Source of the DNA: an uncultured Pseudobdellovibrionaceae bacterium
GTDB lineage: Bacteria > Bdellovibrionota > Bdellovibrionia > Bdellovibrionales > JAGQZY01
Direction: 5' to 3'
DNA: 64,000 bases
NCBI GenBank assembly: GCA_964400355.1
Contig: CAYNTO010000011.1
Span: forward strand, 8,992 to 72,991
The position numbers and the translations under genes are program-made. The notes beneath the pieces were generated by a model. The model was not told the DNA's origin, did not search any database, and saw only the letters and a list, made by a program, of their open reading frames with translations. Below, one piece after another: positions 1-64,000 of the stretch; position 1 is the stretch's first letter; the number at the start of each line of letters is the position of its first letter.

Positions 1-195
1 GATCATGTGTTTGTTGAAGGTGTAATCCTTAAGGTCTTCTTTCCCGGAGATGAGTTTAAAATTGGATTCCGGTGCAAAATCAAGAAGGCTTCCCCGCATG
101 AGGCAAATGGAGCAATTGCAGGAAATCGCATTTTCAAGATTCATATCCACTTCAAATTTTACTTTGCCGCAGTGGCAGCCGCCAGTTTGCTTCAT
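1..195 (-). CDS. GFA family (glutathione-dependent formaldehyde-activating / CENP-V-like) zinc protein, N-terminal 65 codons; gene runs off the window start
   Basis: Open-ended, so absent from the ORF track. The reverse strand from CAT at 193-195 reads MKQTGGCHCGKVKFEVDMNLENAISCNCSICLMRGSLLDF... It is preceded by an AAGGAG RBS (rev-comp of 201-206). 'GGCHCG' and 'CNCSIC' are GFA-type Cys motifs. Confidence 0.7.
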   Translation of the reverse strand, partial: MKQTGGCHCGKVKFEVDMNLENAISCNCSICLMRGSLLDFAPESNFKLISGKEDLKDYTFNKHMI

Positions 196-205
196 GGGGT
201 CTCCT

Positions 206-640
206 TTATTTTCTGAGGTCAATGTTGTGCAAGAGGTAAGCTCTCATGCAGGAGAGCATGTGTTGCCACCCTGAGCAGTTTTTGTAACTGGCTTTGAGGC
301 CATCATCGCTTTTGGGCCATCCGGACTCGGTGATAGAGATCATAGTGCGGCCATCTTCGAGAGTGGAGAAGGACATTTCGGCCGTCGACAGGCCACCCGT
401 TTCGGCGGGCCATTCAATGACAATTTTTGAATTGGGAACAATTTGGCGCACGCGCACCTTCGGCTCATGATTGCCCCACGTCCATGTGACGGTTTGGCCC
501 TCGACAAGGGGAGCGTCGGCTTTTTCACAAAAGTAGCCAGTGATCTTTTTGGGGTTGATCACCGCATCGAAAACCTCTGCGATGGGCTTATTGATACGAG
601 TAGTGATGGTGAACTTGGGATCCATAAATATCCTTTCCAA
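206..640 (-). CDS. SRPBCC / AHSA1-like (START-fold) small protein
   Basis: 144-aa ORF. Its size and pattern (KFTITTRINKPIAEVFDAVINP...GW...) are typical of Aha1/SRPBCC proteins, which commonly pair with ArsR regulators. It is divergent from the ArsR gene. The start may be M6 (625). Confidence 0.6.
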   Translation of the reverse strand: MERIFMDPKFTITTRINKPIAEVFDAVINPKKITGYFCEKADAPLVEGQTVTWTWGNHEPKVRVRQIVPNSKIVIEWPAETGGLSTAEMSFSTLEDGRTMISITESGWPKSDDGLKASYKNCSGWQHMLSCMRAYLLHNIDLRK

Positions 641-683
641 GGTTTCGCTTGCGCACTGTTTTAATATGTTATATATTCATAAC

Positions 684-1007
684 ATGAAAAAAGCCAGGGA
701 AAATTTAATTTGGGACGCTTTAGCCAACGACAATCGTCGCCAAATCCTTGATTTGCTCAAAGAGAAGCCCCGTACAACGGGGGAAATCGCGCTCAAGCTC
801 AAGGGCCTGGATCGCTGCACAGTCATGCTCCATTTAGGGATTTTAACCGAGGCGGGTCTGGTTATCGCTAGACGTGAGGGCAAGTTCCGCTGGAATCACC
901 TCAATGTAGAGCCCATTCAGCGCATCTATGAGCGCTGGTTGAGTTCCTATGCGCAGCCGGCGGCGGCATTGCTCACACGGCTCAAGGATGATTTAGAAGT
1001 GGGATGA
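684..1007 (+). CDS. ArsR/SmtB-family winged-HTH transcriptional regulator
   Basis: Internal ATG at 684 of ORF 540-1007. 'LANDNRRQILDLLKEKPRTTGEIALKLKGLDRCTVMLHLGILTEAGLV' is a canonical ArsR HTH. The upstream part of the ORF overlaps the divergent gene. Confidence 0.8.
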   Translation: MKKARENLIWDALANDNRRQILDLLKEKPRTTGEIALKLKGLDRCTVMLHLGILTEAGLVIARREGKFRWNHLNVEPIQRIYERWLSSYAQPAAALLTRLKDDLEVG

Positions 1008-1016
1008 GTGTGATTA

Positions 1017-2456
1017 TTAATTAGAATCTTTTTTGTCGAGCTTTTTATGAATCTGCGCCAGTGTCTCACTTGTGGTGCGCACTTTGAGTGTGGTGCCGAG
1101 TTCGTTGTAGGATTCGGTGAGAACGCGTGTTTTGGCGCGGATGTCGCCGATAATGCCTTTGGCGGTATAGGGAATAAAGATCTCTTCGTCGGTCATGTCG
1201 CTTTCGAAGTAACTTAAGATCTTTTCGCGAAGCATTTTGATGTCGTCTTTGTTTCTGGTTTCTAAAAATATCGCATCCGGAAATTCTGTTTTTAGATCCT
1301 CTATCTGAAACGAGTTCAGCTGGTCGCGCTTATTGAGAATAAGAAGCTGTGGGACGTCCGTGGCGCCCACCTCGTGGAGCACCGTGCGCGTGACTTCGAG
1401 CTGTGATCGAAACGAGGGGTCTGAGCCATCGACCACGAACAATAAGAGCGAGGCGTGTAAGGCTTCGTCGAGTGTGGATTTGAAGGACGCCACCAAATCG
1501 TGGGGAAGTTTTTTAATAAAACCTACGGTGTCGGAAATCAAAATCTTTGGACGGCTTTCCGGATAAAGGGCGCGAACAGTGGTGTCGAGAGTTGCAAACA
1601 GTTTATCGGCGACAAGGACTTCGCTACCGGTGAGTGCGCGCATCAGGGAGGATTTGCCCGCGTTGGTGTAGCCGACGAGAGCTACGGTGAGTTCTTTCTG
1701 GCGGCGGGCGCGGCGTATTTCGTGTTCATTGCCGATGGATTCCAGTTCGGTTTTGAGCTCTTTAATGCGATCGCGCACTTTGCGGCGATCGAGTTCCAGC
1801 TTGGTTTCGCTGGCGCCACGGCCACCACCGCCGGAGGCATCGTCGTTGCCGCCGGTTTCTCGGAGCCTTGGAGCCACATAATTGAGCCGTGCGATTTCTA
1901 CTTGGATGCGCGCGGCGCGGGTTTTAGCGTGCCGGCTAAAAATCTCGATGATCACGCCGGTGCGATCAAAAACAGTGACACCTGTCGCATTTTCTAAATT
2001 GCGAATCTGTGACGGGGAGAGATCCGTGTCGACAATAACAATCTGTGCACTGCCAATGTGTTCTTTAGAGACGAGAGAATCGGTTTCAGAGTCTGTGCCC
2101 TCATCTGCGGTATCATCAAAATCCTCGTCGAAGTCATCGTCATCTTCTTTTTCAGACTCGGCCTCTTGCCATTTGACTTGCGCTTTGTGGAGCTTGCGAT
2201 CAACAAGAGAACCCAGTTCCCCAGAGCCACCTGTCCACTGCGCCAACTCTTTAAGTTTGCCGGGACCAAGCACCGTCATCGCGCGATCGGAATCGCGCTT
2301 TTGAGTGACCTGCCCAACCACGTTGTAGCCCAATGTTTTCACAAGGCGAGTGAGCTCCTTGAGAGAATTTTCCACATCGTCGGCCGAAGTTTTCGGGAGT
2401 TGAATGGCAACTAAAACTGCATTTTTTACTGGGGGCTGGGACATCGAGATTACCAT
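1017..2456 (-). CDS. hflX: GTPase HflX
   Basis: 479-aa ORF with the HflX N-terminal domain, G1 'GYTNAGKSSL', G3 'DTVGF' and G4 'NKRD'. It contains an acidic insertion (EKEDDDDFDEDFDD...). The start may be M5 (2444). Confidence 0.9.
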   Translation of the reverse strand: MVISMSQPPVKNAVLVAIQLPKTSADDVENSLKELTRLVKTLGYNVVGQVTQKRDSDRAMTVLGPGKLKELAQWTGGSGELGSLVDRKLHKAQVKWQEAESEKEDDDDFDEDFDDTADEGTDSETDSLVSKEHIGSAQIVIVDTDLSPSQIRNLENATGVTVFDRTGVIIEIFSRHAKTRAARIQVEIARLNYVAPRLRETGGNDDASGGGGRGASETKLELDRRKVRDRIKELKTELESIGNEHEIRRARRQKELTVALVGYTNAGKSSLMRALTGSEVLVADKLFATLDTTVRALYPESRPKILISDTVGFIKKLPHDLVASFKSTLDEALHASLLLFVVDGSDPSFRSQLEVTRTVLHEVGATDVPQLLILNKRDQLNSFQIEDLKTEFPDAIFLETRNKDDIKMLREKILSYFESDMTDEEIFIPYTAKGIIGDIRAKTRVLTESYNELGTTLKVRTTSETLAQIHKKLDKKDSN

Positions 2457-2560
2457 CGTTTCTGTATTAGTCGATCACAGTAGCACGGATTTTCCCCCTA
2501 GAGTATCCCTAATGTATTCGTTGTATTGAGTTCCCGCGCAGATTCGTTTAATGTGGTTTC

Positions 2561-3055
2561 ATGACCGTGGATAAAAGTTCCTTTGCTGTCTTCCGAGTTG
2601 TCGCGGCGTGTATCGCGCGCGACGGTAAAGTGCATTGGCGCGAGAAGCAGTGGTTTGAGTGGTTGCTTCGCAAATATGGAGTTACGCCTGAGCAGCGATT
2701 GCAGCTCAAAGCCGATCTCAAAAACCCACCGCGCCTGGAATACATTTATACGGATATCAAAGGCATCGATGATCGATTGCGCGTGCGCGAGTTGCTCAAA
2801 AAAGCCATCAACAGAGACGGCCAGATCACATTGGGCGAACAGAATTTTTACAATGAGGTCATCGCTCTCGACAAACGCTTGCAGACTGAAACATCCGGCG
2901 ATGTTCAATTGCGCGTCCAACTTTCTGATGAAATTGCCGACGTGAATGCGCATACGGAATTTTGGAAAGACATAAAAGCCTTCAGTGAACACTGGGGACG
3001 ACGGTTATCACCGCGAGAGCTGGCGATTTGGATGTATTCTTATTGGCCTTTTTAA
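2561..3055 (+). CDS. TerB-like (tellurite-resistance TerB / DjlA-N fold) domain protein
   Basis: 164 aa with two 'A..DG.....E' half-motifs ('ACIARDGKVHWREKQWF', 'AINRDGQITLGEQNFY') spaced as in TerB-family domains. Confidence 0.5.
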   Translation: MTVDKSSFAVFRVVAACIARDGKVHWREKQWFEWLLRKYGVTPEQRLQLKADLKNPPRLEYIYTDIKGIDDRLRVRELLKKAINRDGQITLGEQNFYNEVIALDKRLQTETSGDVQLRVQLSDEIADVNAHTEFWKDIKAFSEHWGRRLSPRELAIWMYSYWPF

Positions 3056-3095
3056 TCGCGCCGGATTGCGCCATTTTTTGCTTAATATGTAGTTT

Positions 3096-3836
3096 TCAAT
3101 TCGTAAACGAAGCTCTGATAGCATCAGCAAGATATTCTTTACCTACTTCGTCGATAAGTGCGCAAAATTCTTTGTGTGTCCATTCGGTTTTCTCACTTCT
3201 ATATCTGCCATTCTTGAAGCGAAACTTTCTGGGCTGTGTTTCATTTTCATGTTTGCTAAATAAAGCGACATAGTCATAGTGCGGATCAAAACGGCCAGTA
3301 AAAGCCTCTTTGTAATTTACATGTATGTAATTTAAAAATGAATGGATTGACCGCATCGGATCTTCAAACCCTGCGGTACTACTACCTGGATGATAAAAGA
3401 GTGGCATAATGTCGTGGTTTCCATAATAGAGTCCTTGTTGGCGTCTGAGTATGAATCGCCAATAAGACTTAAGAAAGATTCTTTCAAAATCCTTTCCATT
3501 CGTGCTAAGAGAAAAATCTTTGTTGTACCGTAGAATTCTCCCGCGCCAATTGTAAGTTAGGCTTACGTCGGACGGAGTAAAGGAATGATTCGACTCGTAT
3601 TCATCGAGGTTTTCATACTGATGAATATCTATCGCTAACTTATTTCTTTCGCACAGGGCTTTTATGTCCATTGGATCCCGTATACCTGTAAAAACAATAA
3701 GGCGGGTGTGTTGTACAGGGTCAGCTTCACCATTGCGCCATTGGTCGCCTGGAATTCGTCCTTCGCAGATGCCATCGGTGAGATTGTTCTGTTGAAGAAA
3801 TTTTCTCGTTATGGAAAGTAGATTCTTACGTGTCAC
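3096..3836 (-). CDS. hypothetical protein (246 aa), downstream partner of the AbiGi-like gene; no family recognised
   Basis: Long ORF in a low-GC islet. Its GTG start at 3836 overlaps the upstream stop (GTGA). I recognise no convincing catalytic motif set. Confidence 0.6.
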   Translation of the reverse strand: MTRKNLLSITRKFLQQNNLTDGICEGRIPGDQWRNGEADPVQHTRLIVFTGIRDPMDIKALCERNKLAIDIHQYENLDEYESNHSFTPSDVSLTYNWRGRILRYNKDFSLSTNGKDFERIFLKSYWRFILRRQQGLYYGNHDIMPLFYHPGSSTAGFEDPMRSIHSFLNYIHVNYKEAFTGRFDPHYDYVALFSKHENETQPRKFRFKNGRYRSEKTEWTHKEFCALIDEVGKEYLADAIRASFTN

Positions 3837-4588
3837 TTGTTGGCTCCGAACAGCTCTGTTGTGTAAACCACGCCCACACCACTAGTTAGTAATGCGCAAA
3901 GCCTTGGATGTTTTTTATGATCGACCATTCCGCGTTTTGGTAGCACTACAAATGCCACATCATCGACTGTGAACTCAAACTTTTCGAGAGTTCTCCATTC
4001 ACGCTCTTCATAAATATCCTCAAAGTGTTCAGAGTTCTGACCTCGATTCATTTCATCAGTACGATCTAAAAAAGTCGGGATCTTGACATATTTATTCAGA
4101 AGAATTTCTTTACTTCTTTTCTTAAACTTCCAGTCGATTTTGTCAAATGTTGACAAGTCATCAATTCCTTTAATGGGCTGATATTTCACGGGTCTAAGAT
4201 CAGGCACTTTATCGACCAAGGTTTTTCTATGAAACCCAAGTCCTACATCCCCATACTTATTTAGATGCGATGCCAAGTGGTTCACTGTTATATCGCAGAA
4301 GCAAACAGCTCGTGGCTCTTTAACATTAAAAATTTTAAATTTGCTGCTATCAGGGGGGCCTAGAGGGTCGGGTGGGAAAATTAACTGACGGTCGTAATGC
4401 GGATTTTTGGGGATATAGGGTTCAAGATATCCGCCTCGCATATTCGGGTATAAATAAGATTCAAGTCTATCAATAATAGGGGAGCGGGATGGATCTCCAG
4501 ATGGATGCGGACCTTTAAAGTGCCACAGGATATTCGAAATGTGTCCAATATTTTTGTAATCTAATTTTGCCGTAATGTGAGTCACCAC
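3833..4588 (-). CDS. AbiGi / DUF2971-like protein (putative abortive-infection component)
   Basis: 251 aa, GTG start, weak RBS. The motif order 'ILWHFKG' ... 'AVCFCDITVNHLASHLNKYGDVGLGFHRK..LRPVKY' ... 'YEEREWR' resembles the AbiGi (PF10899)/DUF2971 families. Low GC. Confidence 0.55.
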   Translation of the reverse strand: MVTHITAKLDYKNIGHISNILWHFKGPHPSGDPSRSPIIDRLESYLYPNMRGGYLEPYIPKNPHYDRQLIFPPDPLGPPDSSKFKIFNVKEPRAVCFCDITVNHLASHLNKYGDVGLGFHRKTLVDKVPDLRPVKYQPIKGIDDLSTFDKIDWKFKKRSKEILLNKYVKIPTFLDRTDEMNRGQNSEHFEDIYEEREWRTLEKFEFTVDDVAFVVLPKRGMVDHKKHPRLCALLTSGVGVVYTTELFGANK

Positions 4589-4793
4589 TGCTATTATATT
4601 TAGTGTCTAAGCCGTATCTAATTTTTGCAGATGACCGTTTGGATGTAAAGGCAAATTATTTAGCTTAGTCAGTGCTACTTAAATCCGGTTAATTGGATAA
4701 CCAGGTAACGAAAGACTTCACTTCCGTAGCGGAAGTGAATAGCTGGCATCGATTACCGAACAGTATATCGGATCTACTGCCGCAAAAAGGGCA

Positions 4794-4830
4794 ATAAAAA
4801 AGGCATGCTTTTCAGCATGCCTTTTATTTT
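4794..4830 (-). terminator. Rho-independent terminator downstream of csp (bidirectional shape)
   Basis: Stem aggcatgc (4801-4808) / gcatgcct (4815-4822), 6-nt loop, flanked by an A-run and a T-run. It lies 36 nt past the csp stop. Confidence 0.8.
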
Positions 4831-4865
4831 ACGATCTGCCGGTTAGGGCAAAGCGTATAAAGTAA

Positions 4866-5063
4866 TTAACGTACAACTTTAACGTTGCTGGCTTGTGGGC
4901 CTTTTTTTCCAGAAACTACTTCGAATTCAACTTTGTCGCCGTCTTTAAGTTGGGCGCCGCCTGTGTCGTTTGCGTGAACAAACACATCTTTATCACCGTT
5001 ATCTGGTGTAATGAATCCGAAACCCTTGCCTGCATTAAAAAACTTAACTGTACCTTTTTGCAT
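4866..5063 (-). CDS. cold-shock protein (CspA family, CSD)
   Basis: 65 aa. '[17 protein letters not shown]' (RNP1) and 'DVFVH' (RNP2) are present. Confidence 0.95.
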
Positions 5064-5261
5064 ATTACTTCCTACTTATTTTTAGTGAACGACACCGTGC
5101 CGTTCTTAAAATACACTATGAACTAAATTTTCAAGATGTCTACATTGGACTATGATCCAAAGCAAAAACTGCGATCATTGTCCATTTGGCATGCTAAATG
5201 AGCCCATTCAGCTCAAATATATTCGTTTTTGGTCCCTTTTTAAGTTCAATTTTTCGACGAT

Positions 5262-5552
5262 GTGGATTATGGTCTCCCCCCAATGGAAAATCCCGCGAAC
5301 CCCAAGAAACCCCGCACCAATAAATATCCTCCGGAGGGTGTGACTTTGGAGATGATGCTCAACGCCCTGGTGGAGCATTATGGATGGGACCGAATGAGTG
5401 CTCTTATTCGCATCAACTGCTTTGCCAATGAACCTTCGATCAAGTCCAGCCTCAAGTTCCTGCGCAAAACGCCATGGGCCAAAAATAAAGTGGTCGACCT
5501 CTACACCTGGCGCCACGAAACCGGCTGGGATCCACGCGACGACGACAAGTGA
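5262..5552 (+). CDS. VF530 / DUF2132 family protein
   Basis: 'GVTLEMMLNALVEHYGWDRMSALIRINCFANEPSIKSSLKFLRKTPWAKNKV' matches the DUF2132 consensus as I recall it. The start is GTG 5262 or ATG 5283. Confidence 0.6.
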   Translation: MDYGLPPMENPANPKKPRTNKYPPEGVTLEMMLNALVEHYGWDRMSALIRINCFANEPSIKSSLKFLRKTPWAKNKVVDLYTWRHETGWDPRDDDK

Positions 5553-5644
5553 TTCAAAGTGGCTGTCTCTTATTGAGAATCGGCGCAACTCATTGCAGTT
5601 TCCCAACGGACATTGGAGAATAGAGATATCTGTGGGGGATATCT

Positions 5645-6871
5645 TTGAGATTGCTCATTCTTAAGCGACTTTGCAGTGCGTGGACCTCTCGTAGCCAAAC
5701 ACAAAAAAAATATCACCTACTCTCTGTAGTATTGGTAAGTGTGCTAGTCCTGGTGTTTCAAAACTGCTCCGGTTACAAAACTGCCGATGTGGCGCGATTT
5801 GCAGGGCAAAACCTGGGAACGGACCTCGAAAGTGACGTGGCTCCGACAGAAGAAGATAAAAAAGACGACGCCACCGGAACCACCACGCCACCGGCTACAA
5901 CCACCACACCCGTGACCACTACACCCATGACCACGACGCCGACCACTCCCGTGGTAACTTGTAAACCCACGCGCCATTATCAGAAGTCCGTGAGCGGAAA
6001 TTTTAGGTTGTCTTGCCAGTCGCCCAGCAATTATCAGCCCCTGTTTCCGGCAGTTCAGCTCAATGACACGGGCGAAGTTGTGGCCAAAGTTTCCTTTACA
6101 CTGGTGCATGACAGTTCGGTTTCCTCCAACGCCCACACCGGCATGATCAGTCTTGCGGCGGGCGCTGTGGGTGGAACGTACTTTAATAACTATGGGTATG
6201 GAGCGGTTTGTCCTGCGCAGACTGGCTCTTACCAAACGTTCGCTTATGGAAAACTTTCTGCAGGGAGTTCGAGCATAGCGATCGGAGGCCGCGCTTACGG
6301 CAATGTGGAATGTGCAAACGGCGGCAATGCCAGTAACGTATATGTGACCAACGTTGTTATAGATGCATGGGTCGAGGATTCGGGCTGCACGGGCGACAAG
6401 AAAAAGATTTATGGTTGGAGCTATCAAAAAGAAAGTCTTCAGTTGGGTCACGACAGACCCGTCTATGCGCAAACTTCAGCGACAGCTGTGCTCAAGAAGT
6501 CCGTTGTGTTTAAAGAGGCCGCACCTGTGATCGCATTTGCGCAGAATTATGCCACGCGAACGCCAACTGCCAGCTCCGGTTTTGGTGCCGTAGTTTGTGG
6601 CGCTCAGACGGATACGGCCGCTTCGATTTTTAACGCCGCGGGCGCGCAAACGGTTCACACCGACGTGTTCAGTGCCTCGCAGGGACAAAGTCATGTGATG
6701 TTGTCCCATACGAACTACCTGGCGAGCGCTTCGGCGGGCACCCACGCTTTTGACCTCTATGCAGCGGTGAACCAGGCGGTGAGTGTAGGGCACACTGTTG
6801 TGGGCATTCTCAACTCTGGGGATTCCACCATCAGTGTGATCAAGGGCCCATTCGAAGGCAAATCATGGTGA
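5645..6871 (+). CDS. putative lipoprotein with Thr/Pro-rich linker; function unknown
   Basis: 408-aa ORF (TTG start, uncertain). It has a hydrophobic leader ending in 'LVFQNCSG' and the linker 'TTTPPATTTTPVTTTPMTTTPTTPVV' (approx 5870-5960). The C-terminal domain is Ala/Gly/Ser-rich. Confidence 0.55.
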   Translation: MRLLILKRLCSAWTSRSQTQKKYHLLSVVLVSVLVLVFQNCSGYKTADVARFAGQNLGTDLESDVAPTEEDKKDDATGTTTPPATTTTPVTTTPMTTTPTTPVVTCKPTRHYQKSVSGNFRLSCQSPSNYQPLFPAVQLNDTGEVVAKVSFTLVHDSSVSSNAHTGMISLAAGAVGGTYFNNYGYGAVCPAQTGSYQTFAYGKLSAGSSSIAIGGRAYGNVECANGGNASNVYVTNVVIDAWVEDSGCTGDKKKIYGWSYQKESLQLGHDRPVYAQTSATAVLKKSVVFKEAAPVIAFAQNYATRTPTASSGFGAVVCGAQTDTAASIFNAAGAQTVHTDVFSASQGQSHVMLSHTNYLASASAGTHAFDLYAAVNQAVSVGHTVVGILNSGDSTISVIKGPFEGKSW

Positions 6872-6928
6872 AGAACCCATGACAAGCACGGCCGTGAATC
6901 CTTTTACGAGCGCGGTCATACTTTCTAC

Positions 6929-7237
6929 ATGCGTATTCGACAAATGGGATTCTCTAGCAAACTCAAAGCTCATAAGAACATTCTTACCTTGGAAACATTG
7001 CGGTTTTTGATCGAGTTCCTTGCGGATGGAAATGCGCGCATGGCCGCACTTCGCGCCGGCATTCCTGAGGCCTATGCCGGTCGTTATGGAGCGTGGCTCA
7101 AAAAACATCCCATTGTTCAGGCTGCGCTGGAGAACGATGTGGATGCCAATGATCTCCGCAAATTGCAAAAATCCATGCGCGACATCGAAAGCCAAATGGA
7201 AACCTGTAAAAAAATCCTCGGCATCGAGCAGCTCTAA
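6929..7237 (+). CDS. small HTH protein resembling the N-terminal DNA-binding domain of phage terminase small subunits
   Basis: 102 aa. 'LTLETLRFLIEFLADGNARMAALRAGIPEAYAGRYGAWLKKHPIVQAAL' follows the Terminase_2-type pattern (LT..q..F..eYl..gNa..Aa..AG.....A...g..ll). Confidence 0.4.
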   Translation: MRIRQMGFSSKLKAHKNILTLETLRFLIEFLADGNARMAALRAGIPEAYAGRYGAWLKKHPIVQAALENDVDANDLRKLQKSMRDIESQMETCKKILGIEQL

Positions 7238-7277
7238 TAGGGTTGGACTTTCTTGCGACTTTCTTTAAACTGAAAGC

Positions 7278-8453
7278 ATGGGATTACCACGCGTTTTACT
7301 TATTTTAGTTGAGCCACCCTTGCCGTTTGGAAATCCGGCCAGCCGCTGGTCGCATGTGCTGGTTCAGCAATTGGAAAAGCACGGATATGACTTCGATGTC
7401 TTGGTGGCCTGCGGTGTGGAAGAGGATTTTATCAGGGCGCAAAAAGAATTTAAATCCGCTTCAAATATATTTTTGTTTCCTTTTGAAAAATCGAAAGGTA
7501 TCGGCTCAAAGATAAATTCTATTCTCTATCCCTATCGCTATCATGCAAGCCTTGCGCTTATGAACAAGCTCCGCGAACTGGATCCGAACTCCTACGATAT
7601 CATTCATGCCGAGAACACGTGGGCGGGATGGGCCACACGGGAGTGGGCTCACAAGTCTGTTCTTTTTGTTCACTTTGTGCTTGGAATAGATCTCAACAAC
7701 GTAAAGCCACAAGGGTGGCGCCAACGCCTGCTTTTTTGGCGGTGGTTTGCAACGGAGAAAAAAATAATTGCTGCTCATCCCAATATAGTTGCCTGCTCTC
7801 CGCGCATCGTAAACCACATCGAGCAGTGGGATGCAGATCACAAAAACCTCGTGGCCATTCCGTTTGGAATTGATCTTTCACTGTATCCCTTTATTCCAAA
7901 AGAAAAACGCCAAACCGCAAAAGCGATTGTAACAATCGTTGGCAATATGAACTGGTCGCCCTCCCTCACTGCAGCTCAGCGATTGATCACGCGGCTGTGG
8001 CCTGAGATTCATAAGCAAATGCCAGAATCGCGGCTGCGCATTGTGGGTTGGGGCGCGCGGGAACGGCTTAAAGAGTTTTTACATATGGATATTGAAGTGC
8101 TTGAGAACGTGCCAGAAACGCGGCCGTATTTTGAGGAGGCGTCGGTGTTGGTGTATGCCCCCGGGCGTGGCAGTGGAATGAAGATCAAAATCATGGAGGC
8201 GCTCGCTTATGGTGTGCCAGTGGTAACGACCGACGAGGGTGTCGAGGGCTTGGTTGTGGAGGATATGAAGCATGTCGCCATCGGCAAAACGGATCAGGAG
8301 CTAATCGCTAAAACTGTAAAAATTCTTAAAGACGCCAATCTCCAGGAGGCATTGAGGGTGAATGGTCGCAAGATGCTTGAGGAGCAGTGCAACCCGCAGG
8401 TCACGTTCGGTCAGGTGGAAGCCTTTTATCAAAAGGTGCTGGCAAATAAGTAA
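7278..8453 (+). CDS. glycosyltransferase family 4 (GT-B, RfaB-like)
   Basis: 391 aa. The C-terminal 'GSGMKIKIMEALAYGVPVVTTDEGVEGL' is the EX7E-type GT4 motif region. Confidence 0.75.
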   Translation: MGLPRVLLILVEPPLPFGNPASRWSHVLVQQLEKHGYDFDVLVACGVEEDFIRAQKEFKSASNIFLFPFEKSKGIGSKINSILYPYRYHASLALMNKLRELDPNSYDIIHAENTWAGWATREWAHKSVLFVHFVLGIDLNNVKPQGWRQRLLFWRWFATEKKIIAAHPNIVACSPRIVNHIEQWDADHKNLVAIPFGIDLSLYPFIPKEKRQTAKAIVTIVGNMNWSPSLTAAQRLITRLWPEIHKQMPESRLRIVGWGARERLKEFLHMDIEVLENVPETRPYFEEASVLVYAPGRGSGMKIKIMEALAYGVPVVTTDEGVEGLVVEDMKHVAIGKTDQELIAKTVKILKDANLQEALRVNGRKMLEEQCNPQVTFGQVEAFYQKVLANK

Positions 8454-8558
8454 CGGTGCTCTATTTTTGGATAGTCTGTGATTGTGAAAATCTGTTCACA
8501 AGCGCTTTCGGTAGCGGTTTTTAGTTGAGCGAGAGTGCCTCTAACAGTACAACAAGCT

Positions 8559-10289
8559 ATGCGCATTTTATGTCTATTAACGCTCACACTACTCACCGCA
8601 TGCGCACATAAAACCAAAAAAATCTGCGATCACATTGAGTTGCGCGAAGGCCAGTTGTCCATAGGCCGCAATGAAGAGGTATTGGTTTGCGGCTCTGATA
8701 AAGGTGGTGAGGGTTGGAAGCGCGTTCCATTGCCGCAGGCTCAGTACCAGCTCTCAGTGTATCTCAACAACGACGGCTATTTAAACCCGCGGTTTGAACG
8801 CGACAAAGACCAACTGCATGTATGGTCGGGTCCGCGCACGGAGATAAAATCCTTCCAGGTGATCGGTGCCGATGCTCAACTGGATCCGAGCAAAAAACGC
8901 AAAATTGTCGGAGAGCCATTGGAGCCAGCACGTCTCGATGAGGTTCAGCAGTGGGCAGAGACCGGACTGCGCAATCGAGGTCATGCTTGCCCCTCGGTTT
9001 CAGTGGAGGCGCAAGCGTGGGACAGCAAAGTGATCGCCACTGCGCAACCGGGCCCTGTGCAACGCATCCGCAGTTTGCGTCGTATCGGCTTTGATGTTTT
9101 TGATCAGGAATATCTGAAGCGCTATGAGGCCTTTGATATAGGCGACGAGTATGATGCGCGCGAAATGCAGCTGACGGCGGCGCGCATGTTGAGCGACGGC
9201 TTTATACAGAGCGCGAATTTTGAAACAGTCTGCGATGAGAATCACGTCGATCTCACCTTGCGCGGAAGTGTTGGCCCACCGAAACTTTTTCGCTTTGAAG
9301 TTGGCGCGTCCACGGAACAGTTTCCATTTGGAAAAGTCACTTTTAAAAATGTGCGTCTCGACGACAAAGCCTCGTCGTTTACGGCCATACTTTTTGGTTC
9401 TCCTCGCGAACAGAGTTTGAGTGCATCGTCTCAGTTGTATTGGCTCCCGGGTTCGACGCGAACTTTTTTGGGACCGCGTGCGCAAGTCGGGCGTTTCAAT
9501 GAAGACGCTTACGAGTATCTCGAGGCCAAGGCGGGCGGCGACCTGGGCCGCTTCTGGGATCTTTGGGATATCCGTTTTGTGGGTCGAGTGGGACCCACCG
9601 TGAATTATCTCGAGACCAAACAAGGTGTGGGCCCGAGCAACGTCTCCTATTTGTCGTGGGGTGGATCGCTCGAAGCCATGAGCCACAACTATGAAAGCAC
9701 TCTGCGCACTCAGTTTGAAGGATGGACGGGCGCTTTTCGCTATCGTGGTCAGCGCGAAGGTTTGGGATCCGAAATCAGCGTCAATCGCTACGATGTGGCC
9801 TACAAAGGTTTGTGGAACATGGGCAACTACGCCCCACCTCTTTTTGTTTTGGGGTTCCGCTTTGACGTCAACGGCGTAGATGCGGACGAGGCTTTGCCAG
9901 GACAAAACCCCGATGACCTCGTTCCTATCGATTACCGGGTGTTTTACGGTGGTGCAGACAATCTGCGTGGATTTGCGCGGAAGAGTTTATCCAACAATGA
10001 ACTGGGTTACCTAACGGGCGCCTACGCGGGAATGGAGCTGCGACTTGTGGGCGAAGTTCCCTACAATATTGAACCGCTCCTCCTTTACGATGTGGCACAA
10101 CTGGGTAAACGGGGTATGGAATTCGACGATCCGGTGTACACATCGGCCGGAGTGGGAGTGCGCTGGGCCTCTCCGTTTGGAACACTCCGCGGGTCGGCGG
10201 CAAAAGGAGAAATCCATAGCGGCGACGCCTCAACTGCAGGTTATAAACAGGAGTGGGTTTATTTTGTGAGCTTTGGACAGGAGTTTTGA
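8559..10289 (+). CDS. tamA: TamA/BamA-family outer-membrane protein (translocation and assembly module, Omp85)
   Basis: ORF 8535-10289. ATG 8559 gives the signal peptide MRILCLLTLTLLTAC. It has POTRA-like N-terminal repeats and an Omp85 C-terminal barrel ('RVFYGGADNLRGF', terminal '..FVSFGQEF'). Its stop overlaps the tamB start. Confidence 0.75.
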   Translation: MRILCLLTLTLLTACAHKTKKICDHIELREGQLSIGRNEEVLVCGSDKGGEGWKRVPLPQAQYQLSVYLNNDGYLNPRFERDKDQLHVWSGPRTEIKSFQVIGADAQLDPSKKRKIVGEPLEPARLDEVQQWAETGLRNRGHACPSVSVEAQAWDSKVIATAQPGPVQRIRSLRRIGFDVFDQEYLKRYEAFDIGDEYDAREMQLTAARMLSDGFIQSANFETVCDENHVDLTLRGSVGPPKLFRFEVGASTEQFPFGKVTFKNVRLDDKASSFTAILFGSPREQSLSASSQLYWLPGSTRTFLGPRAQVGRFNEDAYEYLEAKAGGDLGRFWDLWDIRFVGRVGPTVNYLETKQGVGPSNVSYLSWGGSLEAMSHNYESTLRTQFEGWTGAFRYRGQREGLGSEISVNRYDVAYKGLWNMGNYAPPLFVLGFRFDVNGVDADEALPGQNPDDLVPIDYRVFYGGADNLRGFARKSLSNNELGYLTGAYAGMELRLVGEVPYNIEPLLLYDVAQLGKRGMEFDDPVYTSAGVGVRWASPFGTLRGSAAKGEIHSGDASTAGYKQEWVYFVSFGQEF

Positions 10290-12754
10290 TGGTAAAGTTT
10301 CCATCCATGGCAAAATTACTAGTGGTTACTAAGTACAGCGCCATAGCACTTATGTCGATGCTGTTAGCGGCCTTTATTTTTTCCTCTGCGGTGGTGTTTT
10401 GGATTTTGTATCACCCGGCATCGGCCTGGAATTTTGCAAGTCGCTATTTTTTGCCCGAAGATCTCAAGGTGACCTGGGAATCCATGGAATACAATTGGCG
10501 CATGAACAGTTGGCGCGAGTGGAATTATGAGTGGGCGACAAAAAAGCTCGAGATCACCAAGGTTTCGCCGCAGATGGATGTGGGTGTTATCGAAGCCGAG
10601 GTGCAATGGTCTATCAACTTATGGACGGGCAAGCCCTTTTTGGAGTTCAAAACTTTTTCGTTATCGACTCGCGAAAATTCTTTTGTGCAAATACTACCGT
10701 CTAGTGACTCTTCACCGGAACGCAGTATTTATCAAATGGCCAATGACTATTTAGGGTACTTATCTCAGACCAATCATCTATCGGCCATTAAAGTTGTCAA
10801 CGTATCGGTTTCCACTTTTGAACTGCGGTTTCTAGAGGGCGCTCCGTGGGTTTTGCAGGCCTCCATTTTTAAGAACTACGACACTGCCGAAAAAGAGGAA
10901 ATTCATTTTTCCGCGAAGGCCGAGTCGGACACGTTGTCCATTCAAGGCAAGGGTTTTATAAATGGCGATAATTTTGATACAGATCAAAACTTTTTAGGTT
11001 TTGATGTTGAGGCCAAGGACACCGCGTGGGCCGTTGAGGGGAACTGGGTGGGCGTGTTTAAAGAAGACCGCGTGGTTGTCAAAGGGAAGCCAAACATTTC
11101 CGTAGGCGAAAAGAATAAAACGCGCATACAGCCCGATCTGGTGCTCACCCTTGAGGAGAATGGACTGGATTTGCAATCGTCCATGAAGGTCACTGGTATT
11201 CCCGGTCCGATTGTTCATTTGGACCGTATGAAACTCCAGGTTCACATGCCGCTTGAAGACGATGTGTTGTGGGCCGACCAACCCACGACAGCGACGCTGG
11301 AAAGTCCGGTGGACATTTTTATGATCGATAAAAATATGCGTCCGCCCTTAGAAAAAGCCTGTAAATGCAAACTGCCCGAAGAATTTATGGTGCGCGCTTC
11401 TGCAAAAGCGTGGATGAATGTGGTTTTTGGTGAACCCCAAGATCGGAAAAAAGCGGCGGAGCTTGCGGTTTCCTTGGACAGTGTTAAAAACAAATTATTT
11501 TCTGTGGATGCATCGGCGAGCGCCGAGATATTTAAACAGCTCCAACAATGGACGTTTGAGCCGCGTGTAAAAGCCGATGCCATGGTCCACAGTTTTCAGG
11601 GCCTCCGCTATTTCCTCGACGCCAAGGGAGTTATCATTCCGGCACCGCTCGATATTCTCGAGGGCACGTTGGCGATAAAGGCCGATAGTCCCATAGCTCG
11701 CGATGCCATCAGCAGCACTGCGAATGTGAGTCTGGATCTCGACTTAAAATCGGCCACCCAGGCTGTGCTGGTGAGTTCCGATGTGCAAGTGAGACTCGCC
11801 AATACATTTAAAGCTTTGGAATTGGATGTCGATGCGATTATTAAAAAACTCACTCTCGAACTACCACCACTCGATCCCGTGCTGGGAATTCCTGCTGTTA
11901 CCCGCGACAACCGTATACTCAAGGCCCCAGTGGAAAAATCGGCGCGACCGTCGTTTGTGGTCAACATTATCACTCACGTGGCCACCGAGAGTGCTGGTGC
12001 AATTCGGCTCCTGAGCAAATATGCGAAACCTTATGTGCCCGTGTCCGTAGCGGTGAATACGCGCAACTCCAATGCGTCGGGGTATGTGCGGCTCGAGCCG
12101 TTTAAAGTGAGCTATCTGCGCCGCGATCTTTACGTTGAAAATTTCCAGTTGGCCGTGGCCCAAAACGCCGACGAAGAGCTCCCGCTCAGTGGCCGCTTTC
12201 GAATTGAACAGGGTGGCTACAAAATTTTTCTCACACTTAAAGGAACTACCGAATCGCCCTCCGTGGCATTTACGAGTGAGCCAGTACTCTCCAAAGACGA
12301 CATCATCTCGGTATTGCTTTACGGGCGTGTCGCGGATCAACTGGTTTCCGCAGAGGCGGAGACTGCGGGGAACTTCAATGCGGCAATGACCGATCGAGCG
12401 ATTGGCTTGTTTGGGTTGTGGGCTTTTGCGTCCACGCCGATTCAAAGTTTTTCTTACAACTCGACAACAAAAGTGTACACAGCCACTGTGGATTTGGGTA
12501 AAGGACTCACCGCCGGTGTGGGCACCAACTGGGAGCAGTCGACCAATTTCGAGCTGCGCAAACGTTTATCGCGCCGCTGGATGCTGACGGCCGCATGGGC
12601 GCCGTCGTCGGCGCAGAACATACGCCAAGAAGGCCGGATCGTATTGCAATGGGAAAAACGCTACGGGCTCTCTGCGGAAGATTCGCTCAAACAGGCCGAG
12701 CAAATTGCCAGTCCTCAGCAAGAGCCTGGCACCGCGCGCACTCAAAAAAAATAA
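10289..12754 (+). CDS. tamB: TamB (translocation and assembly module inner-membrane protein, DUF490 C-terminus)
   Basis: ATG 10289 overlaps the tamA stop (TGATG). It has an N-terminal TM anchor, a long beta-rich body and a C-terminal 'SRRWMLTAAWAPSS...GRIVLQWEKRY' that is DUF490-like. Confidence 0.7.
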   Translation: MVKFPSMAKLLVVTKYSAIALMSMLLAAFIFSSAVVFWILYHPASAWNFASRYFLPEDLKVTWESMEYNWRMNSWREWNYEWATKKLEITKVSPQMDVGVIEAEVQWSINLWTGKPFLEFKTFSLSTRENSFVQILPSSDSSPERSIYQMANDYLGYLSQTNHLSAIKVVNVSVSTFELRFLEGAPWVLQASIFKNYDTAEKEEIHFSAKAESDTLSIQGKGFINGDNFDTDQNFLGFDVEAKDTAWAVEGNWVGVFKEDRVVVKGKPNISVGEKNKTRIQPDLVLTLEENGLDLQSSMKVTGIPGPIVHLDRMKLQVHMPLEDDVLWADQPTTATLESPVDIFMIDKNMRPPLEKACKCKLPEEFMVRASAKAWMNVVFGEPQDRKKAAELAVSLDSVKNKLFSVDASASAEIFKQLQQWTFEPRVKADAMVHSFQGLRYFLDAKGVIIPAPLDILEGTLAIKADSPIARDAISSTANVSLDLDLKSATQAVLVSSDVQVRLANTFKALELDVDAIIKKLTLELPPLDPVLGIPAVTRDNRILKAPVEKSARPSFVVNIITHVATESAGAIRLLSKYAKPYVPVSVAVNTRNSNASGYVRLEPFKVSYLRRDLYVENFQLAVAQNADEELPLSGRFRIEQGGYKIFLTLKGTTESPSVAFTSEPVLSKDDIISVLLYGRVADQLVSAEAETAGNFNAAMTDRAIGLFGLWAFASTPIQSFSYNSTTKVYTATVDLGKGLTAGVGTNWEQSTNFELRKRLSRRWMLTAAWAPSSAQNIRQEGRIVLQWEKRYGLSAEDSLKQAEQIASPQQEPGTARTQKK

Positions 12755-13029
12755 GCCTCCGATTTGCGGCGAGTCGCACATCATAGCCGATGGTAAAGTG
12801 TATGAACATGGTGAACAAGTAGGCACTGTAGACGATACAACGCTTATTTCTATAGCACCTAGCGGAAGTGTAGCTTATCACTACAACCTGAGGCTTGTTC
12901 CGGCAGCCGATGGCACCATGGAACTAGAATCCGAATACGGCGCCCAGAACTTTTTGGGCACGCTTATGACGGTAGCACGTTTGCGTCGTCAATAAAAAAG
13001 CGCTCGGTCAAAATCGATAAATTCCCAGT

Positions 13030-15129
13030 TTGTGCATGACCCGATTGCCGGCGTTTCTGTATACTTTTTTATCTTCCTCAAAAGCAATTGAGAGTAAAAA
13101 AACGAGTACTATTGTGAGCTATTGGCTTCAGAATTTAAATCCGGAGCAGCGAGATGCTGTCTCTCACAGTCACGGTCCACTGCTGATTCTTGCCGGTGCG
13201 GGTTCCGGTAAAACCACTGTGCTTGTTTCGCGCACTGGGCGGTTGATTGCCGAAAAGCTCACAACTCCCGAGCGCGTCTGCGTGCTCACTTTTACCAACA
13301 AAGCCGCACAGGAATTGCGCCATAGAGTTTCTAAAAAATTGGGGGCTCAGGCCAACAAGGTGTGGGCGGGAACGTTTCACGGATTTGGCCTTCAGTTTCT
13401 AAAAGAAAACTGGAAGCAGGCGGGGCTGCCACAGCGATTCGGCGTGATCGATGGTAGCGACGGCGTAGGCATTCTCAAAGATTTATTGAGAGATATTAAA
13501 GTTTATGAAAAAGCGCAAATGAACCTGGAACTGCTTATGGCCAAGATTGCGCTGATTCGACAAAACGGGCACGGCGAGGCCCACGATGCCACTCCCGAGG
13601 GCGCCGCCAGTGAAATCCTGGCGCCCAAATACGTGCGACGTATGCGCGATCTAGGGGTGGTGGATTTTGAGGAATTGCTGCTTCGACCTCTGGCCATGCT
13701 CAAAAAATTTCCCGAGCTCAAAGAGAAAATGCAAAACCGCTTCGATTTTGTGATGGTCGATGAGTTCCAGGATACCAACTCCGTACAAATGAAGCTCGTC
13801 GATTTGCTCTCTGAAAAACACCGCAACATTGCCGTGGTCGGCGACGATGATCAGTCGATTTACGGATGGCGTGGTGCGGAAATTCAAAATATTTTGAGCT
13901 TTCCAAAACGATTTGAAAACTGCACGGTGATTCGCCTCGAGCGCAATTATCGATCCTCGGAAAAAATTCTTGCACTCGCAAACGCGGTGATCGCTAACAA
14001 CAAGACCCGCCACGGAAAAATTCTTCGCGCTGGGGTCGAAAACCCCGGCGACATTCCCGAACTTTTTGTGTACGAAAACGAAATGACCGAGGTGGAAGAG
14101 ATCGTGCGCGAGCTCAATGCGTTTCATAGCCAGGGCTATCGGTGGCGGGACATGGCTTTACTTTATCGCTCTAACTCTCAAGGTGGGCTTATGGAGGGCG
14201 GACTGCGTTCGGCAGATATTCCCTACAAACTCACCGGTGGTACCGCACTCTTCGATCGAAAAGAAGCCAAAGACACTTTGGCCTTTGTGCGCTCCAGTCT
14301 TTATCCCAATGAGGTGAGCTTTCGCCGCATCCTCAATTTGCCAGCGCGCGGGGTCGGTGAAAAAACCATCGAAGATATCGAGGCCGTCAATGATGGCAAG
14401 TGGCCGTTTCACAAACAAGCCAAAGAGTGGGCGCTTGCCAATAAGGGCGAAAAAGCGGGACAGTCTATTTTAGATTTGTTTGAATTTTTAGAAGATCTCA
14501 AAGCTCAACTGGTGAGCTCCGCCTCTTCGGCCGAAGAGGTTCTCAACGAGCAACTAGGAAAGTTGGGATACCGCCACTACGTCAACAGCAGTTACCGCGA
14601 TCTCCAAGCTGCGGACAGTCGGTGGCTTTCGGTAAATATCCTGGGGCGAATTCTCGATGGAATGTTCCATCGCCATGGGCGATCCATCGACACGCTGGAA
14701 AAATTTATCGATGGTATGGAACTCCGCGATCCGGGGACTGATGGCGATGGCGAGCAGGCCGACGAAGTACAGATGATGACGTTGCACGCGTGCAAGGGTT
14801 TGGAGTTTCCAATGGTATTTTTGTTGGGTGTCGAGGAGGAGATTCTCCCCCATGCGCGCTTAGGACTCAATATCGACGAAGAGCGCCGACTTTTTTACGT
14901 CGGTGTGACCCGAGCGCAAAAGCATCTGATTCTCACCCGAGTTCGCCAGCGCAAACGCTACGGCAAATTTCAGCTGGTGAGTCCATCGCGCTTTCTGGTG
15001 GAACTCGATCCCAAGCTCTACTCCGAGATGCACGATTCCAGACCGGTGGCGCCCGACAAGCGTCAGGATCTGTTGGCTGACCTTTTTAAAAAGCTCGAAC
15101 AAAAACGCAAAGACCAAGAGGTCTTATAA
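13030..15129 (+). CDS. UvrD/Rep/PcrA-family ATP-dependent DNA helicase
   Basis: Walker A 'AGAGSGKTTVL', 'VDEFQDTN', 'GDDDQSIYGWRGA', 'TLHACKGLEF' and 'YVGVTRA' are present. The true start is probably later (ATG 13036 or GTG 13114, just before 'LNPEQRDAV'). Confidence 0.9.
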   Translation: MCMTRLPAFLYTFLSSSKAIESKKTSTIVSYWLQNLNPEQRDAVSHSHGPLLILAGAGSGKTTVLVSRTGRLIAEKLTTPERVCVLTFTNKAAQELRHRVSKKLGAQANKVWAGTFHGFGLQFLKENWKQAGLPQRFGVIDGSDGVGILKDLLRDIKVYEKAQMNLELLMAKIALIRQNGHGEAHDATPEGAASEILAPKYVRRMRDLGVVDFEELLLRPLAMLKKFPELKEKMQNRFDFVMVDEFQDTNSVQMKLVDLLSEKHRNIAVVGDDDQSIYGWRGAEIQNILSFPKRFENCTVIRLERNYRSSEKILALANAVIANNKTRHGKILRAGVENPGDIPELFVYENEMTEVEEIVRELNAFHSQGYRWRDMALLYRSNSQGGLMEGGLRSADIPYKLTGGTALFDRKEAKDTLAFVRSSLYPNEVSFRRILNLPARGVGEKTIEDIEAVNDGKWPFHKQAKEWALANKGEKAGQSILDLFEFLEDLKAQLVSSASSAEEVLNEQLGKLGYRHYVNSSYRDLQAADSRWLSVNILGRILDGMFHRHGRSIDTLEKFIDGMELRDPGTDGDGEQADEVQMMTLHACKGLEFPMVFLLGVEEEILPHARLGLNIDEERRLFYVGVTRAQKHLILTRVRQRKRYGKFQLVSPSRFLVELDPKLYSEMHDSRPVAPDKRQDLLADLFKKLEQKRKDQEVL

Positions 15130-15146
15130 CGATAGGGTGATTGCAG

Positions 15147-15932
15147 ATGATGTGGGTGTGGATACTCTTTGCTACAATTTTTTCTCATGGCGGGGCGCCC
15201 GATTTATCTTTGGGTTTTGCGGGGCGCACTTTTCCGATCGCAGGCCAGCTGGAGGCCATTGGCGGTTATGGGCATGTCCTCTGGGGCGATACGGGTGATT
15301 TGCAGGCGTCGACTCCAACGGCCACTCCTCAGGCCAGCAACCCATGGTATGGATTTGTGCGGCCGTCGTTAACGGTGCGCGGGCCAACCACTCCCACCGG
15401 GCTTGTCGCGCTCGATGTGTTTCCGGTTTCTTTTTTTGGATTTACAGTGGGACGCTCCTACATGCTGCGCTTGGTGGAGCAACCAGAAATCGATTGCAGT
15501 GCGGCCGAGTGTTTAGAATGGATGAAGTACACCTACGCGCAGGTGCGCGGATATGCCAAATGGAAGAACATGTTTTTTACAATCCTCTATGAACGTACCT
15601 TTTACGACAGTATGGACGATCTCACCCGCCCTCTGTTCCAATCGAACAATGCGGTCATGCAAGATCCAAGTGGTGACAATGGCGACGAAGTGTTTTCGAA
15701 CATCGGCTATGAATGGAATGATCAGTGGAGCAGCGGGGTCACTCTTCAGTATTTTTCTCCCGACATAAGCGACAATCGCCAAGAGATGCAAATAGGATTT
15801 GTGCGCTATTTTCAGAATGGCTGGACGTGGACCGTCGGTGCTGGCCGCTTTTACTCCTCGCCTCTGGGCACTGGATTAGAGCTGGTGGGGATGGTTTCTT
15901 GGGACATTCAAAGACGCTTGGGATACCGCTAG
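15147..15932 (+). CDS. hypothetical secreted / possible outer-membrane beta-rich protein
   Basis: ORF 15141-15932. ATG 15147 follows the RBS-like AGGGTGA. It has a hydrophobic leader and alternating aromatic/Gly-rich beta-like segments. Confidence 0.45.
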   Translation: MMWVWILFATIFSHGGAPDLSLGFAGRTFPIAGQLEAIGGYGHVLWGDTGDLQASTPTATPQASNPWYGFVRPSLTVRGPTTPTGLVALDVFPVSFFGFTVGRSYMLRLVEQPEIDCSAAECLEWMKYTYAQVRGYAKWKNMFFTILYERTFYDSMDDLTRPLFQSNNAVMQDPSGDNGDEVFSNIGYEWNDQWSSGVTLQYFSPDISDNRQEMQIGFVRYFQNGWTWTVGAGRFYSSPLGTGLELVGMVSWDIQRRLGYR

Positions 15933-15989
15933 TAATAAGCAATGGATGCCGGTGTTGCGTCGGTACCGCGCAGGGTTTAAAATAGCGGC

Positions 15990-17015
15990 ATGAAGAACCT
16001 TTCTACCACGGCCATTTCTGTTCTCGATCTCGCCAAAGTTTCCAACAACGAAACCATTGCCCAAACTTATGCGCATTCCAAAGAGTTAGCGCAAACGGTT
16101 GAGCGTTTGGGATATAAACGTTTTTGGTTGGCCGAACACCACAACATCGCAGGCATAGCGAGCGCCGCGACACCGTTGCTCATTGGATTTATCGCTGAGA
16201 ATACGAAAACCATTCGTGTGGGTTCGGGAGGTATCATGCTCCCCAATCATTCACCTTTGGTGGTGGCCGAACAATTTGGAACATTGGAATCGCTCTATCC
16301 TGGGCGCATAGATTTAGGATTGGGACGTGCGCCAGGTACTGACCAAACCACAATGCGCGCAGTTCGCCGTTACCACGCCACCACAGAGGTGGATTTTGGC
16401 GAAATGGTAAAAGAGCTGGTTCATTATTTTGCGGAACCACAAACCCACCAAAAAGTGCGAGCCGTACCGGGCGCGGGAATGGACATACCACTTTATATTT
16501 TGGGTTCCAGCCTCTACAGTGCTCAATTGGCGGCACAGCTGGGGAGACCTTATGCATTTGCGGGCCACTTTGCTCCAGCTCTGATGATGCAGGCGTTTCA
16601 GATGTATAGGAGTTTGTTCCAGCCCTCTAAGTACTTGCAGAAACCGTATGTGATGCTGGGTATACCGGTGATTGCAGGAGCCAACGATGAAGAGGCCGAT
16701 TATTTATCATCCAGTCTCAAGCAAGCCTTCTTAGGGATGGTGCGCGGAAATCGCAAACTCTCATCGCCTCCGGTTCGCGATATGGATTCGGTTTGGAGTC
16801 CACAGGAAAAACTTGCGGTAGAGTCCATGCTGCACATGTTGGTCACTGGGGGACCGCGGCGGGTGCGCGAAGAACTGGATCGAGTGATCGCATTTACGGG
16901 CGCGGACGAATTGATCATTACCTCGGACACCTACGACAAAGCAGATCGGCTTCGTTCTTTTGCTCACATTGCAGAGGCCAAAGCACTGTCATTGGAAAAA
17001 GGAATTGCTCCCTAA
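15990..17015 (+). CDS. LLM-class (luciferase-like) flavin-dependent oxidoreductase
   Basis: 'GYKRFWLAEHHN..GIASAATPLLIGFIAENTKTIRVGSGGIMLPNHSPLVVAEQFGTLESLYPGRIDLGLGRAPG' is characteristic of the YhbW/LLM family. Confidence 0.85.
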   Translation: MKNLSTTAISVLDLAKVSNNETIAQTYAHSKELAQTVERLGYKRFWLAEHHNIAGIASAATPLLIGFIAENTKTIRVGSGGIMLPNHSPLVVAEQFGTLESLYPGRIDLGLGRAPGTDQTTMRAVRRYHATTEVDFGEMVKELVHYFAEPQTHQKVRAVPGAGMDIPLYILGSSLYSAQLAAQLGRPYAFAGHFAPALMMQAFQMYRSLFQPSKYLQKPYVMLGIPVIAGANDEEADYLSSSLKQAFLGMVRGNRKLSSPPVRDMDSVWSPQEKLAVESMLHMLVTGGPRRVREELDRVIAFTGADELIITSDTYDKADRLRSFAHIAEAKALSLEKGIAP

Positions 17016-17788
17016 TGTTGTGGACCCAATACCTTCATTCCCTATGGAATACTTTTTGGTTTTGGGTTCGGCGAAACTTGCGCTTTCGACGAGGCGGGTA
17101 TTCGGAATCGACTTCGGTGCCGCCGCAGTTTTCAGAGGCCGCCGCGCAAACCAATGAGAAATACAATTTCACTTCGATAGGACAGCGGTTAGCACCTCAA
17201 CACTGGCATCGCAACTTGGCAACGCTGTGGTATATGGAACAAATGTTTGAGAGCGTTCAGTTCCCCCCGTTGATAACAATTTTGGAACCCGGATGCCAAA
17301 ATTTTTCGCGGCTTCCGGCGCTGCGTGAATTTTTTCGCCTACGGGGTGTGGTGGCCACGATCGTGGGAATTGAACTCGATGCGTTTGTACCCTTGAGGGG
17401 CTTTCATTCGCTGTGGGATCACGCTCAGTATTACATCTCCTTGCACAAAGACGAATCGCGGTTTGAAGCTCAGGATTTTTTTAAATGGGACGAGCCTTCG
17501 GAAGTGATAGTCTGTTTTTATCCGTTTGTTTCAACGGAGCCAGCATTGGCATGGGGCCTGCCGGCCCAAGTCGCTGGTGCACAAAAATGGGTAGAGGCCT
17601 TTTCGAAAAACTTAAAGCCCGGTGGATATGTGTTAGTGGTTCACCAGGGTGATTGGGAAGAAAAAGATTTTGATGAGGCCCGTGAAAACTCGCCGTTAGA
17701 GCTCCGCCATCGCCAAGTACTGACGTGCCCATTTTTCTCCACCAAGCACCCGGCCCATGGTTCACTTTACCAAAAGCGAGTTCATTGA
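17015..17788 (+). CDS. putative class I SAM-dependent methyltransferase-like protein
   Basis: ATG 17015 overlaps the upstream stop (TAATG). 'ILEPGCQNF' is motif-I-like and 'LKPGGYVLVVH' resembles a later motif. The N-terminal part of track ORF 16793 overlaps the LLM gene and is discounted. Confidence 0.4.
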   Translation: MLWTQYLHSLWNTFWFWVRRNLRFRRGGYSESTSVPPQFSEAAAQTNEKYNFTSIGQRLAPQHWHRNLATLWYMEQMFESVQFPPLITILEPGCQNFSRLPALREFFRLRGVVATIVGIELDAFVPLRGFHSLWDHAQYYISLHKDESRFEAQDFFKWDEPSEVIVCFYPFVSTEPALAWGLPAQVAGAQKWVEAFSKNLKPGGYVLVVHQGDWEEKDFDEARENSPLELRHRQVLTCPFFSTKHPAHGSLYQKRVH

Positions 17789-17872
17789 CATCGGGCGCGA
17801 TGAGTTGCAATTGGCCAGAGTTGATTTTTTAAGAAGCGATGGTAGGATCCAGGCTCTTCTAGGGGGGCTATT

Positions 17873-18277
17873 ATGCTGTCTTTTTTATTAAATATGTTCT
17901 TACCGACAGCGTTTGCTCTTTCAGTCATTGTTGAGCACCCAGATAAGGGGATCATTGTCGACGAACAGATCTCTTTAAACGCGGCGAGCACCGTAGGCCA
18001 AGTGACTCTGGATGTTCTCACGGCCAAGGCCATCGCCTTCGACGGCAGTGAACTGGGGTTTTCCTCGATCGATGGTTTGGAGCAACGTCTCGATATTTTG
18101 TCGAAAACAGAGATGAAAGCCTATGGCTGGTGCTATTCGGTGGACGGCGAGGTTGTAGAAACCTTGGCGCACCAGACACAGCTCGATGATTCGAGCCAAC
18201 TCCGTTGGTTTTATGCTTTTGCTCATTATCAAGCCGGTGTGTGGGTCAGCCAGTGCGAAGAGGCCACACACAACTGA
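17873..18277 (+). CDS. secreted DUF4430-like protein
   Basis: 134 aa with a signal peptide. 'AYGWCYSVDGEVVETLAHQTQLDDSSQLRWFY' resembles the DUF4430 'GW.Y.VNG......dy.l..gD.i.w.Y' motif. Confidence 0.45.
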   Translation: MLSFLLNMFLPTAFALSVIVEHPDKGIIVDEQISLNAASTVGQVTLDVLTAKAIAFDGSELGFSSIDGLEQRLDILSKTEMKAYGWCYSVDGEVVETLAHQTQLDDSSQLRWFYAFAHYQAGVWVSQCEEATHN

Positions 18278-18358
18278 TGAGTTTGGTGGCACATTGACAG
18301 CGTGAGACTTTCCACTGAGAGGGAGTCGTGGAAGTATATCTTCTTTTAAGGAGTCGGC

Positions 18359-19198
18359 ATGGAAGAGTCCGTTAGCCAAATCGTCACAAAGTCCGAGCTA
18401 CTCTACGCTCAGATCGTAGAAGATGTGGTGAAATATGGTTTTAAAGTTTTGGCAGCAATTGTCATTTTGTTTGTGGGCTTTTGGGTTTCCAATCGGCTCG
18501 CAACACTGGCCAATGCTGCTCTCAGTAAGCAGAACTTTGACCCTACCATTCGCGTCTACCTTTCGCGCATATTGAGAATTCTTTTTAAAGTCATTGTGGT
18601 CATCACCGCAGCCGGAGTGGTCGGTGTGGAGACCACGTCGTTTGTTGCAGTTCTCGGTGCCGCAGGTCTTGCCGTCGGTTTGGCTCTTCAAGGAAGCCTA
18701 TCTAATTTTGCAGGCGGAGTGATGATTCTTATTCTAAGACCATTCCAGGTCGGCGATATGATTATCTCACAGGGTGAAGAGGGTGTCGTCACAGCCATTG
18801 ATGTGTTCTATACAACGTTAGTGAGAGCCGATAATCGCCGGGTGATTTTGCCCAATGGTCCACTGATTGGAAATGTGATTGTGAACAACACCGCCGAAAA
18901 CAAGCGCCGAGTTGAGGTGCAAGTAGGTATTGCCTATTCTTCCGACGTGGCTAAAGCCGAAGCGGTATTATTGAGCCTTGCGTATCAACACCCTAAGGTG
19001 CTCAAGGATCCCAGCCCCATGGTGGGGATCACGGCCTTTGGAGCAAGCTCCGTGGATTTGGTCTTCCGTGCATGGGCTCTTCCCGAAGATTACCCAAGCG
19101 TATATTTTGATCTTTACAAACAGACGAAGACGGCGCTCGATGGAGTTGGAATTTCTATTCCATTCCCTCAGCGCGAAGTGCGTATGCTCGACAAGTAA
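18359..19198 (+). CDS. MscS-family small-conductance mechanosensitive channel
   Basis: 279 aa with three N-terminal TMs. 'LSNFAGGVMILILRPFQVGDMI' and the following beta-domain are typical MscS features. Confidence 0.85.
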   Translation: MEESVSQIVTKSELLYAQIVEDVVKYGFKVLAAIVILFVGFWVSNRLATLANAALSKQNFDPTIRVYLSRILRILFKVIVVITAAGVVGVETTSFVAVLGAAGLAVGLALQGSLSNFAGGVMILILRPFQVGDMIISQGEEGVVTAIDVFYTTLVRADNRRVILPNGPLIGNVIVNNTAENKRRVEVQVGIAYSSDVAKAEAVLLSLAYQHPKVLKDPSPMVGITAFGASSVDLVFRAWALPEDYPSVYFDLYKQTKTALDGVGISIPFPQREVRMLDK

Positions 19199-20424
19199 TG
19201 AGCTGCCTGTGCTTGATGCCTTTTTCCAGTTTGCATGTGGCTCCAGATGGCAGTATTCGATTGTGCTCATCGAACACCAATATTTTATTTTCCGCGGGCC
19301 AGGTGAAATCGCTCGACGAGGCCTGGTCGCACCCATCGTACGTTAAAATTCGTAAAGCGATGCTCGAGGGCAAAAGGCCGAGTGCGTGCGTGAGCGCCTG
19401 TTACTCGCAGGAAGACGTGGGCTTGGTGAGCAAACGGAAAAAATTCAATGCGGCTAAGCTACCGGTCCGCGAGCGCGGCGCGATTTCGATGGCTACGGAT
19501 CACCCTCCCATTCGCTATCTAGATATCGCCTTCTCCAATGTGTGCAATTTAAAGTGCACCATGTGCACCAGCCATTATTCAACCGCGTGGCAAAAACCGG
19601 ATGCCGAGGCCGTGAGCGAGGGAATGACCTTTCGTCGCTCGGTGGCTCCTTATCCCGTGCTCGGAGACGAAATGCTCGAGGAGATCTTAGCACTCACACC
19701 GCAGCTTCTTGCCGTGTGGGTGAAGGGTGGTGAACCGCTCGTGGATGAAAAGTGCTTGAGCTACCTTAAAAAACTATCTGAACGCTCGGATCGCAACGAC
19801 TATCTGCATGTGTTTCTGCAGACCAACGGCACGCGCTGGAACCCCACCGTGCGCGATGCCATTCAAGGGTTAAGTCCAGAGATCGGGATCAGTATCGATG
19901 GGACTGAATCTACTTATGAATGGATTCGCGGGTTTCCGTTTGCAAAAATCGATGCAAACATTCGCGCTTTTGCCTCGGAGCCTGCAGTGGGCAAAGTGGT
20001 ATTGCAGTTCACATTGAGCGCCTACAACGTGTTCAACATCGAGGATATGATTCGCTATTTTCTAAATCTCAAGGCCTATTTTCCCAAAGTGGAAACGCTT
20101 TGTTTTGGTGGAATTGTTCGCCAGGAGTGGGGCAATGTGCATGCTGTGCCACTTGCTGTAAGGCAAACTGTCGCTGAGCGGCTGCGCGAAGTCACACGCG
20201 GAATAGAACACCATTTTGAAAACTTAGAGGGCTTGCTCAAAGTGCTCGACGCGCGGGAAGCGCGGGAAGCGTACTTTTATTCCACCGGCTACCAATGGTT
20301 ACAATTTTGTGAACGTATGCGCGGTCAGAAGCTTTCTGAAATAGATCCGCGGTTTGCAAATATTTTCCCAGAGCACACACCCGCACTCACAGCGCCGCAC
20401 ACTTCGGGCTGTAACCTAGAGTAA
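19198..20424 (+). CDS. radical SAM protein with N-terminal Cys-rich (twitch/SPASM-like) domain
   Basis: The CX3CX2C motif 'CNLKCTMC' follows 'YLDIAFSNV'. The N-terminus 'CLMPFSSLHVAPDGSIRLCSS...SLDEAWSHP...C..AC' looks like a SPASM/twitch module placed before the core. ATG 19198 overlaps the mscS stop (TAATG). Confidence 0.75.
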   Translation: MSCLCLMPFSSLHVAPDGSIRLCSSNTNILFSAGQVKSLDEAWSHPSYVKIRKAMLEGKRPSACVSACYSQEDVGLVSKRKKFNAAKLPVRERGAISMATDHPPIRYLDIAFSNVCNLKCTMCTSHYSTAWQKPDAEAVSEGMTFRRSVAPYPVLGDEMLEEILALTPQLLAVWVKGGEPLVDEKCLSYLKKLSERSDRNDYLHVFLQTNGTRWNPTVRDAIQGLSPEIGISIDGTESTYEWIRGFPFAKIDANIRAFASEPAVGKVVLQFTLSAYNVFNIEDMIRYFLNLKAYFPKVETLCFGGIVRQEWGNVHAVPLAVRQTVAERLREVTRGIEHHFENLEGLLKVLDAREAREAYFYSTGYQWLQFCERMRGQKLSEIDPRFANIFPEHTPALTAPHTSGCNLE

Positions 20425-21529
20425 AACCCAAGGGCGAGCTCACCACGTCACTGATGGTGTTCATCAATGGAGAACATTCCACCTTCTTTTTGAGATGAAC
20501 ATGGGCGCAGGATCTTTTATCGATTTCCAAATCTTCTATTTTGTCCAAATATCCGGGTTCCATGGAGTTGAGCACAACAACCCAGGCCAGGCGCGATCGA
20601 AGGCTAGAGATATCTTGCAATTTATGGTCGGCTATTGGGCCGGGAGACAAATTCTGTTGTGCGTAGGTGTTGAGAAGTGCGGTGTTTTGTAAAGCCTTGA
20701 TATCAAAGTCGGCGAGATGAAGGATGTCTTTTTTATATTGGTCATAAAGGCTCTTTTGTGTCGGAGCGAGGTGAATCATCGCGACGAGGTCAGAGAGCAC
20801 CTGCATGGAATAACGAAGCGCTCGCGCTCCACGGCGAGTTTCCAGTGGCAAAGAACCGTCTTCGCGTCGCGACTCTAAAATTTTTGGAATTTGCGCGAGT
20901 CCCTGGTTGATGAGTTCCTGATCTTTGGTGAAGACCCCAAGGAACACGTGTGCGCGCGCCGATGCTGCGGCCATATTGTGTGCAGCAAATGAATATTTCT
21001 GAGTTTCTCCAGAAACCGTGAGTTCTTCCGTGGAAGTGGTGAGGTCGTTCGCTTTGAGTAATTTTTTGAGCCATGGTTGCGCTGGGAATGATATTTTGTG
21101 ACGTTTTTCAATGGCGTAGAGGTTGACGGCGACCATGGCAGCGATTTTGTTATTACTATGGCGAATGGTGTTGCTCAGTTCAATGTCGCCACTCGCGGAG
21201 GCGGAGGAGAGAAGACGCGCCGGAATTTTTTCGAGCACGGCAGATAATTCTTCGCAGCGTTCTTTGGAACTCAAGCAGTTCTCAGCCGAAAGCAAAAAGT
21301 AGTACTCTAGCTTTTCGTAGTAGGATTCGGCGGCATAAGAGGATGCCGTCGTCGACGGCTTTTGGGGCGCCTTGGGTGCCGAGGGCGAGATCATGCAACC
21401 GCGGCTGTCCATGCGCTGAGTGTCTGCGCTCAGCACGACATCTTTAGCAGCTGGTGTGGTGCAACTCAAGGCGGAACCAACGGCCAGGAAAGCGCTCAAA
21501 TGACGAATGGTGATTATTATTTTATTCAT
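20387..21529 (-). CDS. lipoprotein, alginate-lyase (PL5 / AlgL)-like polysaccharide lyase candidate
   Basis: Signal and lipobox 'AVGSALSCT'. 'DGSLPLETRRGARALRYSMQVLSDLVAMI' parallels AlgL '[27 protein letters not shown]' (from memory). The 3' end overlaps the convergent radical SAM gene by 38 nt. Confidence 0.45.
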   Translation of the reverse strand: MNKIIITIRHLSAFLAVGSALSCTTPAAKDVVLSADTQRMDSRGCMISPSAPKAPQKPSTTASSYAAESYYEKLEYYFLLSAENCLSSKERCEELSAVLEKIPARLLSSASASGDIELSNTIRHSNNKIAAMVAVNLYAIEKRHKISFPAQPWLKKLLKANDLTTSTEELTVSGETQKYSFAAHNMAAASARAHVFLGVFTKDQELINQGLAQIPKILESRREDGSLPLETRRGARALRYSMQVLSDLVAMIHLAPTQKSLYDQYKKDILHLADFDIKALQNTALLNTYAQQNLSPGPIADHKLQDISSLRSRLAWVVVLNSMEPGYLDKIEDLEIDKRSCAHVHLKKKVECSPLMNTISDVVSSPLGFTLGYSPKCAAL

Positions 21530-22059
21530 AAGGAATAGGCCTCGAGTGCATCGAACACGATGTGGGTTCTAAGTTTAGGACTACAGTTTATAGCGGAGTG
21601 GAAATGATTCGTTTCCACGCGGTACAGGTGGCTGTCTGCGGGAATGTGATACCACTCAGGTCTGTCTTTGTAGATCAGGTAGGTATCGGGTGAAGTATCT
21701 ACCGCGATGTGATAGCGGGGTTCCATGTCGCGATGGAGTGTGTAGGAGTGTTTCTGCGTAAGAAGCATGATGCGCACCCGTCCCACTTTGTACGGGAAAG
21801 ACTTCCATATCTCTTCGAGGTACGTTCCCGCAAAGCGAGGATTGATTTTACAAAAGTCGCTCTGCGGAATCTGATGTTTTTTGAGTTGCGAGTCGTAAAT
21901 TTTTCCAGTGCCGAAGAAATCGCAGTCTGTCGTTGTCTCCGGGCACGTCAAAAGTAGCTGCTTCACTTGGCGTGAGAGCAAATCCACCGCGCCTAAAGCG
22001 GCCGAGACTTCTGCTCTTATTTGAGGCAAATCAAAGGTATAATTGAGTTTTTCCACCAT
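21526..22059 (-). CDS. aspartyl/asparaginyl beta-hydroxylase-like cupin (2OG/Fe(II) oxygenase fold)
   Basis: 'YTLHRDMEPRYHIAVDTSP...YRVETNHFHSAINCSPKLRTHIVFD' fits the H.D...H plus 'R.H.v.D' pattern of the Asp_Arg_Hydrox family. The ATG at 22059 is preferred over GTG 22107. Its stop overlaps the downstream start (ATGA). Confidence 0.5.
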   Translation of the reverse strand: MVEKLNYTFDLPQIRAEVSAALGAVDLLSRQVKQLLLTCPETTTDCDFFGTGKIYDSQLKKHQIPQSDFCKINPRFAGTYLEEIWKSFPYKVGRVRIMLLTQKHSYTLHRDMEPRYHIAVDTSPDTYLIYKDRPEWYHIPADSHLYRVETNHFHSAINCSPKLRTHIVFDALEAYSL

Positions 22060-22134
22060 GAGTTCAAGTACAGCATAAAAGGTGAAACCTGACCTGCTAC
22101 GACTCACTGCAGATCAAAGATTTTGCTCCGTAAA

Positions 22135-22171
22135 ATATAAAGCCCGGGCAGGAGCACCGGGCTTTTTTTTT
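22135..22171. terminator. hairpin terminator downstream of the M2 peptidase gene (bidirectional shape)
   Basis: Stem agcccgg (22141-22147) / ccgggct (22157-22163), 9-nt loop, a 9-T run on the plus side and an A/T-rich tract on the other. Confidence 0.7.
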
Positions 22172-22190
22172 GAACGGCGCCGAAACGAGA

Positions 22191-23951
22191 TTACCAGCCG
22201 CAGGTTTGACCTTTGTTTTGGTCCTTTAACCACGCCTCCAATGGTGCAAAGTATTCGCGAATGGCGCTTGCATCCATCTCGCGTTTTCCGGTGGCCGCCT
22301 CAAGCGCGTCGGGCCAGGGCTTGCTGATCCCCATCTGCATCATCTTCCAAAGTTTTTCGCCAGCGGCCTTGTTGTTGTAAATGGAACACTCGTGAAGTGG
22401 CCCTTTATAGCCTGCGGTCTCGCAAAGAGCGCGGTGAAACTGAAACTGGAGTATGTGCGCGATAAAATATCGGGAGTAAGGAACAAAACTTGGAACATGG
22501 TACTTGGAGCCCGCATCAAACGCGTCGTTCGGGCGCGGTGTTGGAGGAACGAGCCCCTGATATTGTTTTACCATGTCCCACCAAGCCGTGTTGTAGTTTT
22601 CAGGTTGAATACGACCATCGAAGACCTGCCAACGGTATTTGTCTGTCATTAAACCAAACGGCAAAAACGCTATTTTTTGGAGAGCCATCTGTAAAAGATA
22701 ATGAACGTCCGCATCGATCGGCTTGTCTTTGCTGGTTAAAAGTTTGATGTCCTGGAGGTATTTGCGGGTGATGGACAATTGAACAGTGTCGCCCAAAGCT
22801 TCGTGGAACCCATCGTTGGCACTGCCTTGAAACAGCATGGGCTTGTCCTTGTAGGCGAGGTAGTAATAAATGTGGCCCAGTTCGTGATGGATAGTTCTAA
22901 AGTTGTCTTCGTCGATGAGGATGCACATCTTGATGCGCACATCATCTTTTAGATCCACGTGCCAAGCGCTGGCGTGACAAACCACATCGCGGTCCCGGGG
23001 CTTGTCGAAGAGAGATTTTTCGTAGAACGATTTTGGAAGTTGCGGCATCCCCAGGGAGACGAAAAAGTTTTCCGCTGTTTTTGTCATTTTCTTAGAATCA
23101 TACTTGGCCTTTTTGAGCAGACCCGTAATATCGAGAGATTTTTTAGGATTCACGCCCACGATGTCGCTGATGTTTTCCCAGGACTGTCCCCACATGTTCC
23201 CCACCAAATGTGCGGGAATGGCGCCCGATTTGGGCACAACGTTGTCACCGTATCTTTTGTTGAGGCGTGCGCGCACGTAACAGTGCAGCTGTTCATAGAA
23301 CGGACGCACTTCTGTCCACAAGCGATCGAGATCTTTTTCGAACGCCGCTTCGGGCATATCATATTTGTTTTTCCAAAAATCAGCGAGGTGCTTGTAGCCC
23401 AACTCTTTGGAGCCTTGGTTGGCCAGCTCCACGACTTTTTGATACTTGGGTTTCATGGGAACGGAGATGGATTTCCAGCCTTCCCATGCATCTTGCAGAT
23501 CTTTCGGGCTGCGCGATTTGGCGAGAACGTCCTCAAGGTCTAAAAGATCGCGGCACTTGTTGCCTTTGCAGTACTTACCGCTGCCATACATGCTCTCCAT
23601 CTCGGCTTTGAGTTTGGTCATCTCTTCGTTCTTGGCCGCATCTTTTGGTGCCGGCAGGTTTAAAAAACCCATGAGCAAATAAAGCTGGCGTTTTTCCTCA
23701 TCGGTTTTGCCTTTGTACCTTTTTGATTCCAATGCGAGCTGGGTTCCCAGTGCGCCAAAGCGGGCGTTGGCATCGGAGGCGAGAATCGTCGTGTCCTCAG
23801 TGATAAAGTTTGTCTGCACCCACTCAGCGCGTTGAACGCCCACGATCTCTTTGGCGAGAACGGAGTTGGTGTCGGTGAGAAATGTCGCCGTGCTCTTAGC
23901 TTGAGCAATAGATGACACAATTAGTAGCAGAGTAAAAACGCTGTAATTCAT
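22191..23951 (-). CDS. M2-family zinc metallopeptidase (peptidyl-dipeptidase A / angiotensin-converting-enzyme homologue), secreted
   Basis: 'HHELGHIYY' (HEXXH) plus 'GFHEALGD' (third ligand), as in ACE. ATG 23951 follows a GGAGG RBS and gives the signal peptide MNYSVFTLLLIVSSIAQA. Confidence 0.85.
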   Translation of the reverse strand: MNYSVFTLLLIVSSIAQAKSTATFLTDTNSVLAKEIVGVQRAEWVQTNFITEDTTILASDANARFGALGTQLALESKRYKGKTDEEKRQLYLLMGFLNLPAPKDAAKNEEMTKLKAEMESMYGSGKYCKGNKCRDLLDLEDVLAKSRSPKDLQDAWEGWKSISVPMKPKYQKVVELANQGSKELGYKHLADFWKNKYDMPEAAFEKDLDRLWTEVRPFYEQLHCYVRARLNKRYGDNVVPKSGAIPAHLVGNMWGQSWENISDIVGVNPKKSLDITGLLKKAKYDSKKMTKTAENFFVSLGMPQLPKSFYEKSLFDKPRDRDVVCHASAWHVDLKDDVRIKMCILIDEDNFRTIHHELGHIYYYLAYKDKPMLFQGSANDGFHEALGDTVQLSITRKYLQDIKLLTSKDKPIDADVHYLLQMALQKIAFLPFGLMTDKYRWQVFDGRIQPENYNTAWWDMVKQYQGLVPPTPRPNDAFDAGSKYHVPSFVPYSRYFIAHILQFQFHRALCETAGYKGPLHECSIYNNKAAGEKLWKMMQMGISKPWPDALEAATGKREMDASAIREYFAPLEAWLKDQNKGQTCGW

Positions 23952-24142
23952 GAATCCTCCGGAAAAACTCGAACCTACAAAGCGGCGCTCGGGCTGGCAA
24001 GAAAATACTATAAATTCTACCCACCGCACAGACGTGTCTCCTCCCTGTTTTTACACCTCCAGGAGATTCTCAATTACATCACCAAGGGGCTAACGTAAGA
24101 CAGGGGCATTTACGGGATGACCCCGAAAAATAAGGAGTTTTT

Positions 24143-24796
24143 ATGAAAACTGTAAGTGTATTTTTAAGCGTTATCTTCAGTGTGGTGGCGGCCCAGGCGG
24201 ATCTCATGACTTTGACCCCGGGACCAGACGCGATCAATGGCGTTACTTTGTCTCAGTCGGCCGTAGTGGATGTGGCCGGAGTGCCAACAACTCTTGTGAA
24301 TGTAGGTTCGGGAATCCGCAAGAAATATTTAGTGGCTTTTTTGGGAACGCCAGTTTACGTGGCGCAGGTGTTTGCCGCGCAACCGGAGCAGTTCGTAAAA
24401 TCCAATCAAGCCAACGCGGCTCTTGAGTCTTTACAAAATCAAACTGTTGTCGCTGTGCGATTGGACTTCGTTTACAACGTGAGCGCCGATCAAGTTTACA
24501 ATGCATTTTACGATGCACTTAAAGAAAACGCCGTGAATATGGAAGACCCCACAGTGGCTGAGTTTTTGTCGTTTGTTAAAGACGGCGGCAACGCCAACAA
24601 AGGTTCGAGCATGACATTCCTTATGGTGAAAAACGCCGACGGCACTGAAACCCTCACTTATGAAGATCCGGCAAAAGCGGTAACGACGGTGACTGGCGTT
24701 GCAGGCTTTTCCCAGCAGATTCTTTCTATGTGGCTGGGGGCTATTTCATCAAACGACAAAGGCCTTAAAGAACTTAAAGAACAGATCACAAAGTAA
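24143..24796 (+). CDS. chalcone-isomerase-like (Chalcone_3) family secreted protein
   Basis: Signal peptide. 'LVNVGSGIRKKYLVAFLGTPVYVAQVF' matches the 'G.G.R.K......KvY...LY' signature. AAGGAG RBS. Confidence 0.5.
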   Translation: MKTVSVFLSVIFSVVAAQADLMTLTPGPDAINGVTLSQSAVVDVAGVPTTLVNVGSGIRKKYLVAFLGTPVYVAQVFAAQPEQFVKSNQANAALESLQNQTVVAVRLDFVYNVSADQVYNAFYDALKENAVNMEDPTVAEFLSFVKDGGNANKGSSMTFLMVKNADGTETLTYEDPAKAVTTVTGVAGFSQQILSMWLGAISSNDKGLKELKEQITK

Positions 24797-24804
24797 GGTC
24801 GAAA

Positions 24805-25722
24805 ATGAAAAATATAATTTTAGTATCAGCATGTAGTTTATTGATGGCCTGTGGAGTTGCGGATTCCATCGATTCCGTGAATGCCATGCCCGATAAAATG
24901 GATTCCGTGAACGAGAAGATGGGCAATATGCAAGAGTCCATTCGCTTGCAAAAAGTGGCCATTGCTAAAGAAAACTTGGAAAAAAGCGAAAACGCCGAGA
25001 TCCTCATGCCGGTGCCCGTGGGCCTGATGGGCTACGCGAAGCTGTTTGCTGAGAATGCCACGCTGGAGGAGATCACAGGCCAAGTGTACTTGTATCTCAA
25101 AGAGGTGAACGATGGGGTGTATCCCAAGTCTGTCGACGACGCGGGAATGGAGAAAGAGTTTACTGTTCAGGAAGTCGCTCAGATCAATCACGACAAAATG
25201 CACAAACTCACAGCCGCACAAGCCGTGTCGGGAATGCTCCCGCAGTCGGTGGTGGAGAAGCTTGTGAGCGAGTACATTCTTAAAGAGAACCGTTACCAAA
25301 AGACCGCGTATAGTATTTTGATGATGCGCTATCAGTTTTTGCGCGATGTGATGCTCAATGGTAGCTTGCTCTCGGAAACCATTGAGGATGTGGGCTCTGT
25401 TGAAAAAGCCAATGAGTACGTCTCTTACATGGACTGGATCGCCCAGCGTCCATTCATTACAAAAATCAACGTGCGCATTTATGGATTCTTACCACCATAC
25501 GGTGAATTTGTTGAGCAGCTCACGGTGGCCTCGGCAAAAGAGAATTTGCTCTCCATGTACGAAGTGATCGAGTCGCGCGCGACCAATGTGCAAAAGGTGC
25601 AAGTGCAGAGCTTGAGTGGTGATGCTGCGCTGGATGCAGCTCTCTACCAAGAGCGCACAGTGCGTTTGAATGCGGTATTAGCAACGGTGAAAAATCGCAC
25701 GGCGTACTGGAATTCGAAATAA
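24805..25722 (+). CDS. hypothetical lipoprotein
   Basis: 305 aa with lipobox 'SLLMACGV'. It starts 8 nt after the upstream gene. The body is helical and charged, and no family is recognised. Confidence 0.6.
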   Translation: MKNIILVSACSLLMACGVADSIDSVNAMPDKMDSVNEKMGNMQESIRLQKVAIAKENLEKSENAEILMPVPVGLMGYAKLFAENATLEEITGQVYLYLKEVNDGVYPKSVDDAGMEKEFTVQEVAQINHDKMHKLTAAQAVSGMLPQSVVEKLVSEYILKENRYQKTAYSILMMRYQFLRDVMLNGSLLSETIEDVGSVEKANEYVSYMDWIAQRPFITKINVRIYGFLPPYGEFVEQLTVASAKENLLSMYEVIESRATNVQKVQVQSLSGDAALDAALYQERTVRLNAVLATVKNRTAYWNSK

Positions 25723-25754
25723 TTCGATTCCACCAGATCGTGCATTTGACTCAT

Positions 25755-25785
25755 AAAGGAGCAGTTTTCACTGCTCCTTTTTTTA
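25755..25785 (+). terminator. Rho-independent terminator
   Basis: Stem ggagcag (25758-25764) / ctgctcc (25771-25777), loop ttttca, then a 7-T run. Confidence 0.85.
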
Positions 25786-25931
25786 TTGTCTAATCGTTTC
25801 CATTATTGCCGTGATTGGCTTTACATTGGTCCAGGGTTTCGAGCAGGTTCTTGGATCAGTTTTTTCTCTTATGTGGCGTTGGCGGGCCCTACGCGCTCCA
25901 TCAATATATAGCAAATTCCGATAAATACCCC

Positions 25932-28556
25932 ATGTCGAACAAAGTATTGGGTTTCATTATTGGCAGTGTGGTAACGGCAAGTGTCGCGCTGTTTTCGGGC
26001 TATTATCTCCACCACAAAAAGAACAAGCAGTCTTATCAAAAAGCGAACACACTTCTCGATGTGACAGAGGCGCTGGATTATCGGTTTAACGATCTGAAGT
26101 ACAAAGTCACCACGTCTAGACACTCGGATGCGCCAGTGGTGCTCGTCGCAGTGGATGACGACTCCGTGCAGGAGATTGGGCGTTGGCCGTGGAGTCGCGA
26201 TTTGATCTCGAGCATTCTCGAGCAGGTTGTGGACAATGGTGCGAGCACAGTGGGCCTGGACGTGATTTTCTCAGAGCCCGAAAAAGCGTACCCGGAAAAT
26301 GATCAACGGCTAGCCGATGTGGTCACCAAGCACGGCGCAAAGATTGTGCTTGGAACGTTTAGTAACAATGAACTTCATTTTCAGCCCTATCAGGATTTTT
26401 GCGTTACCGAAGCTTTTTTAAAAACCGGTGGCGATCAAATTGTAAAGCTCGATGCCGCTCTGGTTGTTGAGGACGAAGGGGATGCGTTTGATGATGTGCC
26501 ATGGGATCAATTGTTCCAGCCTTTGTTCGAAACTGTGAGCGCCGATGTGCGCGCGAAGTATCTCAAAGAGCACAACAAAGCCGATGTATCGGAGTTGAGC
26601 ACTTTTCAAAACAATCACTTAAGGGCACTCACGCAAGGGGAATGGTTTAAGTATTGCTCGGTATGGCTCACGCCCGATGATTACCTGCTCAATGAGAATA
26701 AAGACAAGTTGATGGCGATTTATTCGGATATTTTTGTGGAAAAGCTCACTCGGCACGGCGAGAACACACACGCTAAAATCGACGAATTTAAAAAATCGGT
26801 TTTAAACTTTCCATCGCCGCAGTTCGGGGAATGGGTTCCTAACATCGCTGCAGTTCAGAATCCTGCGGTGATGACAGGTAGCTTTGTTGCCCACCTCGAT
26901 GTGGACGGATCGATTCGTCGTTACCCACTTTTCTACCGCTCGGGAAATCGCATCGGTACAAGTTACATTCCGTCTTTGGCGCTCAATATGTACCTATCGG
27001 CTAAAGGGTACCGAGCCGTGGCAGAAGTCAAACACTCCCGCGGCCATCGCGAGATCAAATCTTTTAAAATCTTCGATAGCGCCGATAACGTGATCCAAAG
27101 TTTGCCGGTAGATCCACAGGGCCGGGTGATGATCAAGTACTATGGGCCACAAAACACTTTGCCCTATGTGTCGGCCAAAGAGCTTCTCAACGATGATGAA
27201 ATGCTTACGGTGAATCAACGTGTGCTCAATACCGAGCACAACAAAGTGATAATCGAAAAGAAGCGAGTGTCCAAAAAGGACTATTTCAAAGGCCGCGCTG
27301 TACTTGTTGGAGCAACGTCTATGGGGATCTATGATCTCCGCAATACTCCTGTAGAGAATAACTATCCGGGACCAGAGATTCATCTGACCATGCTCGCTAA
27401 TCTTTTTGACCACAACTATCTAAAAGTTCTTCCCCGCGAAGAAGTGGTGCTCCCTTTTTTGATTTTGGGATTTGGTTTATTGCTGAGTGTGCTACTCGCC
27501 CAGCTAGAGGCGCTCAAGTCCATGATCTCGTTTGGCTTCTTTGTGGTGGCGGGCGGGGCTGCGGACTATGTTATTTTTAGTAAGTTTCAAATGATGTACT
27601 CGAGCTTCCTGGTGTTTTTACTAGTGGGTGTCCTGCACTCGGTAGCCATCGTGTTCAAATACATGTCCGAGGAAAAGAAAAAGCAGGCGCTCAAACGCAC
27701 CTTTTCCAAGTACGTTTCGCCAGCAGTGGTGGATGAGATTCTCAAGGCCGAGGAAAACTTAAAACTGGGTGGGAAAAAGCAGGAGATGACGGTGTTCTTC
27801 TCCGACGTGCGCGGGTTTACAAAGTTCTCTGAGAAGATGGATCCGGAAGTGCTCACGCAGTTTTTAAATGAGTACCTTACTCCTATGACGGAGGTGATCT
27901 TTAACAACAAGGGCACGCTCGACAAGTACATGGGCGATGGCTTGATGGCGTTTTTTGGCGCACCCATTCCGCACCAAGATCACGCCTACAGCGCGTGCAA
28001 GGCGGCGCTTCAGAGCCTTGAGCGTTTGCAGATTCTTAAAGAGGAATTCAAAAAGAAAAATTGGCCCGACATCGACATAGGAATCGGTATCAACACCGGC
28101 ATGATGAGTGTGGGAAATATGGGTTCACAGATTGTTCAGAGTTACACCGTGATTGGCGATGCAGTCAATTTAGGTGCGCGCCTTGAAGGAACAACCAAAC
28201 AGTACGGTGTGCGTATACTCGTGAGCGAGAGCACTTACACTGCGGCGAAGGAGCACTTTCTTTTCCGCGAAGTGGATCGCGTGCGCGTGGTCGGTAAGAA
28301 AGACCCAGTGGGGGCATTTGAACTATTGTGCGAAATCAAAGATTCCGGACGCGCCACTTATGTCGAGCGTTACCATGAGGCGTATCACACGTATATCCAG
28401 CGCGATTTTGTAAACGCGAAAGCACAGTTTGAAGTTTTAGAGAAAGAACAGCCTCTGGATCTGCTTGTGCGTATTTACAAGAACCGTTGCCAAGATTTTA
28501 TAAATGAGCCACCAGCAAGTGACTGGGATGGCGTGTTCGAAATGAAGGCGAAATAA
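25932..28556 (+). CDS. CHASE2 sensor domain-containing class III adenylate cyclase
   Basis: ATG 25932 within ORF 25815. Architecture: N-terminal TM, a large periplasmic region ('VDDDSVQEIGRWPWSRD' is CHASE2-like), 3 TMs, then a cyclase core ('VFFSDVRGFTKFSE', 'KYMGDGLMAFFGAP', 'TVIGDAVNLGARLE'). The Lys/Thr specificity pair suggests ATP as substrate. Confidence 0.85.
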   Translation: MSNKVLGFIIGSVVTASVALFSGYYLHHKKNKQSYQKANTLLDVTEALDYRFNDLKYKVTTSRHSDAPVVLVAVDDDSVQEIGRWPWSRDLISSILEQVVDNGASTVGLDVIFSEPEKAYPENDQRLADVVTKHGAKIVLGTFSNNELHFQPYQDFCVTEAFLKTGGDQIVKLDAALVVEDEGDAFDDVPWDQLFQPLFETVSADVRAKYLKEHNKADVSELSTFQNNHLRALTQGEWFKYCSVWLTPDDYLLNENKDKLMAIYSDIFVEKLTRHGENTHAKIDEFKKSVLNFPSPQFGEWVPNIAAVQNPAVMTGSFVAHLDVDGSIRRYPLFYRSGNRIGTSYIPSLALNMYLSAKGYRAVAEVKHSRGHREIKSFKIFDSADNVIQSLPVDPQGRVMIKYYGPQNTLPYVSAKELLNDDEMLTVNQRVLNTEHNKVIIEKKRVSKKDYFKGRAVLVGATSMGIYDLRNTPVENNYPGPEIHLTMLANLFDHNYLKVLPREEVVLPFLILGFGLLLSVLLAQLEALKSMISFGFFVVAGGAADYVIFSKFQMMYSSFLVFLLVGVLHSVAIVFKYMSEEKKKQALKRTFSKYVSPAVVDEILKAEENLKLGGKKQEMTVFFSDVRGFTKFSEKMDPEVLTQFLNEYLTPMTEVIFNNKGTLDKYMGDGLMAFFGAPIPHQDHAYSACKAALQSLERLQILKEEFKKKNWPDIDIGIGINTGMMSVGNMGSQIVQSYTVIGDAVNLGARLEGTTKQYGVRILVSESTYTAAKEHFLFREVDRVRVVGKKDPVGAFELLCEIKDSGRATYVERYHEAYHTYIQRDFVNAKAQFEVLEKEQPLDLLVRIYKNRCQDFINEPPASDWDGVFEMKAK

Positions 28557-28658
28557 TATGACATTACCGACTCGTTTCCAGACAAAAGCCGACTCAGAAC
28601 GACACAGTCGTCATGTTTCCACGTTTAAAGGCGATAAGAACCTAGGAGCAAATCACCC

Positions 28659-30494
28659 ATGTCTATAGTATTTAGAATCGTAATCATCTCCTGTCTTTTA
28701 ACTGCGGCCTGTACGCGCGCGAAGAGTGATAAAGCGGTGGTTGTGTTTGAGGTGCCGGCCGTGGCAGAGGTCCAAAAACCTGCACTATCTCTGCTTGCCG
28801 TAAACGAGATGGACCTGCGTTGGGACGACGGTTCTGTTTTGTACGACGATTGGTTCGAACAAACGCCAACGGGCTTTGACGGCGTCGGGAGCTATCCTAT
28901 CAACTGCTACGCCGTTATGGTTGGCGGTGCGGAGGCGGAGTTTAATAAAAATTATTGCGGGGCGAGTGACGAGAATGATGAGATCACCACAAAGCTTTTC
29001 TCGTTTGGTCCGTGGGCTGGAGCAGTATTGGCGACGGGCACCAGCACTCAGCTCGAACTGGAGCTTCTAGCCGGCACTAGCCGCACATTTTATTTGATTG
29101 GCTTTCACGCTCAAGATCCCACCGTTTGCGTGGATTTCCGCAAGCAAAATTTCGACAAGATCGAAATGACCAAGCCGATGATCATCGGCGAAGTCACCGG
29201 TGTAAAACTCGAGGCGGGTGCCACGCAGACTATTCGCATTCCGCGCCAGATCAATTACAATCGTACTTTCGATGACTGTAAGTTTAATGATGACTCCGAG
29301 GAAGGCTCCGATACTGTGTATTCCCCAAAATATATCGTTATGGAGCGCGCTCATTTTATTGAGCCTGGCGATGACTATATCACCGGTGATTTGGACCCGG
29401 GCAATCCCAACGAAAATGATTGCACGCCGTTTACCTTTCGTGCTCTGGATAAGCATGGGCGCGATGTGCCGGTGTTAGCGCCAACAACAGTTTCTGTAAA
29501 GTCCTGTGTCGGGACGTCTATGCCCAAATGTTACACTGGTAACGAGGCACAGCTCGCCGTAGCTGAAACGTACAATTCTTACGAGAATTGCATCGAAGAA
29601 AACGCCAGCGGAAAAGCCGCGCACTTTGTTATGCCTATAAATACCGAGCGCGCGACGCGATGGGTGCGTTCACCGGTAAAGCCGAGCGGAAACATGAACC
29701 ACCATGCGTTCTTTCGCGCTGAGAGCGTCGGTCTTCAATCGATTGCTCCCAAAGAGTACAAGGTGCGCATGAAAGGTTCCGAATCTATCTATAGGATTGA
29801 AGGTTCGAATAAGATATTCGAAGATAACTGCAATACCTATAAAATTGAGTCTTCGATGTATGGCTCTATAGCGGCAGATGATATTGATTTCTGGGAAGAC
29901 CCGGTCGTCGAAAAATGGAATGCCGCCAATAATACGTGGTCGATTCAGGCAGCAGCATTGTTTGAGGCATCGACCTGTACTGGTGGCCCGCCGGTAATGC
30001 CTAGTGTAACTTTCACAGAGTATAAAGTGGTCTATCTGAAAGTTCCTGAAGGCAAGTACCGTTTGCGTCAGCCCACTCAAGTAGGTACCGGAGATGATGG
30101 CGTTAAATATTTCAAATCTTTCGGGCGAAATTCTGTGCCAAAAAATTTAGCGCACGTCGGGCCAGCCATCACCGTTGAGCCAGGCAGTGCTGCGTGTAGC
30201 GGACCACACAAGATCAAGTTGGTGAACGCGCGTGGGGTTCCCGTAGTTAGCCTTCGCAATCGACAAATAAACTTGGGATTTAATGGCACGGCGGTTTCGT
30301 TTCATGCCACCGAAGGCACATGTGACTCTGGCACCGATCCGCTCAATAGTGTCACTCTGTTGCAAGGTGAACGCAATGTGCATTTTTACATTCGCTCGAC
30401 TACCGCCGGTGCGACGCATGTGCATGCACAAGATCAAAGCAATAACAATTTATCGTTACAATTTATGCATGAATTTGTTCATGGCGACTTCTAA
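28659..30494 (+). CDS. large hypothetical lipoprotein (611 aa)
   Basis: Lipobox 'LLTAACT' and an AGGAG RBS. It is Cys-containing and beta-rich, with no family recognised. Confidence 0.6.
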   Translation: MSIVFRIVIISCLLTAACTRAKSDKAVVVFEVPAVAEVQKPALSLLAVNEMDLRWDDGSVLYDDWFEQTPTGFDGVGSYPINCYAVMVGGAEAEFNKNYCGASDENDEITTKLFSFGPWAGAVLATGTSTQLELELLAGTSRTFYLIGFHAQDPTVCVDFRKQNFDKIEMTKPMIIGEVTGVKLEAGATQTIRIPRQINYNRTFDDCKFNDDSEEGSDTVYSPKYIVMERAHFIEPGDDYITGDLDPGNPNENDCTPFTFRALDKHGRDVPVLAPTTVSVKSCVGTSMPKCYTGNEAQLAVAETYNSYENCIEENASGKAAHFVMPINTERATRWVRSPVKPSGNMNHHAFFRAESVGLQSIAPKEYKVRMKGSESIYRIEGSNKIFEDNCNTYKIESSMYGSIAADDIDFWEDPVVEKWNAANNTWSIQAAALFEASTCTGGPPVMPSVTFTEYKVVYLKVPEGKYRLRQPTQVGTGDDGVKYFKSFGRNSVPKNLAHVGPAITVEPGSAACSGPHKIKLVNARGVPVVSLRNRQINLGFNGTAVSFHATEGTCDSGTDPLNSVTLLQGERNVHFYIRSTTAGATHVHAQDQSNNNLSLQFMHEFVHGDF

Positions 30495-30495
30495 C

Positions 30496-30519
30496 CTCAG
30501 AGCGAGCATCCGCTCTGAG
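30496..30519. terminator. bidirectional hairpin between convergent genes
   Basis: Perfect 9-bp stem ctcagagcg (30496-30504) / cgctctgag (30511-30519) with a 6-nt loop. It sits exactly between the stops at 30494 and 30528. No long T-run. Confidence 0.6.
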
Positions 30520-30527
30520 CAAGTCGT

Positions 30528-32138
30528 TTAAAAGAATCCGCTGGAATAGGAGATCATGGTCATCACCGTGATCTTGTCGAAATCGTAGAGATCGACAGAC
30601 GATGAATTGCGATAGTATTGGGCGTAGACGTTTAAATTCAAGTTGTTCTTTAGGCTGTATATTCCACCCAACGTAAATATCATTCCCGTGTCGTCGCGGT
30701 TGGTAGTGGATTTGCTGAAATCCTGTTTGATGTAATCAAATTTTACATAGGAGATGAGCTTAGCGCTCAAGGGATGCGTGGTACCCAGCGACAGCATCAA
30801 GCGGTCATAAAGACTATTAATGCCTTCCGCATCGTTGATAATGTAGTTCACGTCCACATTGAGTGTGCGTGTTCCAGTAGCGTTGAAGTGGCGACTGTTG
30901 GTGAGGGTAAGTCCATACTTTTGCGATGTTTGATCGTTTTCAGGTGTCGTCGTAAAGTGGAAAGTATCGTCGGCATAATCGAAGCGATAGGAATTGACCC
31001 ACTTCTCCCAAAAGCTTGTTGTGAGGTCGACACCCAAGGCGGCGGTGCTATAGACCTTGTCACGGCTCTGCTCATCGAGACTCATAAAAATATTGGAATA
31101 GGCGGGAACGATAGTGAGCATGCTAGGAGTATTGCGCATCAAAAAGCGGTACGAATAAGGGATGGCTATTTCGGCCTGTAGCGGGTCGGTACTTTGAATG
31201 GTGGCATTGCTATCAAATGAGGTGTCTACGCTGTACAGATCGGACGCAGTGAGGCGTGGAGTGAGGGAGTGTTGGATTTTGTGAATGGCCTTATACTCGA
31301 TCACCCCACCATAAAGAATACGGTATGCTTCAAGATCCAGGGCGGAATTGTTGTCGGTGATGTTGAGCACATTGCTATCGTACATCAGTCCCGCGAACAC
31401 CGAATAGGCAAAGCGTTTTTTACTCTCTTCCTCAAACCGTTGGAGCGCGAGTATGGATTCCAGCTGCTGCTCTGCCTTTTGATCCATAACTTTATCTTTG
31501 GTTGTATCGAGCACATACTGAAATGACTCACGGGCTTCGCTATATTGGGCATTCTGTTTGAGGAGAATTCCGCGATACATGGCCGCCGATGGTGATAGTT
31601 CTGGATCGTTTGCGGCCATCACTGAGCCGAATGTCTTGATGGCTGGATTGAGTTCGTTGAGTTTCATGTTGTTGAGAGCTTCGTAATAGGAAATTTCGGT
31701 GGCATCAATGCTTGTTCCGCGCACCATCTCGAGAAGAATCAATGAGCGTTGATGCTCGCCATTGCGGTAAAGACTAATTGCAAGTTCATAATAATACAAA
31801 TCGACGTAAGGGTTTAAGGAGATAGCTTTGGCATAGTACCGCTGTGCGAGGCGCACGTCTCCCGATTGAAAAAGCGAGCGCCCTTTTTTGTGGTACTGGG
31901 TTGCTTTGACTTTGTTTTTTTCTTGCAGTTCGGGAGTGAGAGCGTTGAATTTGTTCTGGTACGATTCGCGTTTCCCCAGTTCGCGCTCGAGTTCCGCCGT
32001 AAAGTTCAGTTTTCCTGAGCTTTGTGGTTCGATTTGAATGGCTCCCCGCATGGAGCGGGTAGCGGCGACAGGTTGGGATTGTGCAATAGCGGATTGAGCG
32101 AGAATCAAACAACCAACTACAAGTCCAAAATTCTTCAT
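30528..32138 (-). CDS. outer-membrane protein: N-terminal TPR repeats + C-terminal beta-barrel
   Basis: Signal peptide 'LILAQSAIAQ'. TPR-like repeats ('AQRYYAKAISLNPYVDLYYYELAISLYRNGEHQRS...'). The C-terminal ~300 aa has alternating beta patterns and ends '...ISYSSGFF' (terminal Phe). Confidence 0.65.
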   Translation of the reverse strand: MKNFGLVVGCLILAQSAIAQSQPVAATRSMRGAIQIEPQSSGKLNFTAELERELGKRESYQNKFNALTPELQEKNKVKATQYHKKGRSLFQSGDVRLAQRYYAKAISLNPYVDLYYYELAISLYRNGEHQRSLILLEMVRGTSIDATEISYYEALNNMKLNELNPAIKTFGSVMAANDPELSPSAAMYRGILLKQNAQYSEARESFQYVLDTTKDKVMDQKAEQQLESILALQRFEEESKKRFAYSVFAGLMYDSNVLNITDNNSALDLEAYRILYGGVIEYKAIHKIQHSLTPRLTASDLYSVDTSFDSNATIQSTDPLQAEIAIPYSYRFLMRNTPSMLTIVPAYSNIFMSLDEQSRDKVYSTAALGVDLTTSFWEKWVNSYRFDYADDTFHFTTTPENDQTSQKYGLTLTNSRHFNATGTRTLNVDVNYIINDAEGINSLYDRLMLSLGTTHPLSAKLISYVKFDYIKQDFSKSTTNRDDTGMIFTLGGIYSLKNNLNLNVYAQYYRNSSSVDLYDFDKITVMTMISYSSGFF

Positions 32139-32155
32139 CTTTCGAGCGTCCTTGT

Positions 32156-33118
32156 TTATCGATTGCTACCAGCGTTGGGAGTGGTCGTTTCTGGTTTGAT
32201 GATCACTCGTGTTTTATCGGTCTTGTCGCGAATAGCATCGTTGGTGCGCGTGTTTGGACCTTTGGGAATAAAGGCGCCTGGATTAGCAACGGGCATTGGT
32301 GCTGGTGCGCCAGTTGTAGGCACTTGTTTTTCGATATTTTCGGGCTTCATATCCGTGTTGTCGCCAATACGAGTTGTACCCTTTGTGCCCTCATTGGCAG
32401 GAGTGGAAGAGCTTTCCGACTTCTGACCGTTCGACGACGATGCGCTACCAGAGCCACTTCCAGTAGTTCCACTCGCTGCGGATCCATCACCCACACGCGA
32501 TTCGCTGTCGAGAGTTTTCACTTCCTCTGGCGGCATTAGCTTTGGTGCCTCAACGGCGCGATCGGGAGCGGCCGTCGTCTTTTGGTTTTTGTTGACTAGA
32601 GTGATAGCGCCCGTTGCCACATTGTTTTTGAGCGCTTGGAACGCTACCGTGCCTTCCATGGTTTTTACTTCAGTTGTATTGGTTTTTATATTGTGATCCA
32701 CGATAAAATCTGTTCCGCGCACGCCGGCCACTGCGGTGGGTGTCTTTACCTCGTACTTGTTGGATTCGCCGTAGGCGCCTTTAACTTCGTTGCGCACCTT
32801 TCCTTTGCTGAGAGAAAGTTCTACGTTTTTTGCGCCATCCTTATCCGAATACTTCGCAATCTTTACTTTAGAGTCCGGAGAAATGTGCACAACGCTGCGA
32901 TCGGACATAACAATTTTCGCACGGCCGTCGGGTCCAGTCTCTACAGAGCTATCCTGAAAGACTTTTTCGCGTACTTTTGCGGCAGATTTTTTCCCATTGG
33001 TTTCAATTTTAACGTCGCCTTTTACGGCCATAAAAATTCCAAATGAGTCTGCAGCGAAACTAGAGGTGGTTGCACTGCAGATGATTCCGACGAGCAAAAA
33101 GGCACGAATGGATAGCAT
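32156..33118 (-). CDS. FecR-domain protein with Ser/Gly/Thr-rich C-terminal tail, secreted
   Basis: 'GDVKIETNGKK...V.TGPDGRAKIVMSDRSVVHISPDSKVKI....TPTAVAGVRGTDFIV' is a FecR (PF04773)-type domain. It lies 17 nt upstream of the TPR-barrel gene. Confidence 0.7.
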   Translation of the reverse strand: MLSIRAFLLVGIICSATTSSFAADSFGIFMAVKGDVKIETNGKKSAAKVREKVFQDSSVETGPDGRAKIVMSDRSVVHISPDSKVKIAKYSDKDGAKNVELSLSKGKVRNEVKGAYGESNKYEVKTPTAVAGVRGTDFIVDHNIKTNTTEVKTMEGTVAFQALKNNVATGAITLVNKNQKTTAAPDRAVEAPKLMPPEEVKTLDSESRVGDGSAASGTTGSGSGSASSSNGQKSESSSTPANEGTKGTTRIGDNTDMKPENIEKQVPTTGAPAPMPVANPGAFIPKGPNTRTNDAIRDKTDKTRVIIKPETTTPNAGSNR

Positions 33119-33293
33119 AGTATTTCCTTTGTTTGTTATCTTTAAAAATTAGCATAATGTGAGTGTATGTATATGTCTTTCTCGGACCTGGACGAATGTC
33201 CACGTTAGTGCCAGACCTCACCTAGTCTCACTGAACCTAAAAGTAGATTACATGGCATCTTTAGATATAATGATCTTGAAAATAGGAGGGTGG

Positions 33294-34892
33294 ATGAGAA
33301 CACAATCAATAGGTCGCTGTGGACACACGTACAGTCGCAAGAATCCGATTCACGTAGTGGGCATAGTCATTTTGCTGGTCTTTTCCGTTACGAGCTGTTC
33401 TCACAGTCAGCCCCGAGCCACCCGGCAACCCACCCAGACCACCGACAAAGAGCGCACCGCCTCTTTGACCGAGTTTCGCAACTGCGAAAGTGCCAAAGCG
33501 CGCTTTCCCAGTATGCTCGACGACGACACAGTGGAGTGCACTGAGGATTATCTTCTCTATGAGTCCAACGTAAAAACAAAATTAAAACTTTCGAATTTGC
33601 GTATTGGAAGTTTTAACGTCATTCGTATAGGCCAATCGCAAGTACGCTTTAAAAGAAACGATCTAGTCGCAGACATCATCAACCAGTGGGATCTGGTAAA
33701 CGTTGTGGAAATTATGACCTCAGGTAAAGATCTCCTGGCTCATAACGAAAAAATCGATCGTTTGGCAGAGTCCACCGGGACCAAAGATCGCGGCGATATT
33801 GAAGCCTCCTATCAAATGCCAAAATACTTAGTCATACTTCAGGAATTGCGCAAACTGGATCCTTCATGGTCCCTCATTATGGCTCCCTCGGGAACAGGCG
33901 AGACGACAGCCTCCTATGAGTATTCTGGGTTTTTCTACCGCTATGGCTTTGTTGAAAACGCGGAGACGTCTTTTTGCGGCGACAAGCGAGGTTGCCTCAC
34001 GCCTATATCCAGAGAGAATTATGAAAATTTGGTTTCGCGCAGCCCCTTTGTTGCCCACTTTAAAGTCGGCAAACTCAAATTCAACGCTGCGGGCCTCCAT
34101 CTGCGCTTTCGTGCACCGGCAGAAGACTGTGCTACAGCTAGCGGGGATTCGAAGAAAGGTCAAAAAAAATGTGTGGACTACAGTGCCGCTGAGCAAAAGC
34201 TCGTAAAAGACTATCTCGAGGTGGCAGGTCGAATCAAAGTCAATAAGGAAGACGCCCGCTACATGGAGCTTGCCGTTGCTGAGCGGGAACTCAGAAAGTC
34301 GGAAGAACCAATTCTGTTGATGGGAGATTTCAATTTGGAGTTCAATGACAGAACCCGAAAGCTGTGGAACTTTGCCGTCGGTCACGACAACGTTTTTGTT
34401 CGAGAGAAGACAAGCATCAGTGCTCAGAACGGCCTTGCCAATGAATACGATCACTTCGTTTTTGTGCCTGAGAAAACACTTGCCAAGTGCAAAACAGAAA
34501 CGGCCAAGGCGTTTAATTTTATGTTAGATCTGGTAACTCCAAAGACCAGTGATCCTGATCTCAAAGACCTCGAGTCATTCTTGGTGTTGCGCAAGAATCG
34601 CACAAAGGCACTGGAGGAGTATCAAATAAGTTTGCGTGAACAGCTATCGGCAACAACCTGTTCAAAAACAGACTGCGAAATGGCGCCGCTATATGATCCT
34701 GTTGCCGCCGCAAATTTGGTGTGTCTCTATGAGCGCAATGTACTTGGCAATGAGTCTAAAAAATGCGTAGCTGAAGGGGAAGCAGAAGACGAAGAAGACG
34801 CGCCTACCCCAGGTAAAAAACCCGTTTATAAAGTTTTCCACGAAATCATTAGTGATCACATTCCCATCGAAATGGAATGCGCTATCAATTAG
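33294..34892 (+). CDS. endonuclease/exonuclease/phosphatase (EEP, DNase I-like) family lipoprotein
   Basis: ATG 33294 follows an AGGAGGG RBS. Lipobox 'SVTSCSH'. EEP motifs are 'LRIGSFNV', 'LMGDFNLEF' and C-terminal 'ISDHIPIEM'. It is longer than the minimal EEP fold. Confidence 0.7.
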   Translation: MRTQSIGRCGHTYSRKNPIHVVGIVILLVFSVTSCSHSQPRATRQPTQTTDKERTASLTEFRNCESAKARFPSMLDDDTVECTEDYLLYESNVKTKLKLSNLRIGSFNVIRIGQSQVRFKRNDLVADIINQWDLVNVVEIMTSGKDLLAHNEKIDRLAESTGTKDRGDIEASYQMPKYLVILQELRKLDPSWSLIMAPSGTGETTASYEYSGFFYRYGFVENAETSFCGDKRGCLTPISRENYENLVSRSPFVAHFKVGKLKFNAAGLHLRFRAPAEDCATASGDSKKGQKKCVDYSAAEQKLVKDYLEVAGRIKVNKEDARYMELAVAERELRKSEEPILLMGDFNLEFNDRTRKLWNFAVGHDNVFVREKTSISAQNGLANEYDHFVFVPEKTLAKCKTETAKAFNFMLDLVTPKTSDPDLKDLESFLVLRKNRTKALEEYQISLREQLSATTCSKTDCEMAPLYDPVAAANLVCLYERNVLGNESKKCVAEGEAEDEEDAPTPGKKPVYKVFHEIISDHIPIEMECAIN

Positions 34893-35599
34893 TGATCTAA
34901 AAATGAATTCAGCGCGCGTTTGCTCTCACTGGAGAGTTCCGTGAAGTGCAGTCCCATGCCTCGCGGATAGGTGCCTTTGGCCTCATCTAAGCGCACGATA
35001 ATTGCCTCACAGCGCACTTTGCGGAGTGTATCGAGCGTGATGCTCACGTTCACGCGCTCGCCCATTTTGGGCAGTTGCGCCCAGGCAATATCGTCGAGCT
35101 GAATAAACAGCCCACTTTTCGAAACATCATAACTTTTTGAATTGAAAGATGAACTCACAAAAGGATTTACAGTGACATGAGCCACATGCTGCAAACGAGG
35201 CGCGCGCTGCCACCAGTGATGGCGCTTGTCCGAAAGTAACTTTTGGCTGGTGCGCGTGTAAAGAGGCACAAACACAACTGGGAAACAGAGCGAGCCCATC
35301 ATGGTTTCCACGACGGAAAAGTTATTGCCGTAGGCGGCCACAAGATAATTGTTCCAAAAGACCATAAACATGGAGGCCGGCATAAGTATTTTTGCCATGC
35401 GATGGCCTCGGTAAATGGCTAAAGCGGTTGTTGTGATCAATAAGATCGTGACCCAGTTAGGAAACGTGATGTGTTGATGAATGCGGTAAAAGTCTGTAAA
35501 GGGGAGATCCAGCAAAACGGCAACTTGGAAATAAAACGAAATGGCGATTCCTAACAGGATGAGTGGAATAAAATTAAACGCCAGTGGCTTTTTAATCAT
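34889..35599 (-). CDS. membrane protein (4 TM) with C-terminal PilZ domain
   Basis: 'DVSKSGLFIQLD' (D.S..G) and C-terminal 'GMGLHFTELSSESKRALNSFL' are PilZ-like. The N-terminal arginine motif is imperfect ('QRAPR'). Its start overlaps the upstream stop (ATGA). Confidence 0.65.
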   Translation of the reverse strand: MIKKPLAFNFIPLILLGIAISFYFQVAVLLDLPFTDFYRIHQHITFPNWVTILLITTTALAIYRGHRMAKILMPASMFMVFWNNYLVAAYGNNFSVVETMMGSLCFPVVFVPLYTRTSQKLLSDKRHHWWQRAPRLQHVAHVTVNPFVSSSFNSKSYDVSKSGLFIQLDDIAWAQLPKMGERVNVSITLDTLRKVRCEAIIVRLDEAKGTYPRGMGLHFTELSSESKRALNSFLDH

Positions 35600-36672
35600 G
35601 AGCGCGGTCCCTCCGAAAAATCGTTGCAGTAGCTGTAAATCATATTGAGGTAGTATTGAATATTTTTAAGTTCGGCGTCGTTCATCCACTTTTTGGGATT
35701 TTTGAGCAGTACGCGCTTCACCCGCTCAGGCCCGCTATTGTAACTGGCGAGCACAACATTGGTCAGTTGTTCGTCGGTTGTGATGTTTGCGTCTTTGAGC
35801 AACTGTTTGTTGTCTTTAGAACCCCAGAAGCGAACGATATACTTGAGATAGCTGGCTCCGCCCTTCAGTGAAAGGTCGGGTTGTAAGCGCCAATCTGAAT
35901 CTGAATTTAAATCACCCGCTACTATTTGCGCCTTTACCTCAGTAACAGGCACGGAGCTCAGATCGCGGCGCGGCCACTGGGCGGTTTTTTTCTCGATCTG
36001 TTGGAGTGCGATATCTGTGATTTGCGTAAGGCCTAATGCTTTTGCAGAACTCACAGCGAGGGGATTAAAACCCGATTCCATAGCAACCAGGCCTGCAATG
36101 AGGCTTGCATTGAGGCGCTCTTCACGGCCCGACAGATTGACCATTCCCAAGAACTCAGGCGGTGTCTCAAACCCGTGGAGCCCTCGCGCTGGCAGTGTTT
36201 TGTAAATGGAGCAAGAAGGCTTAGTGAGTTTGTAGGAGTAAAAATGGAGATCTTCCTGGTACAAAAAGGCAATTTCATGGAGTTGTTTGGCGGATAGTTT
36301 TAAGCCAGAGAACTCGACACGCATGAGTTTTTCATTGGGAAACATTTTCACGCGACTGTTTTTTACAAAAAGCTCGGTAAGGTCTGTCGAGTTGTAGATA
36401 AGGCGAAAATTGCGAATGTCTGGAGCTTTTGTCTTTCCGATCACATCCAACCGCAGGGTGTCTTCTTTGTGATAGAACTGTTGGCGCGGAAAAAATTGAA
36501 CCGTGTAATGCTTGTCCGATTCTACAGAGATCAACGAGAGATCCGACGGTGCTTTGAGCAACGGCGTAAACTGGTGGGCGGCACCAAAGGGGCTCGTCGG
36601 TCCAGCACAGGCGGTTGCGCCCAAATAGGCAGCAATGAGAATAAAAAACTTCCGTGCTTTTACTCGAGTCAT
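35596..36672 (-). CDS. lytic transglycosylase (SLT domain) lipoprotein
   Basis: Lipobox 'LGATACAG'. SLT motifs are 'LVAMESGFNP', 'ALGLTQIT' and 'ASYNSGPERV'. Confidence 0.8.
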   Translation of the reverse strand: MTRVKARKFFILIAAYLGATACAGPTSPFGAAHQFTPLLKAPSDLSLISVESDKHYTVQFFPRQQFYHKEDTLRLDVIGKTKAPDIRNFRLIYNSTDLTELFVKNSRVKMFPNEKLMRVEFSGLKLSAKQLHEIAFLYQEDLHFYSYKLTKPSCSIYKTLPARGLHGFETPPEFLGMVNLSGREERLNASLIAGLVAMESGFNPLAVSSAKALGLTQITDIALQQIEKKTAQWPRRDLSSVPVTEVKAQIVAGDLNSDSDWRLQPDLSLKGGASYLKYIVRFWGSKDNKQLLKDANITTDEQLTNVVLASYNSGPERVKRVLLKNPKKWMNDAELKNIQYYLNMIYSYCNDFSEGPRS

Positions 36673-36823
36673 CCAGACCCTATTTTAAATGCATTTGAGA
36701 ACGGAAAAATGTTTATTTATGAATTTATCAATTTGAAGCGCGAAACGTTTTGCAACAGGACATGGAGTGTCTTGTTATGAGTTTACCTCGTTTAAAAACT
36801 CGATGCTATGAACGGGTGATAGT

Positions 36824-37615
36824 TTAAAAGCTAAATCCCACGCGACCGCCGACAGCGACTGTCTCATTTTTAGGTTCGAGGAATGTGGTTAAGCCGGGAC
36901 CGAGCGCGGGGAGTGAAGCGTCTTTAAATTCGGAGTCATCGACGGTCCAGATGCGCACTTTAAATCCCACATAATAGGTATTAAAAGCATAAGTCCCGTA
37001 GGCCTCAAATCCGCGGCCTTTACTTTGTTTGAGCGTCAGGTCTCGGTCGCCGCCCACGTCGGTAAGGTGCGTTTTATTGGTGCCGGAAAAACTTGTGGAC
37101 ACCCACGCGCCCACAATGAATTGCCGATCATCGATGGTGTTGTAAACCACCTCAATTCCGACTGGGACAACCAGGTACTGCTGATCTCGCTGGTAGTCGG
37201 CGCCGCTCTCATCATCAGCATCAGTGAGCGTCCGGTAGAAAATTCCAATCTTAGGTATGACAGCCCAGCCATATCCACTTTGGATTGCAAAACCCACATG
37301 GGCTTGGGTGCTTGCCATGAAATTCGTTTGCTCAAACTCTAACGGCTCGTTGGAAGACAAGTAGCGACCCTCGTACTGTGTTCTCCCGAGGAAAGCATCA
37401 GCGGAAAACTGCGTGAACAGAAAGTCAAAAAAGACGCTTCTAAAGTCGTACTCTACACCGTAGAGACCTCCTGAGTCCTTCATAATTCCAGGCTCTTCAT
37501 AATGCCAAAAATCGAGGCCGATGCCCAGTTGGTGATTGCGGCCTTCAAAGGGATTATCAGCCACGGCCCAAGATCCGCACACTGTGATAAAACAAACCAA
37601 AAAGAGTTTTCGCAT
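36824..37615 (-). CDS. outer-membrane beta-barrel protein (hypothetical)
   Basis: Signal peptide, alternating aromatic/Gly beta-strand pattern, and a C-terminus 'VGGRVGFSF'. Confidence 0.6.
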   Translation of the reverse strand: MRKLFLVCFITVCGSWAVADNPFEGRNHQLGIGLDFWHYEEPGIMKDSGGLYGVEYDFRSVFFDFLFTQFSADAFLGRTQYEGRYLSSNEPLEFEQTNFMASTQAHVGFAIQSGYGWAVIPKIGIFYRTLTDADDESGADYQRDQQYLVVPVGIEVVYNTIDDRQFIVGAWVSTSFSGTNKTHLTDVGGDRDLTLKQSKGRGFEAYGTYAFNTYYVGFKVRIWTVDDSEFKDASLPALGPGLTTFLEPKNETVAVGGRVGFSF

Positions 37616-37668
37616 AGGAAAAGTGTAAGAAGGAAATGTCGAGGAGTCGAGGACTATTCAGTCCAGGA

Positions 37669-38424
37669 TTAACGGTCGTTTCCGCCGTTGATCTGACGAT
37701 TGTACTCGGATATATGCATCCATCGACAACTTGTGCCGGCGAAATACCAAAAGCCGCCGCGGCACTGAAACGCTGTCACATTGCCGGTATTGTTCAATTC
37801 TACGTATTGGCTTGTAAAATACGCAGATGGGAAGAAGTTTTTGAGTTTTGATTTTGTGACCTCGCAACTTACCGAATAGGTACCACCGGACCTCGCCTGC
37901 GGGAAGTCGAGCTGTGTAGCTGGTAGAGCCACCTGTGTGATTTGATCGAAAAACGCATACTCACGAAGAATGCGCAATTGATCGCGATCATTGGTGTTGA
38001 AATTTCGCACGAGCATAGAGTCGAGCCCATAGACGCCAGCAAAACAGGTTTTACCGTCGTAAGTGCTTGTTCCACCGCCGCCGCTACCACCACCACCGGT
38101 ACCGCCACTGGTACCGCCACTGGTACCGCCACCACTGCTCGAACCGCCGCTTCCAGTGGATCCACCACCGTAAGTGAATGTGCCGTTGCCACTGCTAAAT
38201 CCACCTCCGGAACCACTCGTGCTGGGGTTACTTCCACCCGCACCGCGCACATTGCTCGAAGAGTGATTGCGGTAACTTTGTGAGGCAGCGCTTTCAGAAT
38301 CGTCACCATCACCGGAACCACCCGTAGCTCCACAGTTCTGAAACAAGAGAATCAGCGGAAACGCTAAAAGCATAGATAAATAGGATGGTAGTTTAGATGA
38401 ACGAAAACCCAAAATTGCCCCCAA
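37669..38424 (-). CDS. lipoprotein with long Gly/Ser low-complexity linker and Cys-containing C-terminal domain
   Basis: 'LILLFQNCGATGG' lipobox variant and a ~90-aa G/S/T tract (GGSTGSGGSSSGGGTSGGTSGGTGGGGSGGGG). The start is TTG 38424 or ATG 38373. Confidence 0.55.
   Translation of the reverse strand: MGAILGFRSSKLPSYLSMLLAFPLILLFQNCGATGGSGDGDDSESAASQSYRNHSSSNVRGAGGSNPSTSGSGGGFSSGNGTFTYGGGSTGSGGSSSGGGTSGGTSGGTGGGGSGGGGTSTYDGKTCFAGVYGLDSMLVRNFNTNDRDQLRILREYAFFDQITQVALPATQLDFPQARSGGTYSVSCEVTKSKLKNFFPSAYFTSQYVELNNTGNVTAFQCRGGFWYFAGTSCRWMHISEYNRQINGGNDR
38098..38133. repeat. 3 x 12-bp in-frame tandem repeat (ggtaccgccact/c) inside the Gly/Ser linker
   Basis: Units at 38098-38109, 38110-38121 and 38122-38133 (the last differs by 1 nt). 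They encode the SGGT repeats. Confidence 0.85.
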
Positions 38425-38528
38425 CTCCTTTACAGAATAGCGGAAGCACGAAAATTCTGCGCGAAAAAAACAAACGGTGTAGAGAATTGATCCAGATTTT
38501 TCACGAAAATCTCAAGGTGATACAAAAC

Positions 38529-38599
38529 GGTACGGACACACTTTTGGTTTCGCGTTGTCGCTGAGCAGGTGGGACGCACTCTAAAAGTGTGTCCGTACC
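38529..38599. repeat. 17-bp perfect inverted repeat with 37-nt spacer, immediately downstream of the 38602-39180 gene
   Basis: ggtacggacacactttt (38529-38545) and aaaagtgtgtccgtacc (38583-38599). Possibly a large-loop terminator or a structured RNA. Confidence 0.8.
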
Positions 38600-38601
38600 T
38601 T

Positions 38602-39180
38602 TTACTGACAATCGACGGGTAGGGTCAATGTGGTGATCTTGCTTTCGCATGCCGAATGACGACCTGCTTTTTGTCGAACAGTGATTTCCACGCTCGAGGG
38701 CTTGCCGTCGGCCACAACATCAGAAATGTTCTTTACGGGATCCACGATGCGAAGATTGTACTCGTTGTCGTAGATAGCCAAAAGTTCAGCATCGGTTTTA
38801 CCTTTGTTTTCAGGAGCCTTTTTCATCTCAAAGAGGATGCTTGCTTTTTCTTTTTTATTCTCTTCGGACTTCGCGTACCCGCAAAATTGATAGCGCTGAA
38901 CACCTTTGCTCTTTTTGCCGTTCTTGCACGTGTAGCGCACGTTGAGATGGGTTTGGTCGGCGTTGGCGTGGCCGTGATCGTCACCGGTGAGCGACGTGTA
39001 GAAAACCGTGCCCCAGGAGAACTGTATCGCTTTTTCAGTTTTATTGTCGATCTGCTCGTAAACGGGCAGGACATCGTTGGCATTTTTTTCCTCAACCGCA
39101 ACGGTGGCCTCGGGAGCTTCCGTGGCTTTGATCTCGTTGGCAGTTACAAATCCTAAAAGTAAGCTGAGTATGTAAATCAT
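38602..39180 (-). CDS. hypothetical secreted protein (192 aa)
   Basis: It has a signal peptide, lies 9 nt downstream of the LAS-peptidase-like gene, and carries 4 Cys. No family is recognised. Confidence 0.55.
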   Translation of the reverse strand: MIYILSLLLGFVTANEIKATEAPEATVAVEEKNANDVLPVYEQIDNKTEKAIQFSWGTVFYTSLTGDDHGHANADQTHLNVRYTCKNGKKSKGVQRYQFCGYAKSEENKKEKASILFEMKKAPENKGKTDAELLAIYDNEYNLRIVDPVKNISDVVADGKPSSVEITVRQKAGRHSACESKITTLTLPVDCQ

Positions 39181-39189
39181 AAAATTCCT

Positions 39190-39918
39190 TTATTTTGTGG
39201 CGATACCGGCTTTACGAGGACAAAACGGCAATAAAACGTGAAGGTGATCATGATGGAGTCGATTGAGGCTTCTGGAACCACTGTGGCAGTCGATAACGCC
39301 TTCATTTCCACAACGATTTTTTACTCCCTCGGACCAGCACTTGGCAAATGTGGTGTAAAACGCTTTCTTTTTTCCGCCACCACGATAAGAGGCCGCTGTC
39401 ATGGGAACATCGAGTTTTTGCCCACCGATGGTGACCTCAAAACCGCTGATATCCAAGGCGCGACCTGTAGAGTGCATACTCATCTTGCGACCATTTCGCA
39501 TGCGGCGATTGTTGTAACCGCCCATATTCTCGATTTTGATATGGCTTACGGTTCCACTATAACCTGCAGCATTAGCGGCCTTGGCCACGCAATTGGGAAG
39601 TATTTCATTCATCTTCTTAACGAATTCAACGGAGAGGGTTACTTGGGAGGGTTGGAAAGAAATATCGGAACCGGATTGAACATCGTAAAGGACGTCGCCG
39701 CCCATACCGCGCCCCTCGCGGGCACCGAGATCTATATCCATTCCCGAAGCAACACGGAGATTAGTGTGGACTGCGGGAGATTGAGTGGCGTCTCTGTTGT
39801 CACCAGAGGAGACGGTGTCGTCTTGGCGGGCAAACACGTTTTGGTTCGCGGAGGCAGAACCACCCAGGAACTCCACACTGATCAAAACCGCTAAAAAGAC
39901 AGTTAGTATTTTCGTCAT
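39190..39918 (-). CDS. extensin-like C-terminal / LAS-superfamily (M15-like) zinc peptidase candidate, secreted
   Basis: ATG 39918 gives the signal peptide MTKILTVFLAVLI. 'SMHSTGRALDISGF' (H..G.A.D) and 'HHDHLH' are LAS-type metal-ligand motifs. Confidence 0.55.
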   Translation of the reverse strand: MTKILTVFLAVLISVEFLGGSASANQNVFARQDDTVSSGDNRDATQSPAVHTNLRVASGMDIDLGAREGRGMGGDVLYDVQSGSDISFQPSQVTLSVEFVKKMNEILPNCVAKAANAAGYSGTVSHIKIENMGGYNNRRMRNGRKMSMHSTGRALDISGFEVTIGGQKLDVPMTAASYRGGGKKKAFYTTFAKCWSEGVKNRCGNEGVIDCHSGSRSLNRLHHDHLHVLLPFCPRKAGIATK

Positions 39919-40174
39919 ATATGTACTAACGGCTTTAAACCGTTGAAGTAGAGGTAACTTGAGTAAATCTAGAAATTTGTCCAGCATAAGGTCTTCCCCC
40001 TATAACCCCAATCTGCAAGTCCAAGACCACTGGAAAGGCCGCAGGCCGTCGTTGGCGCGTGCTGGCTGTCAGCATCCCTTTGTCCTGTAAAAGAATTTGA
40101 CAACATATTGGTCGCTCCATAACCTTTGCCTGAACTCTCAAACTGTAACTCTCAGGAAACTGAAGGGAGAAAAT

Positions 40175-42064
40175 ATGCTCATTCGCACAGCTCAGGAACT
40201 GGAACGTTTTCAGAGCCTATCTCAAACGCAGTCCGAAGAGTATTGGTTAAAAATTGCCCAAGAGTACCAATGGCAAAAGTTTCCCACTCGTGCGCTTGAA
40301 GGATCCTTTACGGACATGCCTGTGCGATGGTTTGCCGATGGTGAATTGAACATTACAGAAAGTGCCCTTGATCGCCATGTAAAAGAGGCGCCCGATGCCA
40401 TTGCCGTGCACTTTGAACAAAATGAACCCACAGCTCAAACAACGACGATCACCTATCGCCAGTTGCTCGAAGGAGTGAATCGATTTGCCAACACGCTTAA
40501 AAAGTTCGATGTGCAAAAGGGCGATGTGGTTTGTTTTTATATGTCTATGGGGCCAGAGCTCATGATGGGACTGCTTGCCTGCGCGCGCATCGGTGCCGTT
40601 CATAGCGTGGTGTTCGGCGGTTTTTCCGCCAGCGCTCTTCGCGATCGTATTCTCGACTCGTCGGCAAAGCTCGTAGTGACCAGTGACGAGGGCCCTCGTG
40701 GAGCGAAAACAGTTGCGCTCAAGGCCACAGTGGATGAGGCGATCAAGGAGTGTCCGTTGGTGAAAACAGTTTTGGTCAATAAACGCACCGGTGTAAAAAC
40801 GGCGTGGAGTGATAGAGATCAGGATCTCAGGCAGTGGATGGAGAAATCATCCATCGAGTGCAAGCCAGAGTTAATGAAGTCGGAAGACCCGTTGTTTATT
40901 CTCTACACCTCGGGTTCCACTGGAAAACCCAAAGGTCTCGTGCACACCATTGGTGGATACATGGTGTGGGCCGGCGAAACATTTGAAAATGTGTTTCAGT
41001 ACAAGCGCGACGACATCTATTGGTGCACGGCCGACATCGGTTGGATCACAGGCCACACTTATGTGACCTACGGACCGCTACTCAAGCGCGCCACCCAAGT
41101 GATTTACGAAGGCTTACCCAATTACCCCGACGCCGGAAGATTCTGGCAGATCATCGACAAGTACAAAGTTACCCACTTCTACACAGCGCCCACTGCCATT
41201 CGAGCGCTGGAGGCTGAGGATATTTCCTTCGTACGTAAGCACTCGCTCCAGTCGCTCAAAGTTTTAGGATCCGTCGGAGAACCCATCAACGATGAAGCGT
41301 GGCAATGGTATCACAAAGAAGTCGGTAAAGGTAAATGCCCCATTGTGGATACATGGTGGCAAACAGAAACGGGTGGAATCATGATATCAGCACTCGCCGG
41401 AATAACACCCAGTGTGCCCACGGTGGCCACGCAACCGCTTCCGGGTGTAACTCCCGTAGTGATGGACTCTAAAGGTCAAGAAATTACTGTTCCAGAGGCC
41501 GAAGGATCGTTGTGCATAAAAAAACCGTGGCCCGGTATTGCCCGCACAATATTTGGAAACCACACGCGGTACTTGGAAACCTATTTTACTACGTTCCCTG
41601 GATATTACTTTACTGGCGATGGTGCCAAGCGTTTTGCCAATGGTGATTTCCGCATCATCGGTCGTATCGATGATGTGGTCAATGTGTCGGGTCATCGTAT
41701 CGGAACCGCGGAGGTCGAGGACGTGGTCAATCAAAACTCGGCCATAGTAGAATCAGCGGTGATTGGTGTGCCTCACGCCATAAAAGGGCAATGTATAGTG
41801 GCCTATGCTATTTGCACAGAAAAGAAGACGCAACAGGAACTGCTCAAGCAGGTCAATGCCACAATCACCGAGAGAATTGGACCAATCGCGAAGTTAGAAA
41901 ATATTTTTGTGGTCTCGGGATTGCCCAAAACTCGCTCGGGAAAAATCATGCGGAGAATTTTACGCAAGGCTTACGAGGGTGATCACAAGAATCTGGGAGA
42001 CACATCGACGTTGCTCAATCCGGAGATCGTCGACGAAATCTTAAATATAACTGCGAAGCAGTAG
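40175..42064 (+). CDS. acs: acetyl-CoA synthetase (acetate--CoA ligase)
   Basis: 'YTSGSTGKPKG', 'WWQTETGG' and 'GLPKTRSGKIMRRILRK' are present. The ATG at 40175 follows a GGGAGA RBS. Confidence 0.95.
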   Translation: MLIRTAQELERFQSLSQTQSEEYWLKIAQEYQWQKFPTRALEGSFTDMPVRWFADGELNITESALDRHVKEAPDAIAVHFEQNEPTAQTTTITYRQLLEGVNRFANTLKKFDVQKGDVVCFYMSMGPELMMGLLACARIGAVHSVVFGGFSASALRDRILDSSAKLVVTSDEGPRGAKTVALKATVDEAIKECPLVKTVLVNKRTGVKTAWSDRDQDLRQWMEKSSIECKPELMKSEDPLFILYTSGSTGKPKGLVHTIGGYMVWAGETFENVFQYKRDDIYWCTADIGWITGHTYVTYGPLLKRATQVIYEGLPNYPDAGRFWQIIDKYKVTHFYTAPTAIRALEAEDISFVRKHSLQSLKVLGSVGEPINDEAWQWYHKEVGKGKCPIVDTWWQTETGGIMISALAGITPSVPTVATQPLPGVTPVVMDSKGQEITVPEAEGSLCIKKPWPGIARTIFGNHTRYLETYFTTFPGYYFTGDGAKRFANGDFRIIGRIDDVVNVSGHRIGTAEVEDVVNQNSAIVESAVIGVPHAIKGQCIVAYAICTEKKTQQELLKQVNATITERIGPIAKLENIFVVSGLPKTRSGKIMRRILRKAYEGDHKNLGDTSTLLNPEIVDEILNITAKQ

Positions 42065-42089
42065 TCACACCCCTGTTGAGTGTGCGCAA

Positions 42090-42635
42090 TTACTGGACTT
42101 CTTCCCAGCCTTCGCCGCGCTTGATGAGATCCCTTAAACGTCTGGCAGAATCATCCTGCTCGCTGGCTTTGCTTTCGCTCGCAGTATCGGCACGCGCGCG
42201 GGAGTCTTTACCATCATCATTTTCGCGCTCTCGGCGCCGATCTCCGCGGTCCACTTTACCGCGAGTGATTTTTCCACCAGTGAGTTGTTGTTCGCTCTCT
42301 TCGTCGATCTCCCCGGTAGCATCGTCGGGAAGAAGTTTTTGATCTTCCAATTCCGACAGGTCAAAGTAGTACAACTGTTCGATCGGCGTCTTTTTCGGTG
42401 GCTCGGCTTTTGGCTTTTCTTCCACCTTTACAACGGGAGGCTCGGGCTCCTTATAATTTTGCGCGCAATCGGCGGGAATAATTTTATTAGGATTGTTGGG
42501 ATCTTTAGCGCAGGTGAGCTTCCACAGGCATGGAATACGATCTAAGCCCGCGCAGTCAGCTATGGATTGTGCGTTGGAAGGCCCACTCGCCAACAGGACA
42601 GCTGCAATTAGAAAAAACCCACAGGATTTGATCAT
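42090..42635 (-). CDS. hypothetical secreted protein with 4-Cys N-domain and highly charged C-terminal tail
   Basis: ATG 42635 gives the signal peptide MIKSCGFFLIAAVLLASGPSNAQ. It has a Pro/Lys/Glu linker and an Arg/Asp/Glu-rich tail. Confidence 0.5.
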   Translation of the reverse strand: MIKSCGFFLIAAVLLASGPSNAQSIADCAGLDRIPCLWKLTCAKDPNNPNKIIPADCAQNYKEPEPPVVKVEEKPKAEPPKKTPIEQLYYFDLSELEDQKLLPDDATGEIDEESEQQLTGGKITRGKVDRGDRRRERENDDGKDSRARADTASESKASEQDDSARRLRDLIKRGEGWEEVQ

Positions 42636-42663
42636 ATATAGATATATCGGCAAAAACGCCGTT

Positions 42664-43095
42664 TTACTGGAGGGGGTGAGACGAGGCGATCGGAGTGTGT
42701 GAACAGTTCTTGTGGCAGTTCGCGTGAGTGCTGCAATATTTAAGATTGAGCATATGCGCCGACAATATAAGGATGCTCCCAAGTGGCAAAACATACGCGG
42801 CTAAGGCATGAGGGAGAAAAAGTGCAATGGATAGAACGAGCGCGCCGCTAAATGCCACGGGCAGTGCCAGCGAGTATTTTTTGTGAGTGCGGTGCATTTG
42901 CACGATGGTATAAATGCTCACTATGGAGAGTCCAACAAATACAAATTCCCACACTGTATCCACGTGATTGAGATCCAAATCGGTGACCGCTGGAAACACG
43001 ACGAGCAGAACGGGCAGAGCTAAGCAGTGCACTAAGCACAACATGCTCGCGCTCACTCCTAAATAATGGGTCCATCTGTGCTTCCAGGTCGTCAT
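42664..43095 (-). CDS. MerC-family membrane protein
   Basis: 'SMLCLVHCLALPVLLV' is the MerC-type Cys motif in TM1, and there are 4 predicted TMs. ATG 43095 is preferred over TTG 43143. Confidence 0.6.
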   Translation of the reverse strand: MTTWKHRWTHYLGVSASMLCLVHCLALPVLLVVFPAVTDLDLNHVDTVWEFVFVGLSIVSIYTIVQMHRTHKKYSLALPVAFSGALVLSIALFLPHALAAYVLPLGSILILSAHMLNLKYCSTHANCHKNCSHTPIASSHPLQ

Positions 43096-43328
43096 CGGAG
43101 ACCAAATTAAAGGGTTCCGAGTCTTTTTGCAACTCTTTTGCAAAAAGCTCCTGAGACATTCAAACTGATACAGCTCAGGGTTTAGACACGCTAATTTGGT
43201 TAATATAATCAGGTGTTTGCGAAAAAAGTATTAAAGTGGGAAATTTTTTCCTCATCTTATTTAAAGACACTTCCGATACATTATTTGAGAGACATCAATG
43301 TGTTTCTGAACCATTTATGGAGGTTAGA

Positions 43329-43712
43329 ATGCCCTACTCAAAACTAATTATCGTGAGTGACGATTCCGTAGTCATTCACAGAGGTCAGGAGTTCGCGCAA
43401 ACTATGGGTATCCAGTGTGAAGTACAATCACCTAGTTACTCGTTAAGCGCAGCACCGACACTTACGTCCGGCTCAAGCCCAGTGACGAATATGCCAATGA
43501 ATAATGTTGTTCAGTTTCCTGGCAATTCTTCTAATGGCGTGGCCACGATCAACGATCTCGAAGCGCAAGCTATCGAAAAAGCGATCGCCAGTTTCCGCGG
43601 TAACCTGACTGAGGCTGCAAAAGCTTTAGGTATTGGTCGCGCGACTCTGTACCGCAAAGTTAAGTTATACAATATTGATCCTTCGCAGGCTCGCAAACGC
43701 AGAGCTGCATAA
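43329..43712 (+). CDS. small Fis-family (HTH_8) DNA-binding protein
   Basis: ATG 43329 follows a GGAGG RBS. The C-terminal 'GNLTEAAKALGIGRATLYRKVKLYNI' is a Fis-type HTH. Confidence 0.7.
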   Translation: MPYSKLIIVSDDSVVIHRGQEFAQTMGIQCEVQSPSYSLSAAPTLTSGSSPVTNMPMNNVVQFPGNSSNGVATINDLEAQAIEKAIASFRGNLTEAAKALGIGRATLYRKVKLYNIDPSQARKRRAA

Positions 43713-43733
43713 GTTAATAAAAGAAGTAGGGTG

Positions 43734-43790
43734 TTGCCGACATTTGGTCGGCACTATTTTTAAAGACCGGCCAGCGAGCCGGTTTTTTTA
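43734..43790 (+). terminator. two tandem Rho-independent terminators
   Basis: Hairpin 1 is tgccgac/gtcggca (43734-43753) followed by 'ctattttt'. Hairpin 2 is accggc/gccggt (43766-43783) followed by a 7-T run. Confidence 0.8.
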
Positions 43791-43831
43791 TTTCTGGATC
43801 TACTTTTTCTGCCAAAATTCCGAACAACTTC

Positions 43832-44902
43832 ATGATGCAAATGCGTTTTCAGTTTCCACTCATTTTAGTTCTCTTTGCGGTTGCGTGTAGCACGGGCAAA
43901 CAGTGGAAAAGTGAACCAGTGGCCGTACATTCCTTAGTTCAGCCCATCAGCAACTTCGTCGCTGCAATGAATGCATCCAACTGCACGGCCACGGTGCCAG
44001 CGTTGCGCTCCTACTTGGAATCTCTTGACCTTTCTAAATATAAATTAGATCGCGAGCTGCAAAATCATCTGTTTCAGATGCGTTTGAATATCAAACACGT
44101 CTTTGCCGAGGGTGTAAATTCCCAGTCAGAATCGCTGTGCACACCTATGGCCAAACAGGCTCTTGTGGACTTGCGTACGCTGGATGAGTCTTTAGGTTTC
44201 CAGCTCCTCCCAGCAAGCGAGCGCAGCCCCGCATCGTCATCTGTGAGCCCAGCCTCGCTGTTCACCGATTCGCACCGCCAATTGGTTGCCAATAAATATC
44301 GCGACGACGGTGTATCGAGCCTGATGGATTTAAAAACCGCCGATATTCTTTTGCTCCACCGCAGTGGAACACAACCGTTATTGGAGCAGACGGGTGCGGA
44401 CTGGACCGACGTGCTCGTGGTTTTTCGCGACAACGAAGGCGAAATTTATTTTTTCTTCGCCCATGACAAAAAAGTTCTCCGCCGGGGCTGGTATCAAGCC
44501 AGCGACTGGATCAAGAGATCCGCGAGCAGACTTCACGTGTTACGACCTATCGATCCACCGAGTGGGGACACCATCGAGCGTTTACAAAACCGCGTGCTTA
44601 AAAACCCTTACGCCTTTGGCGATCTGATCAAAAAAGAATTCAAGCTCAAAGCCGCAAGCACAGCTTTGCCCGGCGTCGGCGACGTGGTGTTGGGAATGGA
44701 TCTGGAACTCAGTCCAAGTCTGGTGAGCATTTCGGAGTGGAAGGATTATTCGGCAGCCTACAACGCGCGCGTGATCTCGCAGCAACCGGCAGCTGTTCCT
44801 GCACCAAATGCCATTCAAAGACTACCTGATAACTTATTGCCAAAGTCGCCGCAGCGGAGCTATCTCGACGAGAAGACTGTTCGCGGGACTATGAGTTACT
44901 GA
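43832..44902 (+). CDS. hypothetical lipoprotein (356 aa)
   Basis: Lipobox 'LFAVACST'. No family recognised. Confidence 0.55.
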   Translation: MMQMRFQFPLILVLFAVACSTGKQWKSEPVAVHSLVQPISNFVAAMNASNCTATVPALRSYLESLDLSKYKLDRELQNHLFQMRLNIKHVFAEGVNSQSESLCTPMAKQALVDLRTLDESLGFQLLPASERSPASSSVSPASLFTDSHRQLVANKYRDDGVSSLMDLKTADILLLHRSGTQPLLEQTGADWTDVLVVFRDNEGEIYFFFAHDKKVLRRGWYQASDWIKRSASRLHVLRPIDPPSGDTIERLQNRVLKNPYAFGDLIKKEFKLKAASTALPGVGDVVLGMDLELSPSLVSISEWKDYSAAYNARVISQQPAAVPAPNAIQRLPDNLLPKSPQRSYLDEKTVRGTMSY

Positions 44903-44903
44903 T

Positions 44904-45377
44904 CTATTGTTTGCACTGCTTATCGGGAATGCGATAAGTACCTTTTGAGGCCGTAAGAATTTCTGCGGATTCGAACTTTCCCGTGCGCACTAACGCAGTT
45001 TCATTGAGCCATTTTTTGGAACAGTGAAAAATAATGTCCGCAATCCCATCGTGTCCCGTCTTCTGAATCAAAGATCCGCCAGCAATTTGCAAAAGCACAT
45101 CCTGATTTTTTATTTCTTTGAGGACTTCAAGGCCGTAATCGCAGAAAAACTGAAGACGAAGTCGGCAGTAGCCTTCTCTATTGTTCTTCTCTTTATAAAA
45201 GAAGCCGAAAGAATTATTCCCGGGCATTAAATCCTTTTCTTCAGAAGTTTGTGAAAGAAAAACATTTGCGCCCAGTGGAACGATACCTTTACGGGTGGTG
45301 CGCTGCTTGAGCATGATTTCTTCTGCGGAGGTCGTGGGTGCATGGAGTAGAAGAGTGAGTATAAATATTATCGGCAT
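44904..45377 (-). CDS. hypothetical small secreted protein (157 aa), AT-richer than surroundings
   Basis: It has a signal peptide and 5 Cys. GC spot count at 45061-45120 is 21/60. Confidence 0.45.
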   Translation of the reverse strand: MPIIFILTLLLHAPTTSAEEIMLKQRTTRKGIVPLGANVFLSQTSEEKDLMPGNNSFGFFYKEKNNREGYCRLRLQFFCDYGLEVLKEIKNQDVLLQIAGGSLIQKTGHDGIADIIFHCSKKWLNETALVRTGKFESAEILTASKGTYRIPDKQCKQ

Positions 45378-45454
45378 AAAACATTTTAGCGACTGCGGTG
45401 CAACCTTGCAAACGAACTTTTGGCTATATGATCCATAGTTGGAATTGCGACGCT

Positions 45455-45967
45455 TTACTTAGAGCCAATGACAACAGCCGGGGTCACCAGCCATTGGAGT
45501 TTAGCGCGCTTTTCCAGGAGTGGTTCGGTCAATAGGAAAGACGACACGCCGCCCTTTTTCATTTCGAATTCGGCATAGTGTTTTACCGAAATTCCGGTGA
45601 TGTAGCAAATGAGATGGGAAAGGTGTGGTTCATGCCCACAAATCACCGCGCGTTTCCATTTCATGCTGTCGAGCTTTTTACAAATCGCTTCGGGGGGATG
45701 GGTCGGGTCGAGTTCGGGGAGCACAATGTGTTTTTTAAAATCCAGATCCTCACACAGGATCTCCACAGTTTGTTGGGAGCGGGTAAGAGGGCTTTCACAC
45801 AAAAAATCAATTTCCGAAATTTGACACGCCAGCCATTTCGAAATTTTTCGGAATTTTTTAATTCCTTTTTCTGCAAGCGGGCGTTTGGAGTCGGGCAGGC
45901 CGGTTTTTTGAAAATCTTCGCGGTCTTCTGCAACTGCGTGGCGAACAATGATGAGCTCTCGTTTCAT
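45455..45967 (-). CDS. SixA-like phosphohistidine phosphatase (histidine phosphatase superfamily)
   Basis: The N-terminal 'LIIVRHAVAE' RH motif, ~170 aa size and 'VICGHEPHLS' are consistent with SixA. Confidence 0.65.
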   Translation of the reverse strand: MKRELIIVRHAVAEDREDFQKTGLPDSKRPLAEKGIKKFRKISKWLACQISEIDFLCESPLTRSQQTVEILCEDLDFKKHIVLPELDPTHPPEAICKKLDSMKWKRAVICGHEPHLSHLICYITGISVKHYAEFEMKKGGVSSFLLTEPLLEKRAKLQWLVTPAVVIGSK

Positions 45968-46123
45968 AGTGCTATTCTAGGGGTAAAACATATGGTCGTA
46001 CATCCTTTTTATGCGTTGCCGGGTTTAAAATGACCGCATCCAAACACTCTCAAGTTTTGCCAAAGAGGATGACCGAACTTTTCAACAGATGATTGAAGTG
46101 AACGAAGGTATGCATTAGACTTG

Positions 46124-46660
46124 ATGGATATGTCATTTCAAATGAGTGAAGCCCAGCCCAAGGATATTCCGCACATTGTTCAACTGGTGGAGTCTGTTTA
46201 TCGGGGAGAATCCTCACAGGAGGGCTGGACAACCGAGGCCGATCTGCTCAGTGGACAACGCACCGATCCCGTAATGATCGGTGACATGATCGACGATCCC
46301 AACAGCGCTCTGTTGGTATATCGCTCAAGCGAAGAAATTCAGGCCTGTGTGTATCTCGAGCGCAAAGAGGGCCACGTTCTCCTGGGTATGCTTTCTGTGA
46401 AAGCGAAACTCCAAGGTCAGCAGCTGGGACAAAAGATTATTTCCTACTGTGAGCAGTACATTGCCGACAACTGGGGTTTGTCGTTGATAAAAATTCATGT
46501 GCTTTGGCAGCGCAAAGAACTCATTGCCTGGTACGAGCGGCGCGGGTTCAAAAAAACTGGTAACACCAAGCCATTTCCTGCTGATCCCAAGTTTGGAATT
46601 CCCAAGGTGAGCGATCTCTATTTCATCGAAATGGAAGTATCATTTCCGGAACGGAAATGA
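46124..46660 (+). CDS. GNAT-family N-acetyltransferase
   Basis: It has the 'VKAKLQGQQLGQKII' acetyl-CoA-binding motif and 'WYERRGFKKTG'. Confidence 0.75.
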   Translation: MDMSFQMSEAQPKDIPHIVQLVESVYRGESSQEGWTTEADLLSGQRTDPVMIGDMIDDPNSALLVYRSSEEIQACVYLERKEGHVLLGMLSVKAKLQGQQLGQKIISYCEQYIADNWGLSLIKIHVLWQRKELIAWYERRGFKKTGNTKPFPADPKFGIPKVSDLYFIEMEVSFPERK

Positions 46661-46670
46661 TTGAAAATCC

Positions 46671-46693
46671 ATCCACTACCGCCGGTAGTGGAT
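46671..46693. terminator. 23-bp palindrome between convergent GNAT and osmC genes
   Basis: atccactaccg (46671-46681) and cggtagtggat (46683-46693). Confidence 0.55.
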
Positions 46694-46703
46694 GAATCGA
46701 TAC

Positions 46704-47132
46704 TTAAACCAGTTTCGCATCCAAAGTGATTTCGCACTTGAGCAGTTTCGAAACTGGGCAGCCTTTTTTAGACTTGTCCGCCAACGACTTCAATGTTTCG
46801 GCATCAATTCCAGGAACTTTCGCTTTTAATACTAAATGGGAAGCGGTGATTTCAAAACCATCGCCTATTTTTTCCAGAGTGATTTCGGCTGTGGTGTCCA
46901 TTTGCTCGGCGGTGAAATTGGCTTCGCCTAAGATTTTTGAAAGTGCCATTGTGAAGCAGCCAGCGTGGGCCGCGCCAATCAGTTCTTCAGGATTTGTTCC
47001 CTTGTCTCCAGTGAAGCGAGTATTAAAACCGTAGGGTTGCTCCGCTAGCGCTCCGCTTTCGGTAGTAATAGTGCCTTTTCCGTCTTTGATTCCGCCACGC
47101 CAAACAACAGAGGCCTTCTTCACGATTTTCAT
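46704..47132 (-). CDS. osmC: OsmC-family peroxiredoxin
   Basis: 142 aa. 'GAAHAGCFTMAL' and 'KKGCPVSKLL' carry the two conserved Cys. Confidence 0.85.
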   Translation of the reverse strand: MKIVKKASVVWRGGIKDGKGTITTESGALAEQPYGFNTRFTGDKGTNPEELIGAAHAGCFTMALSKILGEANFTAEQMDTTAEITLEKIGDGFEITASHLVLKAKVPGIDAETLKSLADKSKKGCPVSKLLKCEITLDAKLV

Positions 47133-47311
47133 ACATTCTCCTTAGTGAAAGTGGTTGCTGTACTTTTGCGTCACATTACCATGAAAAGCAGCGTTCAGGG
47201 ACGAGATTGACGTTAGGAGGCGCGGCGCAATGTTGCGAAAACGCCACGAGTGTCCGCGCTGTGCACTTGACCCCGCGTGGTGACTCAGTAAAGTGAAGTG
47301 GAGGTGACTTC

Positions 47312-47986
47312 GTGGCGCCATTTTTATTTTTTTTGTACTTGCTGATTTTTTTATTCGAGAAAGGCCATGCAATGGACATTCATGTGCACCATGAAAAGCC
47401 CTTTTACGCGTATGAATTTACAACGCCAAAAAACTGGAAGAGTCAAAAGTGGAGTGAATCCAGCCAACGCTTTCTTCCCCCAACAAATATCGACATTCAT
47501 TTCGAGGTGCCGCCAAGTCTGGACACCATAGCATTGGAGCGTGTGCCCGCAGAGGATGTTGAGTGGCGTGTGAAAGAAGAGGGAGAGAATGCTCACGGAG
47601 TCACTTACAAGGCGGTGTACCTTAAGGGCTGGGCCGCTTCGGGGTATTTGCTGTCGCGGGAGCGCTTGAAGATTTATCTAATAGACGCGGTGGGCGAGCA
47701 CCGTGAGTTCGGATTGTCAGGGTCGCAGTTGCTCGAACAGGCGCGAGACAGCTTCTCATTTATAAATCCCGACCATCTGCTCGAAAAGGATGTTCGCCGC
47801 TTGCTGTTGGCTTCGGACTACAGAAAACTGCTGACCGATACCGACGCGCAGTTAAAGGCCACCACGGCATTTCAGATTGTCACGCAGGGTGATAAATATG
47901 TGGTGAGCTTTAAGGGACTGCGGGGCGGTCCGATTTTTCATATATTTAAGAAAGATCTTAGGATTGTTCACTTCAATAAAAAATAA
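47312..47986 (+). CDS. hypothetical protein with N-terminal hydrophobic leader
   Basis: GTG start 7 nt after a GGAGG. No family recognised. Confidence 0.5.
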   Translation: MAPFLFFLYLLIFLFEKGHAMDIHVHHEKPFYAYEFTTPKNWKSQKWSESSQRFLPPTNIDIHFEVPPSLDTIALERVPAEDVEWRVKEEGENAHGVTYKAVYLKGWAASGYLLSRERLKIYLIDAVGEHREFGLSGSQLLEQARDSFSFINPDHLLEKDVRRLLLASDYRKLLTDTDAQLKATTAFQIVTQGDKYVVSFKGLRGGPIFHIFKKDLRIVHFNKK

Positions 47987-48008
47987 ATATCTTTTACTTT
48001 CAGATGCC

Positions 48009-48341
48009 TTAGCTTCTAAAAATAAAAAACACCGCACCCACCAAACAAAAACTCGCCCACAGGTAATCGAGCTTTAACGGAGTTTTCATATAGAGTACCG
48101 CGAAGCCCGCGAACACGATCATAGTGATCACTTCCTGCATAATTTTGAGTTGCGGAAGAGTGAAATGGTCGGAGCCCCAGCGGTTTGCGGGCACCTGGAG
48201 CACATACTCAAAAAAAGCGATGCCCCACGAAACCAAAATGACAATGTAGATGGGAGAGGTTTTAAAGCCTTTGAGATGGCCGTACCACGCGAAGGTCATA
48301 AACACATTAGAGAGAAACAAGAGAGCAATGGGTAAATACAT
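48009..48341 (-). CDS. DMT-superfamily small membrane protein (DUF486)
   Basis: 110 aa. 'LSNVFMTFAWYGHLK' and 4 TMs match the DUF486 family pattern. Confidence 0.7.
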   Translation of the reverse strand: MYLPIALLFLSNVFMTFAWYGHLKGFKTSPIYIVILVSWGIAFFEYVLQVPANRWGSDHFTLPQLKIMQEVITMIVFAGFAVLYMKTPLKLDYLWASFCLVGAVFFIFRS

Positions 48342-48614
48342 TTTCCCATTGTGTCTGATGGGTGTGGGAGGTCCAGGTTTGGCGCGCTGTGGCTGCTCGG
48401 AAAGCGGCGCCTGCGGGGTTTTTCAGCAATTTACCCGACCTTTGGCAAATGTCTCACTTTGAGACAATAAAAAACGGGCAATTGAACTCAATTAACGACT
48501 AAAATAACAACAAGGTGTTAAGGATTGATACATCTTTTCACAACAGCATCTTGTTAATAGCGTCTGAGTTGGTATGTGGTTCGCAGGTGTATATGTTATC
48601 TAAGGGGGAGAACC

Positions 48615-49217
48615 ATGAAAAACGAACGTAAGGTCATTCCATTTACCAAACCATTTAAAAAGAATCTTGTGCGCACATCCATCAATGACGTGAGAGCTGC
48701 GGCCACGGGCACAATAGCTTTTATTCTGCTGATGATGGTGGGATTCAACTTTCAAATGTTTCAGGGTTCCAATGTCACAGAAGCGAATGCGACACAGTCG
48801 CAACGTGGACTTGCCAGTGTGCCCAAGGTACTCGCTCCACAGTGGAAAAAAAGCCTTTCTGAATTGGGTCAAAAAGAGATGGTGCAAAAGGCCAGTCGTC
48901 CATCGGCCATCGATTCACTCACTTACGGCTATCTTAAAGGAAATTATTCGTTCACGGTTGAAAAAGGCGCTGTAAAAAGTATCCATTTTTCGAACGCCAG
49001 TGAAGCGCAGCCACAAGTTGTGGGTGATCGCCAAAAATTTATCAACGATCATGCCTCGGCCATCGCTCCCGATCTGCAGAGCATCAGTAGTGCTCAGCGC
49101 GAAGTTTCAGAAAAAGGTGTGCGCGAGATCTACAATCTTAAAACATCCACAGCTACAAAGACAGTGGTGTTCGAGCTCGACAAAAATAATGGATTGATCG
49201 GTATAGCCGTACAGTAA
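48615..49217 (+). CDS. hypothetical membrane-anchored protein
   Basis: ATG 48615 follows a GGGGGAG RBS. It has one TM ('GTIAFILLMMVGF'). Confidence 0.5.
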   Translation: MKNERKVIPFTKPFKKNLVRTSINDVRAAATGTIAFILLMMVGFNFQMFQGSNVTEANATQSQRGLASVPKVLAPQWKKSLSELGQKEMVQKASRPSAIDSLTYGYLKGNYSFTVEKGAVKSIHFSNASEAQPQVVGDRQKFINDHASAIAPDLQSISSAQREVSEKGVREIYNLKTSTATKTVVFELDKNNGLIGIAVQ

Positions 49218-49420
49218 GTCCTAAGTCCTGTCGACGACTTCGGCAAAAGAATTCCAATTACCGCTTATTAAATTGGGAAAAAGTGTACAACTTTTTCCCA
49301 TTTTTTATTGTGCGGCCATAAATTCCTGTATGTGTAAAAAAATACAAATCGATCATTAAAATCGCGGGTCTAAGCCACGTATCCACCGATAGGTTTTCTA
49401 TACCTAGAGGAGTGTCGTCG

Positions 49421-50188
49421 ATGAAACCTGGATTTAAAATACTCTTAATCGCCCTAATCAGTGCCCTTATCACCGCGTGCTCTCAACAAGGTAGTGACTA
49501 CGTGAGCCTCGATGATCGTTTGGTACCAGTGGAAACCGGTGATCCCCAGGCGAGTCAAGATGTAGAAGAAGAACAGGTGGGTGGTGATGTGAGTAAGCCC
49601 CCAACCACGCCCGTGCCCGCCACGCCAACGCCTGCACCTGTGGTCACATTGCGTGAAAAAATTCTGATGAATTCCGATGTTTCCGAGAAAGCTCTCGACA
49701 ATGCGTTTAAGTATTTCGACGCGCATCAATCTGTGATTCGCAATAAAAACTTTATGACCATTTTTGATATCGGCCAGCACTCCGGTAAGCGTCGTTTTTA
49801 TATGATCGATCTTAAAACGGGCGTTGTGAAAGCCATGCACACCGCCCACGGCAATGGCTCTGACCCAGACCACGACGGTATTGCCACTCTTTTTTCTAAC
49901 GTTTCCGGATCTAAAAAGTCCTCACTGGGATTTATGCTCACCGCCGAAGAGTACGTTGGCAAGCACGGTGGGTCTATGCGTCTCGATGGCCAAGAAGATC
50001 GCAACAGCAAAGTGCGATCGCGCGCCATCGTGGTCCACAGCGCAAGCTACGTCGATCCCTCACTTAGCAAAATGGGTCGCAGTGAAGGCTGCCCTGCAGT
50101 TGCACTGGCCAACATCAAAGACGTGGTTGCCAAACTCAAAAACGGCTCCCTCTTCTACATCTACCACAAAGACTACGACGGCAAATAA
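49421..50188 (+). CDS. L,D-transpeptidase catalytic-domain family lipoprotein (YkuD_2 type)
   Basis: ATG 49421 lies 9 nt after AGAGGA. Lipobox 'ALITACSQ'. 'RFYMIDLKTG...HTAHGNGSD', 'SSLGFMLT' and 'VVHSASYV....GRSEGCPAV' (catalytic Cys) are present. Confidence 0.75.
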   Translation: MKPGFKILLIALISALITACSQQGSDYVSLDDRLVPVETGDPQASQDVEEEQVGGDVSKPPTTPVPATPTPAPVVTLREKILMNSDVSEKALDNAFKYFDAHQSVIRNKNFMTIFDIGQHSGKRRFYMIDLKTGVVKAMHTAHGNGSDPDHDGIATLFSNVSGSKKSSLGFMLTAEEYVGKHGGSMRLDGQEDRNSKVRSRAIVVHSASYVDPSLSKMGRSEGCPAVALANIKDVVAKLKNGSLFYIYHKDYDGK

Positions 50189-50214
50189 AGGTGCCAGGCA
50201 CCTTTTAGTCTAGC
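50188..50214. repeat. 27-bp repeat copy 1 (hairpin-terminator module), partner at 51458-51484 in inverted orientation
   Basis: aaggtgccaggcaccttttagtctagc. Its core aaggtgcc/ggcacctt hairpin plus TTTT acts as the terminator of the Ldt gene. Confidence 0.9.
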
Positions 50215-50426
50215 ACAGCGTCGAAGCCCTGACGGCATTCAATAGGTTTATCTATAGCTTTCGAATTCGAAAATGGGTCATGGGCGCGCGAAGATCACAC
50301 GCACGCTCGGCCCACTCGTAAAATTTACAAACCGTCACAGTAATTCTCATTTTCCCAGCATTCTCGGGTATTGAATCACTCACAACCAAAACCATTGCGG
50401 CGAATGACCGCGTTTAAGGAGTTCCT

Positions 50427-51392
50427 GTGAAGTCTTTATTAATAGCTTTAATGTGCTCGTTCGTAGCTACGCCATCTTTTGCGCAAATTGACGACCATAC
50501 AAAACTCGATCAACTTACTGCCGGTACGGAGCCGTTCTTTGATCAGTCGACGATCGGTACAATCTACTTCGTCGACGATGAACTTACAAAAACAGCCAAC
50601 TCTCTTGATTTCTCGAAAGTTCGCAAACTCGTCGCCGACCTCAATAACATCGAATCGGTGTGGTCTATCGATAAAGCGGAAGTGTGCGATTCTTTGTCAC
50701 TCTCTACAGCGGCTCAAGGCGCTTGCCTCACGCGCAATTTGGAGTTGGGCTTGGCACATTTCTTTTCCGCCTTTCAAAAAACAAAACGCGTACTGCGCGC
50801 AAAAGGCGATGAAGGCATTCAGGCAGCGATCAACCTGTCTGACGCGGTAAAAGCGCTGACCAAGTATGAGTCGTTGATGTGCGATCTCGAGAATGCCGCG
50901 TGGTGGGGTGGTTCGGGCCAAGGCATTGTGACTTATGGATGCTTGATGGCCGTTACCGAGAAAGGCAATCAAATGCTCACCAATCTTCGCGCCATGGCGA
51001 CAGATGCCACTCACCAAGACGTAGCGAACGCTCAAAGCATTGGTAAGAGCACGATTCTCGACACGGCTACGCTTCAGAGCGGACTCAAGAATGCGCAAGA
51101 ATACACAAAGTGGATGGAAGAATACGTAGCAGAGCAGATTCCCAAGTTCTTCGGAGAAATTTCTGAAGAGGCGCAGAAATCTACTCGTGAAATGCTCGAC
51201 GCCTCCACAGTACTTTTCGCACAAGCCTCCAATTCCTACTGCAAAGCCTACGTGAGCATCGTAGTACCAACGTTCAAAGATCAAGCCAAATACGGCGACC
51301 GCATCAACACCGTCTGCCTCCGCGATATCAACAACCAACGCGGACAAGACCTCAACAAAATTGGATCCACCCTCACCACCACCGAAGAGTAA
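50427..51392 (+). CDS. secreted protein with repeated DUF1311 / LprI (lysozyme-inhibitor)-like Cys-pair modules (tentative)
   Basis: GTG start 5 nt after AAGGAG, with a signal peptide ending 'SFAQ'. Three segments each carry a Cys pair followed by '...R/N..L' (e.g. 'YESLMCDLENAAWWGGSGQGIVTYGCLMAVTEKGNQMLTNL'). Confidence 0.4.
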   Translation: MKSLLIALMCSFVATPSFAQIDDHTKLDQLTAGTEPFFDQSTIGTIYFVDDELTKTANSLDFSKVRKLVADLNNIESVWSIDKAEVCDSLSLSTAAQGACLTRNLELGLAHFFSAFQKTKRVLRAKGDEGIQAAINLSDAVKALTKYESLMCDLENAAWWGGSGQGIVTYGCLMAVTEKGNQMLTNLRAMATDATHQDVANAQSIGKSTILDTATLQSGLKNAQEYTKWMEEYVAEQIPKFFGEISEEAQKSTREMLDASTVLFAQASNSYCKAYVSIVVPTFKDQAKYGDRINTVCLRDINNQRGQDLNKIGSTLTTTEE

Positions 51393-51457
51393 GAAGCTCT
51401 ACAAGAAATACATTTCAAAATAAACAAAGCACCACACCCGCGTCCAGTCGACGCGGG

Positions 51458-51484
51458 GCTAGACTAAAAGGTGCCTGGCACCTT
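51458..51484. repeat. 27-bp repeat copy 2 (exact reverse complement of 50188-50214); terminator of putA
   Basis: gctagactaaaaggtgcctggcacctt. It overlaps the putA stop codon region. Confidence 0.9.
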
Positions 51485-54443
51485 AGATGCTGGCGGGTGG
51501 TTCCTCGGGGGCAAAGCCTCGGCGCATGGTGTTTTCGGTGGTCACTTTGGGATCCATGAACTGGATAAGGTAGTCGGGACCACCGGTTTTGCTGCCGCCG
51601 CCGGAGAGTTTAAAACCCCCAAACGGATGGCGATACACCAGTGCCCCGGTCGAACCGCGGTTGATGTAGAGATTGCCCACATTGAATTGTTTTTTCACCG
51701 TTTCGATGTTTGCTGGACTGCGCGAGTAAAAGGCGCCAGTGAGAGCAAAATCAGTGTCGTTGGCAAAGTCCAATGCTTGCTCCAAGTTCTTAGCTTTTAT
51801 TACCGATAGCACCGGGCCAAAAATTTCTTCCTGCGCCAGGCGGGACTTCGGTTCCACATTTGTAAAGATCGTCGGTGGAACGAAAAAGCCTCGTGCGAAC
51901 TTGGTCTCGCCCTGAAAGGCTAGGGTGGCGCCTTCGCCTTTTCCAATTTCGATGTATTGAAGTATGCGCGTGTACGCCTCTTTGTCGATCACCGGCCCCA
52001 TAAACGTGTGAGGATCTTCGGAAACTCCGATGGCGATAGAGCGCGCTGATTCTATCAAGCGATCCACAAAACGGTCGTAGGAATCTGCCAAAACAATCAC
52101 TCGACTACATGCGGAACATTTTTGTCCCTGGAAACCAAATGCTGAGTAAAGAACGCCATAAACTGCTTCGTCCAGATCCGCGTCGTTGTCGATGATAATA
52201 GCGTTTTTACCGCCGAGTTCGGTGATGGCGCGTTTGATGTGTTTTTGCCCCAACTGCGGAATGCTGGCCTTTTGCAAAATGCGCAAACCCACATCTTTAG
52301 AACCGGTAAAGCAGATCATGGCGGTAGCGGCGTGGTTCACCATGTATTCACCCACCACTTCGCCTTTGCCGAGAATCATGTGTAGGACGCCTTTAGGTAA
52401 ACCCGCTTCGATAAAGGCCTTCATCAGATACGTTGCAGTTATTGTTGTCTGCTCGGCGGGTTTCATCACAACGGTGTTGCCGGTGACCAGCGAAGCTCCA
52501 ACCATTCCGGTGAGAATCGCCAGCGGAAAATTCCACGGCGCTATCACCACGTTTACGCCGCGCCCTTGGTAGCTGTACAAGCTCACTTCTCCGGGAGCGT
52601 CGCCCACTTTGCGGGGAACCGCGAGCTTGCGCATTTCTTTAGCGTAAAAACGCAAAAAATCCACGGCTTCTGAAACATCGCCGTCGGCCTCTTTCCATGT
52701 TTTGCCAGCTTCGAGAACTTGGCAGGCGGCGATGTCGAATTTATCGCGGTCCAGTATGTCTGCAGCGCGCTCCAAATATTGAGCGCGATCATCCGCACTG
52801 ACAGCGCACCACGCGGGGAAATTTTTATGAGCGGCAGTCATCGCGGCCTCGGCCTGTTCAACGGTGCAATTGGTTATTTGGCCAATCACGTCCTCGGTGG
52901 ACGGGTTTTGAACAGGAAGCCAATCGTTAGACGTTGCCCATGTGCCGTCCACGTAGGCCGACCATTTTTTGTCGAAGTTTGACGTTTTAAATTTTTGCAA
53001 TGCCGCAGCCATTTTGTCGCGATCGGCTTTGCGAGAAAAATCCGCGGGAGAATGATTGGAAAAGTACATTTCCTTTTTCTCAAACGGTCGAGCACTGGCG
53101 ACTTTAGTGCGCGGGTCCGCGAGAAGCGCGCTATCGGATGCATTGTCGGCAAATTTCGATTTTAAGAATGAATCATTTGAGGTGTTTTCAAGTAGGCGTC
53201 GCACCAAGTACGACATCCCCGGAAGCATTTCACCGACCGGGCAATACTCGCGAAGACGATAACCTTTAGAGACGATGGAGCGTTTAAATGGCTCGGCCAT
53301 TCCATAAAGCATTTGGATCTCGAAGGCGTTTTTCGGTAAACCTTTTTGTTCGGCGTAGGCCATCGCAAAAGCGATGGAGCGCACGTTGTGGGAGCCAATC
53401 GCCAGGTTTAAGTGTTGAGCATTATCCAATAAAAACTTAATGCACTCCTCGTAATTCACATCCGACTCAGGCTTGCGGGTGTATACGGGAATCTCCCATC
53501 CTTTTTGTTGAGCGCCAATCGTCTCGTAATCCCAATAGGCGCCTTTCACAAGGCGCACGGAAAACGGTGTCTTTCGTGATTTTGCAAATGCGACCAAGTC
53601 TTTAACGTCGGCAAACGAATCGCGTAGATAGGCCTGTATCACTATTCCGAAGTGGGGATAGGTGCGAAAGGGCTCTTCCATCAAGAGCTGCTTAAAGGTC
53701 TCGATGGTGAGATCTTTAATGGCATATTTCTCCATATCGATGTTGATAAAAGTGTTGGTCTCCACAGCTTTTTGCAAAATCGGGCGCATGCGCTCTTTCA
53801 CCATGTCGATGCTGTGTTGGAAAGACTCCGGGTGGATCTGAGAATAGATGGCTGTGAGTTTTACCGACACATTCACCCGTGGAATTTGCCCGTTGGCATC
53901 GGTGTCCAGTTGCGCATCGAAATCCCAATTGCGGGTTTCCTTGTTCATCCAGTCGATGAGTTCCATGTAGCGGGCCTGGTAATCGAGTGCTTCGGTTTCG
54001 CTCAAGCATGCTTCGCCGAGAATATCCAAAGTGAATGTCATTTTTTGTTTGCGCGATTTTTTTAAGACGTCGATGGCATCTTTCGGCGATTCGCCAGTGA
54101 TAAACATTTTGGCCATCTGTGTGACGTTTTTTTTGATCGCACCGGCCATGAGGCCTGGAGCGAGTGAGCCTAAACCCAAGCCAAAGTTAAATACCGATGG
54201 CAACTGTTCTCCGCCCTCGGCGAAATACTCTTTGAGATGCTTTGCCACTTCGCCGCTCGACTGCAGTGTTGGCAGAACATCCACAAAACGGAACATCTGC
54301 GTTTTGAACGCTGGATTTTGCATACTCCAATCCATGATTTTTCCATACCACCAGTCTTTGTTAAATATCGACTGGTTGTCGCCGCTGGAAAGGGAATTGA
54401 AAATGTCTTTACCTTTGGCTTCGATTTGCGGTTGAAGATCCAT
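51483..54443 (-). CDS. putA: bifunctional proline dehydrogenase / L-glutamate-gamma-semialdehyde dehydrogenase (PutA, no DNA-binding domain)
   Basis: The PRODH part has 'MFRFVDVLP'. The ALDH part has 'ELGGKNAIIID' and 'FGFQGQKCSACSR'. ATG 54443 is preferred over TTG 54515. Confidence 0.9.
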   Translation of the reverse strand: MDLQPQIEAKGKDIFNSLSSGDNQSIFNKDWWYGKIMDWSMQNPAFKTQMFRFVDVLPTLQSSGEVAKHLKEYFAEGGEQLPSVFNFGLGLGSLAPGLMAGAIKKNVTQMAKMFITGESPKDAIDVLKKSRKQKMTFTLDILGEACLSETEALDYQARYMELIDWMNKETRNWDFDAQLDTDANGQIPRVNVSVKLTAIYSQIHPESFQHSIDMVKERMRPILQKAVETNTFINIDMEKYAIKDLTIETFKQLLMEEPFRTYPHFGIVIQAYLRDSFADVKDLVAFAKSRKTPFSVRLVKGAYWDYETIGAQQKGWEIPVYTRKPESDVNYEECIKFLLDNAQHLNLAIGSHNVRSIAFAMAYAEQKGLPKNAFEIQMLYGMAEPFKRSIVSKGYRLREYCPVGEMLPGMSYLVRRLLENTSNDSFLKSKFADNASDSALLADPRTKVASARPFEKKEMYFSNHSPADFSRKADRDKMAAALQKFKTSNFDKKWSAYVDGTWATSNDWLPVQNPSTEDVIGQITNCTVEQAEAAMTAAHKNFPAWCAVSADDRAQYLERAADILDRDKFDIAACQVLEAGKTWKEADGDVSEAVDFLRFYAKEMRKLAVPRKVGDAPGEVSLYSYQGRGVNVVIAPWNFPLAILTGMVGASLVTGNTVVMKPAEQTTITATYLMKAFIEAGLPKGVLHMILGKGEVVGEYMVNHAATAMICFTGSKDVGLRILQKASIPQLGQKHIKRAITELGGKNAIIIDNDADLDEAVYGVLYSAFGFQGQKCSACSRVIVLADSYDRFVDRLIESARSIAIGVSEDPHTFMGPVIDKEAYTRILQYIEIGKGEGATLAFQGETKFARGFFVPPTIFTNVEPKSRLAQEEIFGPVLSVIKAKNLEQALDFANDTDFALTGAFYSRSPANIETVKKQFNVGNLYINRGSTGALVYRHPFGGFKLSGGGSKTGGPDYLIQFMDPKVTTENTMRRGFAPEEPPASI

Positions 54444-54578
54444 GTGTTCTCCCAGGTGCCCAAGAGCGGGCGGCAGTGATTCTTTGTAGGCGAAATATCG
54501 TACAACTTGATGCAAAAGAAAAGGTTCTATGACCCGGTTGACGAGGCACGTTGATAGGGGCGCCCCTATTAGATCCGT

Positions 54579-55034
54579 TTAGGAGATAAAATTCCATTGG
54601 CTATTGGCGTACTCAAACACTTTGAACTCGGCACAGCCAAAAAAAGAATAGGGGGCAAAAACCTGTTGGGGGCCTTCGAGGAGCAAAACCGCATGCTGCA
54701 ACCAATCGGAGTGGCTGCACACGAGAACTGTTTGGGGTTCGGAGCGCGGGAGGGAATCGAGAAACCGCGATATACGGCGGGTGAAATCGCTGGGGGCTTC
54801 GATCTGGCGCATCTGATCCACTTCGTTGGTGATTTCCACCGCAGTGCCAGCCGCTTTGACCAGTGGTTCGATAGTTTGGAGCGCGCGGCGTTTGGGAGAG
54901 CAGTAAATGCGTTCGATGCCTGCAAACTCTTTGGCGTGTGCTAGAGCGAGAGCCTGCTCCAACCCCTTAGGGGAGAGAGGAACATCGCTGAATCCTGGGC
55001 TGCGGTCGCCGTGGCGAAGAAGTATCAATTTCAT
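54579..55034 (-). CDS. histidine phosphatase family protein (SixA/PGM-like)
   Basis: 'MKLILLRHGDRSP' RHG motif, 'VLVCSHSDW' and 151 aa. Confidence 0.65.
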   Translation of the reverse strand: MKLILLRHGDRSPGFSDVPLSPKGLEQALALAHAKEFAGIERIYCSPKRRALQTIEPLVKAAGTAVEITNEVDQMRQIEAPSDFTRRISRFLDSLPRSEPQTVLVCSHSDWLQHAVLLLEGPQQVFAPYSFFGCAEFKVFEYANSQWNFIS

Positions 55035-55162
55035 AATTCCAACAATTTTTTATAGGCGCACTAACTGGAGAATGATAAACTAGGGTTAATTTATAATAAA
55101 GCAATTAACCTGCGTTATCAAAAAATTCTCTTGCGGTAATTAATGAAAACCCGACAAGATAA

Positions 55163-56086
55163 ATGAAATCTCATCAACTGGAGTTGGCGCACATCATGGG
55201 CACATCGAAAATGTTCAAGTTTCTCTCCGAAGATGGTTTTGTTCGCGCCTCTGCAGTTGTTTTTACCGATGTTCTCAATGACCTGCGCACGCTCCAGGAA
55301 ACATCCCCGTCGTCCACACTGGCGCTCGGACGGAGTATGGTCGGTGCCATTCTACTTGCTGCGCGCCTCAAGGACGAACAGGCCATTGCCATCCAGATCA
55401 AATGCGACGGGCCGTTAAAAATGGCGTTTGCTCAGGCGACGTACGAGGGTGGCGTGCGCGCTTATGTGGCGGAACCGCAGTTACCCATGTCTGTGAATCG
55501 CGGGAATTTATTTATCGCACCTCATGTGGGGCAGGGCACCCTGTCGGTGAGCACGTATTTGCAATCGGCGTCTCAACCGCAGGTGAGTCAGGTGCTGTTA
55601 CAAACGGGAGAGATCATCGAGGACATCGCTCATTACATTCGCACCTCGTTACAACTCCCATGCTTGATCAATTCGTCGATTCTGCTCGGCTCTGAGGGAA
55701 TTGTGACCAGCGCCGCGGGGCTCATGGTGGAAATGATGCCCGGACATAGCGAGGAGCACATCGCCCGTGTCGAGAGTTGCTTTAAAGCCATGGGGCCGCT
55801 CTCGGAGATGATGGGCGATGATGTTTCGGCCGAGGATATTCTGAAATTATTTTTTGTTGGCGTGCCGGGAAAAATTTGGCAACACCCCCATCCTATTCAT
55901 GTTTCTTGTTCCTGCAGCCGCGCAAAAGTGGTGGCGTCGATTCAGTTGCTAGGGGCGGATGAAATCAAAGATATGATTCAAAAGGACGAAGCGGTCGAGG
56001 TCAAATGTGAGATGTGCGGTCGCAAATATCTTATTCACAAACAAGAGCTCAAAGACGCCTATCAGTCTCTGATCAAATTGCATTGA
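55163..56086 (+). CDS. hslO: Hsp33-family redox-regulated chaperone
   Basis: It has the C-terminal zinc motifs 'CSCSR' and 'CEMCGRKY' and the typical ~290-300 aa length. The start may be an internal Met. Confidence 0.85.
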   Translation: MKSHQLELAHIMGTSKMFKFLSEDGFVRASAVVFTDVLNDLRTLQETSPSSTLALGRSMVGAILLAARLKDEQAIAIQIKCDGPLKMAFAQATYEGGVRAYVAEPQLPMSVNRGNLFIAPHVGQGTLSVSTYLQSASQPQVSQVLLQTGEIIEDIAHYIRTSLQLPCLINSSILLGSEGIVTSAAGLMVEMMPGHSEEHIARVESCFKAMGPLSEMMGDDVSAEDILKLFFVGVPGKIWQHPHPIHVSCSCSRAKVVASIQLLGADEIKDMIQKDEAVEVKCEMCGRKYLIHKQELKDAYQSLIKLH

Positions 56087-56205
56087 TCAATTTCGGCAAA
56101 AAATGCTCAAATTCTTCCTTCAATCCCACCGCTCGCTATAGAATTTACATTCGTAGATATGACTTTTGATAAGGCGCAGCGGATTCTGCTAATAAAAATA
56201 GCACT

Positions 56206-57045
56206 ATGCTGGTCCAACTGTCTAGACACCTTATATTTTTAGCTATTTTCAGTTTCGGGGGATCCGTCGCGCACGCCCAGGGCAACAGCTCTGGAACGAA
56301 CGTTAACCCCGAGCCTCAGGCCGTTGCCGAGAGCTCGGCCGCCACCTCTAATGACAACATTGAGCTCCTTTACGACATCTATGGTGAAAGCTATTCGGCC
56401 GTTCAGTACGACGGGTGGGTTCATCAAGCGCGACTGAGATTGCTGTATCCGTTTACTGAGGGCGCCTTTGTCTATTCCGGCGCGTACTGGAGCAATGATG
56501 CCACTGAAAATACCGGTGGACTCCGTTACGCCGATGATTTCGTATCTCCAGCCGCCGGCCTGCTCTACAAACCGTGGACGTTTCTGGGAATTTTTGCCGA
56601 GTATCGTCGACTGTTTCGCACCACAAGTAACGAACTTCCCGGAGCCGAACACGATCCGCGCTACGGCGTTTATGGGTACTATCTCTATGAATTGCCGGTT
56701 GTGGCGCGCCCGCATTTGGAGTTTTACGGCGAGTCTGTGGCACTTACACGATTCACCTCAAAACCCATCTCAACGGCGTGGCTCAAGCTCGGTAGCGAGC
56801 AGCACCTGCTTAAGGATCAGCTCACAGTCACTCCGTATCTAGAATATTTTTTAAGAGAGAGCCCAAACCTCATGATCGGTTTCGATGATCAGAGCTGGAG
56901 AATGGGCGCGAAGCTCAAGTACCGCTGGAAGTCCTATTCGGTGCAACTATTAACGTACCGTCGCTTTCATAGCGATCAGACGCCGCTCGGATGGGAAAGC
57001 CTTTTGGTGCTATCCGCCGATGGGTCGGTGGCTCCATGGAACTAA
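56206..57045 (+). CDS. hypothetical secreted aromatic-rich protein (possible outer-membrane component of the EPS operon)
   Basis: Signal peptide 'FSFGGSVAHAQG' and Tyr/Trp-rich beta-like segments. It overlaps the downstream GT start by 10 nt. Confidence 0.5.
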   Translation: MLVQLSRHLIFLAIFSFGGSVAHAQGNSSGTNVNPEPQAVAESSAATSNDNIELLYDIYGESYSAVQYDGWVHQARLRLLYPFTEGAFVYSGAYWSNDATENTGGLRYADDFVSPAAGLLYKPWTFLGIFAEYRRLFRTTSNELPGAEHDPRYGVYGYYLYELPVVARPHLEFYGESVALTRFTSKPISTAWLKLGSEQHLLKDQLTVTPYLEYFLRESPNLMIGFDDQSWRMGAKLKYRWKSYSVQLLTYRRFHSDQTPLGWESLLVLSADGSVAPWN

Positions 57046-58397
57046 CTGTGATTCTCTACATCCAAGCAGTGTTTGTCCTTATTGTCATCGCTCTGGCGAT
57101 TTTTAGCATTGATGATTTATTCATTGATCTATTTGCACTGTTCCACGGCGTTGGCCCTAAAAATATATCGATGCACGCTCTGCAAAGTGCCAGTGAAAAA
57201 AAGATCGCCATCATGATCGCCAACTGGCAAGAAGAGGATGTCCTGGAGCAAATGATCACGGGCAACAACGACTCGATCATTTATAACAATCATCACTTTT
57301 TTCTGGGCGTGTATCCCAACGATGTACGCACGCTCGATATCGCGCAAAATCTCTCCGCACGTTACGCCAATGTTCACGTTGTATTAAATTCCAAACATGG
57401 ACCCACTTCCAAGGGTCAGATGATGAACGAAATGATGGCGCAAATTCTTAAAAACGAAGATGCGCTCCAGTCTCCCTTTGATCTATTTGTAATCCATGAT
57501 TCAGAAGACATCATTCACCCGCTGTCGCTCAAGCTCTACAATAAGGAATCTGATGTTTTGGATTTTATCCAGATTCCTATTTTCTCGCTCGGCCGCCGAT
57601 TGAGTCAGTTCGTCGCGGGTACGTACATGGATGAGTTTTCCGAAACGCACACAAAAGAATTGCTCATTCGCCACAAATTGGGAGCCGCCATTCCGTCAGC
57701 GGGAGTGGGAACCTGCGTGAATCGTCGAGTGGTCGATGCCATGCTTATCGAAAACGATGGCTACTTTCTCCATCCTGATAGTCTCACCGAGGATTACATT
57801 TTGGGATTACAGACGCACCTCCTGGGATTTCGCTGCGGCTTTGTTTGTAAATCGGTAGTGGGGCTATCGGGTCGCGAACACATTATTGCCACGAAGGAGT
57901 TTTTCCCCGAAGGCTTTCATCAATCGATCCGTCAAAAAACGCGCTGGACAGTGGGTATTGTGTTTCAGGGCTGGCGTATTCTGGGATGGACCGATTCTTT
58001 GGTCGATAATTACTTTTTAATGCGCGATCGTCGCGGGCCCGTAAATTCCATGGTTACTTTGATAGCAATGTTGTGTTTGATCGGTGCTGTAGTTATGCCA
58101 AAAATTATCACAGATCTCTACACCACGCCCATTGCTTACATTCTTGTACTCAACCTGGTTGGCTTTACGATTCGCGCATTCCAACGCGTGCGCCATCACG
58201 GAATTGTGTATGCGACGTATCCCATCGCCATCATTTTTTTACGATGGCCCGTGGCGATCGTGATCAACGCGTTCTCATCGGTGCGCGCAGGTTACCAGTT
58301 TTATTTGTCGATATTTAAAGATCAAAAAATTGCTTGGTCGAAAACCAAGCACAAATTACCCAAAGATTTCGGTAAACCCGCACAGGAGACAGTATGA
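57036..58397 (+). CDS. NfrB-like family-2 glycosyltransferase (membrane-embedded polysaccharide synthase), lacking a C-terminal MshEN domain
   Basis: 'SIDDLFIDL', 'GVYPND', 'GPTSKG', 'HDSEDIIHP', 'YMDEFSETH', 'IPSAGVGTC', 'SLTEDY', 'IRQKTRWTVGIVFQG' and 'NYFLMRDRRG' are collinear with E. coli NfrB as I recall it. There are TM segments at both ends. Confidence 0.75.
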   Translation: MELTVILYIQAVFVLIVIALAIFSIDDLFIDLFALFHGVGPKNISMHALQSASEKKIAIMIANWQEEDVLEQMITGNNDSIIYNNHHFFLGVYPNDVRTLDIAQNLSARYANVHVVLNSKHGPTSKGQMMNEMMAQILKNEDALQSPFDLFVIHDSEDIIHPLSLKLYNKESDVLDFIQIPIFSLGRRLSQFVAGTYMDEFSETHTKELLIRHKLGAAIPSAGVGTCVNRRVVDAMLIENDGYFLHPDSLTEDYILGLQTHLLGFRCGFVCKSVVGLSGREHIIATKEFFPEGFHQSIRQKTRWTVGIVFQGWRILGWTDSLVDNYFLMRDRRGPVNSMVTLIAMLCLIGAVVMPKIITDLYTTPIAYILVLNLVGFTIRAFQRVRHHGIVYATYPIAIIFLRWPVAIVINAFSSVRAGYQFYLSIFKDQKIAWSKTKHKLPKDFGKPAQETV

Positions 58398-59680
58398 AAT
58401 TCCTAACACCCATAACCACTTGGCTCTTCGCTACACTTTGCTTTGTCTCAGTGAGCGTGTCGTCTACCGCGCAAGCAATGTACAAAGGTTTTAACCTGAC
58501 CGAGTATGAAGGCTTTCAGTACGATGCTGCTCCTGACAAAAAGAGTGACGCGCAAATTGCAGTAGATCGTGTAAAAGCGCTGGGTGTAAACCACATCGAA
58601 CTCAATATTCGCGCCAAAATGATCGGTCCCAATTCCAACGAAATCATTCCAGCCACTCCGGCCACTGACAGCGCAAACGAGCTCAAACGCATCGTGCGGT
58701 TGATGAACTATATCCACTCGCAGAACATGACCGTGGGCTTGCGCCCGATATTTTTTGTGGTGGGGCCGAGTGGCGAATTTCCGTATATCGTAAAAACAGA
58801 AAAAGGCGAGAAGACCTGGTGGCACGGCAACATTCAACCGAGCAATCCGACCAATTGGTTTTTGAGCTTTCAAAACTATCTCGATCGTTACGCTCTCGCT
58901 GCCAAACTTGGCAAAGCCGACACGTTCACCATCGGTGCCGAGCTGTACAGCATGACTGTTGGAGTAGAGGATCAGTGGTTGGAATTTCCATATGGGTTTC
59001 CGAACAACTGGCTTTCGCTCCTGCGCTATTTTAAAAACAAACTGGGTTCAACCACCAAGATTGCCTACGATATTAATTTTACCGATGATTCCAATGCCGA
59101 CGTGAGTGGTATTCTCAAATCTGGAGGCGAACTTGAGCGCTGGCGCTACCGCTTGGTGGACCTTGCCGATCCACAAGACTCGGCCGAAAAACAAACATGG
59201 CAGGATCTTGTTCAGTTCTGGAAAGAACTCGATCTGGTGGGCATAGATATGTACCGATCCTTGGCCTACAGTACGGACGCCATTCCCGAAGACTTCGACG
59301 CACTTGTGGCACACCTTATGAAGCGCTCAGACTCCTATGCCCAACAGCTCGATACCACTCTGCTCGAGATTGGTCTCACACTCGATGTGGAAAAAGAAAT
59401 CGTGTTCAAAGAAATCGGTTTCCGCAGCGTGGACCGCGCCTTTATTGATCCGTTCAATTATACCACCGCTGCGGGCGCCTACAATGAGATGCACCAGGCT
59501 GCCGGTTACAAAGCGATTTTCGAATCTTTTATGGCCAAAGGCTTTAGTTGGTTTAAGGGCATTAATTTTTGGGATATCCCCATTGATCCAAAAGCTCACG
59601 GGCCGAACGACCTGGGATTTAGCCCACTCGATAAACCACTCACCGAGCAACAGATCAAAAACTATTTTGGAGCACCCTAA
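58394..59680 (+). CDS. secreted TIM-barrel glycoside-hydrolase-like protein (GH5/GH113-like, tentative)
   Basis: It has a signal peptide and overlaps the GT by ATGA. 'GVNHIELN', 'TIGAELYSM' and 'FKEIGFRS' resemble clan GH-A strand-4/strand-7 Glu contexts. Confidence 0.4.
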   Translation: MKFLTPITTWLFATLCFVSVSVSSTAQAMYKGFNLTEYEGFQYDAAPDKKSDAQIAVDRVKALGVNHIELNIRAKMIGPNSNEIIPATPATDSANELKRIVRLMNYIHSQNMTVGLRPIFFVVGPSGEFPYIVKTEKGEKTWWHGNIQPSNPTNWFLSFQNYLDRYALAAKLGKADTFTIGAELYSMTVGVEDQWLEFPYGFPNNWLSLLRYFKNKLGSTTKIAYDINFTDDSNADVSGILKSGGELERWRYRLVDLADPQDSAEKQTWQDLVQFWKELDLVGIDMYRSLAYSTDAIPEDFDALVAHLMKRSDSYAQQLDTTLLEIGLTLDVEKEIVFKEIGFRSVDRAFIDPFNYTTAAGAYNEMHQAAGYKAIFESFMAKGFSWFKGINFWDIPIDPKAHGPNDLGFSPLDKPLTEQQIKNYFGAP

Positions 59681-59683
59681 ATA

Positions 59684-60736
59684 ATGATTTTAGCGGTTTA
59701 TCTTTTTATTTTGCACTTTACTCCCGGTGCGGTTGCGCAGTTGATACCACCCGACGTGGGTGCCTATCATGGCGCCTATGCGGATTTTGGTCCCATGGCG
59801 AGTGCGGTGAGCGCAGAGAAAATTAGAGAGTTTGAGGCCAGCGCGCAGAAAAAGGTAGCGTGGGCCTATTTTGCCAATGACTGGCTCGACGGTGTTATCG
59901 AATATCCGGAACAGAATGTATCGGAGTGTATCAAAGCCAATGTGATTCCCTATATTCGCCTCATGCCGTGGACCGAAGCGCAAACCAAAGCCACCCAAAA
60001 AGATCCGTACCTAAATATGGATAAGATTCTGAGCGGCGAGCACGATTTCGCTCTCAAGGTTTACGCACGAAAGGTAAAAACAGCTGGCGTGCACTTCATG
60101 CTCGAGTTTGGCCCCGAAGTGAACGGCGACTGGTTCCCGTGGAACGGCAAATGGAACGGTGGTGGCTCCAAAGATAAATATGGGGATCCTGAATGGCCGG
60201 ATGGTCCCGAGAAGTTCCGCAATGCTTTTCGCCACATCGTTGATATTTTTCGCGCTGAGGGTGCCAAAAATATAACGTGGATTCTTCATCTCGATACAGC
60301 GGCGTCACCGAATGTCGCCTGGAACGATGCTAAGTACTATTACGCCGGCGACGATTATGTGGACTGGATTGGTCTCTCCGTGTTTGGCGCGCAACTGCCC
60401 AATCATGAGTGGCTGCAATTTATTTCCAAAATGAAAAACTTTGAGAAGCAACTCGATGCCATCAGCACCACCAAACCCGTGTTGATTTCGGAATTCGCTG
60501 TTATCGAAGACAAAAATGACCCCGAACGCAAGGCCAAATGGATCAAGCAGGCTTTGCAATCTATTGAAAAAGGTTTGTTCAAACGCATTAAGGGTATCAA
60601 CTACTGGAATAGCCCGGGCTGGCTTGAAAACCAAAAAGCCAGTTTCAAAATCGATACGTCCGCTCAAGCTCTTAAGGCTTACCGCGACGGAGTTGCCAGT
60701 GATTTTTGGAAGACCGAAGGGGTTGTGAATGAGTAA
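59684..60736 (+). CDS. GH26-like glycoside hydrolase (beta-mannanase family fold)
   Basis: 'MLEFGPEVNGDWFPWNG' (GH26 'E.NG.WF.W') and 'PVLISEFAV' (nucleophile context). Signal peptide present. Confidence 0.55.
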   Translation: MILAVYLFILHFTPGAVAQLIPPDVGAYHGAYADFGPMASAVSAEKIREFEASAQKKVAWAYFANDWLDGVIEYPEQNVSECIKANVIPYIRLMPWTEAQTKATQKDPYLNMDKILSGEHDFALKVYARKVKTAGVHFMLEFGPEVNGDWFPWNGKWNGGGSKDKYGDPEWPDGPEKFRNAFRHIVDIFRAEGAKNITWILHLDTAASPNVAWNDAKYYYAGDDYVDWIGLSVFGAQLPNHEWLQFISKMKNFEKQLDAISTTKPVLISEFAVIEDKNDPERKAKWIKQALQSIEKGLFKRIKGINYWNSPGWLENQKASFKIDTSAQALKAYRDGVASDFWKTEGVVNE

Positions 60737-62540
60737 CTGTAGTCGAGCATTAAACATTTTAGTATGCGGATTTTTAATCGCGGGGTTTACTCCCGTGCGT
60801 GCCGACATTGCCGCGCCAAAAGTTGCGCGATTCAAGCAACCCTGTGTGAACATATATTTTGATAAATCCAAGGAAAAAACCTATCGTCTCGGAAAAACCT
60901 ACAGCATTTACCTGCAAAACCTCATGGGCCATTTCCCGGAGTTTCAACAAATCATCTCGCCGGTGGAGCAATACCGCGCTGGCGACATTGAAAAATGTGT
61001 GGCCACTTTTTACATTGGCTCTTACTTTGACAATTTGATCCCTGATGCGTTTATTCAAGATTACAAAAAGACGAAGAAGAACTTTGCCTGGATTGGGTAC
61101 AACATTTGGAAGGTCGAAAAGGAATTTCTCGAACAAACGTTTGGATACCAGTACAGCCATCTCACCACGCTGGATACGACGAAACTCGATGAAAAGAATC
61201 GTCCAACGTTTTTTCGCTATGTGGATTACAAGGGTGAGCGGTTCGAAAAATTTGGCGCCTTTGTTGGCCCCCAGCAGGAATTTCGTGCGGGCTTCGAGAT
61301 GGTGGCCTTTGAAAAAGCGCAGAATGCTGCAAATGTTGCCAATGTTCTCGCTGTCGCATCTCACAATGGGCACCAAGAGACGCTGCCATACATTTTGCAG
61401 AGTGGTAACCAATTTTACATCGCCGATGTTCCGTTTAGTTTTATTCATGAATCGGATCGTTACTTGGTGTTCGCGGACGTGTTGTTTGACATCTTGAACG
61501 CTAAACCTCGACACAAAAAGCGCAACGCCATCATCCGCATCGAGGATGTGCATCCACTGAGTCCGCTACCGGAGCTCTACAAAATTGCCCAAGTGTTTGC
61601 GCAGGAGAAAGTGCCGTTACATATCTCCATCGTGCCGGTGTTTTTTGACCCGCTCTACAAATTTGATCGCCCTCCCAAGCAAGAGTTTGTGCCGATGACC
61701 CACGAAGCGGGCTTTATGAGCTTTCTCGAGTCGCTCAAAAAACAGGAGGCTGAATACATCTGGCACGGTACGACTCATCAATACGGCCGCGTGGCCAACC
61801 CACATACCGGCTACTCCACAGATGACTTCGAATTTTGGGATGCAGTTAGAAATGCCCCTCTCGTTGAAGACAGTGTGGGTTATGTTTTGAACCGACTTGA
61901 TTTTGGATTTGAGTACCTTAAGGCCGCAGGCATAGAGCCATCGGTTTGGCTCACTCCACACTATCAAGCCTCAGCGCTCGACAGTGTGATATTTGGCCGC
62001 GCGTTTCCATGGGGTATCGGTCGCGCTATTTATTTTGAACACACAGTGGAGGGGTTGCCGGCAAAAACCAATTGGGACACGCTTCACTATGCGAGCGCCA
62101 ACAGTGCAGCCGAACGCAACTCGTACTTTAAAGATTTAAAGGTGAAAACGACAGGGGTTTGGAGTGGGCAGCTCTATCCTTACGAGATCTACGGGGATTA
62201 TTACGGGCAGCGCCTACTTCCCGAAATTCTCGGCAACCCTCAGCCGTTTGAAAATGCGCACGTGGTACAGCCGCGCACGATGAAAGAGATCGTGGCGGAT
62301 GCCAAACGCAACTTGGTATTGCGAGATACATGGGCGTCGCTGTTCTTCCATCCCTACTTACTAACGGACTTGTACAACGACGGTATCGGCGCGTTTCCCG
62401 GCGACAGCGCACCGCTTGTCGGACTCATTCGCGAGCTCAAAGGCTTAGGCTATGAGTTCATTAGTGCTCAACAATTTATCGAAAATAATGACCGCCGCCG
62501 ACCCGAACCTATTTACGTGAACGAAGGAGATACTCCATGA
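60729..62540 (+). CDS. DUF2334 (polysaccharide-deacetylase-like) domain protein with N-terminal unknown domain
   Basis: 'AIIRIEDVHPLSP...VPLHISIVPVF' is DUF2334-like. It has a signal peptide and overlaps the upstream gene by 8 nt. Confidence 0.5.
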   Translation: MSNCSRALNILVCGFLIAGFTPVRADIAAPKVARFKQPCVNIYFDKSKEKTYRLGKTYSIYLQNLMGHFPEFQQIISPVEQYRAGDIEKCVATFYIGSYFDNLIPDAFIQDYKKTKKNFAWIGYNIWKVEKEFLEQTFGYQYSHLTTLDTTKLDEKNRPTFFRYVDYKGERFEKFGAFVGPQQEFRAGFEMVAFEKAQNAANVANVLAVASHNGHQETLPYILQSGNQFYIADVPFSFIHESDRYLVFADVLFDILNAKPRHKKRNAIIRIEDVHPLSPLPELYKIAQVFAQEKVPLHISIVPVFFDPLYKFDRPPKQEFVPMTHEAGFMSFLESLKKQEAEYIWHGTTHQYGRVANPHTGYSTDDFEFWDAVRNAPLVEDSVGYVLNRLDFGFEYLKAAGIEPSVWLTPHYQASALDSVIFGRAFPWGIGRAIYFEHTVEGLPAKTNWDTLHYASANSAAERNSYFKDLKVKTTGVWSGQLYPYEIYGDYYGQRLLPEILGNPQPFENAHVVQPRTMKEIVADAKRNLVLRDTWASLFFHPYLLTDLYNDGIGAFPGDSAPLVGLIRELKGLGYEFISAQQFIENNDRRRPEPIYVNEGDTP

Positions 62541-64000
62541 GATTATTAATAGCCTTACTCTTTGTGGTCTTTACCGCACCGGCCATGGCGCTGGAATCGT
62601 CGACCGAGCTTTACAATCAGGCGCAGATCGATGCCAAGAGCCTGCAGGATGTTGTCTTAAAGTTGCAACAAAATATCTCCAGCATGACGAGCCCCAAAAC
62701 ATTCCGCGATTATTTCGCTCTACTTCCGCGCTTGAAGGAACTTTCTGTAAAGTTGAATCTGGAGCAAATTCATCCGGGCGGTGTGGAGAAGTTGGGGGAG
62801 TCCATGGTGTCCTACGGAACGCGATGGCTCGACCTCGCTAAAGATGATCTATTCATCGTAAAAGCTCACTTCGTATGGATGACTCCGGCTACGGCTCTTC
62901 GCTACTTGCATCAGATCGAAGACGATGTGTTCCTTCTTAAAGGGGAAGAATTTAAAAATTTTGCCACTGCGGTTCAGTACATTATCGAAGTGAGCGGCGA
63001 AAAGTTCACCAGTGATCCTTACATCGAGCAAGGCTATCGCAATTTGTTGTCGACACTGGCGTATCAAAAACTCAAGGTAACACCGATCACCGATGTGACG
63101 GAGCATCAGTACTGGATTCCTTCGATTAAAAACCAGGACACTCTCTCCTCGTACACCAATCTGTTGCAAGAGTACGTGCTGTCCTACTCTAAAGACAATC
63201 AGGACGAAGCGACCGCGATCGTGAATATCGTGATCGCGCTCGAGGACTACCTGGCTAAAAATACTTTTCCTGTTGCGGATGCGGTCAAAAGCTCGAGCGG
63301 CTACGTTGTGCTCGAACTTCTCGACAAGTCGATCTCACAGGCGTGGACTCTCGAGGAGAAATCCCTCACGCGATTGTTAGATATCCTGAATCTGGCGCAG
63401 TTGAATAGTCTTGCCGATCGGATGATGAGCCCGAGCCAGTCTGCAGGCGTGAAAATTTACAAGCAGTACATCGCTCTCGCCGAAAATCTCATGGCGCGCT
63501 TAAAAGCTATGAATGCTCCGTTAAAAGCGGCGGAGCTTGGAGCAAAAGCATTTTCAAAGATTGCGCCGGCCATGCTGCTCGCGGATGACCGCGAAGGCAC
63601 CTATGAAATCAAGGCCAAAAACTCCAAAGAGAAATGGCGTTTTACGGTTTTTAAATCCTCCGAAGGCCGCGTGATCGCAGGCCTCGGCCGCGTGAACGGC
63701 CTCGGCGGCAATTCCACATTCTTTAATGTTCAATATGATGTGACGACGAAAACCTTTCGAGCCTCCGAGAACGTGATTGTAGACGTGGGGGATTACAACT
63801 TTTTTGTGCAGTTCTCATTTGATCAGAATGGCGATGTCACTGTTAAATCACCACTGTTTCCTGCTGAGGTGGGTGAGGCATTGGTGGGCGCGCGCGTGGA
63901 GACTTACGCGACATACGCAGATGTCGCCGACAGCGAAGCCACTTACATTGAAGGGCATTTCGAAGGTTACACGACTTTAAGTGGTAAAAAGGTGCCGGTA
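62537..64000 (+). CDS. hypothetical secreted protein, N-terminal 488 codons; runs off the window end
   Basis: Absent from the ORF track because it is open-ended. ATG 62537 overlaps the upstream stop (ATGA). I translated it by hand to position 64000 with no stop. Signal peptide MRLLIALLFVVFTAPAMA. Confidence 0.7.
   Translation, partial: MRLLIALLFVVFTAPAMALESSTELYNQAQIDAKSLQDVVLKLQQNISSMTSPKTFRDYFALLPRLKELSVKLNLEQIHPGGVEKLGESMVSYGTRWLDLAKDDLFIVKAHFVWMTPATALRYLHQIEDDVFLLKGEEFKNFATAVQYIIEVSGEKFTSDPYIEQGYRNLLSTLAYQKLKVTPITDVTEHQYWIPSIKNQDTLSSYTNLLQEYVLSYSKDNQDEATAIVNIVIALEDYLAKNTFPVADAVKSSSGYVVLELLDKSISQAWTLEEKSLTRLLDILNLAQLNSLADRMMSPSQSAGVKIYKQYIALAENLMARLKAMNAPLKAAELGAKAFSKIAPAMLLADDREGTYEIKAKNSKEKWRFTVFKSSEGRVIAGLGRVNGLGGNSTFFNVQYDVTTKTFRASENVIVDVGDYNFFVQFSFDQNGDVTVKSPLFPAEVGEALVGARVETYATYADVADSEATYIEGHFEGYTTLSGKKVPV

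Follow-up and report, generated by a model that had tools for sequence, protein, structure and literature searches.

The lactococcal abortive-infection system AbiG, first described in 1996, consists of the two genes abiGi and abiGii and has been shown experimentally to act against phages. It blocks phage transcription (a block of phage transcription or replication has been reported), with the major tail protein of the phage as its trigger. According to a 2026 review, AbiG is among the few Abi systems without similarity to any known protein. AbiGi is called an antitoxin in Pfam and RefSeq, and the Pfam label for AbiG is that of a type IV toxin-antitoxin system, in which one protein is toxic and the other neutralises it without binding. 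The antitoxin/toxin labels of AbiGi and AbiGii originate from AbiE (AbiEi/AbiEii), and AbiE and AbiG annotations are often confused in databases (Dy 2014, PMC3985639). In E. coli, neither lactococcal abiGi nor abiGii is toxic by itself (PMC3985639), and a simple toxin/antidote view may therefore be mistaken. The AbiGi family PF10899 has been assigned to the ADP-ribosyltransferases (ARTs), with the tripartite signature [R/H]x[D/T] - [S/Y]x[S/x] - [Q/E]x[Q/E/D]; among these AbiGi is placed near DarT and DUF2971, and a CxS variant of the SxS motif is described for AbiGi-like ARTs (PMC12522546).

The stretch of DNA analysed here (64 kb, referred to as the window) contains a short islet with two overlapping minus-strand genes, orfA and orfB. 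The initial annotation had described them as a compositionally foreign pair of an AbiGi-like gene and an unassignable partner. The features of the locus are the following.

3065-4718, no strand: acquired low-GC islet with approximate limits, seen from the comparison with the relative L011 and having the lowest GC of the window
4717-4739, minus strand: terminator-like hairpin TTCACTTCCGCTACGGAAGTGAA, taken as the left boundary of the insert
4593-4620, minus strand: promoter-like TAGATA-16-TATAAT just upstream of orfA, 10 of 12 consensus positions; weak evidence, the count of promoter-like sites in the region being not above that in shuffled sequences
3833-4588, minus strand: orfA, AbiGi family, putative ADP-ribosyltransferase-like enzyme of 251 aa (PF10899, PADLOC, conserved residues)
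4520-4522, minus strand: codon of H23 (WHF), candidate ART motif I, H in 9 of 10 AbiGi proteins
4295-4303, minus strand: codons of C96-F97-C98, candidate ART motif II, with C96 and F97 invariant
3998-4006, minus strand: codons of E195-R196-E197 (EREWR), candidate ART motif III (ExE), with E195 and E197 invariant
3844-3847, minus strand: GGAG, Shine-Dalgarno-like, within orfA and 7 nt upstream of the orfB start
3833-3836, minus strand: GTGA stop/start overlap, read from the sequence and of the same geometry at related loci
3096-3836, minus strand: orfB, the 246-aa partner, founding member of the unclassified 'NWRGR' family, without a match to a known family
3537-3551, minus strand: codons of N96-W97-R98-G99-R100, the hallmark motif, conserved in the 41 members of the family

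The foreign base composition proposed for the pair was confirmed by both windowed GC and GC3. The GC content at 3065-4718 was 0.400 as compared to a mean of 0.489 (sd 0.021, minimum 0.402) over all 1654-bp windows of the 64 kb, and no other window of this length was that low. The GC3 values of the two genes (0.377 and 0.372) were the lowest among 49 ORFs of at least 150 aa, for which the mean was 0.536 (sd 0.053). The insert is not delimited by GC alone, because the low-GC zone runs on across csp and its intergenic regions up to about position 5250. Its limits were set instead by comparison with L011, a metagenome contig from a close relative, which encodes an identical Csp protein and lacks the pair at the same site. 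L011 matched the window at 5548-4778 with 94% DNA identity and at 3057-2763 with 87%; between the matched flanks there are about 400 bp in L011 versus 1721 bp in the window. Since the pair is absent from this close relative, it constitutes an acquired islet, and the possibility that it is simply conserved in synteny, raised earlier as an objection, did not hold. The islet of about 1.65 kb, containing the two-gene module with its upstream region and nothing else, is horizontally acquired foreign DNA. The hairpin at its left edge is kept in L011, where it adjoins the stop of the 164-aa gene, and is an ancestral intergenic element.

The flanking genes hflX and csp, named as such before, were recovered by domain matches (Pfam GTP-bdg_N/M and MMR_HSR1 for HflX, CSD for Csp), and the label 'TerB-like' for the 164-aa neighbour was not supported, no Pfam match being found at E<=0.1. 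At the islet ends, no terminal inverted or direct repeats and no target-site duplication were detected beyond short two-copy matches at chance level. The locus also contained no RNA component, tRNA integration site or tandem repeats, and the neighbours in the window included no defence or mobility gene.

Both reading frames and their overlap are present exactly as first described. orfA and orfB each begin with GTG, and the orfA stop TGA (3835-3833) overlaps the orfB start GTG (3836-3834), which implies translational coupling. The same 4-bp overlap occurs at the related loci L003, L004, L007, L002, L016 and L018, the junction at L001 is TAATG, and at L012 the genes are separated by 2 nt. Purine-rich motifs occupy the position equivalent to the GGAG in L004, L012 and L002.

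The upstream protein is a true member of the AbiGi family, as the initial annotation had suggested from motif order. It matched PF10899 with 54.0 bits (E 2.7e-14, gathering threshold 22.4), residues 88-209 aligning to profile positions 24-146 of 185, and the PADLOC AbiGi model with 8.9e-11; its partner-linked orthologues were above the PF10899 threshold as well (28-55 bits). The motifs ILWHFKG, AVCFCDITVNHL... and YEEREWR are all present. The proposed likeness to DUF2971 (PF11185) was not recovered, PF10899 being the only family reported for orfA at E<=10; likewise, DarT (PF14487) gave no match in Pfam or PADLOC at E<=10, and Pfam revealed no delivery or other domain beyond AbiGi. When 10 diverse AbiGi proteins were aligned, C96, F97, E195, E197, W198 and R199 were invariant. 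The H23 position, often part of an HFT sequence, is R in the tenth protein, and position 98 is occupied by C, S, T or A. Even where AbiGi genes stand alone, ExE and CxC/S do not vary. In the order of the ART signature, the candidates in orfA are H23-F-K, C96-F-C98 and E195-R-E197, a mapping made from sequence only and with a Cys-based motif II. On this basis orfA most likely encodes an NAD+-dependent enzyme of the ADP-ribosyltransferase fold. A profile search of PDB sequences for the ART fold of orfA returned no matches.

The second protein is a rare one without known family or recognisable fold, in line with the earlier view that it was unassignable. Its family comprises 41 clusters among 1.84 billion protein representatives. 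No match was found in Pfam, NCBIfam, PADLOC or PHROG at family level, nor in PDB or BFVD when the AF2 model (pLDDT 77, pTM 0.75) was searched with Foldseek, and no housekeeping family was matched. Broad alignments proved too degenerate to serve for pattern scans. In the hallmark motif, R98 and R100 are found in 41/41 members, N96 in 40/41 and W97 in 37/41, and the motif position is nearly constant in most members (residue 84-100 where found). The conserved residues of the family are R45, N96, W97, R98, R100, S124, R127, D142, S153, D184 and D188. This set of Arg, Asp, Ser, Asn and Trp suggests a protein that binds or processes a phosphate-bearing ligand; the conserved polar residues would equally suit an effector enzyme.

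Several candidate identities for the partner were tried and rejected. That it is not AbiGii, as previously assumed from size, held also for a divergent or truncated version: none of the 41 members matched PF16873 at E<=1, hhalign of the family against a 247-bit AbiGii gave a probability of 0.09%, and BLASTP an E of 2.3. The idea of a nuclease arose from PADLOC matches of single members and from the adjacency of AbiGi and Shedu in Rhizobium. A Type II REase model matched one member weakly (7e-4) and PADLOC SduA gave one lone match among the 41 members at chance level (E 0.013); when the family was aligned with a 92-bit SduA_C protein, hhalign reported a probability of 0.17%, and the idea of a Shedu-like or PD-(D/E)xK nuclease found no support. 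For a Pol-beta-type nucleotidyltransferase the matches to NARF (0.007) and L544_NTransf (0.098) were at noise level, the Foldseek matches to 1ylq, 3c18, 6sxj and MntA (E ~1-2) were not significant, and the conserved D184-x3-D188 does not fit the DxD spacing. A HicB-like antitoxin fold of the N-terminal domain (3k6q, E 0.24; BFVD HicB-like, E 0.3-0.6) was noise too, and no family member matched a Macro domain.

The two genes are obligately linked and co-diverging. At all 9 loci with upstream DNA visible the AbiGi gene abuts the partner gene, and the order is identical, the reading frames overlapping or being 2 nt apart; the objection of homologues that do not co-occur, named in the initial annotation, did not hold. 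AbiGi and partner identities co-vary between loci (r=0.91, 15 locus pairs). Over eight intact loci both proteins are conserved at 25-70% identity with preserved junction geometry, a pattern that requires the pair to be under purifying selection. At L002, a decayed copy, both genes are disrupted, which would be expected if each were useless or not tolerated without the other. Every homologue with a named source belongs to a Bdellovibrionales MAG. The partner was found neither among 72,556 plasmids (PLSDB) nor in JGI metagenomes or IMG/VR viral contigs, and a search for further loci in GTDB genomes returned only the two known MAGs.

At the longer related loci the pair lies within defence or mobile islands, and the suspected link to such islands is seen there. 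L001 contains a CBASS cyclase, a SAVED-endonuclease and recombinases, L013 a Type IIG RM and a PLD-domain gene, and L002 an RmrA-like/DUF4411 gene, a methyltransferase and IS elements, while a resolvase and HNH are found at L012 and a transposase at L004. In addition, ThsB_TIR adjoins a 72%-identical AbiGi.

Altogether, the pair is very likely a mobile two-gene conflict or defence unit, and judging from family and context it is probably anti-phage. An acquired AbiG-type module, in which the AbiGi enzyme is combined with a replaced partner, is the overall explanation that we favour with modest confidence. In such a module orfB, a predicted two-domain alpha/beta protein, would stand in for the AbiGii of the lactococcal system, with translational coupling keeping its production in fixed proportion to that of orfA. 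The two proteins may form a complex that is quiescent in uninfected cells, until a phage cue, which for lactococcal AbiG is the major tail protein, would free the AbiGi enzyme. AbiGi could then modify either a nucleic acid or some part of the expression machinery, much as the DarT family, the closest relatives with a known activity, acts on DNA. This modification would block phage transcription or replication. The partner would serve as cognate regulator, sensor or antidote. The division of roles with AbiGi as catalytic effector and the partner as regulator or antidote is put forward tentatively. The initial annotation spoke of the partner as the effector, which is an assumption, because the catalytic-type residues of AbiGi make the latter at least as good a candidate.

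With roles reversed, the partner would be the effector, either an enzyme not recognised as such or a toxin resembling nucleases, and AbiGi the sensor, regulator or antitoxin. AbiGi is named the antitoxin by Pfam and RefSeq, but this label is an analogy to AbiE, and neither an antitoxin assay nor a neutralisation assay for AbiGi was reported in the literature searched. The varied genes downstream of AbiGi (AbiGii in Niallia, a Shedu nuclease in Rhizobium, small ORFs in Shewanella) are what one would expect of a constant sensor combined with exchangeable effectors; however, the adjacency to Shedu, with its 85-bp gap, may be mere co-location in an island. The conserved charged constellation of the partner is typical of active sites, and single members showed the weak Type II REase and SduA matches given above, whereas the family as a whole matched neither Shedu nor any nuclease or other fold. 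Moreover, the invariance of ExE and CxC/S in solo AbiGi genes points to an enzyme and not to a passive antitoxin. Reversed roles appear rather unlikely to us.

A selfish toxin-antitoxin addiction cassette, acting by post-segregational killing and without meaningful phage defence, would share the compact bicistronic layout with translational coupling, the patchy and very rare distribution, the mobile-element neighbours and the joint inactivation of both genes in L002. Addiction modules are, however, expected to be commonest on plasmids, from which the partner was absent, and the module was repeatedly located beside dedicated defence systems. The founding AbiG is experimentally anti-phage with a defined phage trigger, and neither lactococcal gene is toxic alone (PMC3985639). 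We therefore consider such a cassette improbable.

The pair could also be an effector/immunity pair for inter-bacterial antagonism or predation, with the ART as delivered toxin and the partner as immunity protein, given that the named homologues all belong to Bdellovibrionales, a group of bacterial predators of other bacteria. Bacterial conflict systems commonly contain ART toxins with an immunity gene next to them. ART effector families are known (PMC12522546), but orfA lacks a recognised delivery domain in Pfam, no secretion-system genes lie nearby, and the neighbours of related loci are anti-phage systems and mobile-element genes instead of secretion loci; phage defence is also the only tested role of AbiGi, which makes this reading highly improbable. 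Finally, a non-functional remnant of foreign DNA, with ORFs intact by chance or recent acquisition, is scarcely credible: the window locus has no mobility gene, no promoter clearly above background and no terminal repeats, and one related copy is visibly decaying, but neither ORF is truncated, all residues invariant in the families are in place, and the eight intact loci have kept both proteins and their junctions.

If the module with a replaced partner is the correct reading, AbiGi would be a portable module in which the ART-type catalytic residues are retained and the second gene can be exchanged for one encoding an unrelated protein. A comparison of AbiGii with the new partner would then be a natural way to work out the task of each component, with H23, C96/C98 and E195/E197 of AbiGi and R98, R100, D184 and D188 of the partner as the residues singled out. 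The candidate defence repertoire would gain a protein family without recognisable fold, and defence-type islets are documented in Bdellovibrionales-like bacteria; a full-text literature search retrieved no paper mentioning AbiGi and Bdellovibrio together. A further, quite doubtful idea is that the NWRGR partner represents a new enzyme fold that reverses or redirects the ART modification made by AbiGi, in a DarTG-like immune module of ART and antidote. If true, characterising the partner would also reveal the biochemical mechanism of classical AbiG.

Among the known systems, AbiE resembles the present pair as a bicistronic Abi operon, but there is no sequence relationship, neither protein matching AbiEi or AbiEii models. 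On Rhizobium plasmids, AbiGi is followed on the same strand by Shedu (SduA_C), likewise a non-AbiGii neighbour with a link to defence, which indicates that AbiGi occurs with alternative neighbours; the genes there are separated by 85 bp in contrast to the overlap in the present pair, and since Shedu works as a system of its own, its position next to AbiGi may be a coincidence. DarTG, in which an ART-superfamily enzyme is encoded first and followed by a tightly linked partner, serves best as a working analogy for an ART combined with a cognate antidote or regulator. Unlike in DarTG, DarT (PF14487) and macrodomain signals are absent from both proteins, Foldseek gave no match to DarT or DarG structures, and motif II is Cys-based instead of Tyr-based, and no membership is claimed. 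AbiG itself shares the bona fide AbiGi as first gene, two co-oriented genes without intergenic space and a mobile, patchy distribution, and the canonical AbiG pair of a Niallia plasmid has AbiGi first as well, with a 2-nt gap. Compared with the canonical one, the present AbiGi has about 50 inserted residues separating motifs I and II as well as an extended N-terminus, and the hosts are Bdellovibrionales-like bacteria instead of Firmicutes. The second gene of AbiG encodes the ~400-aa AbiGii, whereas the partner described here has ~245 aa and is unrelated to it, and the best reading of the pair is that of an undescribed AbiG-like variant with its second component replaced.

The pair lies exactly where the initial annotation had placed its two minus-strand ORFs, and the claimed TGA/GTG overlap was found between the AbiGi-family gene (orfA) and its partner (orfB).

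1017-2456, minus strand: HflX GTPase, GTP-bdg_N/M and MMR_HSR1 domain matches
2561-3055, plus strand: 164-aa gene running towards orfB, with 40 bp between their stops
3096-3836, minus strand: orfB, 246 aa, GTG start
3833-4588, minus strand: orfA, 251 aa, GTG start
3835-3833 and 3836-3834, minus strand: orfA stop TGA and orfB start GTG, overlap read from the sequence
3847-3844, minus strand: GGAG, 7 nt upstream of the orfB start

The compositional anomaly noted earlier proved real and strong. GC of 3065-4718 was 0.400, and no 1654-bp stretch of the 64 kb was lower (0.489 ± 0.021 over all of them); GC3 of the two genes (0.377 and 0.372) was the lowest among the 49 ORFs that reach 150 aa or more, whose mean is 0.536 (sd 0.053). 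As for the proposed flanks, HflX and a cold-shock protein (Csp; CSD domain match) were borne out by their domains, whereas the TerB-like assignment was not: the 164-aa gene has no Pfam match at E<=0.1.

A related metagenome contig from JGI without the pair (L011), found by exact-protein look-up with the window's Csp, matches window 5548-4778 (VF530, csp and the csp terminator) at 94% identity and window 3057-2763 (3' end of the 164-aa gene, a gene conserved there) at 87%. Between these blocks lie about 400 bp in L011 versus 1721 bp in the window, and the hairpin ACTTCCGCTACGGAAGT, which adjoins the stop of the 164-aa gene in L011, stands upstream of orfA at 4717-4739 in the window. The window-specific DNA therefore spans about 3065-4718, covering both genes and some 130 bp upstream of them, and the pair is an acquired islet. 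At the locus we found neither terminal repeats nor a target duplication, and no tRNA or mobility gene. At the same csp/164-aa-gene intergenic site L011 carries a different insert of about 340 bp (L011 1239-1369, equivalent to window ~4718-4778), encoding a 43-aa hydrophobic small ORF (MAVNKKYVVAIVTFFAWMMVFFQ...); the spot is therefore variable, apparently a hotspot where small cargo of differing kinds is found.

Elsewhere in the window, the N-terminal domain of HflX contains an insertion at about residues 101-125 (EKEDDDDFDEDFDDTADEGTDSETD) that is unusual and highly acidic, and a 408-aa ORF (5645-6871, plus strand) without Pfam match, in which a hydrophobic N-terminus precedes a Thr/Pro-rich linker (TTTPPATTTTPVTTTPMTTTPTTPV), probably encodes a secreted or surface protein. 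The next-lowest GC3 values after the pair and an HTH_8 gene (43236-43712) belong to two ORFs without Pfam match (44904-45377, minus strand, 0.44; 48576-49217, plus strand, 0.46), whose surroundings are unremarkable (HTH_8 regulator, histidine phosphatase, GNAT, OsmC, YkuD). Neither tRNA genes nor Rfam families reaching the gathering threshold were found in positions 1-64000.

The assignment of orfA to AbiGi was confirmed by Pfam PF10899 (54 bits, E 2.7e-14, above the curated threshold of 22.4) and by the AbiGi model of PADLOC; the likeness to DUF2971 suggested for it was not, as neither DUF2971 nor DarT matched even at E<=10. PF10899 is treated in the literature as a little-studied member of the ADP-ribosyltransferase superfamily, near DarT and DUF2971; the signature listed for that superfamily is [R/H]x[D/T] - [S/Y][T/x][S/x] - [Q/E]x[Q/E/D], and AbiGi-like families are said to include CxS variants (PMC12522546). 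We aligned ten AbiGi proteins from this subclade, a canonical Niallia AbiG and plasmids of Shewanella, Rhizobium, Bradyrhizobium, Streptomyces and Rhodococcus. At motif I nine of the ten have H and the other has R, mostly within HFT, followed by CF[C/S/T/A] and an invariant ExEWR, corresponding to H23, C96-F97-C98 and E195-R196-E197 of orfA. The three motifs picked by eye in the initial annotation coincide with these conserved blocks and are thus candidate catalytic motifs.

The partner had been called unplaceable and unlike AbiGii, and so it remained. Pfam, PADLOC, NCBIfam and PHROGs gave no match for orfB. Four proteins came out of 5.8 billion clusters in a word-indexed search, and when 1.84 billion representatives were searched exhaustively with a profile only 41 were found, of 222-293 aa save one 126-aa fragment. 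No convincing Pfam, PADLOC or NCBIfam match was obtained for the 41 sequences of the family alignment (the window protein and 40 representatives), and a profile search of PDB sequences returned nothing. The family was rejected as AbiGii by hhalign (probability 0.09%) against a Niallia plasmid protein scoring 247 bits to PF16873, and likewise as Shedu-like (0.17%). A decent AF2 model (pLDDT 77, pTM 0.75) shows two alpha/beta domains, the first of ~80 residues at the N-terminus and the second of ~150 at the C-terminus, with no significant Foldseek match in PDB (best E 0.23, TM 0.17) or BFVD (best E 0.018, TM 0.20). Conservation in the family is sharp: R45, R98, R100, P145 and D188 occur in 41/41 sequences, N96 and D184 in 40, E25, S124 and R127 in 39, S153 and D/E142 in 38, and the hallmark is ENNWRGR near residue 93. 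This constellation looks like a site that would bind a phosphate-bearing ligand or act on it catalytically.

An AbiGi gene abuts a partner homologue at all nine loci with visible upstream DNA (window, L003, L004-6, L007, L001, L012, L002, L016/17, L018); L013, which starts inside the partner gene, was left out. AbiGi/partner identities are 69%/50% for L003, 39/30 for L004-6, 37/31 for L001, 35/30 for L007 and 29/25 for L012, a distant 293-aa branch. Between loci, the pairwise identities of AbiGi and of the partner co-vary (r=0.91 over 15 locus pairs, the points not being independent), the partner being consistently more divergent. The junction is GTGA or ATGA at seven loci, TAATG at L001 (true start ATG at 7983) and a 2-nt gap at L012. 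The copy in a Bdellovibrionales MAG (L002 5745-8555) is decayed, with neither gene intact: a frameshift divides AbiGi in two (5745-6017 and 5992-6534), and an IS carrying DDE_Tnp_1 genes interrupts the partner 68 codons in, the partner's C-terminal part resuming at 7989. The two genes are one unit, and AbiGi of this subclade is shown to be locked to a new partner by what reads as translational coupling.

In a Bdellovibrionaceae MAG (L001) the pair has a recombinase on one side and, on the other, a CBASS operon (cyclase 295 bits, SAVED-endonuclease 487 bits), then a resolvase; in a Pseudobdellovibrionaceae MAG (L013) a Type IIG restriction-modification enzyme (916 bits) follows directly, with a PLD-domain protein. 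L002 has an RmrA-like/DUF4411 pair before it and a DNA methyltransferase and several IS elements near; a resolvase and an HNH endonuclease flank the pair in L012, L004 has a DDE transposase close by, and a 72% identical AbiGi adjoins a ThsB-type TIR gene. Among 185,579 species-representative genomes the partner family occurred only in two Bdellovibrionales MAGs, and none was found in 72,556 plasmids, IMG/VR or JGI metagenomes; the family is therefore very rare, and to date a single lineage accounts for it.

Some loci hold further genes. The L012 branch is the most divergent (partners 291-293 aa with a C-terminal extension), and its HNH endonuclease (4673-5353, HNH_repeat domains), starting 9 nt past the partner stop, may be a third component. 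Three independent metagenome contigs (L004, L005, L006) share a conserved 120-aa ORF without Pfam match (L004 330-692), 76 nt upstream of AbiGi on the same strand, which may serve that lineage as an additional component or as a regulator. Downstream of plasmid AbiGi genes (L014 4824-6720; L020-L023) we found a Shedu (SduA_C) nuclease in Rhizobium, small ORFs of no assigned family in Shewanella and an IS in Bradyrhizobium, while the Streptomyces and Rhodococcus genes are apparently solo; AbiGi partners are therefore varied or lacking.

Lactococcal AbiG, an Abi system of two genes, shuts off transcription of the phage and is switched on by the major tail protein; in E. coli neither of its genes is toxic alone (PMC3985639). 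The AbiGi catalytic-type residues are kept in every setting, solo genes included. From the AbiG literature, this conservation and the coupling to a new partner, we infer as most likely that AbiGi is a phage-cued ADP-ribosylating enzyme with a regulatory partner. The two proteins would form a complex holding the enzyme inactive until a phage cue ends that state, upon which AbiGi would ADP-ribosylate a nucleic acid or some part of the expression machinery. On the analogy of DarT/DarG, the partner's role would be that of regulator, sensor or antidote. A serious rival reverses the roles, with the partner as effector, as the initial annotation took it, and AbiGi as regulator: the partner looks like an enzyme, and AbiGi has differing downstream genes (AbiGii, Shedu, small ORFs). 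A pure addiction cassette, an effector-immunity pair for predation or competition, and a dead remnant are each less likely.

Our literature search found no description of AbiGi paired with this NWRGR partner family and, in full text, no paper naming AbiGi along with Bdellovibrio. The interpretation of the locus as a candidate defence pair is supported, and we regard it as a solid, testable candidate defence system, extremely rare, and rate it as an AbiG variant built on a protein family without recognisable relatives. It could help explain the long-unsolved AbiG mechanism. To DarTG the locus is similar in logic only. Unlike AbiG, it has a second gene that fails the AbiGii test by which AbiG is defined, yet it contains a true AbiGi, as AbiG does, and would work like that system.

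Follow-up and report, generated by a model that had tools for sequence, protein, structure and literature searches.

A CHASE2 adenylate cyclase linked to FecR-domain and TPR-barrel genes in a member of the Bdellovibrionota: a probable trans-envelope sensory module

Results

Organization of the locus

The window, a 64,000-nucleotide stretch of DNA from an uncultured Pseudobdellovibrionaceae bacterium of predatory (Bdellovibrio-like) type, contains a cluster of two convergent transcription units. The initial annotation had described four genes here, and their coordinates, strands and domains were reproduced by ORF calling and Pfam. The two-gene pair formed by the FecR-domain and TPR-barrel genes, converging on the cyclase and lipoprotein genes, is also present as described. 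The features are as follows.

25755..25780, plus strand: terminator-like hairpin, 11-bp stem followed by a T run
25932..28556, plus strand (ORF 25815/25932-28556): CHASE2 adenylate cyclase, 874 aa from the ATG at 25932 (Pfam, hydropathy, motifs, homologues, public gene call)
26001..27443, plus strand: predicted periplasmic CHASE2 sensor domain, aa 24-504, about 480 aa (Pfam, hydropathy)
27777..28304, plus strand: class III cyclase catalytic domain (Pfam, motif analysis)
28659..30494, plus strand: hypervariable Cys-rich lipoprotein, 611 aa, all-beta (lipobox LTAAC|T)
30496..30520, no strand assigned: hairpin between the convergent transcription units, 9-bp stem, read directly from the sequence
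30528..32138, minus strand: TPR-barrel outer-membrane protein, 536 aa (Pfam, AF2, Foldseek; family of 471 representatives)
30531-31412, minus strand: predicted barrel of about 14 strands, aa 243-536, about 300 aa (AF2)
31422-32003, minus strand: predicted periplasmic TPR domain, aa 46-239 (AF2 helices, Pfam)
32156..33118, minus strand: secreted FecR-domain protein, 320 aa, 17-nt gap to the TPR-barrel ORF (Pfam, NCBIfam, motif and tail analysis)
32192..32242, minus strand: conserved C-terminal peptide of the FecR protein, NDAIRDKTDKTRVIIKP, aa 293-309 (motif and tail analysis)

The hairpin at 25755..25780 sets the cyclase transcription unit apart from two upstream genes.

The cyclase

The ATG at 25932 is the start used by all homologues and by a public gene call. 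Homologues are 44-79% identical and mostly about 870-885 aa long, some reaching 923 aa. Pfam detects CHASE2 (3.9e-45) and Guanylate_cyc (1.5e-24), and hydropathy places hydrophobic segments at aa 5-23, 505-523, 531-549 and 557-575. The predicted topology consists of TM1, a periplasmic CHASE2 domain, TM2-4 (aa 505-575) and a cytoplasmic class III cyclase, with one N-terminal helix and three later helices flanking the CHASE2 domain in the manner of a PF05226 sensor. The CHASE2 domain is unusually long; compared with its alphaproteobacterial counterparts, it carries two large insertions.

All canonical class III residues are kept, namely the metal-binding D625 and D669, the substrate pair K665/T739 and the transition-state residues N746/R750 (numbering of the 874-aa form), and the motifs holding them occur in 118-120 of 120 homologues. 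The gene had been read as encoding a CHASE2 class III cyclase, with a Lys/Thr pair taken from the motifs DKYMGDG and YTVIGD; both motifs were found in the protein, and the assignment is borne out by Pfam and by K665/T739 within an intact catalytic set. Judged by its residues, the catalytic domain is that of a complete adenylate cyclase of class IIIb (Lys/Thr), and the predicted output of the module is almost certainly cAMP.

The FecR-domain and TPR-barrel proteins

The 320-aa protein begins with a Sec signal peptide (aa 1-22), followed by the FecR domain at about aa 25-200 (Pfam FecR, 3.7e-19), in which the motif GVRGT(D/Q)F is invariant (Gly-Thr being G135-T136). A disordered linker of about 100 aa, rich in Ser, Gly, Thr and Pro, leads to the conserved peptide NDAIRDKTDKTRVIIKP, a candidate docking motif. 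Only the cleavable signal peptide precedes the FecR domain, and neither an anti-sigma domain nor a membrane anchor was found in the protein, which is predicted to be a secreted, soluble protein of the periplasm. NCBIfam similarity was found to Lsa33 and LipL45.

The 536-aa protein starts with a signal peptide and ends in Phe. Pfam detects TPR_2/TPR_16 and a C-terminal BBP2_2 barrel (1.5e-6), and a weak NCBIfam EpsL match also falls at the C-terminus. Foldseek searches with the AF2 model (pLDDT 91.5) returned BcsC and PelBC at the top, with OmpG (TMt 0.67), CymA and FadL also matched. A periplasmic TPR domain joined to a 14-stranded barrel defines Slam, the outer-membrane protein of type XI secretion (PMC5449769), and in the model the architecture of the TPR-barrel protein is that of Slam and not FecA-like.

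The lipoprotein

The 611-aa protein, earlier read as a lipoprotein, does carry the lipobox, as do all its positional counterparts at related loci (530-1223 aa). It diverges rapidly: only 5 homologues were found, and it is 37% identical in a relative whose cyclase is 79% identical. No Pfam family matched, and the AF2 model is of low confidence (pLDDT 54). The gene is absent from two loci (L006 and L011) in which the FecR/TPR-barrel pair stays. The lipoprotein, counted among the four genes of the cluster by the initial annotation, is no fixed member of it and is better described as a hypervariable accessory gene.

Conservation of the gene linkage

A FecR gene followed by a TPR-barrel gene was found in every Bdellovibrionota-type locus with enough flanking sequence (the window, L001, L005, L006, L009, L011, L012, L086, L087 and L088). 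The pair adjoins a CHASE2 cyclase in nearly all of these loci; the exception is L088, where no CHASE2 gene lies within the available flanks. Pair and cyclase occur in three gene orders (convergent, colinear and divergent), and the flanking genes vary between loci. Three further loci (L014, L051 and L072) have a TPR-barrel gene from this family no more than three genes away from both a FecR gene and the cyclase.

A count of co-occurrence, which the initial annotation had proposed, revealed an association of the two families: a FecR gene was detected near 25 of 83 surveyed CHASE2 cyclases, in a sample biased by its construction (one peptide pattern, the best 80 matches, almost only cyclases, naive ORF calling). 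All 25 genes lie within 6 kb, twelve of them within 1 kb, and none was found 6-10 kb from the surveyed cyclases in 311 kb of sequence. FecR HMM scores were bimodal, with no borderline matches. The FecR-flanked loci span Alphaproteobacteria, Burkholderiales, Desulfovibrio and Hydrogenedentota, among others. These results support the view that the linked genes form a real, conserved functional module.

The initial annotation had proposed that CHASE2 proteins recur beside FecR-domain proteins and an outer-membrane barrel. This recurrence is real, both in our survey and in published loci (PMC9239204, PMC5192318, PMC5498481), but most loci lack it: about 70% of the surveyed cyclases are without a FecR neighbour. 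What is widespread is the pairing of FecR with CHASE2; the barrel gene is confined to a subset of loci. Some other CHASE2 cyclases are paired instead with an M48 peptidase.

Relationship to NsrA-CyaK of Sinorhizobium

The gene immediately upstream of Sinorhizobium meliloti cyaK (locus L002) encodes a 1197-aa protein with a FecR domain (aa 66-160), a TPR domain (aa 417-531) and a C-terminal barrel. From its position and length, this protein is presumably NsrA, whose barrel portion reportedly covers aa 600-1200, in agreement with the length and barrel extent of the 1197-aa protein. Its homologues in Ensifer, Rhizobium and Neorhizobium all share the fusion, and a CHASE2 cyclase follows them. The existence of this FecR-TPR-barrel fusion implies that the separate FecR and TPR-barrel proteins work as one physical unit. 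NsrA is an outer-membrane receptor needed for CyaK signalling, and both proteins are genetically required to perceive a protein signal, uL2 (PMC7529298, PMC13001267). By contrast, SMc02177, a FecR-domain protein encoded near cyaD1, is dispensable for plant-signal perception (PMC5498481).

The window resembles NsrA-CyaK in placing a CHASE2 class III cyclase beside FecR, TPR and beta-barrel domains in the same order. The FecR domains align by BLAST (E = 0.003), and hhalign pairs the TPR domain of the window protein, up to where the barrel begins, with NsrA residues 452-623 (probability 58%, E = 1e-4). No similarity was detected between the window barrel and the NsrA barrel, profile comparison included, so that the comparison with a split NsrA draws on the FecR domain, the TPR domain and gene position only. 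On these grounds the window looks as if it carries a split NsrA-like co-receptor.

The two systems also differ. NsrA is one polypeptide of about 1200 aa, whereas the window encodes two proteins of 320 and 536 aa, 17 nt apart, and the NsrA barrel (about 600 aa) is twice the size of that of the window. A variable lipoprotein gene is inserted in the window, the genes converge where those of NsrA-CyaK are colinear, and the CHASE2 domain has two large insertions that set it apart from the CyaK system. Clr is the cAMP effector of NsrA-CyaK, whereas the genes scanned in the window, from about 3 to 45 kb, include none that is Clr-like. The hosts are a plant symbiont and a member of the Bdellovibrionota, respectively.

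Comparison with other systems

In Campylobacterota, a published cluster combines genes for a CHASE2 cyclase, a phosphodiesterase, a FecR-domain protein and a TPR protein, and one pathway has been proposed for them, with no structural or mechanistic analysis of the cluster (Mo et al. 2022, PMC9239204). Three of its four families (CHASE2 cyclase, FecR and TPR) are shared with the window, as matched by family description only; a Pfam scan found no phosphodiesterase gene in or next to the window cluster. The kind of module is thus already known from NsrA-CyaK and from Campylobacterota, and the split form is a variant of it. The earlier statement that the ligand and logic of such modules are not established overlooks this cluster and the work on NsrA, CyaK and uL2.

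A secreted FecR-domain protein encoded directly beside a CHASE2 sensor is likewise found in the Burkholderia 'BiofilmReg' operon and in a P. aeruginosa PA4035-like pair, in which a LysM-FecR protein accompanies a CHASE2 histidine kinase (PMC5192318). In contrast to the window, the output there runs through a histidine kinase and response regulator, the FecR protein carries LysM, and there is no barrel gene.

The locus had also been likened to FecA-FecR. Both have a Pfam FecR domain with the conserved Gly-Thr, and in both a signal is envisaged to travel inward from the outer membrane into the periplasm. The analogy nevertheless fails at every defining feature: the barrel is an approximately 14-strand TPR-barrel and no TonB-dependent transducer with a signalling domain, the FecR protein is soluble, neither an ECF sigma factor nor a TonB-dependent transducer was found among the neighbours scanned, and the output is a second messenger instead of a sigma factor. 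A classical FecI-FecR-FecA system with FecR as anti-sigma factor, for which only the Pfam domain speaks, is refuted by these missing parts, together with the cleavable signal peptide and the lack of a cytoplasmic anti-sigma domain or membrane helix.

Proposed mechanism and alternative readings

The locus is probably a trans-envelope sensory module with cAMP output, in which the FecR and TPR-barrel operon would provide an outer-membrane co-receptor. A cell-surface event, involving either the loops of the barrel or the variable lipoprotein encoded nearby, would alter the state of a periplasmic TPR/FecR assembly. The FecR domain would then contact or release the CHASE2 domain, and the change could travel through the membrane helices and switch the cyclase dimer, so that cAMP rises. 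Sequence and structure prediction establish the domains, topology, catalytic residues, gene linkage and fused form on which this scheme builds; how the proteins touch, which way regulation runs and what the ligand is are inferred.

An unlikely alternative is that the TPR-barrel protein is primarily a Slam-like translocon bringing the lipoprotein or the FecR protein to the surface, with the cyclase sensing or regulating export or using the cargo as an antenna. This partly overlaps with a trans-envelope sensor. The shared N-terminal periplasmic TPR domain and barrel of about 14 strands favour it, and so does the adjoining lipobox gene, which evolves much faster than its neighbours; about half of Slams have such a gene beside them. 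Pfam SlipAM recognizes the barrels of this family from L072 and L051 (44 and 27 bits; cut-off 22), and that of L014 has a weak, sub-threshold TPR_Slam match. An HMM built from Bdellovibrionota only matches the L014, L051 and L072 proteins at 6e-8 to 4e-5 and aligns collinearly, at 16.8 bits, with a canonical Slam adjoining a TbpB-like gene. In Leptospira, moreover, proteins related to the FecR protein bear the annotation of surface adhesins. Yet the window protein, like its L001 and L011 orthologues, does not match the Slam family model PF04575 (DUF560/SlipAM) even at E = 10; its TPR_Slam match has E = 0.018, and its hhalign probability with a canonical Slam is 21%. Slam cargo is a lipoprotein with a C-terminal eight-stranded barrel, whereas no TbpB-like or 8-stranded C-terminal barrel signature was seen in the poor model of the window lipoprotein, whose gene is moreover missing from L006 and L011 although the pair is there. 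The window barrel has the FecR protein and the cyclase as its conserved partners, and the T11SS papers searched do not mention such an association. That many FecR-CHASE2 pairs lack a barrel gene altogether speaks for a FecR protein located in the periplasm, and in the fused form the FecR domain sits on the periplasmic TPR end.

That FecR genes lie directly beside CHASE2 genes even where the barrel gene is missing would also suit a soluble binding protein that hands a small ligand to CHASE2 in the style of LuxP-LuxQ or TorT-TorS, the barrel being a passive or specific channel through which the ligand enters the periplasm; the closest solved barrels, OmpG, CymA and FadL, are 14-stranded channels. 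We consider this improbable: it leaves the periplasmic TPR domain and the FecR-TPR-barrel fusion unexplained, and the one known signal of the related system, uL2, is a protein. We also know of no binding pocket in FecR domains. The top Foldseek matches and the weak EpsL and BBP2_2 similarities at the C-terminus might point instead to an exopolysaccharide export porin of the BcsC/PgaA/EpsL type, unrelated to the cyclase. Such a function is highly improbable, given about 14 strands and not 16-18, a barrel whose invariant partner is FecR and whose usual neighbour is the cyclase, and a Pfam scan of the cluster and its neighbours that found no polysaccharide synthase genes in the cluster.

Within the trans-envelope sensor reading, a more specific and rather doubtful version can be drawn, in which a Slam-like outer-membrane protein has been recruited to signalling and the lipoprotein acts as an exchangeable surface antenna, whose engagement would be relayed through the TPR domain and the FecR protein to the CHASE2 cyclase. 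The conserved Gly-Thr site may take part in this relay, or the FecR protein may dock by its conserved C-terminal peptide.

Implications

CHASE2 is among the commonest extracytoplasmic sensor domains of bacteria, and its mode of sensing is poorly understood. To our knowledge, Sinorhizobium NsrA/CyaK is the only CHASE2 system with genetic support. The Bdellovibrionota present the FecR-TPR-barrel logic as separate, tractable proteins, and several other phyla present FecR-only pairs, which together amount to a natural dissection of the receptor. These arrangements favour FecR as the domain that partners CHASE2 in the periplasm.

A Slam-like barrel next to a fast-evolving lipoprotein suggests that display of surface lipoproteins might be linked to second-messenger signalling, a link not described in the type XI secretion papers searched. 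If the lipoprotein does serve as an antenna, the module could be a sensor of prey contact or prey lysate in a predator, and the pairing with M48 peptidases could mean that CHASE2 in general senses protein or proteolysis events in the periplasm. The signal of the related NsrA/CyaK system, uL2, is a ribosomal protein present in bacterial extracts. In Bdellovibrio, Bd1971 is a cAMP-activated c-di-GMP phosphodiesterase (PMC6717892), which makes the module a possible starting point for learning how cues at the surface reach the predatory life cycle.

Organization of the cluster and its cyclase

All four genes of the cluster lie at exactly the coordinates claimed for them in the initial annotation, arranged as two convergent units and accompanied by two hairpins:

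25755-25780: strong terminator-like hairpin, parting the cyclase gene from two upstream genes
25815/25932-28556, plus strand: CHASE2 cyclase (Pfam CHASE2, 3.9e-45; Guanylate_cyc, 1.5e-24)
28659-30494, plus strand: lipoprotein, 611 aa (no Pfam family)
30496-30520: hairpin with a 9-bp stem, between the two convergent units
30528-32138, minus strand: TPR-barrel protein, 536 aa (Pfam TPR repeats, C-terminal BBP2_2 barrel match)
32156-33118, minus strand: FecR protein, 320 aa (Pfam FecR, 3.7e-19)

Their homologues bear Bdellovibrio or Pseudobdellovibrionaceae names, which places the window in Bdellovibrionota. Matches in a promoter scan were no more numerous than in shuffled sequence, and the ∼3-45 kb of the window scanned yielded neither a cNMP-binding nor a phosphodiesterase gene.

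The ATG at 25932, which is also the start in the public gene call and in the closest homologues, yields a cyclase of 874 aa. Hydropathy predicts a single N-terminal membrane helix (aa 5-23) and three more further on (aa 505-575); therefore, ∼480 CHASE2 residues are periplasmic and the cyclase domain is cytoplasmic. The canonical class III residues are complete, with D625 and D669 for metal, K665 and T739 for substrate, and N746 and R750 for the transition state, and the motifs holding them are kept in 118-120 of 120 cyclase homologues. ATP is the substrate predicted from the Lys/Thr pair by the rules established for class III cyclases. Compared with its alphaproteobacterial counterparts, the CHASE2 domain of Bdellovibrionota (∼480 aa; window 26001-27443) carries two large insertions (∼150 and ∼30 aa), which may form an extra subdomain.

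FecR genes are linked to CHASE2 genes

Within the Bdellovibrionota loci, the FecR gene followed by the TPR-barrel gene is an invariant unit that adjoins a CHASE2 cyclase. The genes flanking it vary from locus to locus. The unit is convergent with respect to the cyclase in the window and in six comparison loci (L001, L005, L006, L009, L011 and L012), colinear in L086 and divergent in L087. For one further FecR/TPR-barrel pair, L088, the flanks contain no CHASE2 gene.

Across phyla, 185,579 species genomes were scanned with a CHASE2 alignment and the best 80 loci, from many phyla, were kept. In this survey, biased by its use of one peptide pattern, the best 80 matches, cyclases almost exclusively and naive ORF calling, a FecR HMM iterated on the loci found matches in 25 of 83 distinct loci. 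Its scores were strictly bimodal, none falling between 1e-25 and 10. The initial annotation had suggested that CHASE2 and FecR genes recur side by side, and the count bears this out, with no FecR gene 6-10 kb away.

FecR genes by distance from the CHASE2 gene (distance: number of genes; sequence available)
<1 kb: 12; 152 kb
1-3 kb: 5; 269 kb
3-6 kb: 8; 335 kb
6-10 kb: 0; 311 kb

Three published cases agree with this linkage. In Campylobacterota, a CHASE2 cyclase gene clusters with genes for a phosphodiesterase, a FecR protein and a TPR protein (PMC9239204); in Burkholderiales, a CHASE2 histidine kinase is accompanied by a LysM-FecR protein (PMC5192318); and in Sinorhizobium meliloti, the gene of the FecR-domain protein SMc02177 lies close to cyaD1 (PMC5498481; compare our locus L090).

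CHASE2 cyclases also occur with another neighbour. In a Pfam scan of 57 FecR-negative CHASE2 cyclase loci, Peptidase_M48 accounted for 24 of the 102 immediate neighbours, and FecR was not among the recurrent families listed (best 25 of 108). The loci with an M48 neighbour (L019, L020, L024, L026-L028, L032, L033, L037, L039, L044-L047, L049, L053, L054, L057, L073 and others) are mostly from Treponema, Verrucomicrobiota and the PVC group. Judged by position, the M48 gene appears to be a ∼300-aa gene abutting the cyclase upstream on the same strand. The conserved partners of CHASE2 cyclases therefore include at least two alternatives, FecR and M48 proteins; no description of the M48 partnership was found in the literature searched.

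The FecR protein and related architectures

The FecR protein consists of a Sec signal peptide, the FecR domain, a disordered linker of ∼100 residues and a C-terminal peptide. The motif GVRGT(Q/D)F in the FecR domain is present in 120 of 120 homologues; its Gly-Thr dipeptide corresponds to the self-cleavage site of cell-surface-signalling anti-sigma factors. The peptide after the linker is also conserved (NDAIRDKTDKTKVIIKP; window 32192-32242), and this segment (NDAIRDKTDKTRVIIKP) may be a motif by which the protein docks onto the TPR groove or CHASE2. Among PDB sequences, the FecR protein has no significant relative.

In some Alphaproteobacteria the domain heads much larger proteins. Beside the CHASE2 cyclase of locus L048, a giant RTX/cadherin/Ig-repeat protein of 1594 aa (1783-6567) has an N-terminal FecR domain, and so has a large ORF beside the cyclase of locus L078 (1-6636), probably a giant RTX/cadherin-type protein of the same kind. 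In L051 (Bauldia), FecR is encoded by a gene of its own, and this gene and one for a Slam-like barrel adjoin that of a 1573-aa RTX protein (5018-9739). Each of these arrangements puts the FecR domain at the N-terminal, presumably periplasmic, end of a structure extending to the outer membrane or the cell surface, a placement that fits FecR as the piece talking to CHASE2.

The TPR-barrel protein is Slam-like in architecture

An AlphaFold2 model built from 60 family members (pLDDT 91.5) comprises a helical TPR domain (aa 46-239) and a barrel of ∼14 strands (aa 243-536). Foldseek matched it to the TPR-plus-barrel exporters BcsC and PelBC and to the 14-stranded barrels OmpG (TMt 0.67), CymA and FadL; among PDB sequences, the family profile found generic TPR proteins only. 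A TPR domain joined to a 14-strand barrel is the published architecture of Slam, or type XI secretion, proteins (PMC5449769). The window protein gives no match to Pfam SlipAM, and proteins of the same family in L072 (Burkholderiales) and L051 do; their genes lie at most three genes from a FecR gene and a CHASE2 cyclase, and an HMM from Bdellovibrionota sequences alone reaches both. That HMM also gives a weak but collinear link to a canonical Slam encoded beside a TbpB-like gene, and hhalign against this single Slam is weak (21% probability). On the model architecture and these SlipAM, HMM and hhalign results, we describe the barrel as architecturally Slam-like; homology with Slam would be distant and is unproven.

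Comparison with NsrA

On the pSymB-type replicon of S. meliloti (L002, the nsrA-like/cyaK locus), cyaK (SMb20776) starts at the end of a gene for a 1197-aa protein. In this protein, a FecR domain spans aa 66-160 and TPR repeats span aa 417-531, and NCBI annotates the C-terminal region as a TonB-dependent receptor. We take its gene to be nsrA, which a 2018 paper reportedly defines as the gene directly upstream of cyaK. The response of S. meliloti to the ribosomal protein uL2 of plants, yeast or E. coli needs both NsrA and CyaK (PMC13001267, PMC7529298). The Ensifer, Rhizobium and Neorhizobium homologues of the 1197-aa protein all share the fusion, each with a CHASE2 cyclase gene following. Thus, FecR, TPR and barrel form a single chain in NsrA, whereas in the window FecR and TPR-barrel are adjacent genes in the same order; given this fusion/fission relation, the two window proteins would work as a pair.

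In pairwise BLAST against the 1197-aa protein, the window FecR and TPR regions matched weakly (E = 0.003 and 0.03, respectively) and the barrel did not match. With hhalign, the comparison was weak against the single NsrA sequence (11% probability) and reached 58% probability (E = 1e-4) against the NsrA family alignment, in the TPR domain only and up to the barrel junction. Profile comparison thus supports homology of the TPR region to NsrA as far as that junction. The barrels themselves differ in size (∼600 aa in NsrA versus ∼300 aa in the window) and have no detectable similarity, and the iterated barrel HMM never recruited that of NsrA.

Adjoining the nsrA-cyaK pair, a divergent gene (L002 2153-2698) encodes a 181-aa PycTM-domain protein, a Pycsar effector of the cyclic-nucleotide-activated membrane type.

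A fast-diverging lipoprotein

Wherever a gene is present between the cyclase and barrel genes, it encodes a Cys-rich lipobox protein of 530-1223 aa; L006 and L011 lack the gene, and in L007 a 9-kb insert displaces it. The window lipoprotein has 14 Cys residues, is predicted to be all-beta and has only 5 homologues among 5.8 billion proteins. In the closest relative, identity falls from 79% for the cyclase, 74% for the FecR protein and 64% for the TPR-barrel protein to 37% for the lipoprotein. Surface-exposed proteins typically diverge this fast, and a Slam cargo would fit the pattern. The AF2 model, made from 5 sequences, is poor (pLDDT 54), and its Foldseek matches (alpha-2-macroglobulin, FdeC and other multi-domain beta-sandwich proteins, TM < 0.2) would indicate tandem beta-sandwich domains and nothing further. 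No TbpB-like signature was found in the lipoprotein, the model of which is unreliable.

A putative trans-envelope sensor

We consider it reasonably probable that the module is a trans-envelope sensor, for which we infer protein contacts, ligand and sign of regulation alike. A surface event at the barrel or lipoprotein would change the periplasmic TPR/FecR assembly; CHASE2 would read this change and, in turn, switch the cyclase. The kind of system is known, NsrA-CyaK having been studied experimentally and the Campylobacterota cluster described. The split FecR/TPR-barrel architecture, and a Slam-like barrel with a hypervariable lipoprotein neighbour, were not found in the literature searched; the type XI secretion papers among it mention neither FecR nor cyclases.

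The Slam-like architecture also accommodates the main rival reading, which overlaps with the trans-envelope sensor: the barrel would serve primarily as a type XI-like translocon, moving the lipoprotein or the FecR protein. We regard this as rather unlikely. Much less likely are an exopolysaccharide export porin, despite the match to exporters such as BcsC, and a channel working with a periplasmic binding protein. The same holds for a classical FecIRA system, every defining feature of which is missing. The FecA-FecR analogy offered in the initial annotation is accordingly abandoned: the barrel is clearly not FecA-like, having the TPR plus ∼14-strand architecture instead.

Other genes in the window

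Directly past the FecR gene (33159-36672) come three genes. One, with a weak Exo_endo_phos match, encodes a MnuA-like membrane nuclease; the other two encode a PilZ-domain protein of the c-di-GMP receptor family and an SLT lytic transglycosylase. None of the three is kept beside the cluster in locus L001 (Bdellovibrio strain HCB337). On the other side, ∼1.9 kb upstream of the cluster and on the opposite strand, a full-length, angiotensin-converting-enzyme-like peptidase M2 is encoded (22191-24029; Pfam E = 2e-213). An AbiGi-like protein of the abortive infection antitoxin family (3833-4588) lies where GC content is 0.44-0.46 (2-6 kb) versus ∼0.49 elsewhere in the window, and may mark a small acquired defence island. 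At 8535-12754, the gene of an Omp85-family protein (584 aa) precedes that of a TamB-like protein (833 aa); the two probably form a TamA/TamB translocation-and-assembly pair. A radical SAM/SPASM-domain protein gene (19198-20424) adjoins that of an MscS-type mechanosensitive channel (18359-19198).

Follow-up and report, generated by a model that had tools for sequence, protein, structure and literature searches.

An Nfr-like six-gene operon from the Bdellovibrionota, a putative synthase-dependent exopolysaccharide system

Described systems and operon layout

The pores of known exopolysaccharide (EPS) systems are barrels of 16-18 strands. In PgaABCD, which makes poly-β-1,6-GlcNAc, PgaA joins a 16-strand barrel to a TPR domain, PgaB combines CE4 and GH153 domains, and PgaC and PgaD bind c-di-GMP. 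The Pel system relies on a cytosolic GT4 synthase (PelF), the c-di-GMP receptor PelD and the bifunctional PelA, and the alginate system on AlgK, a lipoprotein with recognizable TPR/SLR repeats, and the 18-stranded AlgE. The closest described relative of the locus analyzed here is NfrB-NfrA-YbcH/WecB of E. coli (NGR, the N4 glycan receptor). NfrB needs WecB and UDP-ManNAc (PMC8669469, PMC8669472), and its product has never been chemically defined, a ManNAc base being only "postulated" (PMC8669472). A literature search found no paper on the type of locus described below.

The window, a 64,000-nucleotide stretch of DNA from an uncultured Pseudobdellovibrionaceae bacterium, ends within an operon that we read, with a probability of about 0.6, as a synthase-dependent EPS machine: a Bdellovibrionota-type variant of the Nfr system that makes a ManNAc-based glycan. 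Judging from homology and structural models, it is probably the Bdellovibrio-lineage version of Nfr, with a miniature pore, dedicated enzymes for trimming and deacetylation, and no c-di-GMP sensor. Six plus-strand ORFs extend from 56206 to past 64000, joined by overlaps or one 3-nt gap. The putative pore gene g1 (56206-57045, 279 aa) is overlapped by 10 nt by the synthase gene g2 (57036-58397), whose ATG at 57036 gives a 453-aa product; an alternative ATG upstream, at 56991, would extend it to 468 aa. Two genes for hydrolase-like proteins come next, g3 (58394-59680, 428 aa) in ATGA overlap with g2, and g4 (59684-60736, 350 aa) after the 3-nt gap. The DUF2334 gene g5 (60729-62540) shares 8 nt with g4, and g6 (62537 onward) begins in an ATGA overlap with g5 and is still open, after 488 codons, at the window end (64000). 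Identical metagenome contigs (L001, L007) give g6 a full length of 571 aa and show a 316-bp gap followed by unrelated genes on its 3′ side; the operon therefore has exactly six genes here.

The preliminary description took these genes for one operon, and both the junctions and the conserved synteny agree with it; from them we infer that the six genes are co-transcribed. Because the same gene set is found again in many independent genomes, the arrangement is not due to chance. The presumed promoter region is the 119-nt intergenic leader (56087-56205, plus strand) between the Hsp33 ORF, which ends at 56086, and g1. The leader has no Rfam match at E ≤ 1, folds no more stably than its shuffles (z = −0.88) and contains no convincing sigma-70 site; promoter and terminator scans performed no better than on shuffled sequence.

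Signal peptides are present on all five non-GT proteins (g1 and g3-g6). Pfam matches lie above the curated cut-offs for GT2 (140 bits), GH113 (65.2 vs 27), GH26 (33.7 vs 20.2) and DUF2334 (120 vs 26), in line with the GH-like, GH26-like and DUF2334 proteins reported earlier, and the same search returns no family for g1 or g6. Like synthase-dependent EPS systems in general, the operon encodes an inner-membrane GT2 with transmembrane segments and, by predicted structure only, an outer-membrane barrel. Its secreted products include two glycoside hydrolases and a deacetylase-like protein, and the locus might instead be taken for a polysaccharide degradation or utilization cluster whose hydrolases have nothing to do with the GT2. 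We give this reading hardly any credence: Pfam and NCBIfam profile searches find no transporter, sugar kinase, isomerase or regulator within the operon, g2 keeps all processive-synthase motifs, and what stays constant across 58 related loci is the pair of g1 and GT rather than the hydrolases. In our assessment the six-gene operon is real, and its task is probably the production and export of a sugar polymer of the cell surface.

Synthase and putative pore

The g2 product is a membrane GT2 (Pfam Glyco_tranf_2_3 at 1.4e-40) homologous to the GT domain of NfrB. BLASTP aligns it with residues 14-481 of E. coli NfrB at 33% identity (E = 2e-82), and the DxD, TED and QxxRW motifs of that processive GT2 are intact: DSED155-158, TED251-253 and QKTRW300-304 occupy alignment columns that do not vary among 14 homologues. 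The GT domain is flanked by one hydrophobic segment on its N-terminal side and three on its C-terminal side. The protein stops at the position equivalent to NfrB 481, where the linker and the MshEN domain would start, and the NCBIfam NfrB model (NF008411) covers it only over model positions 5-474 of 723, at 322 bits vs an equivalog cut-off of 1170. The preliminary view of g2 as an NfrB-like synthase that lacks MshEN is thus upheld on both counts. The best NCBIfam models, NF011305 and NF011306, are sub-models of PRK14716 for a short "glycosyl transferase family protein" of 442-486 aa; they have the same short architecture and match g2 end to end at 356 bits. However, g2 scores below their curated cut-offs (409 and 504), as it does for every NCBIfam equivalog, and the two models carry no functional name. 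In a neighbor-joining tree, the short GTs form their own clade, with members all 443-534 aa long and mainly from the Bdellovibrionota. A PDB sequence search with g2 gives no match at E ≤ 0.01, nor was homology to the PgaABCD GT detected in PDB-level searches; by this measure, no characterized GT2 appears to be closer than NfrB.

In contrast to its E. coli counterpart, g2 is not under c-di-GMP control through MshEN. Pfam and NCBIfam searches find no c-di-GMP receptor domain (PilZ, MshEN, GIL or degenerate GGDEF) in any of the six proteins, and a search for a c-di-GMP riboswitch was likewise negative.

The g1 protein is predicted to be an outer-membrane β-barrel porin, a "mini-NfrA". In the AF2 model (pLDDT 78.8), the signal peptide (...SVAHA/QGN) and a low-confidence linker of ~30 residues precede a barrel of 12 long strands, and there is no TPR domain. 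The closest folds in the PDB belong to outer-membrane channels, namely a COG4313 channel, KdgM and OmpG, with TM scores of about 0.45-0.5. E. coli NfrA, by comparison, has 990 aa with TPR domains and a 16-strand barrel, and its gene order differs, as here the barrel gene precedes the GT gene. In 48 of the 58 short-GT loci, a g1 homologue is the gene immediately upstream of the GT.

A relationship to NfrA is suggested by profile-profile comparison. One hhalign match between the g1 and NfrA families (probability 84-89%, E = 2.5e-6 to 7e-6) pairs g1 residues 109-238 with E. coli NfrA 812-941, within the C-terminal barrel; its score of 51-53 compares with 19 for shuffled and reversed controls. No g1-family sequence matches Pfam NfrA_C singly, and the g1 HMM also matches a 562-aa NfrA-like protein in Glycocaulis. 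We regard g1 as a putative distant homologue, at profile level, of the NfrA C-terminal barrel. The polymer would exit through this 12-strand barrel, which has fewer strands than the 16-18 of known EPS pores, a point against the assignment, and the route of export, previously held to be unpredictable from known systems, now has a plausible candidate.

Sugar donor

Relatives of this operon show a genomic link to WecB, the enzyme on which E. coli NfrB depends. A WecB equivalog (TIGR00236), a UDP-GlcNAc 2-epimerase, is linked to 36 of the 58 related loci. In the near relatives L003 and L009, wecB is the seventh gene of the operon, directly after g6 and on the same strand. Because of this linkage the donor would be UDP-ManNAc, as for NfrB, and we infer that ManNAc is the sugar of the polymer, which the preliminary description had considered impossible to predict. 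As a first step, g2 in the inner membrane would polymerize and translocate a ManNAc-containing β-glycan from UDP-ManNAc, which a WecB-type epimerase encoded elsewhere in the genome would supply; wecB is absent from the 64-kb window and the 5.4 kb beyond, a difference from the E. coli system.

The lack of wecB in this operon would also fit the same secretion machine working on another polymer, either a β-mannan made from GDP-mannose or a PNAG- or chitin-like chain made from UDP-GlcNAc, with wecB in the relatives serving another need or a side decoration. GH113 and GH26, the families of g3 and g4, are classically β-mannanase families, and the modest identity of g2 to NfrB, together with its scores below every equivalog cut-off, points the same way. 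No epimerase is seen within the retrieved flanks of 22 of the 58 loci, but many loci "without" one are truncated contigs. Moreover, the linked epimerases are clear non-hydrolyzing WecB equivalogs (412-478 bits vs a TIGR00236 cut-off of 210), their place in L003 and L009 ties them to the operon itself, and a deacetylase-like partner would be senseless for an unacetylated mannan. A different polymer is thus unlikely in our judgment, and a ManNAc-based glycan is the reading we follow below.

Periplasmic enzymes and orphan domains

Like E. coli Nfr, the operon supplies a periplasmic TIM-barrel glycosidase-like partner for the synthase. In E. coli this is YbcH (DUF4434), for which neither the operon nor any short-GT locus yielded a homologue; here it is a GH113-like and a GH26-like protein, both of CAZy clan GH-A. 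The secreted g3 protein matches Pfam GH113 at 8.5e-18 and the GH113 β-mannanases in the PDB (5ylh, E = 7.6e-5). Two of its Glu residues, E183 and E340, do not vary among 18 members of the family and coincide with the catalytic GxE and xxE positions; at the second of these, 5yli carries an Ala substitution. For the secreted g4 protein (Pfam GH26 at 3.3e-8), the best solved relative is the GH26 domain of C. thermocellum endoglucanase H (2v3g, E = 7.9e-20), a lichenase and not a mannanase; E145 (PEVNGDW) and E270 (ISEFA) are invariant in five homologues. Of the 58 related genome loci only 3 have this gene, which L003 and L090 also carry. For neither enzyme can the substrate be read from the GH family alone. 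In the proposed mechanism, g3 and g4 would trim or clear the chain. BcsZ, PslG, PelA and the C-terminal domain of PgaB have such a role in other systems.

The g5 protein has two domains. Its C-terminal domain (61527-62540, plus strand) matches DUF2334 over residues 267-544 (1.3e-34) and is a putative CE4-like, metal-dependent polysaccharide de-N-acetylase. Residues E272, D273, H346, H350, H411, H541, D366 and E368 are kept in 17 of the 18 full-length homologues, a set that spans three phyla. Comparison with a CE4-type chain gives a weak profile match (E = 0.065) that aligns HGxTHQ with HSYTHQ, and the domain appears to retain a CE4-like Asp/His/His set. As far as sequence can tell, it probably de-N-acetylates the polymer, and in the periplasm it would take off some of the N-acetyl groups. 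The product would then be a partly de-N-acetylated amino-sugar polymer, as in PgaABCD, a system that is also alike in having a GT2 synthase, an outer-membrane barrel and a periplasmic deacetylase with a glycosidase-like partner; PgaB, however, joins CE4 to GH153, whereas DUF2334 is found here with GH113 and GH26. Pel likewise directs a hydrolase and a deacetylase to an amino-sugar polymer in the periplasm, but with other enzyme families, another synthase and the c-di-GMP receptor PelD. The bifunctional PelA is mirrored in an Oligoflexia MAG (L036), in which a GH113-like domain, the g5 N-terminal domain and DUF2334 are fused in one 1002-aa protein.

The g5 N-terminal domain (60729-61514, plus strand, about residues 1-262) is an orphan periplasmic domain without relatives in Pfam and PDB searches. 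Not even the smallest forms of the locus lack it. In minimal loci it also occurs after the GT as a separate protein of about 228 aa, and it is homologous to the 227-279-aa proteins found after the GT in L005, L017, L020, L023, L028, L031, L042, L050 and L056.

The secreted g6 protein is a second orphan, and it and the two-domain DUF2334 protein are additions relative to E. coli Nfr. Only 77 representatives were found among 1.84 billion proteins, most of them about 570 aa long and a minority short partial matches. The AF2 model (pLDDT 91.8, pTM 0.83) consists of an 18-helix repeat domain (residues 22-349) followed by β domains (354-571). Fold searches return weak matches only, to helical-repeat, TPR and solenoid proteins (TM < 0.3), and no Pfam (including TPR/repeat) or PDB sequence match was found. 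The gene lies directly after g5 wherever both are intact, except in L039, where it comes before g5. From its modeled fold, g6 is possibly a periplasmic scaffold. If g6 is a periplasmic helical-repeat scaffold working with the barrel g1, the two functions would lie on separate proteins, as they do in alginate AlgK and AlgE; g6 differs from AlgK in that it lacks a Cys lipobox, matches no Pfam repeat and is missing from minimal loci. Our guess, from fold class and synteny, is that g6 and the g5 N-terminal domain stand in for the absent TPR domain by linking the synthase to the enzymes and the pore.

A more specific proposal, which we put forward tentatively and hold to be doubtful, is that the operon encodes a previously unrecognized, c-di-GMP-independent Nfr-type machine of the Bdellovibrionota. 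It would export partly de-N-acetylated, polycationic poly-ManNAc through the smallest known EPS porin, with g6 and the g5 N-terminal domain as new classes of periplasmic coupling protein. If this is true, the polymer represents an EPS chemistry not yet described, and g3, g4 and g5 would be the first enzymes with specificity for glycans of the NGR type; they could then help to work out the N4 receptor glycan of E. coli, whose structure is not yet defined.

Predatory members of the Bdellovibrionales release a large number of hydrolases and deacetylases that target the envelopes of their prey. Given this lineage and the lineage-restricted g6, the g3-g6 proteins might act mainly on foreign glycans, such as the surface polysaccharide or peptidoglycan of prey, and be clustered with the synthase for co-regulation only. 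Homologues of g5, however, lie beside Nfr-type loci in the non-predatory Halopseudomonas, Allohahella, Ottowia and Geothrix. In the first two, the two-domain DUF2334 protein adjoins canonical loci with NfrB, NfrA and YbcH; in Ottowia the locus is NfrB/NfrA-like, and YbcH was not detected; in Geothrix, as in a Holophagaceae MAG, the neighbors are long NfrB-like GTs. Start/stop overlaps tie g3-g6 to the synthase, the g5 N-terminal domain alone comes after the GT in minimal loci, and synthase-dependent systems as a rule have a hydrolase and a deacetylase as their accessory pair. We consider an action on foreign glycans decidedly improbable and favor a role for these proteins in the Nfr-type EPS machine. 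The earlier statement that the partner set is entirely different from that of Nfr does not hold, since DUF2334 relatives adjoin canonical NfrB/NfrA loci in other phyla and the g1 family aligns with the NfrA barrel. The g5-homologue hosts with canonical or long-form Nfr loci belong to the gamma- and betaproteobacteria and the Acidobacteriota.

The six-gene operon and its synthase

The ORF listing bears out the preliminary description of six consecutive plus-strand genes with overlapping or nearly abutting junctions. These encode the secreted predicted barrel g1 (56206-57045), the membrane GT2 synthase g2 (57036-58397), the GH113-like g3 (58394-59680), the GH26-like g4 (59684-60736), the DUF2334-containing g5 (60729-62540), and the secreted protein g6, which runs from 62537 to the window end. 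Two metagenome contigs with identical proteins (L001 and L007) extend past the window and give a full g6 of 571 aa. After a 316-bp gap come unrelated genes, including M10-peptidase-like and phospholipase A1 genes, indicating that the operon comprises six genes in the source organism. The upstream genes (Hsp33, histidine phosphatase, and PutA) are unrelated housekeeping genes. Promoter and terminator scans yield site counts no higher than in shuffled sequence, so the case for co-transcription is built on the ORF overlaps and conserved synteny. Recent horizontal transfer of the operon was considered and rejected: GC content is even over the operon and its flanks (0.45-0.52), and an 85%-identical relative has the same upstream genes. 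Farther upstream are four ORFs of 213-356 aa with no Pfam match (50427-51392, 43832-44902, 47312-47986, and 48576-49217), the first with a signal-peptide-like N-terminus. The window also encodes a YkuD_2 L,D-transpeptidase-like secreted protein (49412-50188) and an SLT lytic transglycosylase (35596-36672); cell-wall enzymes of this sort are typical of the lineage, and neither has an evident tie to the operon.

The synthase passes the Pfam GT2 models. Its top NCBIfam matches are the short NfrB-like models of PRK14716 (356 bits, end to end), followed by the NfrB model itself (322 bits, model positions 5-474 of 723); all NCBIfam scores lie below the curated cut-offs. BLASTP aligns g2 collinearly with residues 14-481 of E. 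coli K-12 NfrB (33% identity, E = 2e-82). Because g2 ends at the position of NfrB residue 481, it has no linker and no MshEN domain, the latter as had been proposed from the sequence. The motifs DSED155-158, TED251-253, and QKTRW300-304 form invariant columns among 14 homologues, and the GT domain is flanked by one N-terminal and three C-terminal hydrophobic segments. No characterised GT2 closer than NfrB emerged when one was sought: sequences of solved structures in the PDB give no match at E<=0.01.

A protein search with g2 finds 2262 relatives at E<=1e-10, many of 440-510 aa and some named from Bdellovibrio genomes. Neighbour-joining analysis of the GT domains at 80 genome loci places the short forms (443-534 aa), from Bdellovibrionota and a few other MAGs, in a clade apart from the long NfrB proteins (541-780 aa). 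The absence of MshEN is thus a clade trait, not a truncation. Short GTs of the same clade outside Bdellovibrionota occur in a Gemmatimonas MAG (L061) and two Alphaproteobacteria MAGs (L063 and L065); g1, g5, and g6 are not detectable near the GT at these three loci. Three Halopseudomonas and Allohahella loci (L071, L076, and L080) encode a canonical NfrA (TPR plus NfrA_C) and YbcH, yet an NfrB of only 541 aa that aligns to E. coli NfrB only to residue ~510-525. By this alignment, these proteins also seem to have no MshEN domain. A g5-type DUF2334 gene and wecB precede NfrB at all three.

PilZ, MshEN, and GGDEF-type domains were detected in none of the six proteins. The idea that a riboswitch or structured leader stands in for MshEN was also rejected. 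A search of Rfam gives nothing at E<=1 for 54900-57200, no match reaches gathering score anywhere in the window, and the fold of the operon leader is not unusual.

Predicted pore, glycosidases, and deacetylase

The structure prediction proposed for the 279-aa protein g1 yields a beta-barrel-type model. Based on 14 homologues, AlphaFold produces a confident all-beta fold (pLDDT 78.8, 130 residues at >=90) in which a signal peptide and a low-confidence linker precede 12 long antiparallel strands. Foldseek against the PDB retrieves only outer-membrane barrels (COG4313 channel, KdgM, OmpG, and autotransporter beta-domains), with PgaA and BcsC ranking lower; TM scores of ~0.45-0.5 mark this as a generic small-barrel match. 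The protein has no Pfam or NCBIfam family and no PDB sequence relatives even by profile, and Pfam NfrA_C is matched by no single g1 sequence. It is homologous to 262-aa proteins encoded upstream of Bdellovibrio GTs (27-28% identity, E = 2e-19 and 1e-17). Furthermore, a 28-member g1 profile matches a 12-member NfrA profile with a probability of 84-89% (E = 2.5e-6 to 7e-6), pairing g1 residues 109-238 with E. coli NfrA 812-941, within the Pfam NfrA_C region (808-976). The real pair scores 51-53, compared with at most 19.4 for 40 column-shuffled profiles and one reversed profile. The g1 HMM also weakly matches a 562-aa Glycocaulis NfrA-like protein (E = 6e-4). We consider it moderately well supported that g1 is a shortened, TPR-less relative of the NfrA pore. 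Alphaproteobacterial loci, four from Glycocaulis (L067, L069, L070, and L074) and one from Oceanicaulis (L081, 749 aa), combine a 582-613-aa GT with a short NfrA-like protein (in Glycocaulis 562 aa, few TPRs plus NfrA_C), which is intermediate in size between E. coli NfrA (990 aa) and g1.

Both hydrolases are recognised by Pfam. The g3 protein passes GH113, and beta-mannanases of that family are among its PDB matches; the two catalytic positions correspond to Glu183 and Glu340, both invariant in 18 family members, and Glu340 falls on the residue that was mutated to Ala in the 5yli complexes. The g4 protein passes GH26 and aligns with the corresponding domain of C. thermocellum endoglucanase H (E = 7.9e-20), with Glu145 and Glu270 aligned to catalytic positions and invariant. 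Both proteins have the look of active retaining enzymes of clan GH-A. The family assignment does not define their substrate. YbcH of the canonical Nfr system belongs to DUF4434, another TIM-barrel glycosidase-like family, and some Bdellovibrio loci use GHL6. Across Nfr-type loci, then, a periplasmic glycosidase-like partner is constant and its family is variable.

Residues 267-544 of g5 match DUF2334 (1.3e-34). Glu272, Asp273, His346, His350, Asp366, Glu368, His411, and His541 are kept in 17 of 18 full-length homologues, a pattern that resembles the Asp/His/His metal site and catalytic His of CE4 enzymes. The exception (L044, 11466-13052) has lost the conserved Asp/His of DUF2334 and is probably catalytically dead. 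The family profile weakly matches a CE4-type chain, with HGxTHQ aligned to HSYTHQ (E = 0.065). The N-terminal domain of g5 (g5N, ~residues 30-260) has no Pfam, NCBIfam, or PDB relative, even by profile. Cys39, just before V-x-I-Y-Y-D at the start of this domain, is conserved in the Bdellovibrionota sequences of the family alignment and absent from the gammaproteobacterial, betaproteobacterial, and Acidobacteriota ones.

Two-domain g5-type proteins adjoin canonical NfrB/NfrA/YbcH loci in Halopseudomonas and Allohahella. In Ottowia the neighbouring locus is NfrB/NfrA-like, and in Geothrix and a Holophagaceae MAG the neighbours are long NfrB-like GTs. The g5-type protein is an Nfr accessory across phyla, not a Bdellovibrio peculiarity. 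Two g5 homologues of ~1000 aa (L036, 13700-16705; L059, 13518-16376) have an extra N-terminal region. In L036, an Oligoflexia MAG, this region is weakly GH113-like and is fused to the N-domain and DUF2334 in one 1002-aa protein, which would join hydrolase and deacetylase as do PelA and PgaB.

The g6 family is rare, with only 77 representatives among 1.84 billion proteins in an exhaustive HMMER search; most are ~570 aa and a minority are short and presumably partial. No Pfam or NCBIfam family and no PDB sequence match is found, even by profile. The AlphaFold model (53 sequences, pLDDT 91.8, pTM 0.83) comprises an 18-helix repeat domain (22-349) followed by beta domains (354-571). Fold searches of PDB and viral structures return only weak hits (TM<0.3), which fall on TPR, Sel1, and designed helical-repeat proteins. 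The weakest link in our reconstruction is the role of g6, which might be a scaffold that replaces the absent TPR domain of NfrA.

Conserved gene order and the likely polymer

Synteny was examined in 80 genome loci around GT relatives and four metagenome or genome contexts, scored by tblastn and HMMs built from the operon proteins. The following counts refer to 58 short-GT loci, many on truncated contigs. A g1 homologue lies directly upstream of the GT in 48 and a WecB-like epimerase in the retrieved flanks of 36. Full-length g5 is present in 33, and another 10 encode a ~228-aa protein consisting of the g5 N-domain only. A GH113-like gene occurs in 25, g6 in 20, GHL6 in seven, and GH26 in three. 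The most frequent layout is [wecB] g1-GT-g5-g6-GH113. Its g1-GT-g5-g6-GH113 part is seen in B. bacteriovorus Bd5 (L054), and the HCB strains carry it too; B. bacteriovorus also has a form with GH113, GHL6, wecB, and g1-GT. The window order g1-GT-GH113-GH26-g5-g6 is complete only in L003 and L009, with wecB added as a seventh gene, and L090 (GT 85% identical) has the first four genes in common before its contig ends. Wherever both genes are intact, g6 is directly 3' of g5, except in L039. The smallest layout, [wecB] g1-GT-g5N, has no g6 and retains the g5 N-domain as the sole partner besides g1, a persistence that suggests a core coupling role for this domain.

The linked epimerases are TIGR00236 WecB equivalogs (412-478 bits, cut-off 210). 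E. coli NfrB requires WecB to function, and a ManNAc polymer has been postulated as its product (PMC8669469, PMC8669472), which supports ManNAc as the family building block. With two linked epimerases as tblastn queries, wecB was not found in the 64-kb window, nor was it found in the next 5.4 kb beyond the window (L001 and L007). We give roughly even odds to a ManNAc-based, partly deacetylated polymer.

A probable Nfr-type variant

We put the probability that the locus is an Nfr-type synthase-dependent EPS system at about 80%. Its predicted working parts are those of Nfr, Pga, and Pel: a synthase, a periplasmic deacetylase and hydrolase, and an outer-membrane barrel. The synthase is homologous to that of Nfr, as the pore probably is. 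In contrast, three defining Nfr features (MshEN, a TPR-carrying NfrA, and YbcH) are missing, and the synthase scores below the NfrB equivalog cut-off; the operon is therefore a variant of the Nfr kind that stands outside the E. coli-type system. The system is more predictable than the preliminary description held in stating that neither polymer nor export route could be foreseen. It is a genuine system, widespread within a single phylum and so far uncharacterised; our literature search found no paper on Bdellovibrio NfrB-like loci, DUF2334 function, or such a system.

NfrB-type synthases thus have a second, widespread architecture, with no second-messenger domain, a stripped-down predicted pore, and their own hydrolase and putative deacetylase partners. 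DUF2334 gains its first coherent functional context: in at least three phyla it accompanies Nfr-type synthases as an accessory. To our knowledge, the Nfr glycan (NGR) first came to light in 2021 and has no defined structure to date; the operon offers candidate enzymes for probing NGR-like polymers. It also fills a gap in Bdellovibrio, for which a 2025 preprint surveying EPS clusters detected no exoPS cluster in the great majority of species, the one such core activated-sludge genus in that survey (bioRxiv 10.64898/2025.12.21.693542). A surface polymer could affect how these predators attach, how they live in biofilms, and how susceptible they are to phage.

In several genomes of Bdellovibrio and Pseudobdellovibrio, the short-NfrB locus is present as two paralogues (L011/L043, L023/L026, L017/L019, and L027/L040). 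Typically, one is full (g1-GT-g5-g6-GH113) and the other is smaller, without g6 and GH113: g1-GT alone, g1-GT-g5N, or a GT with full-length g5 near GHL6 (Pseudobdellovibrio HCB154). Such pairs suggest that the two loci make distinct polymers or are regulated in different ways.
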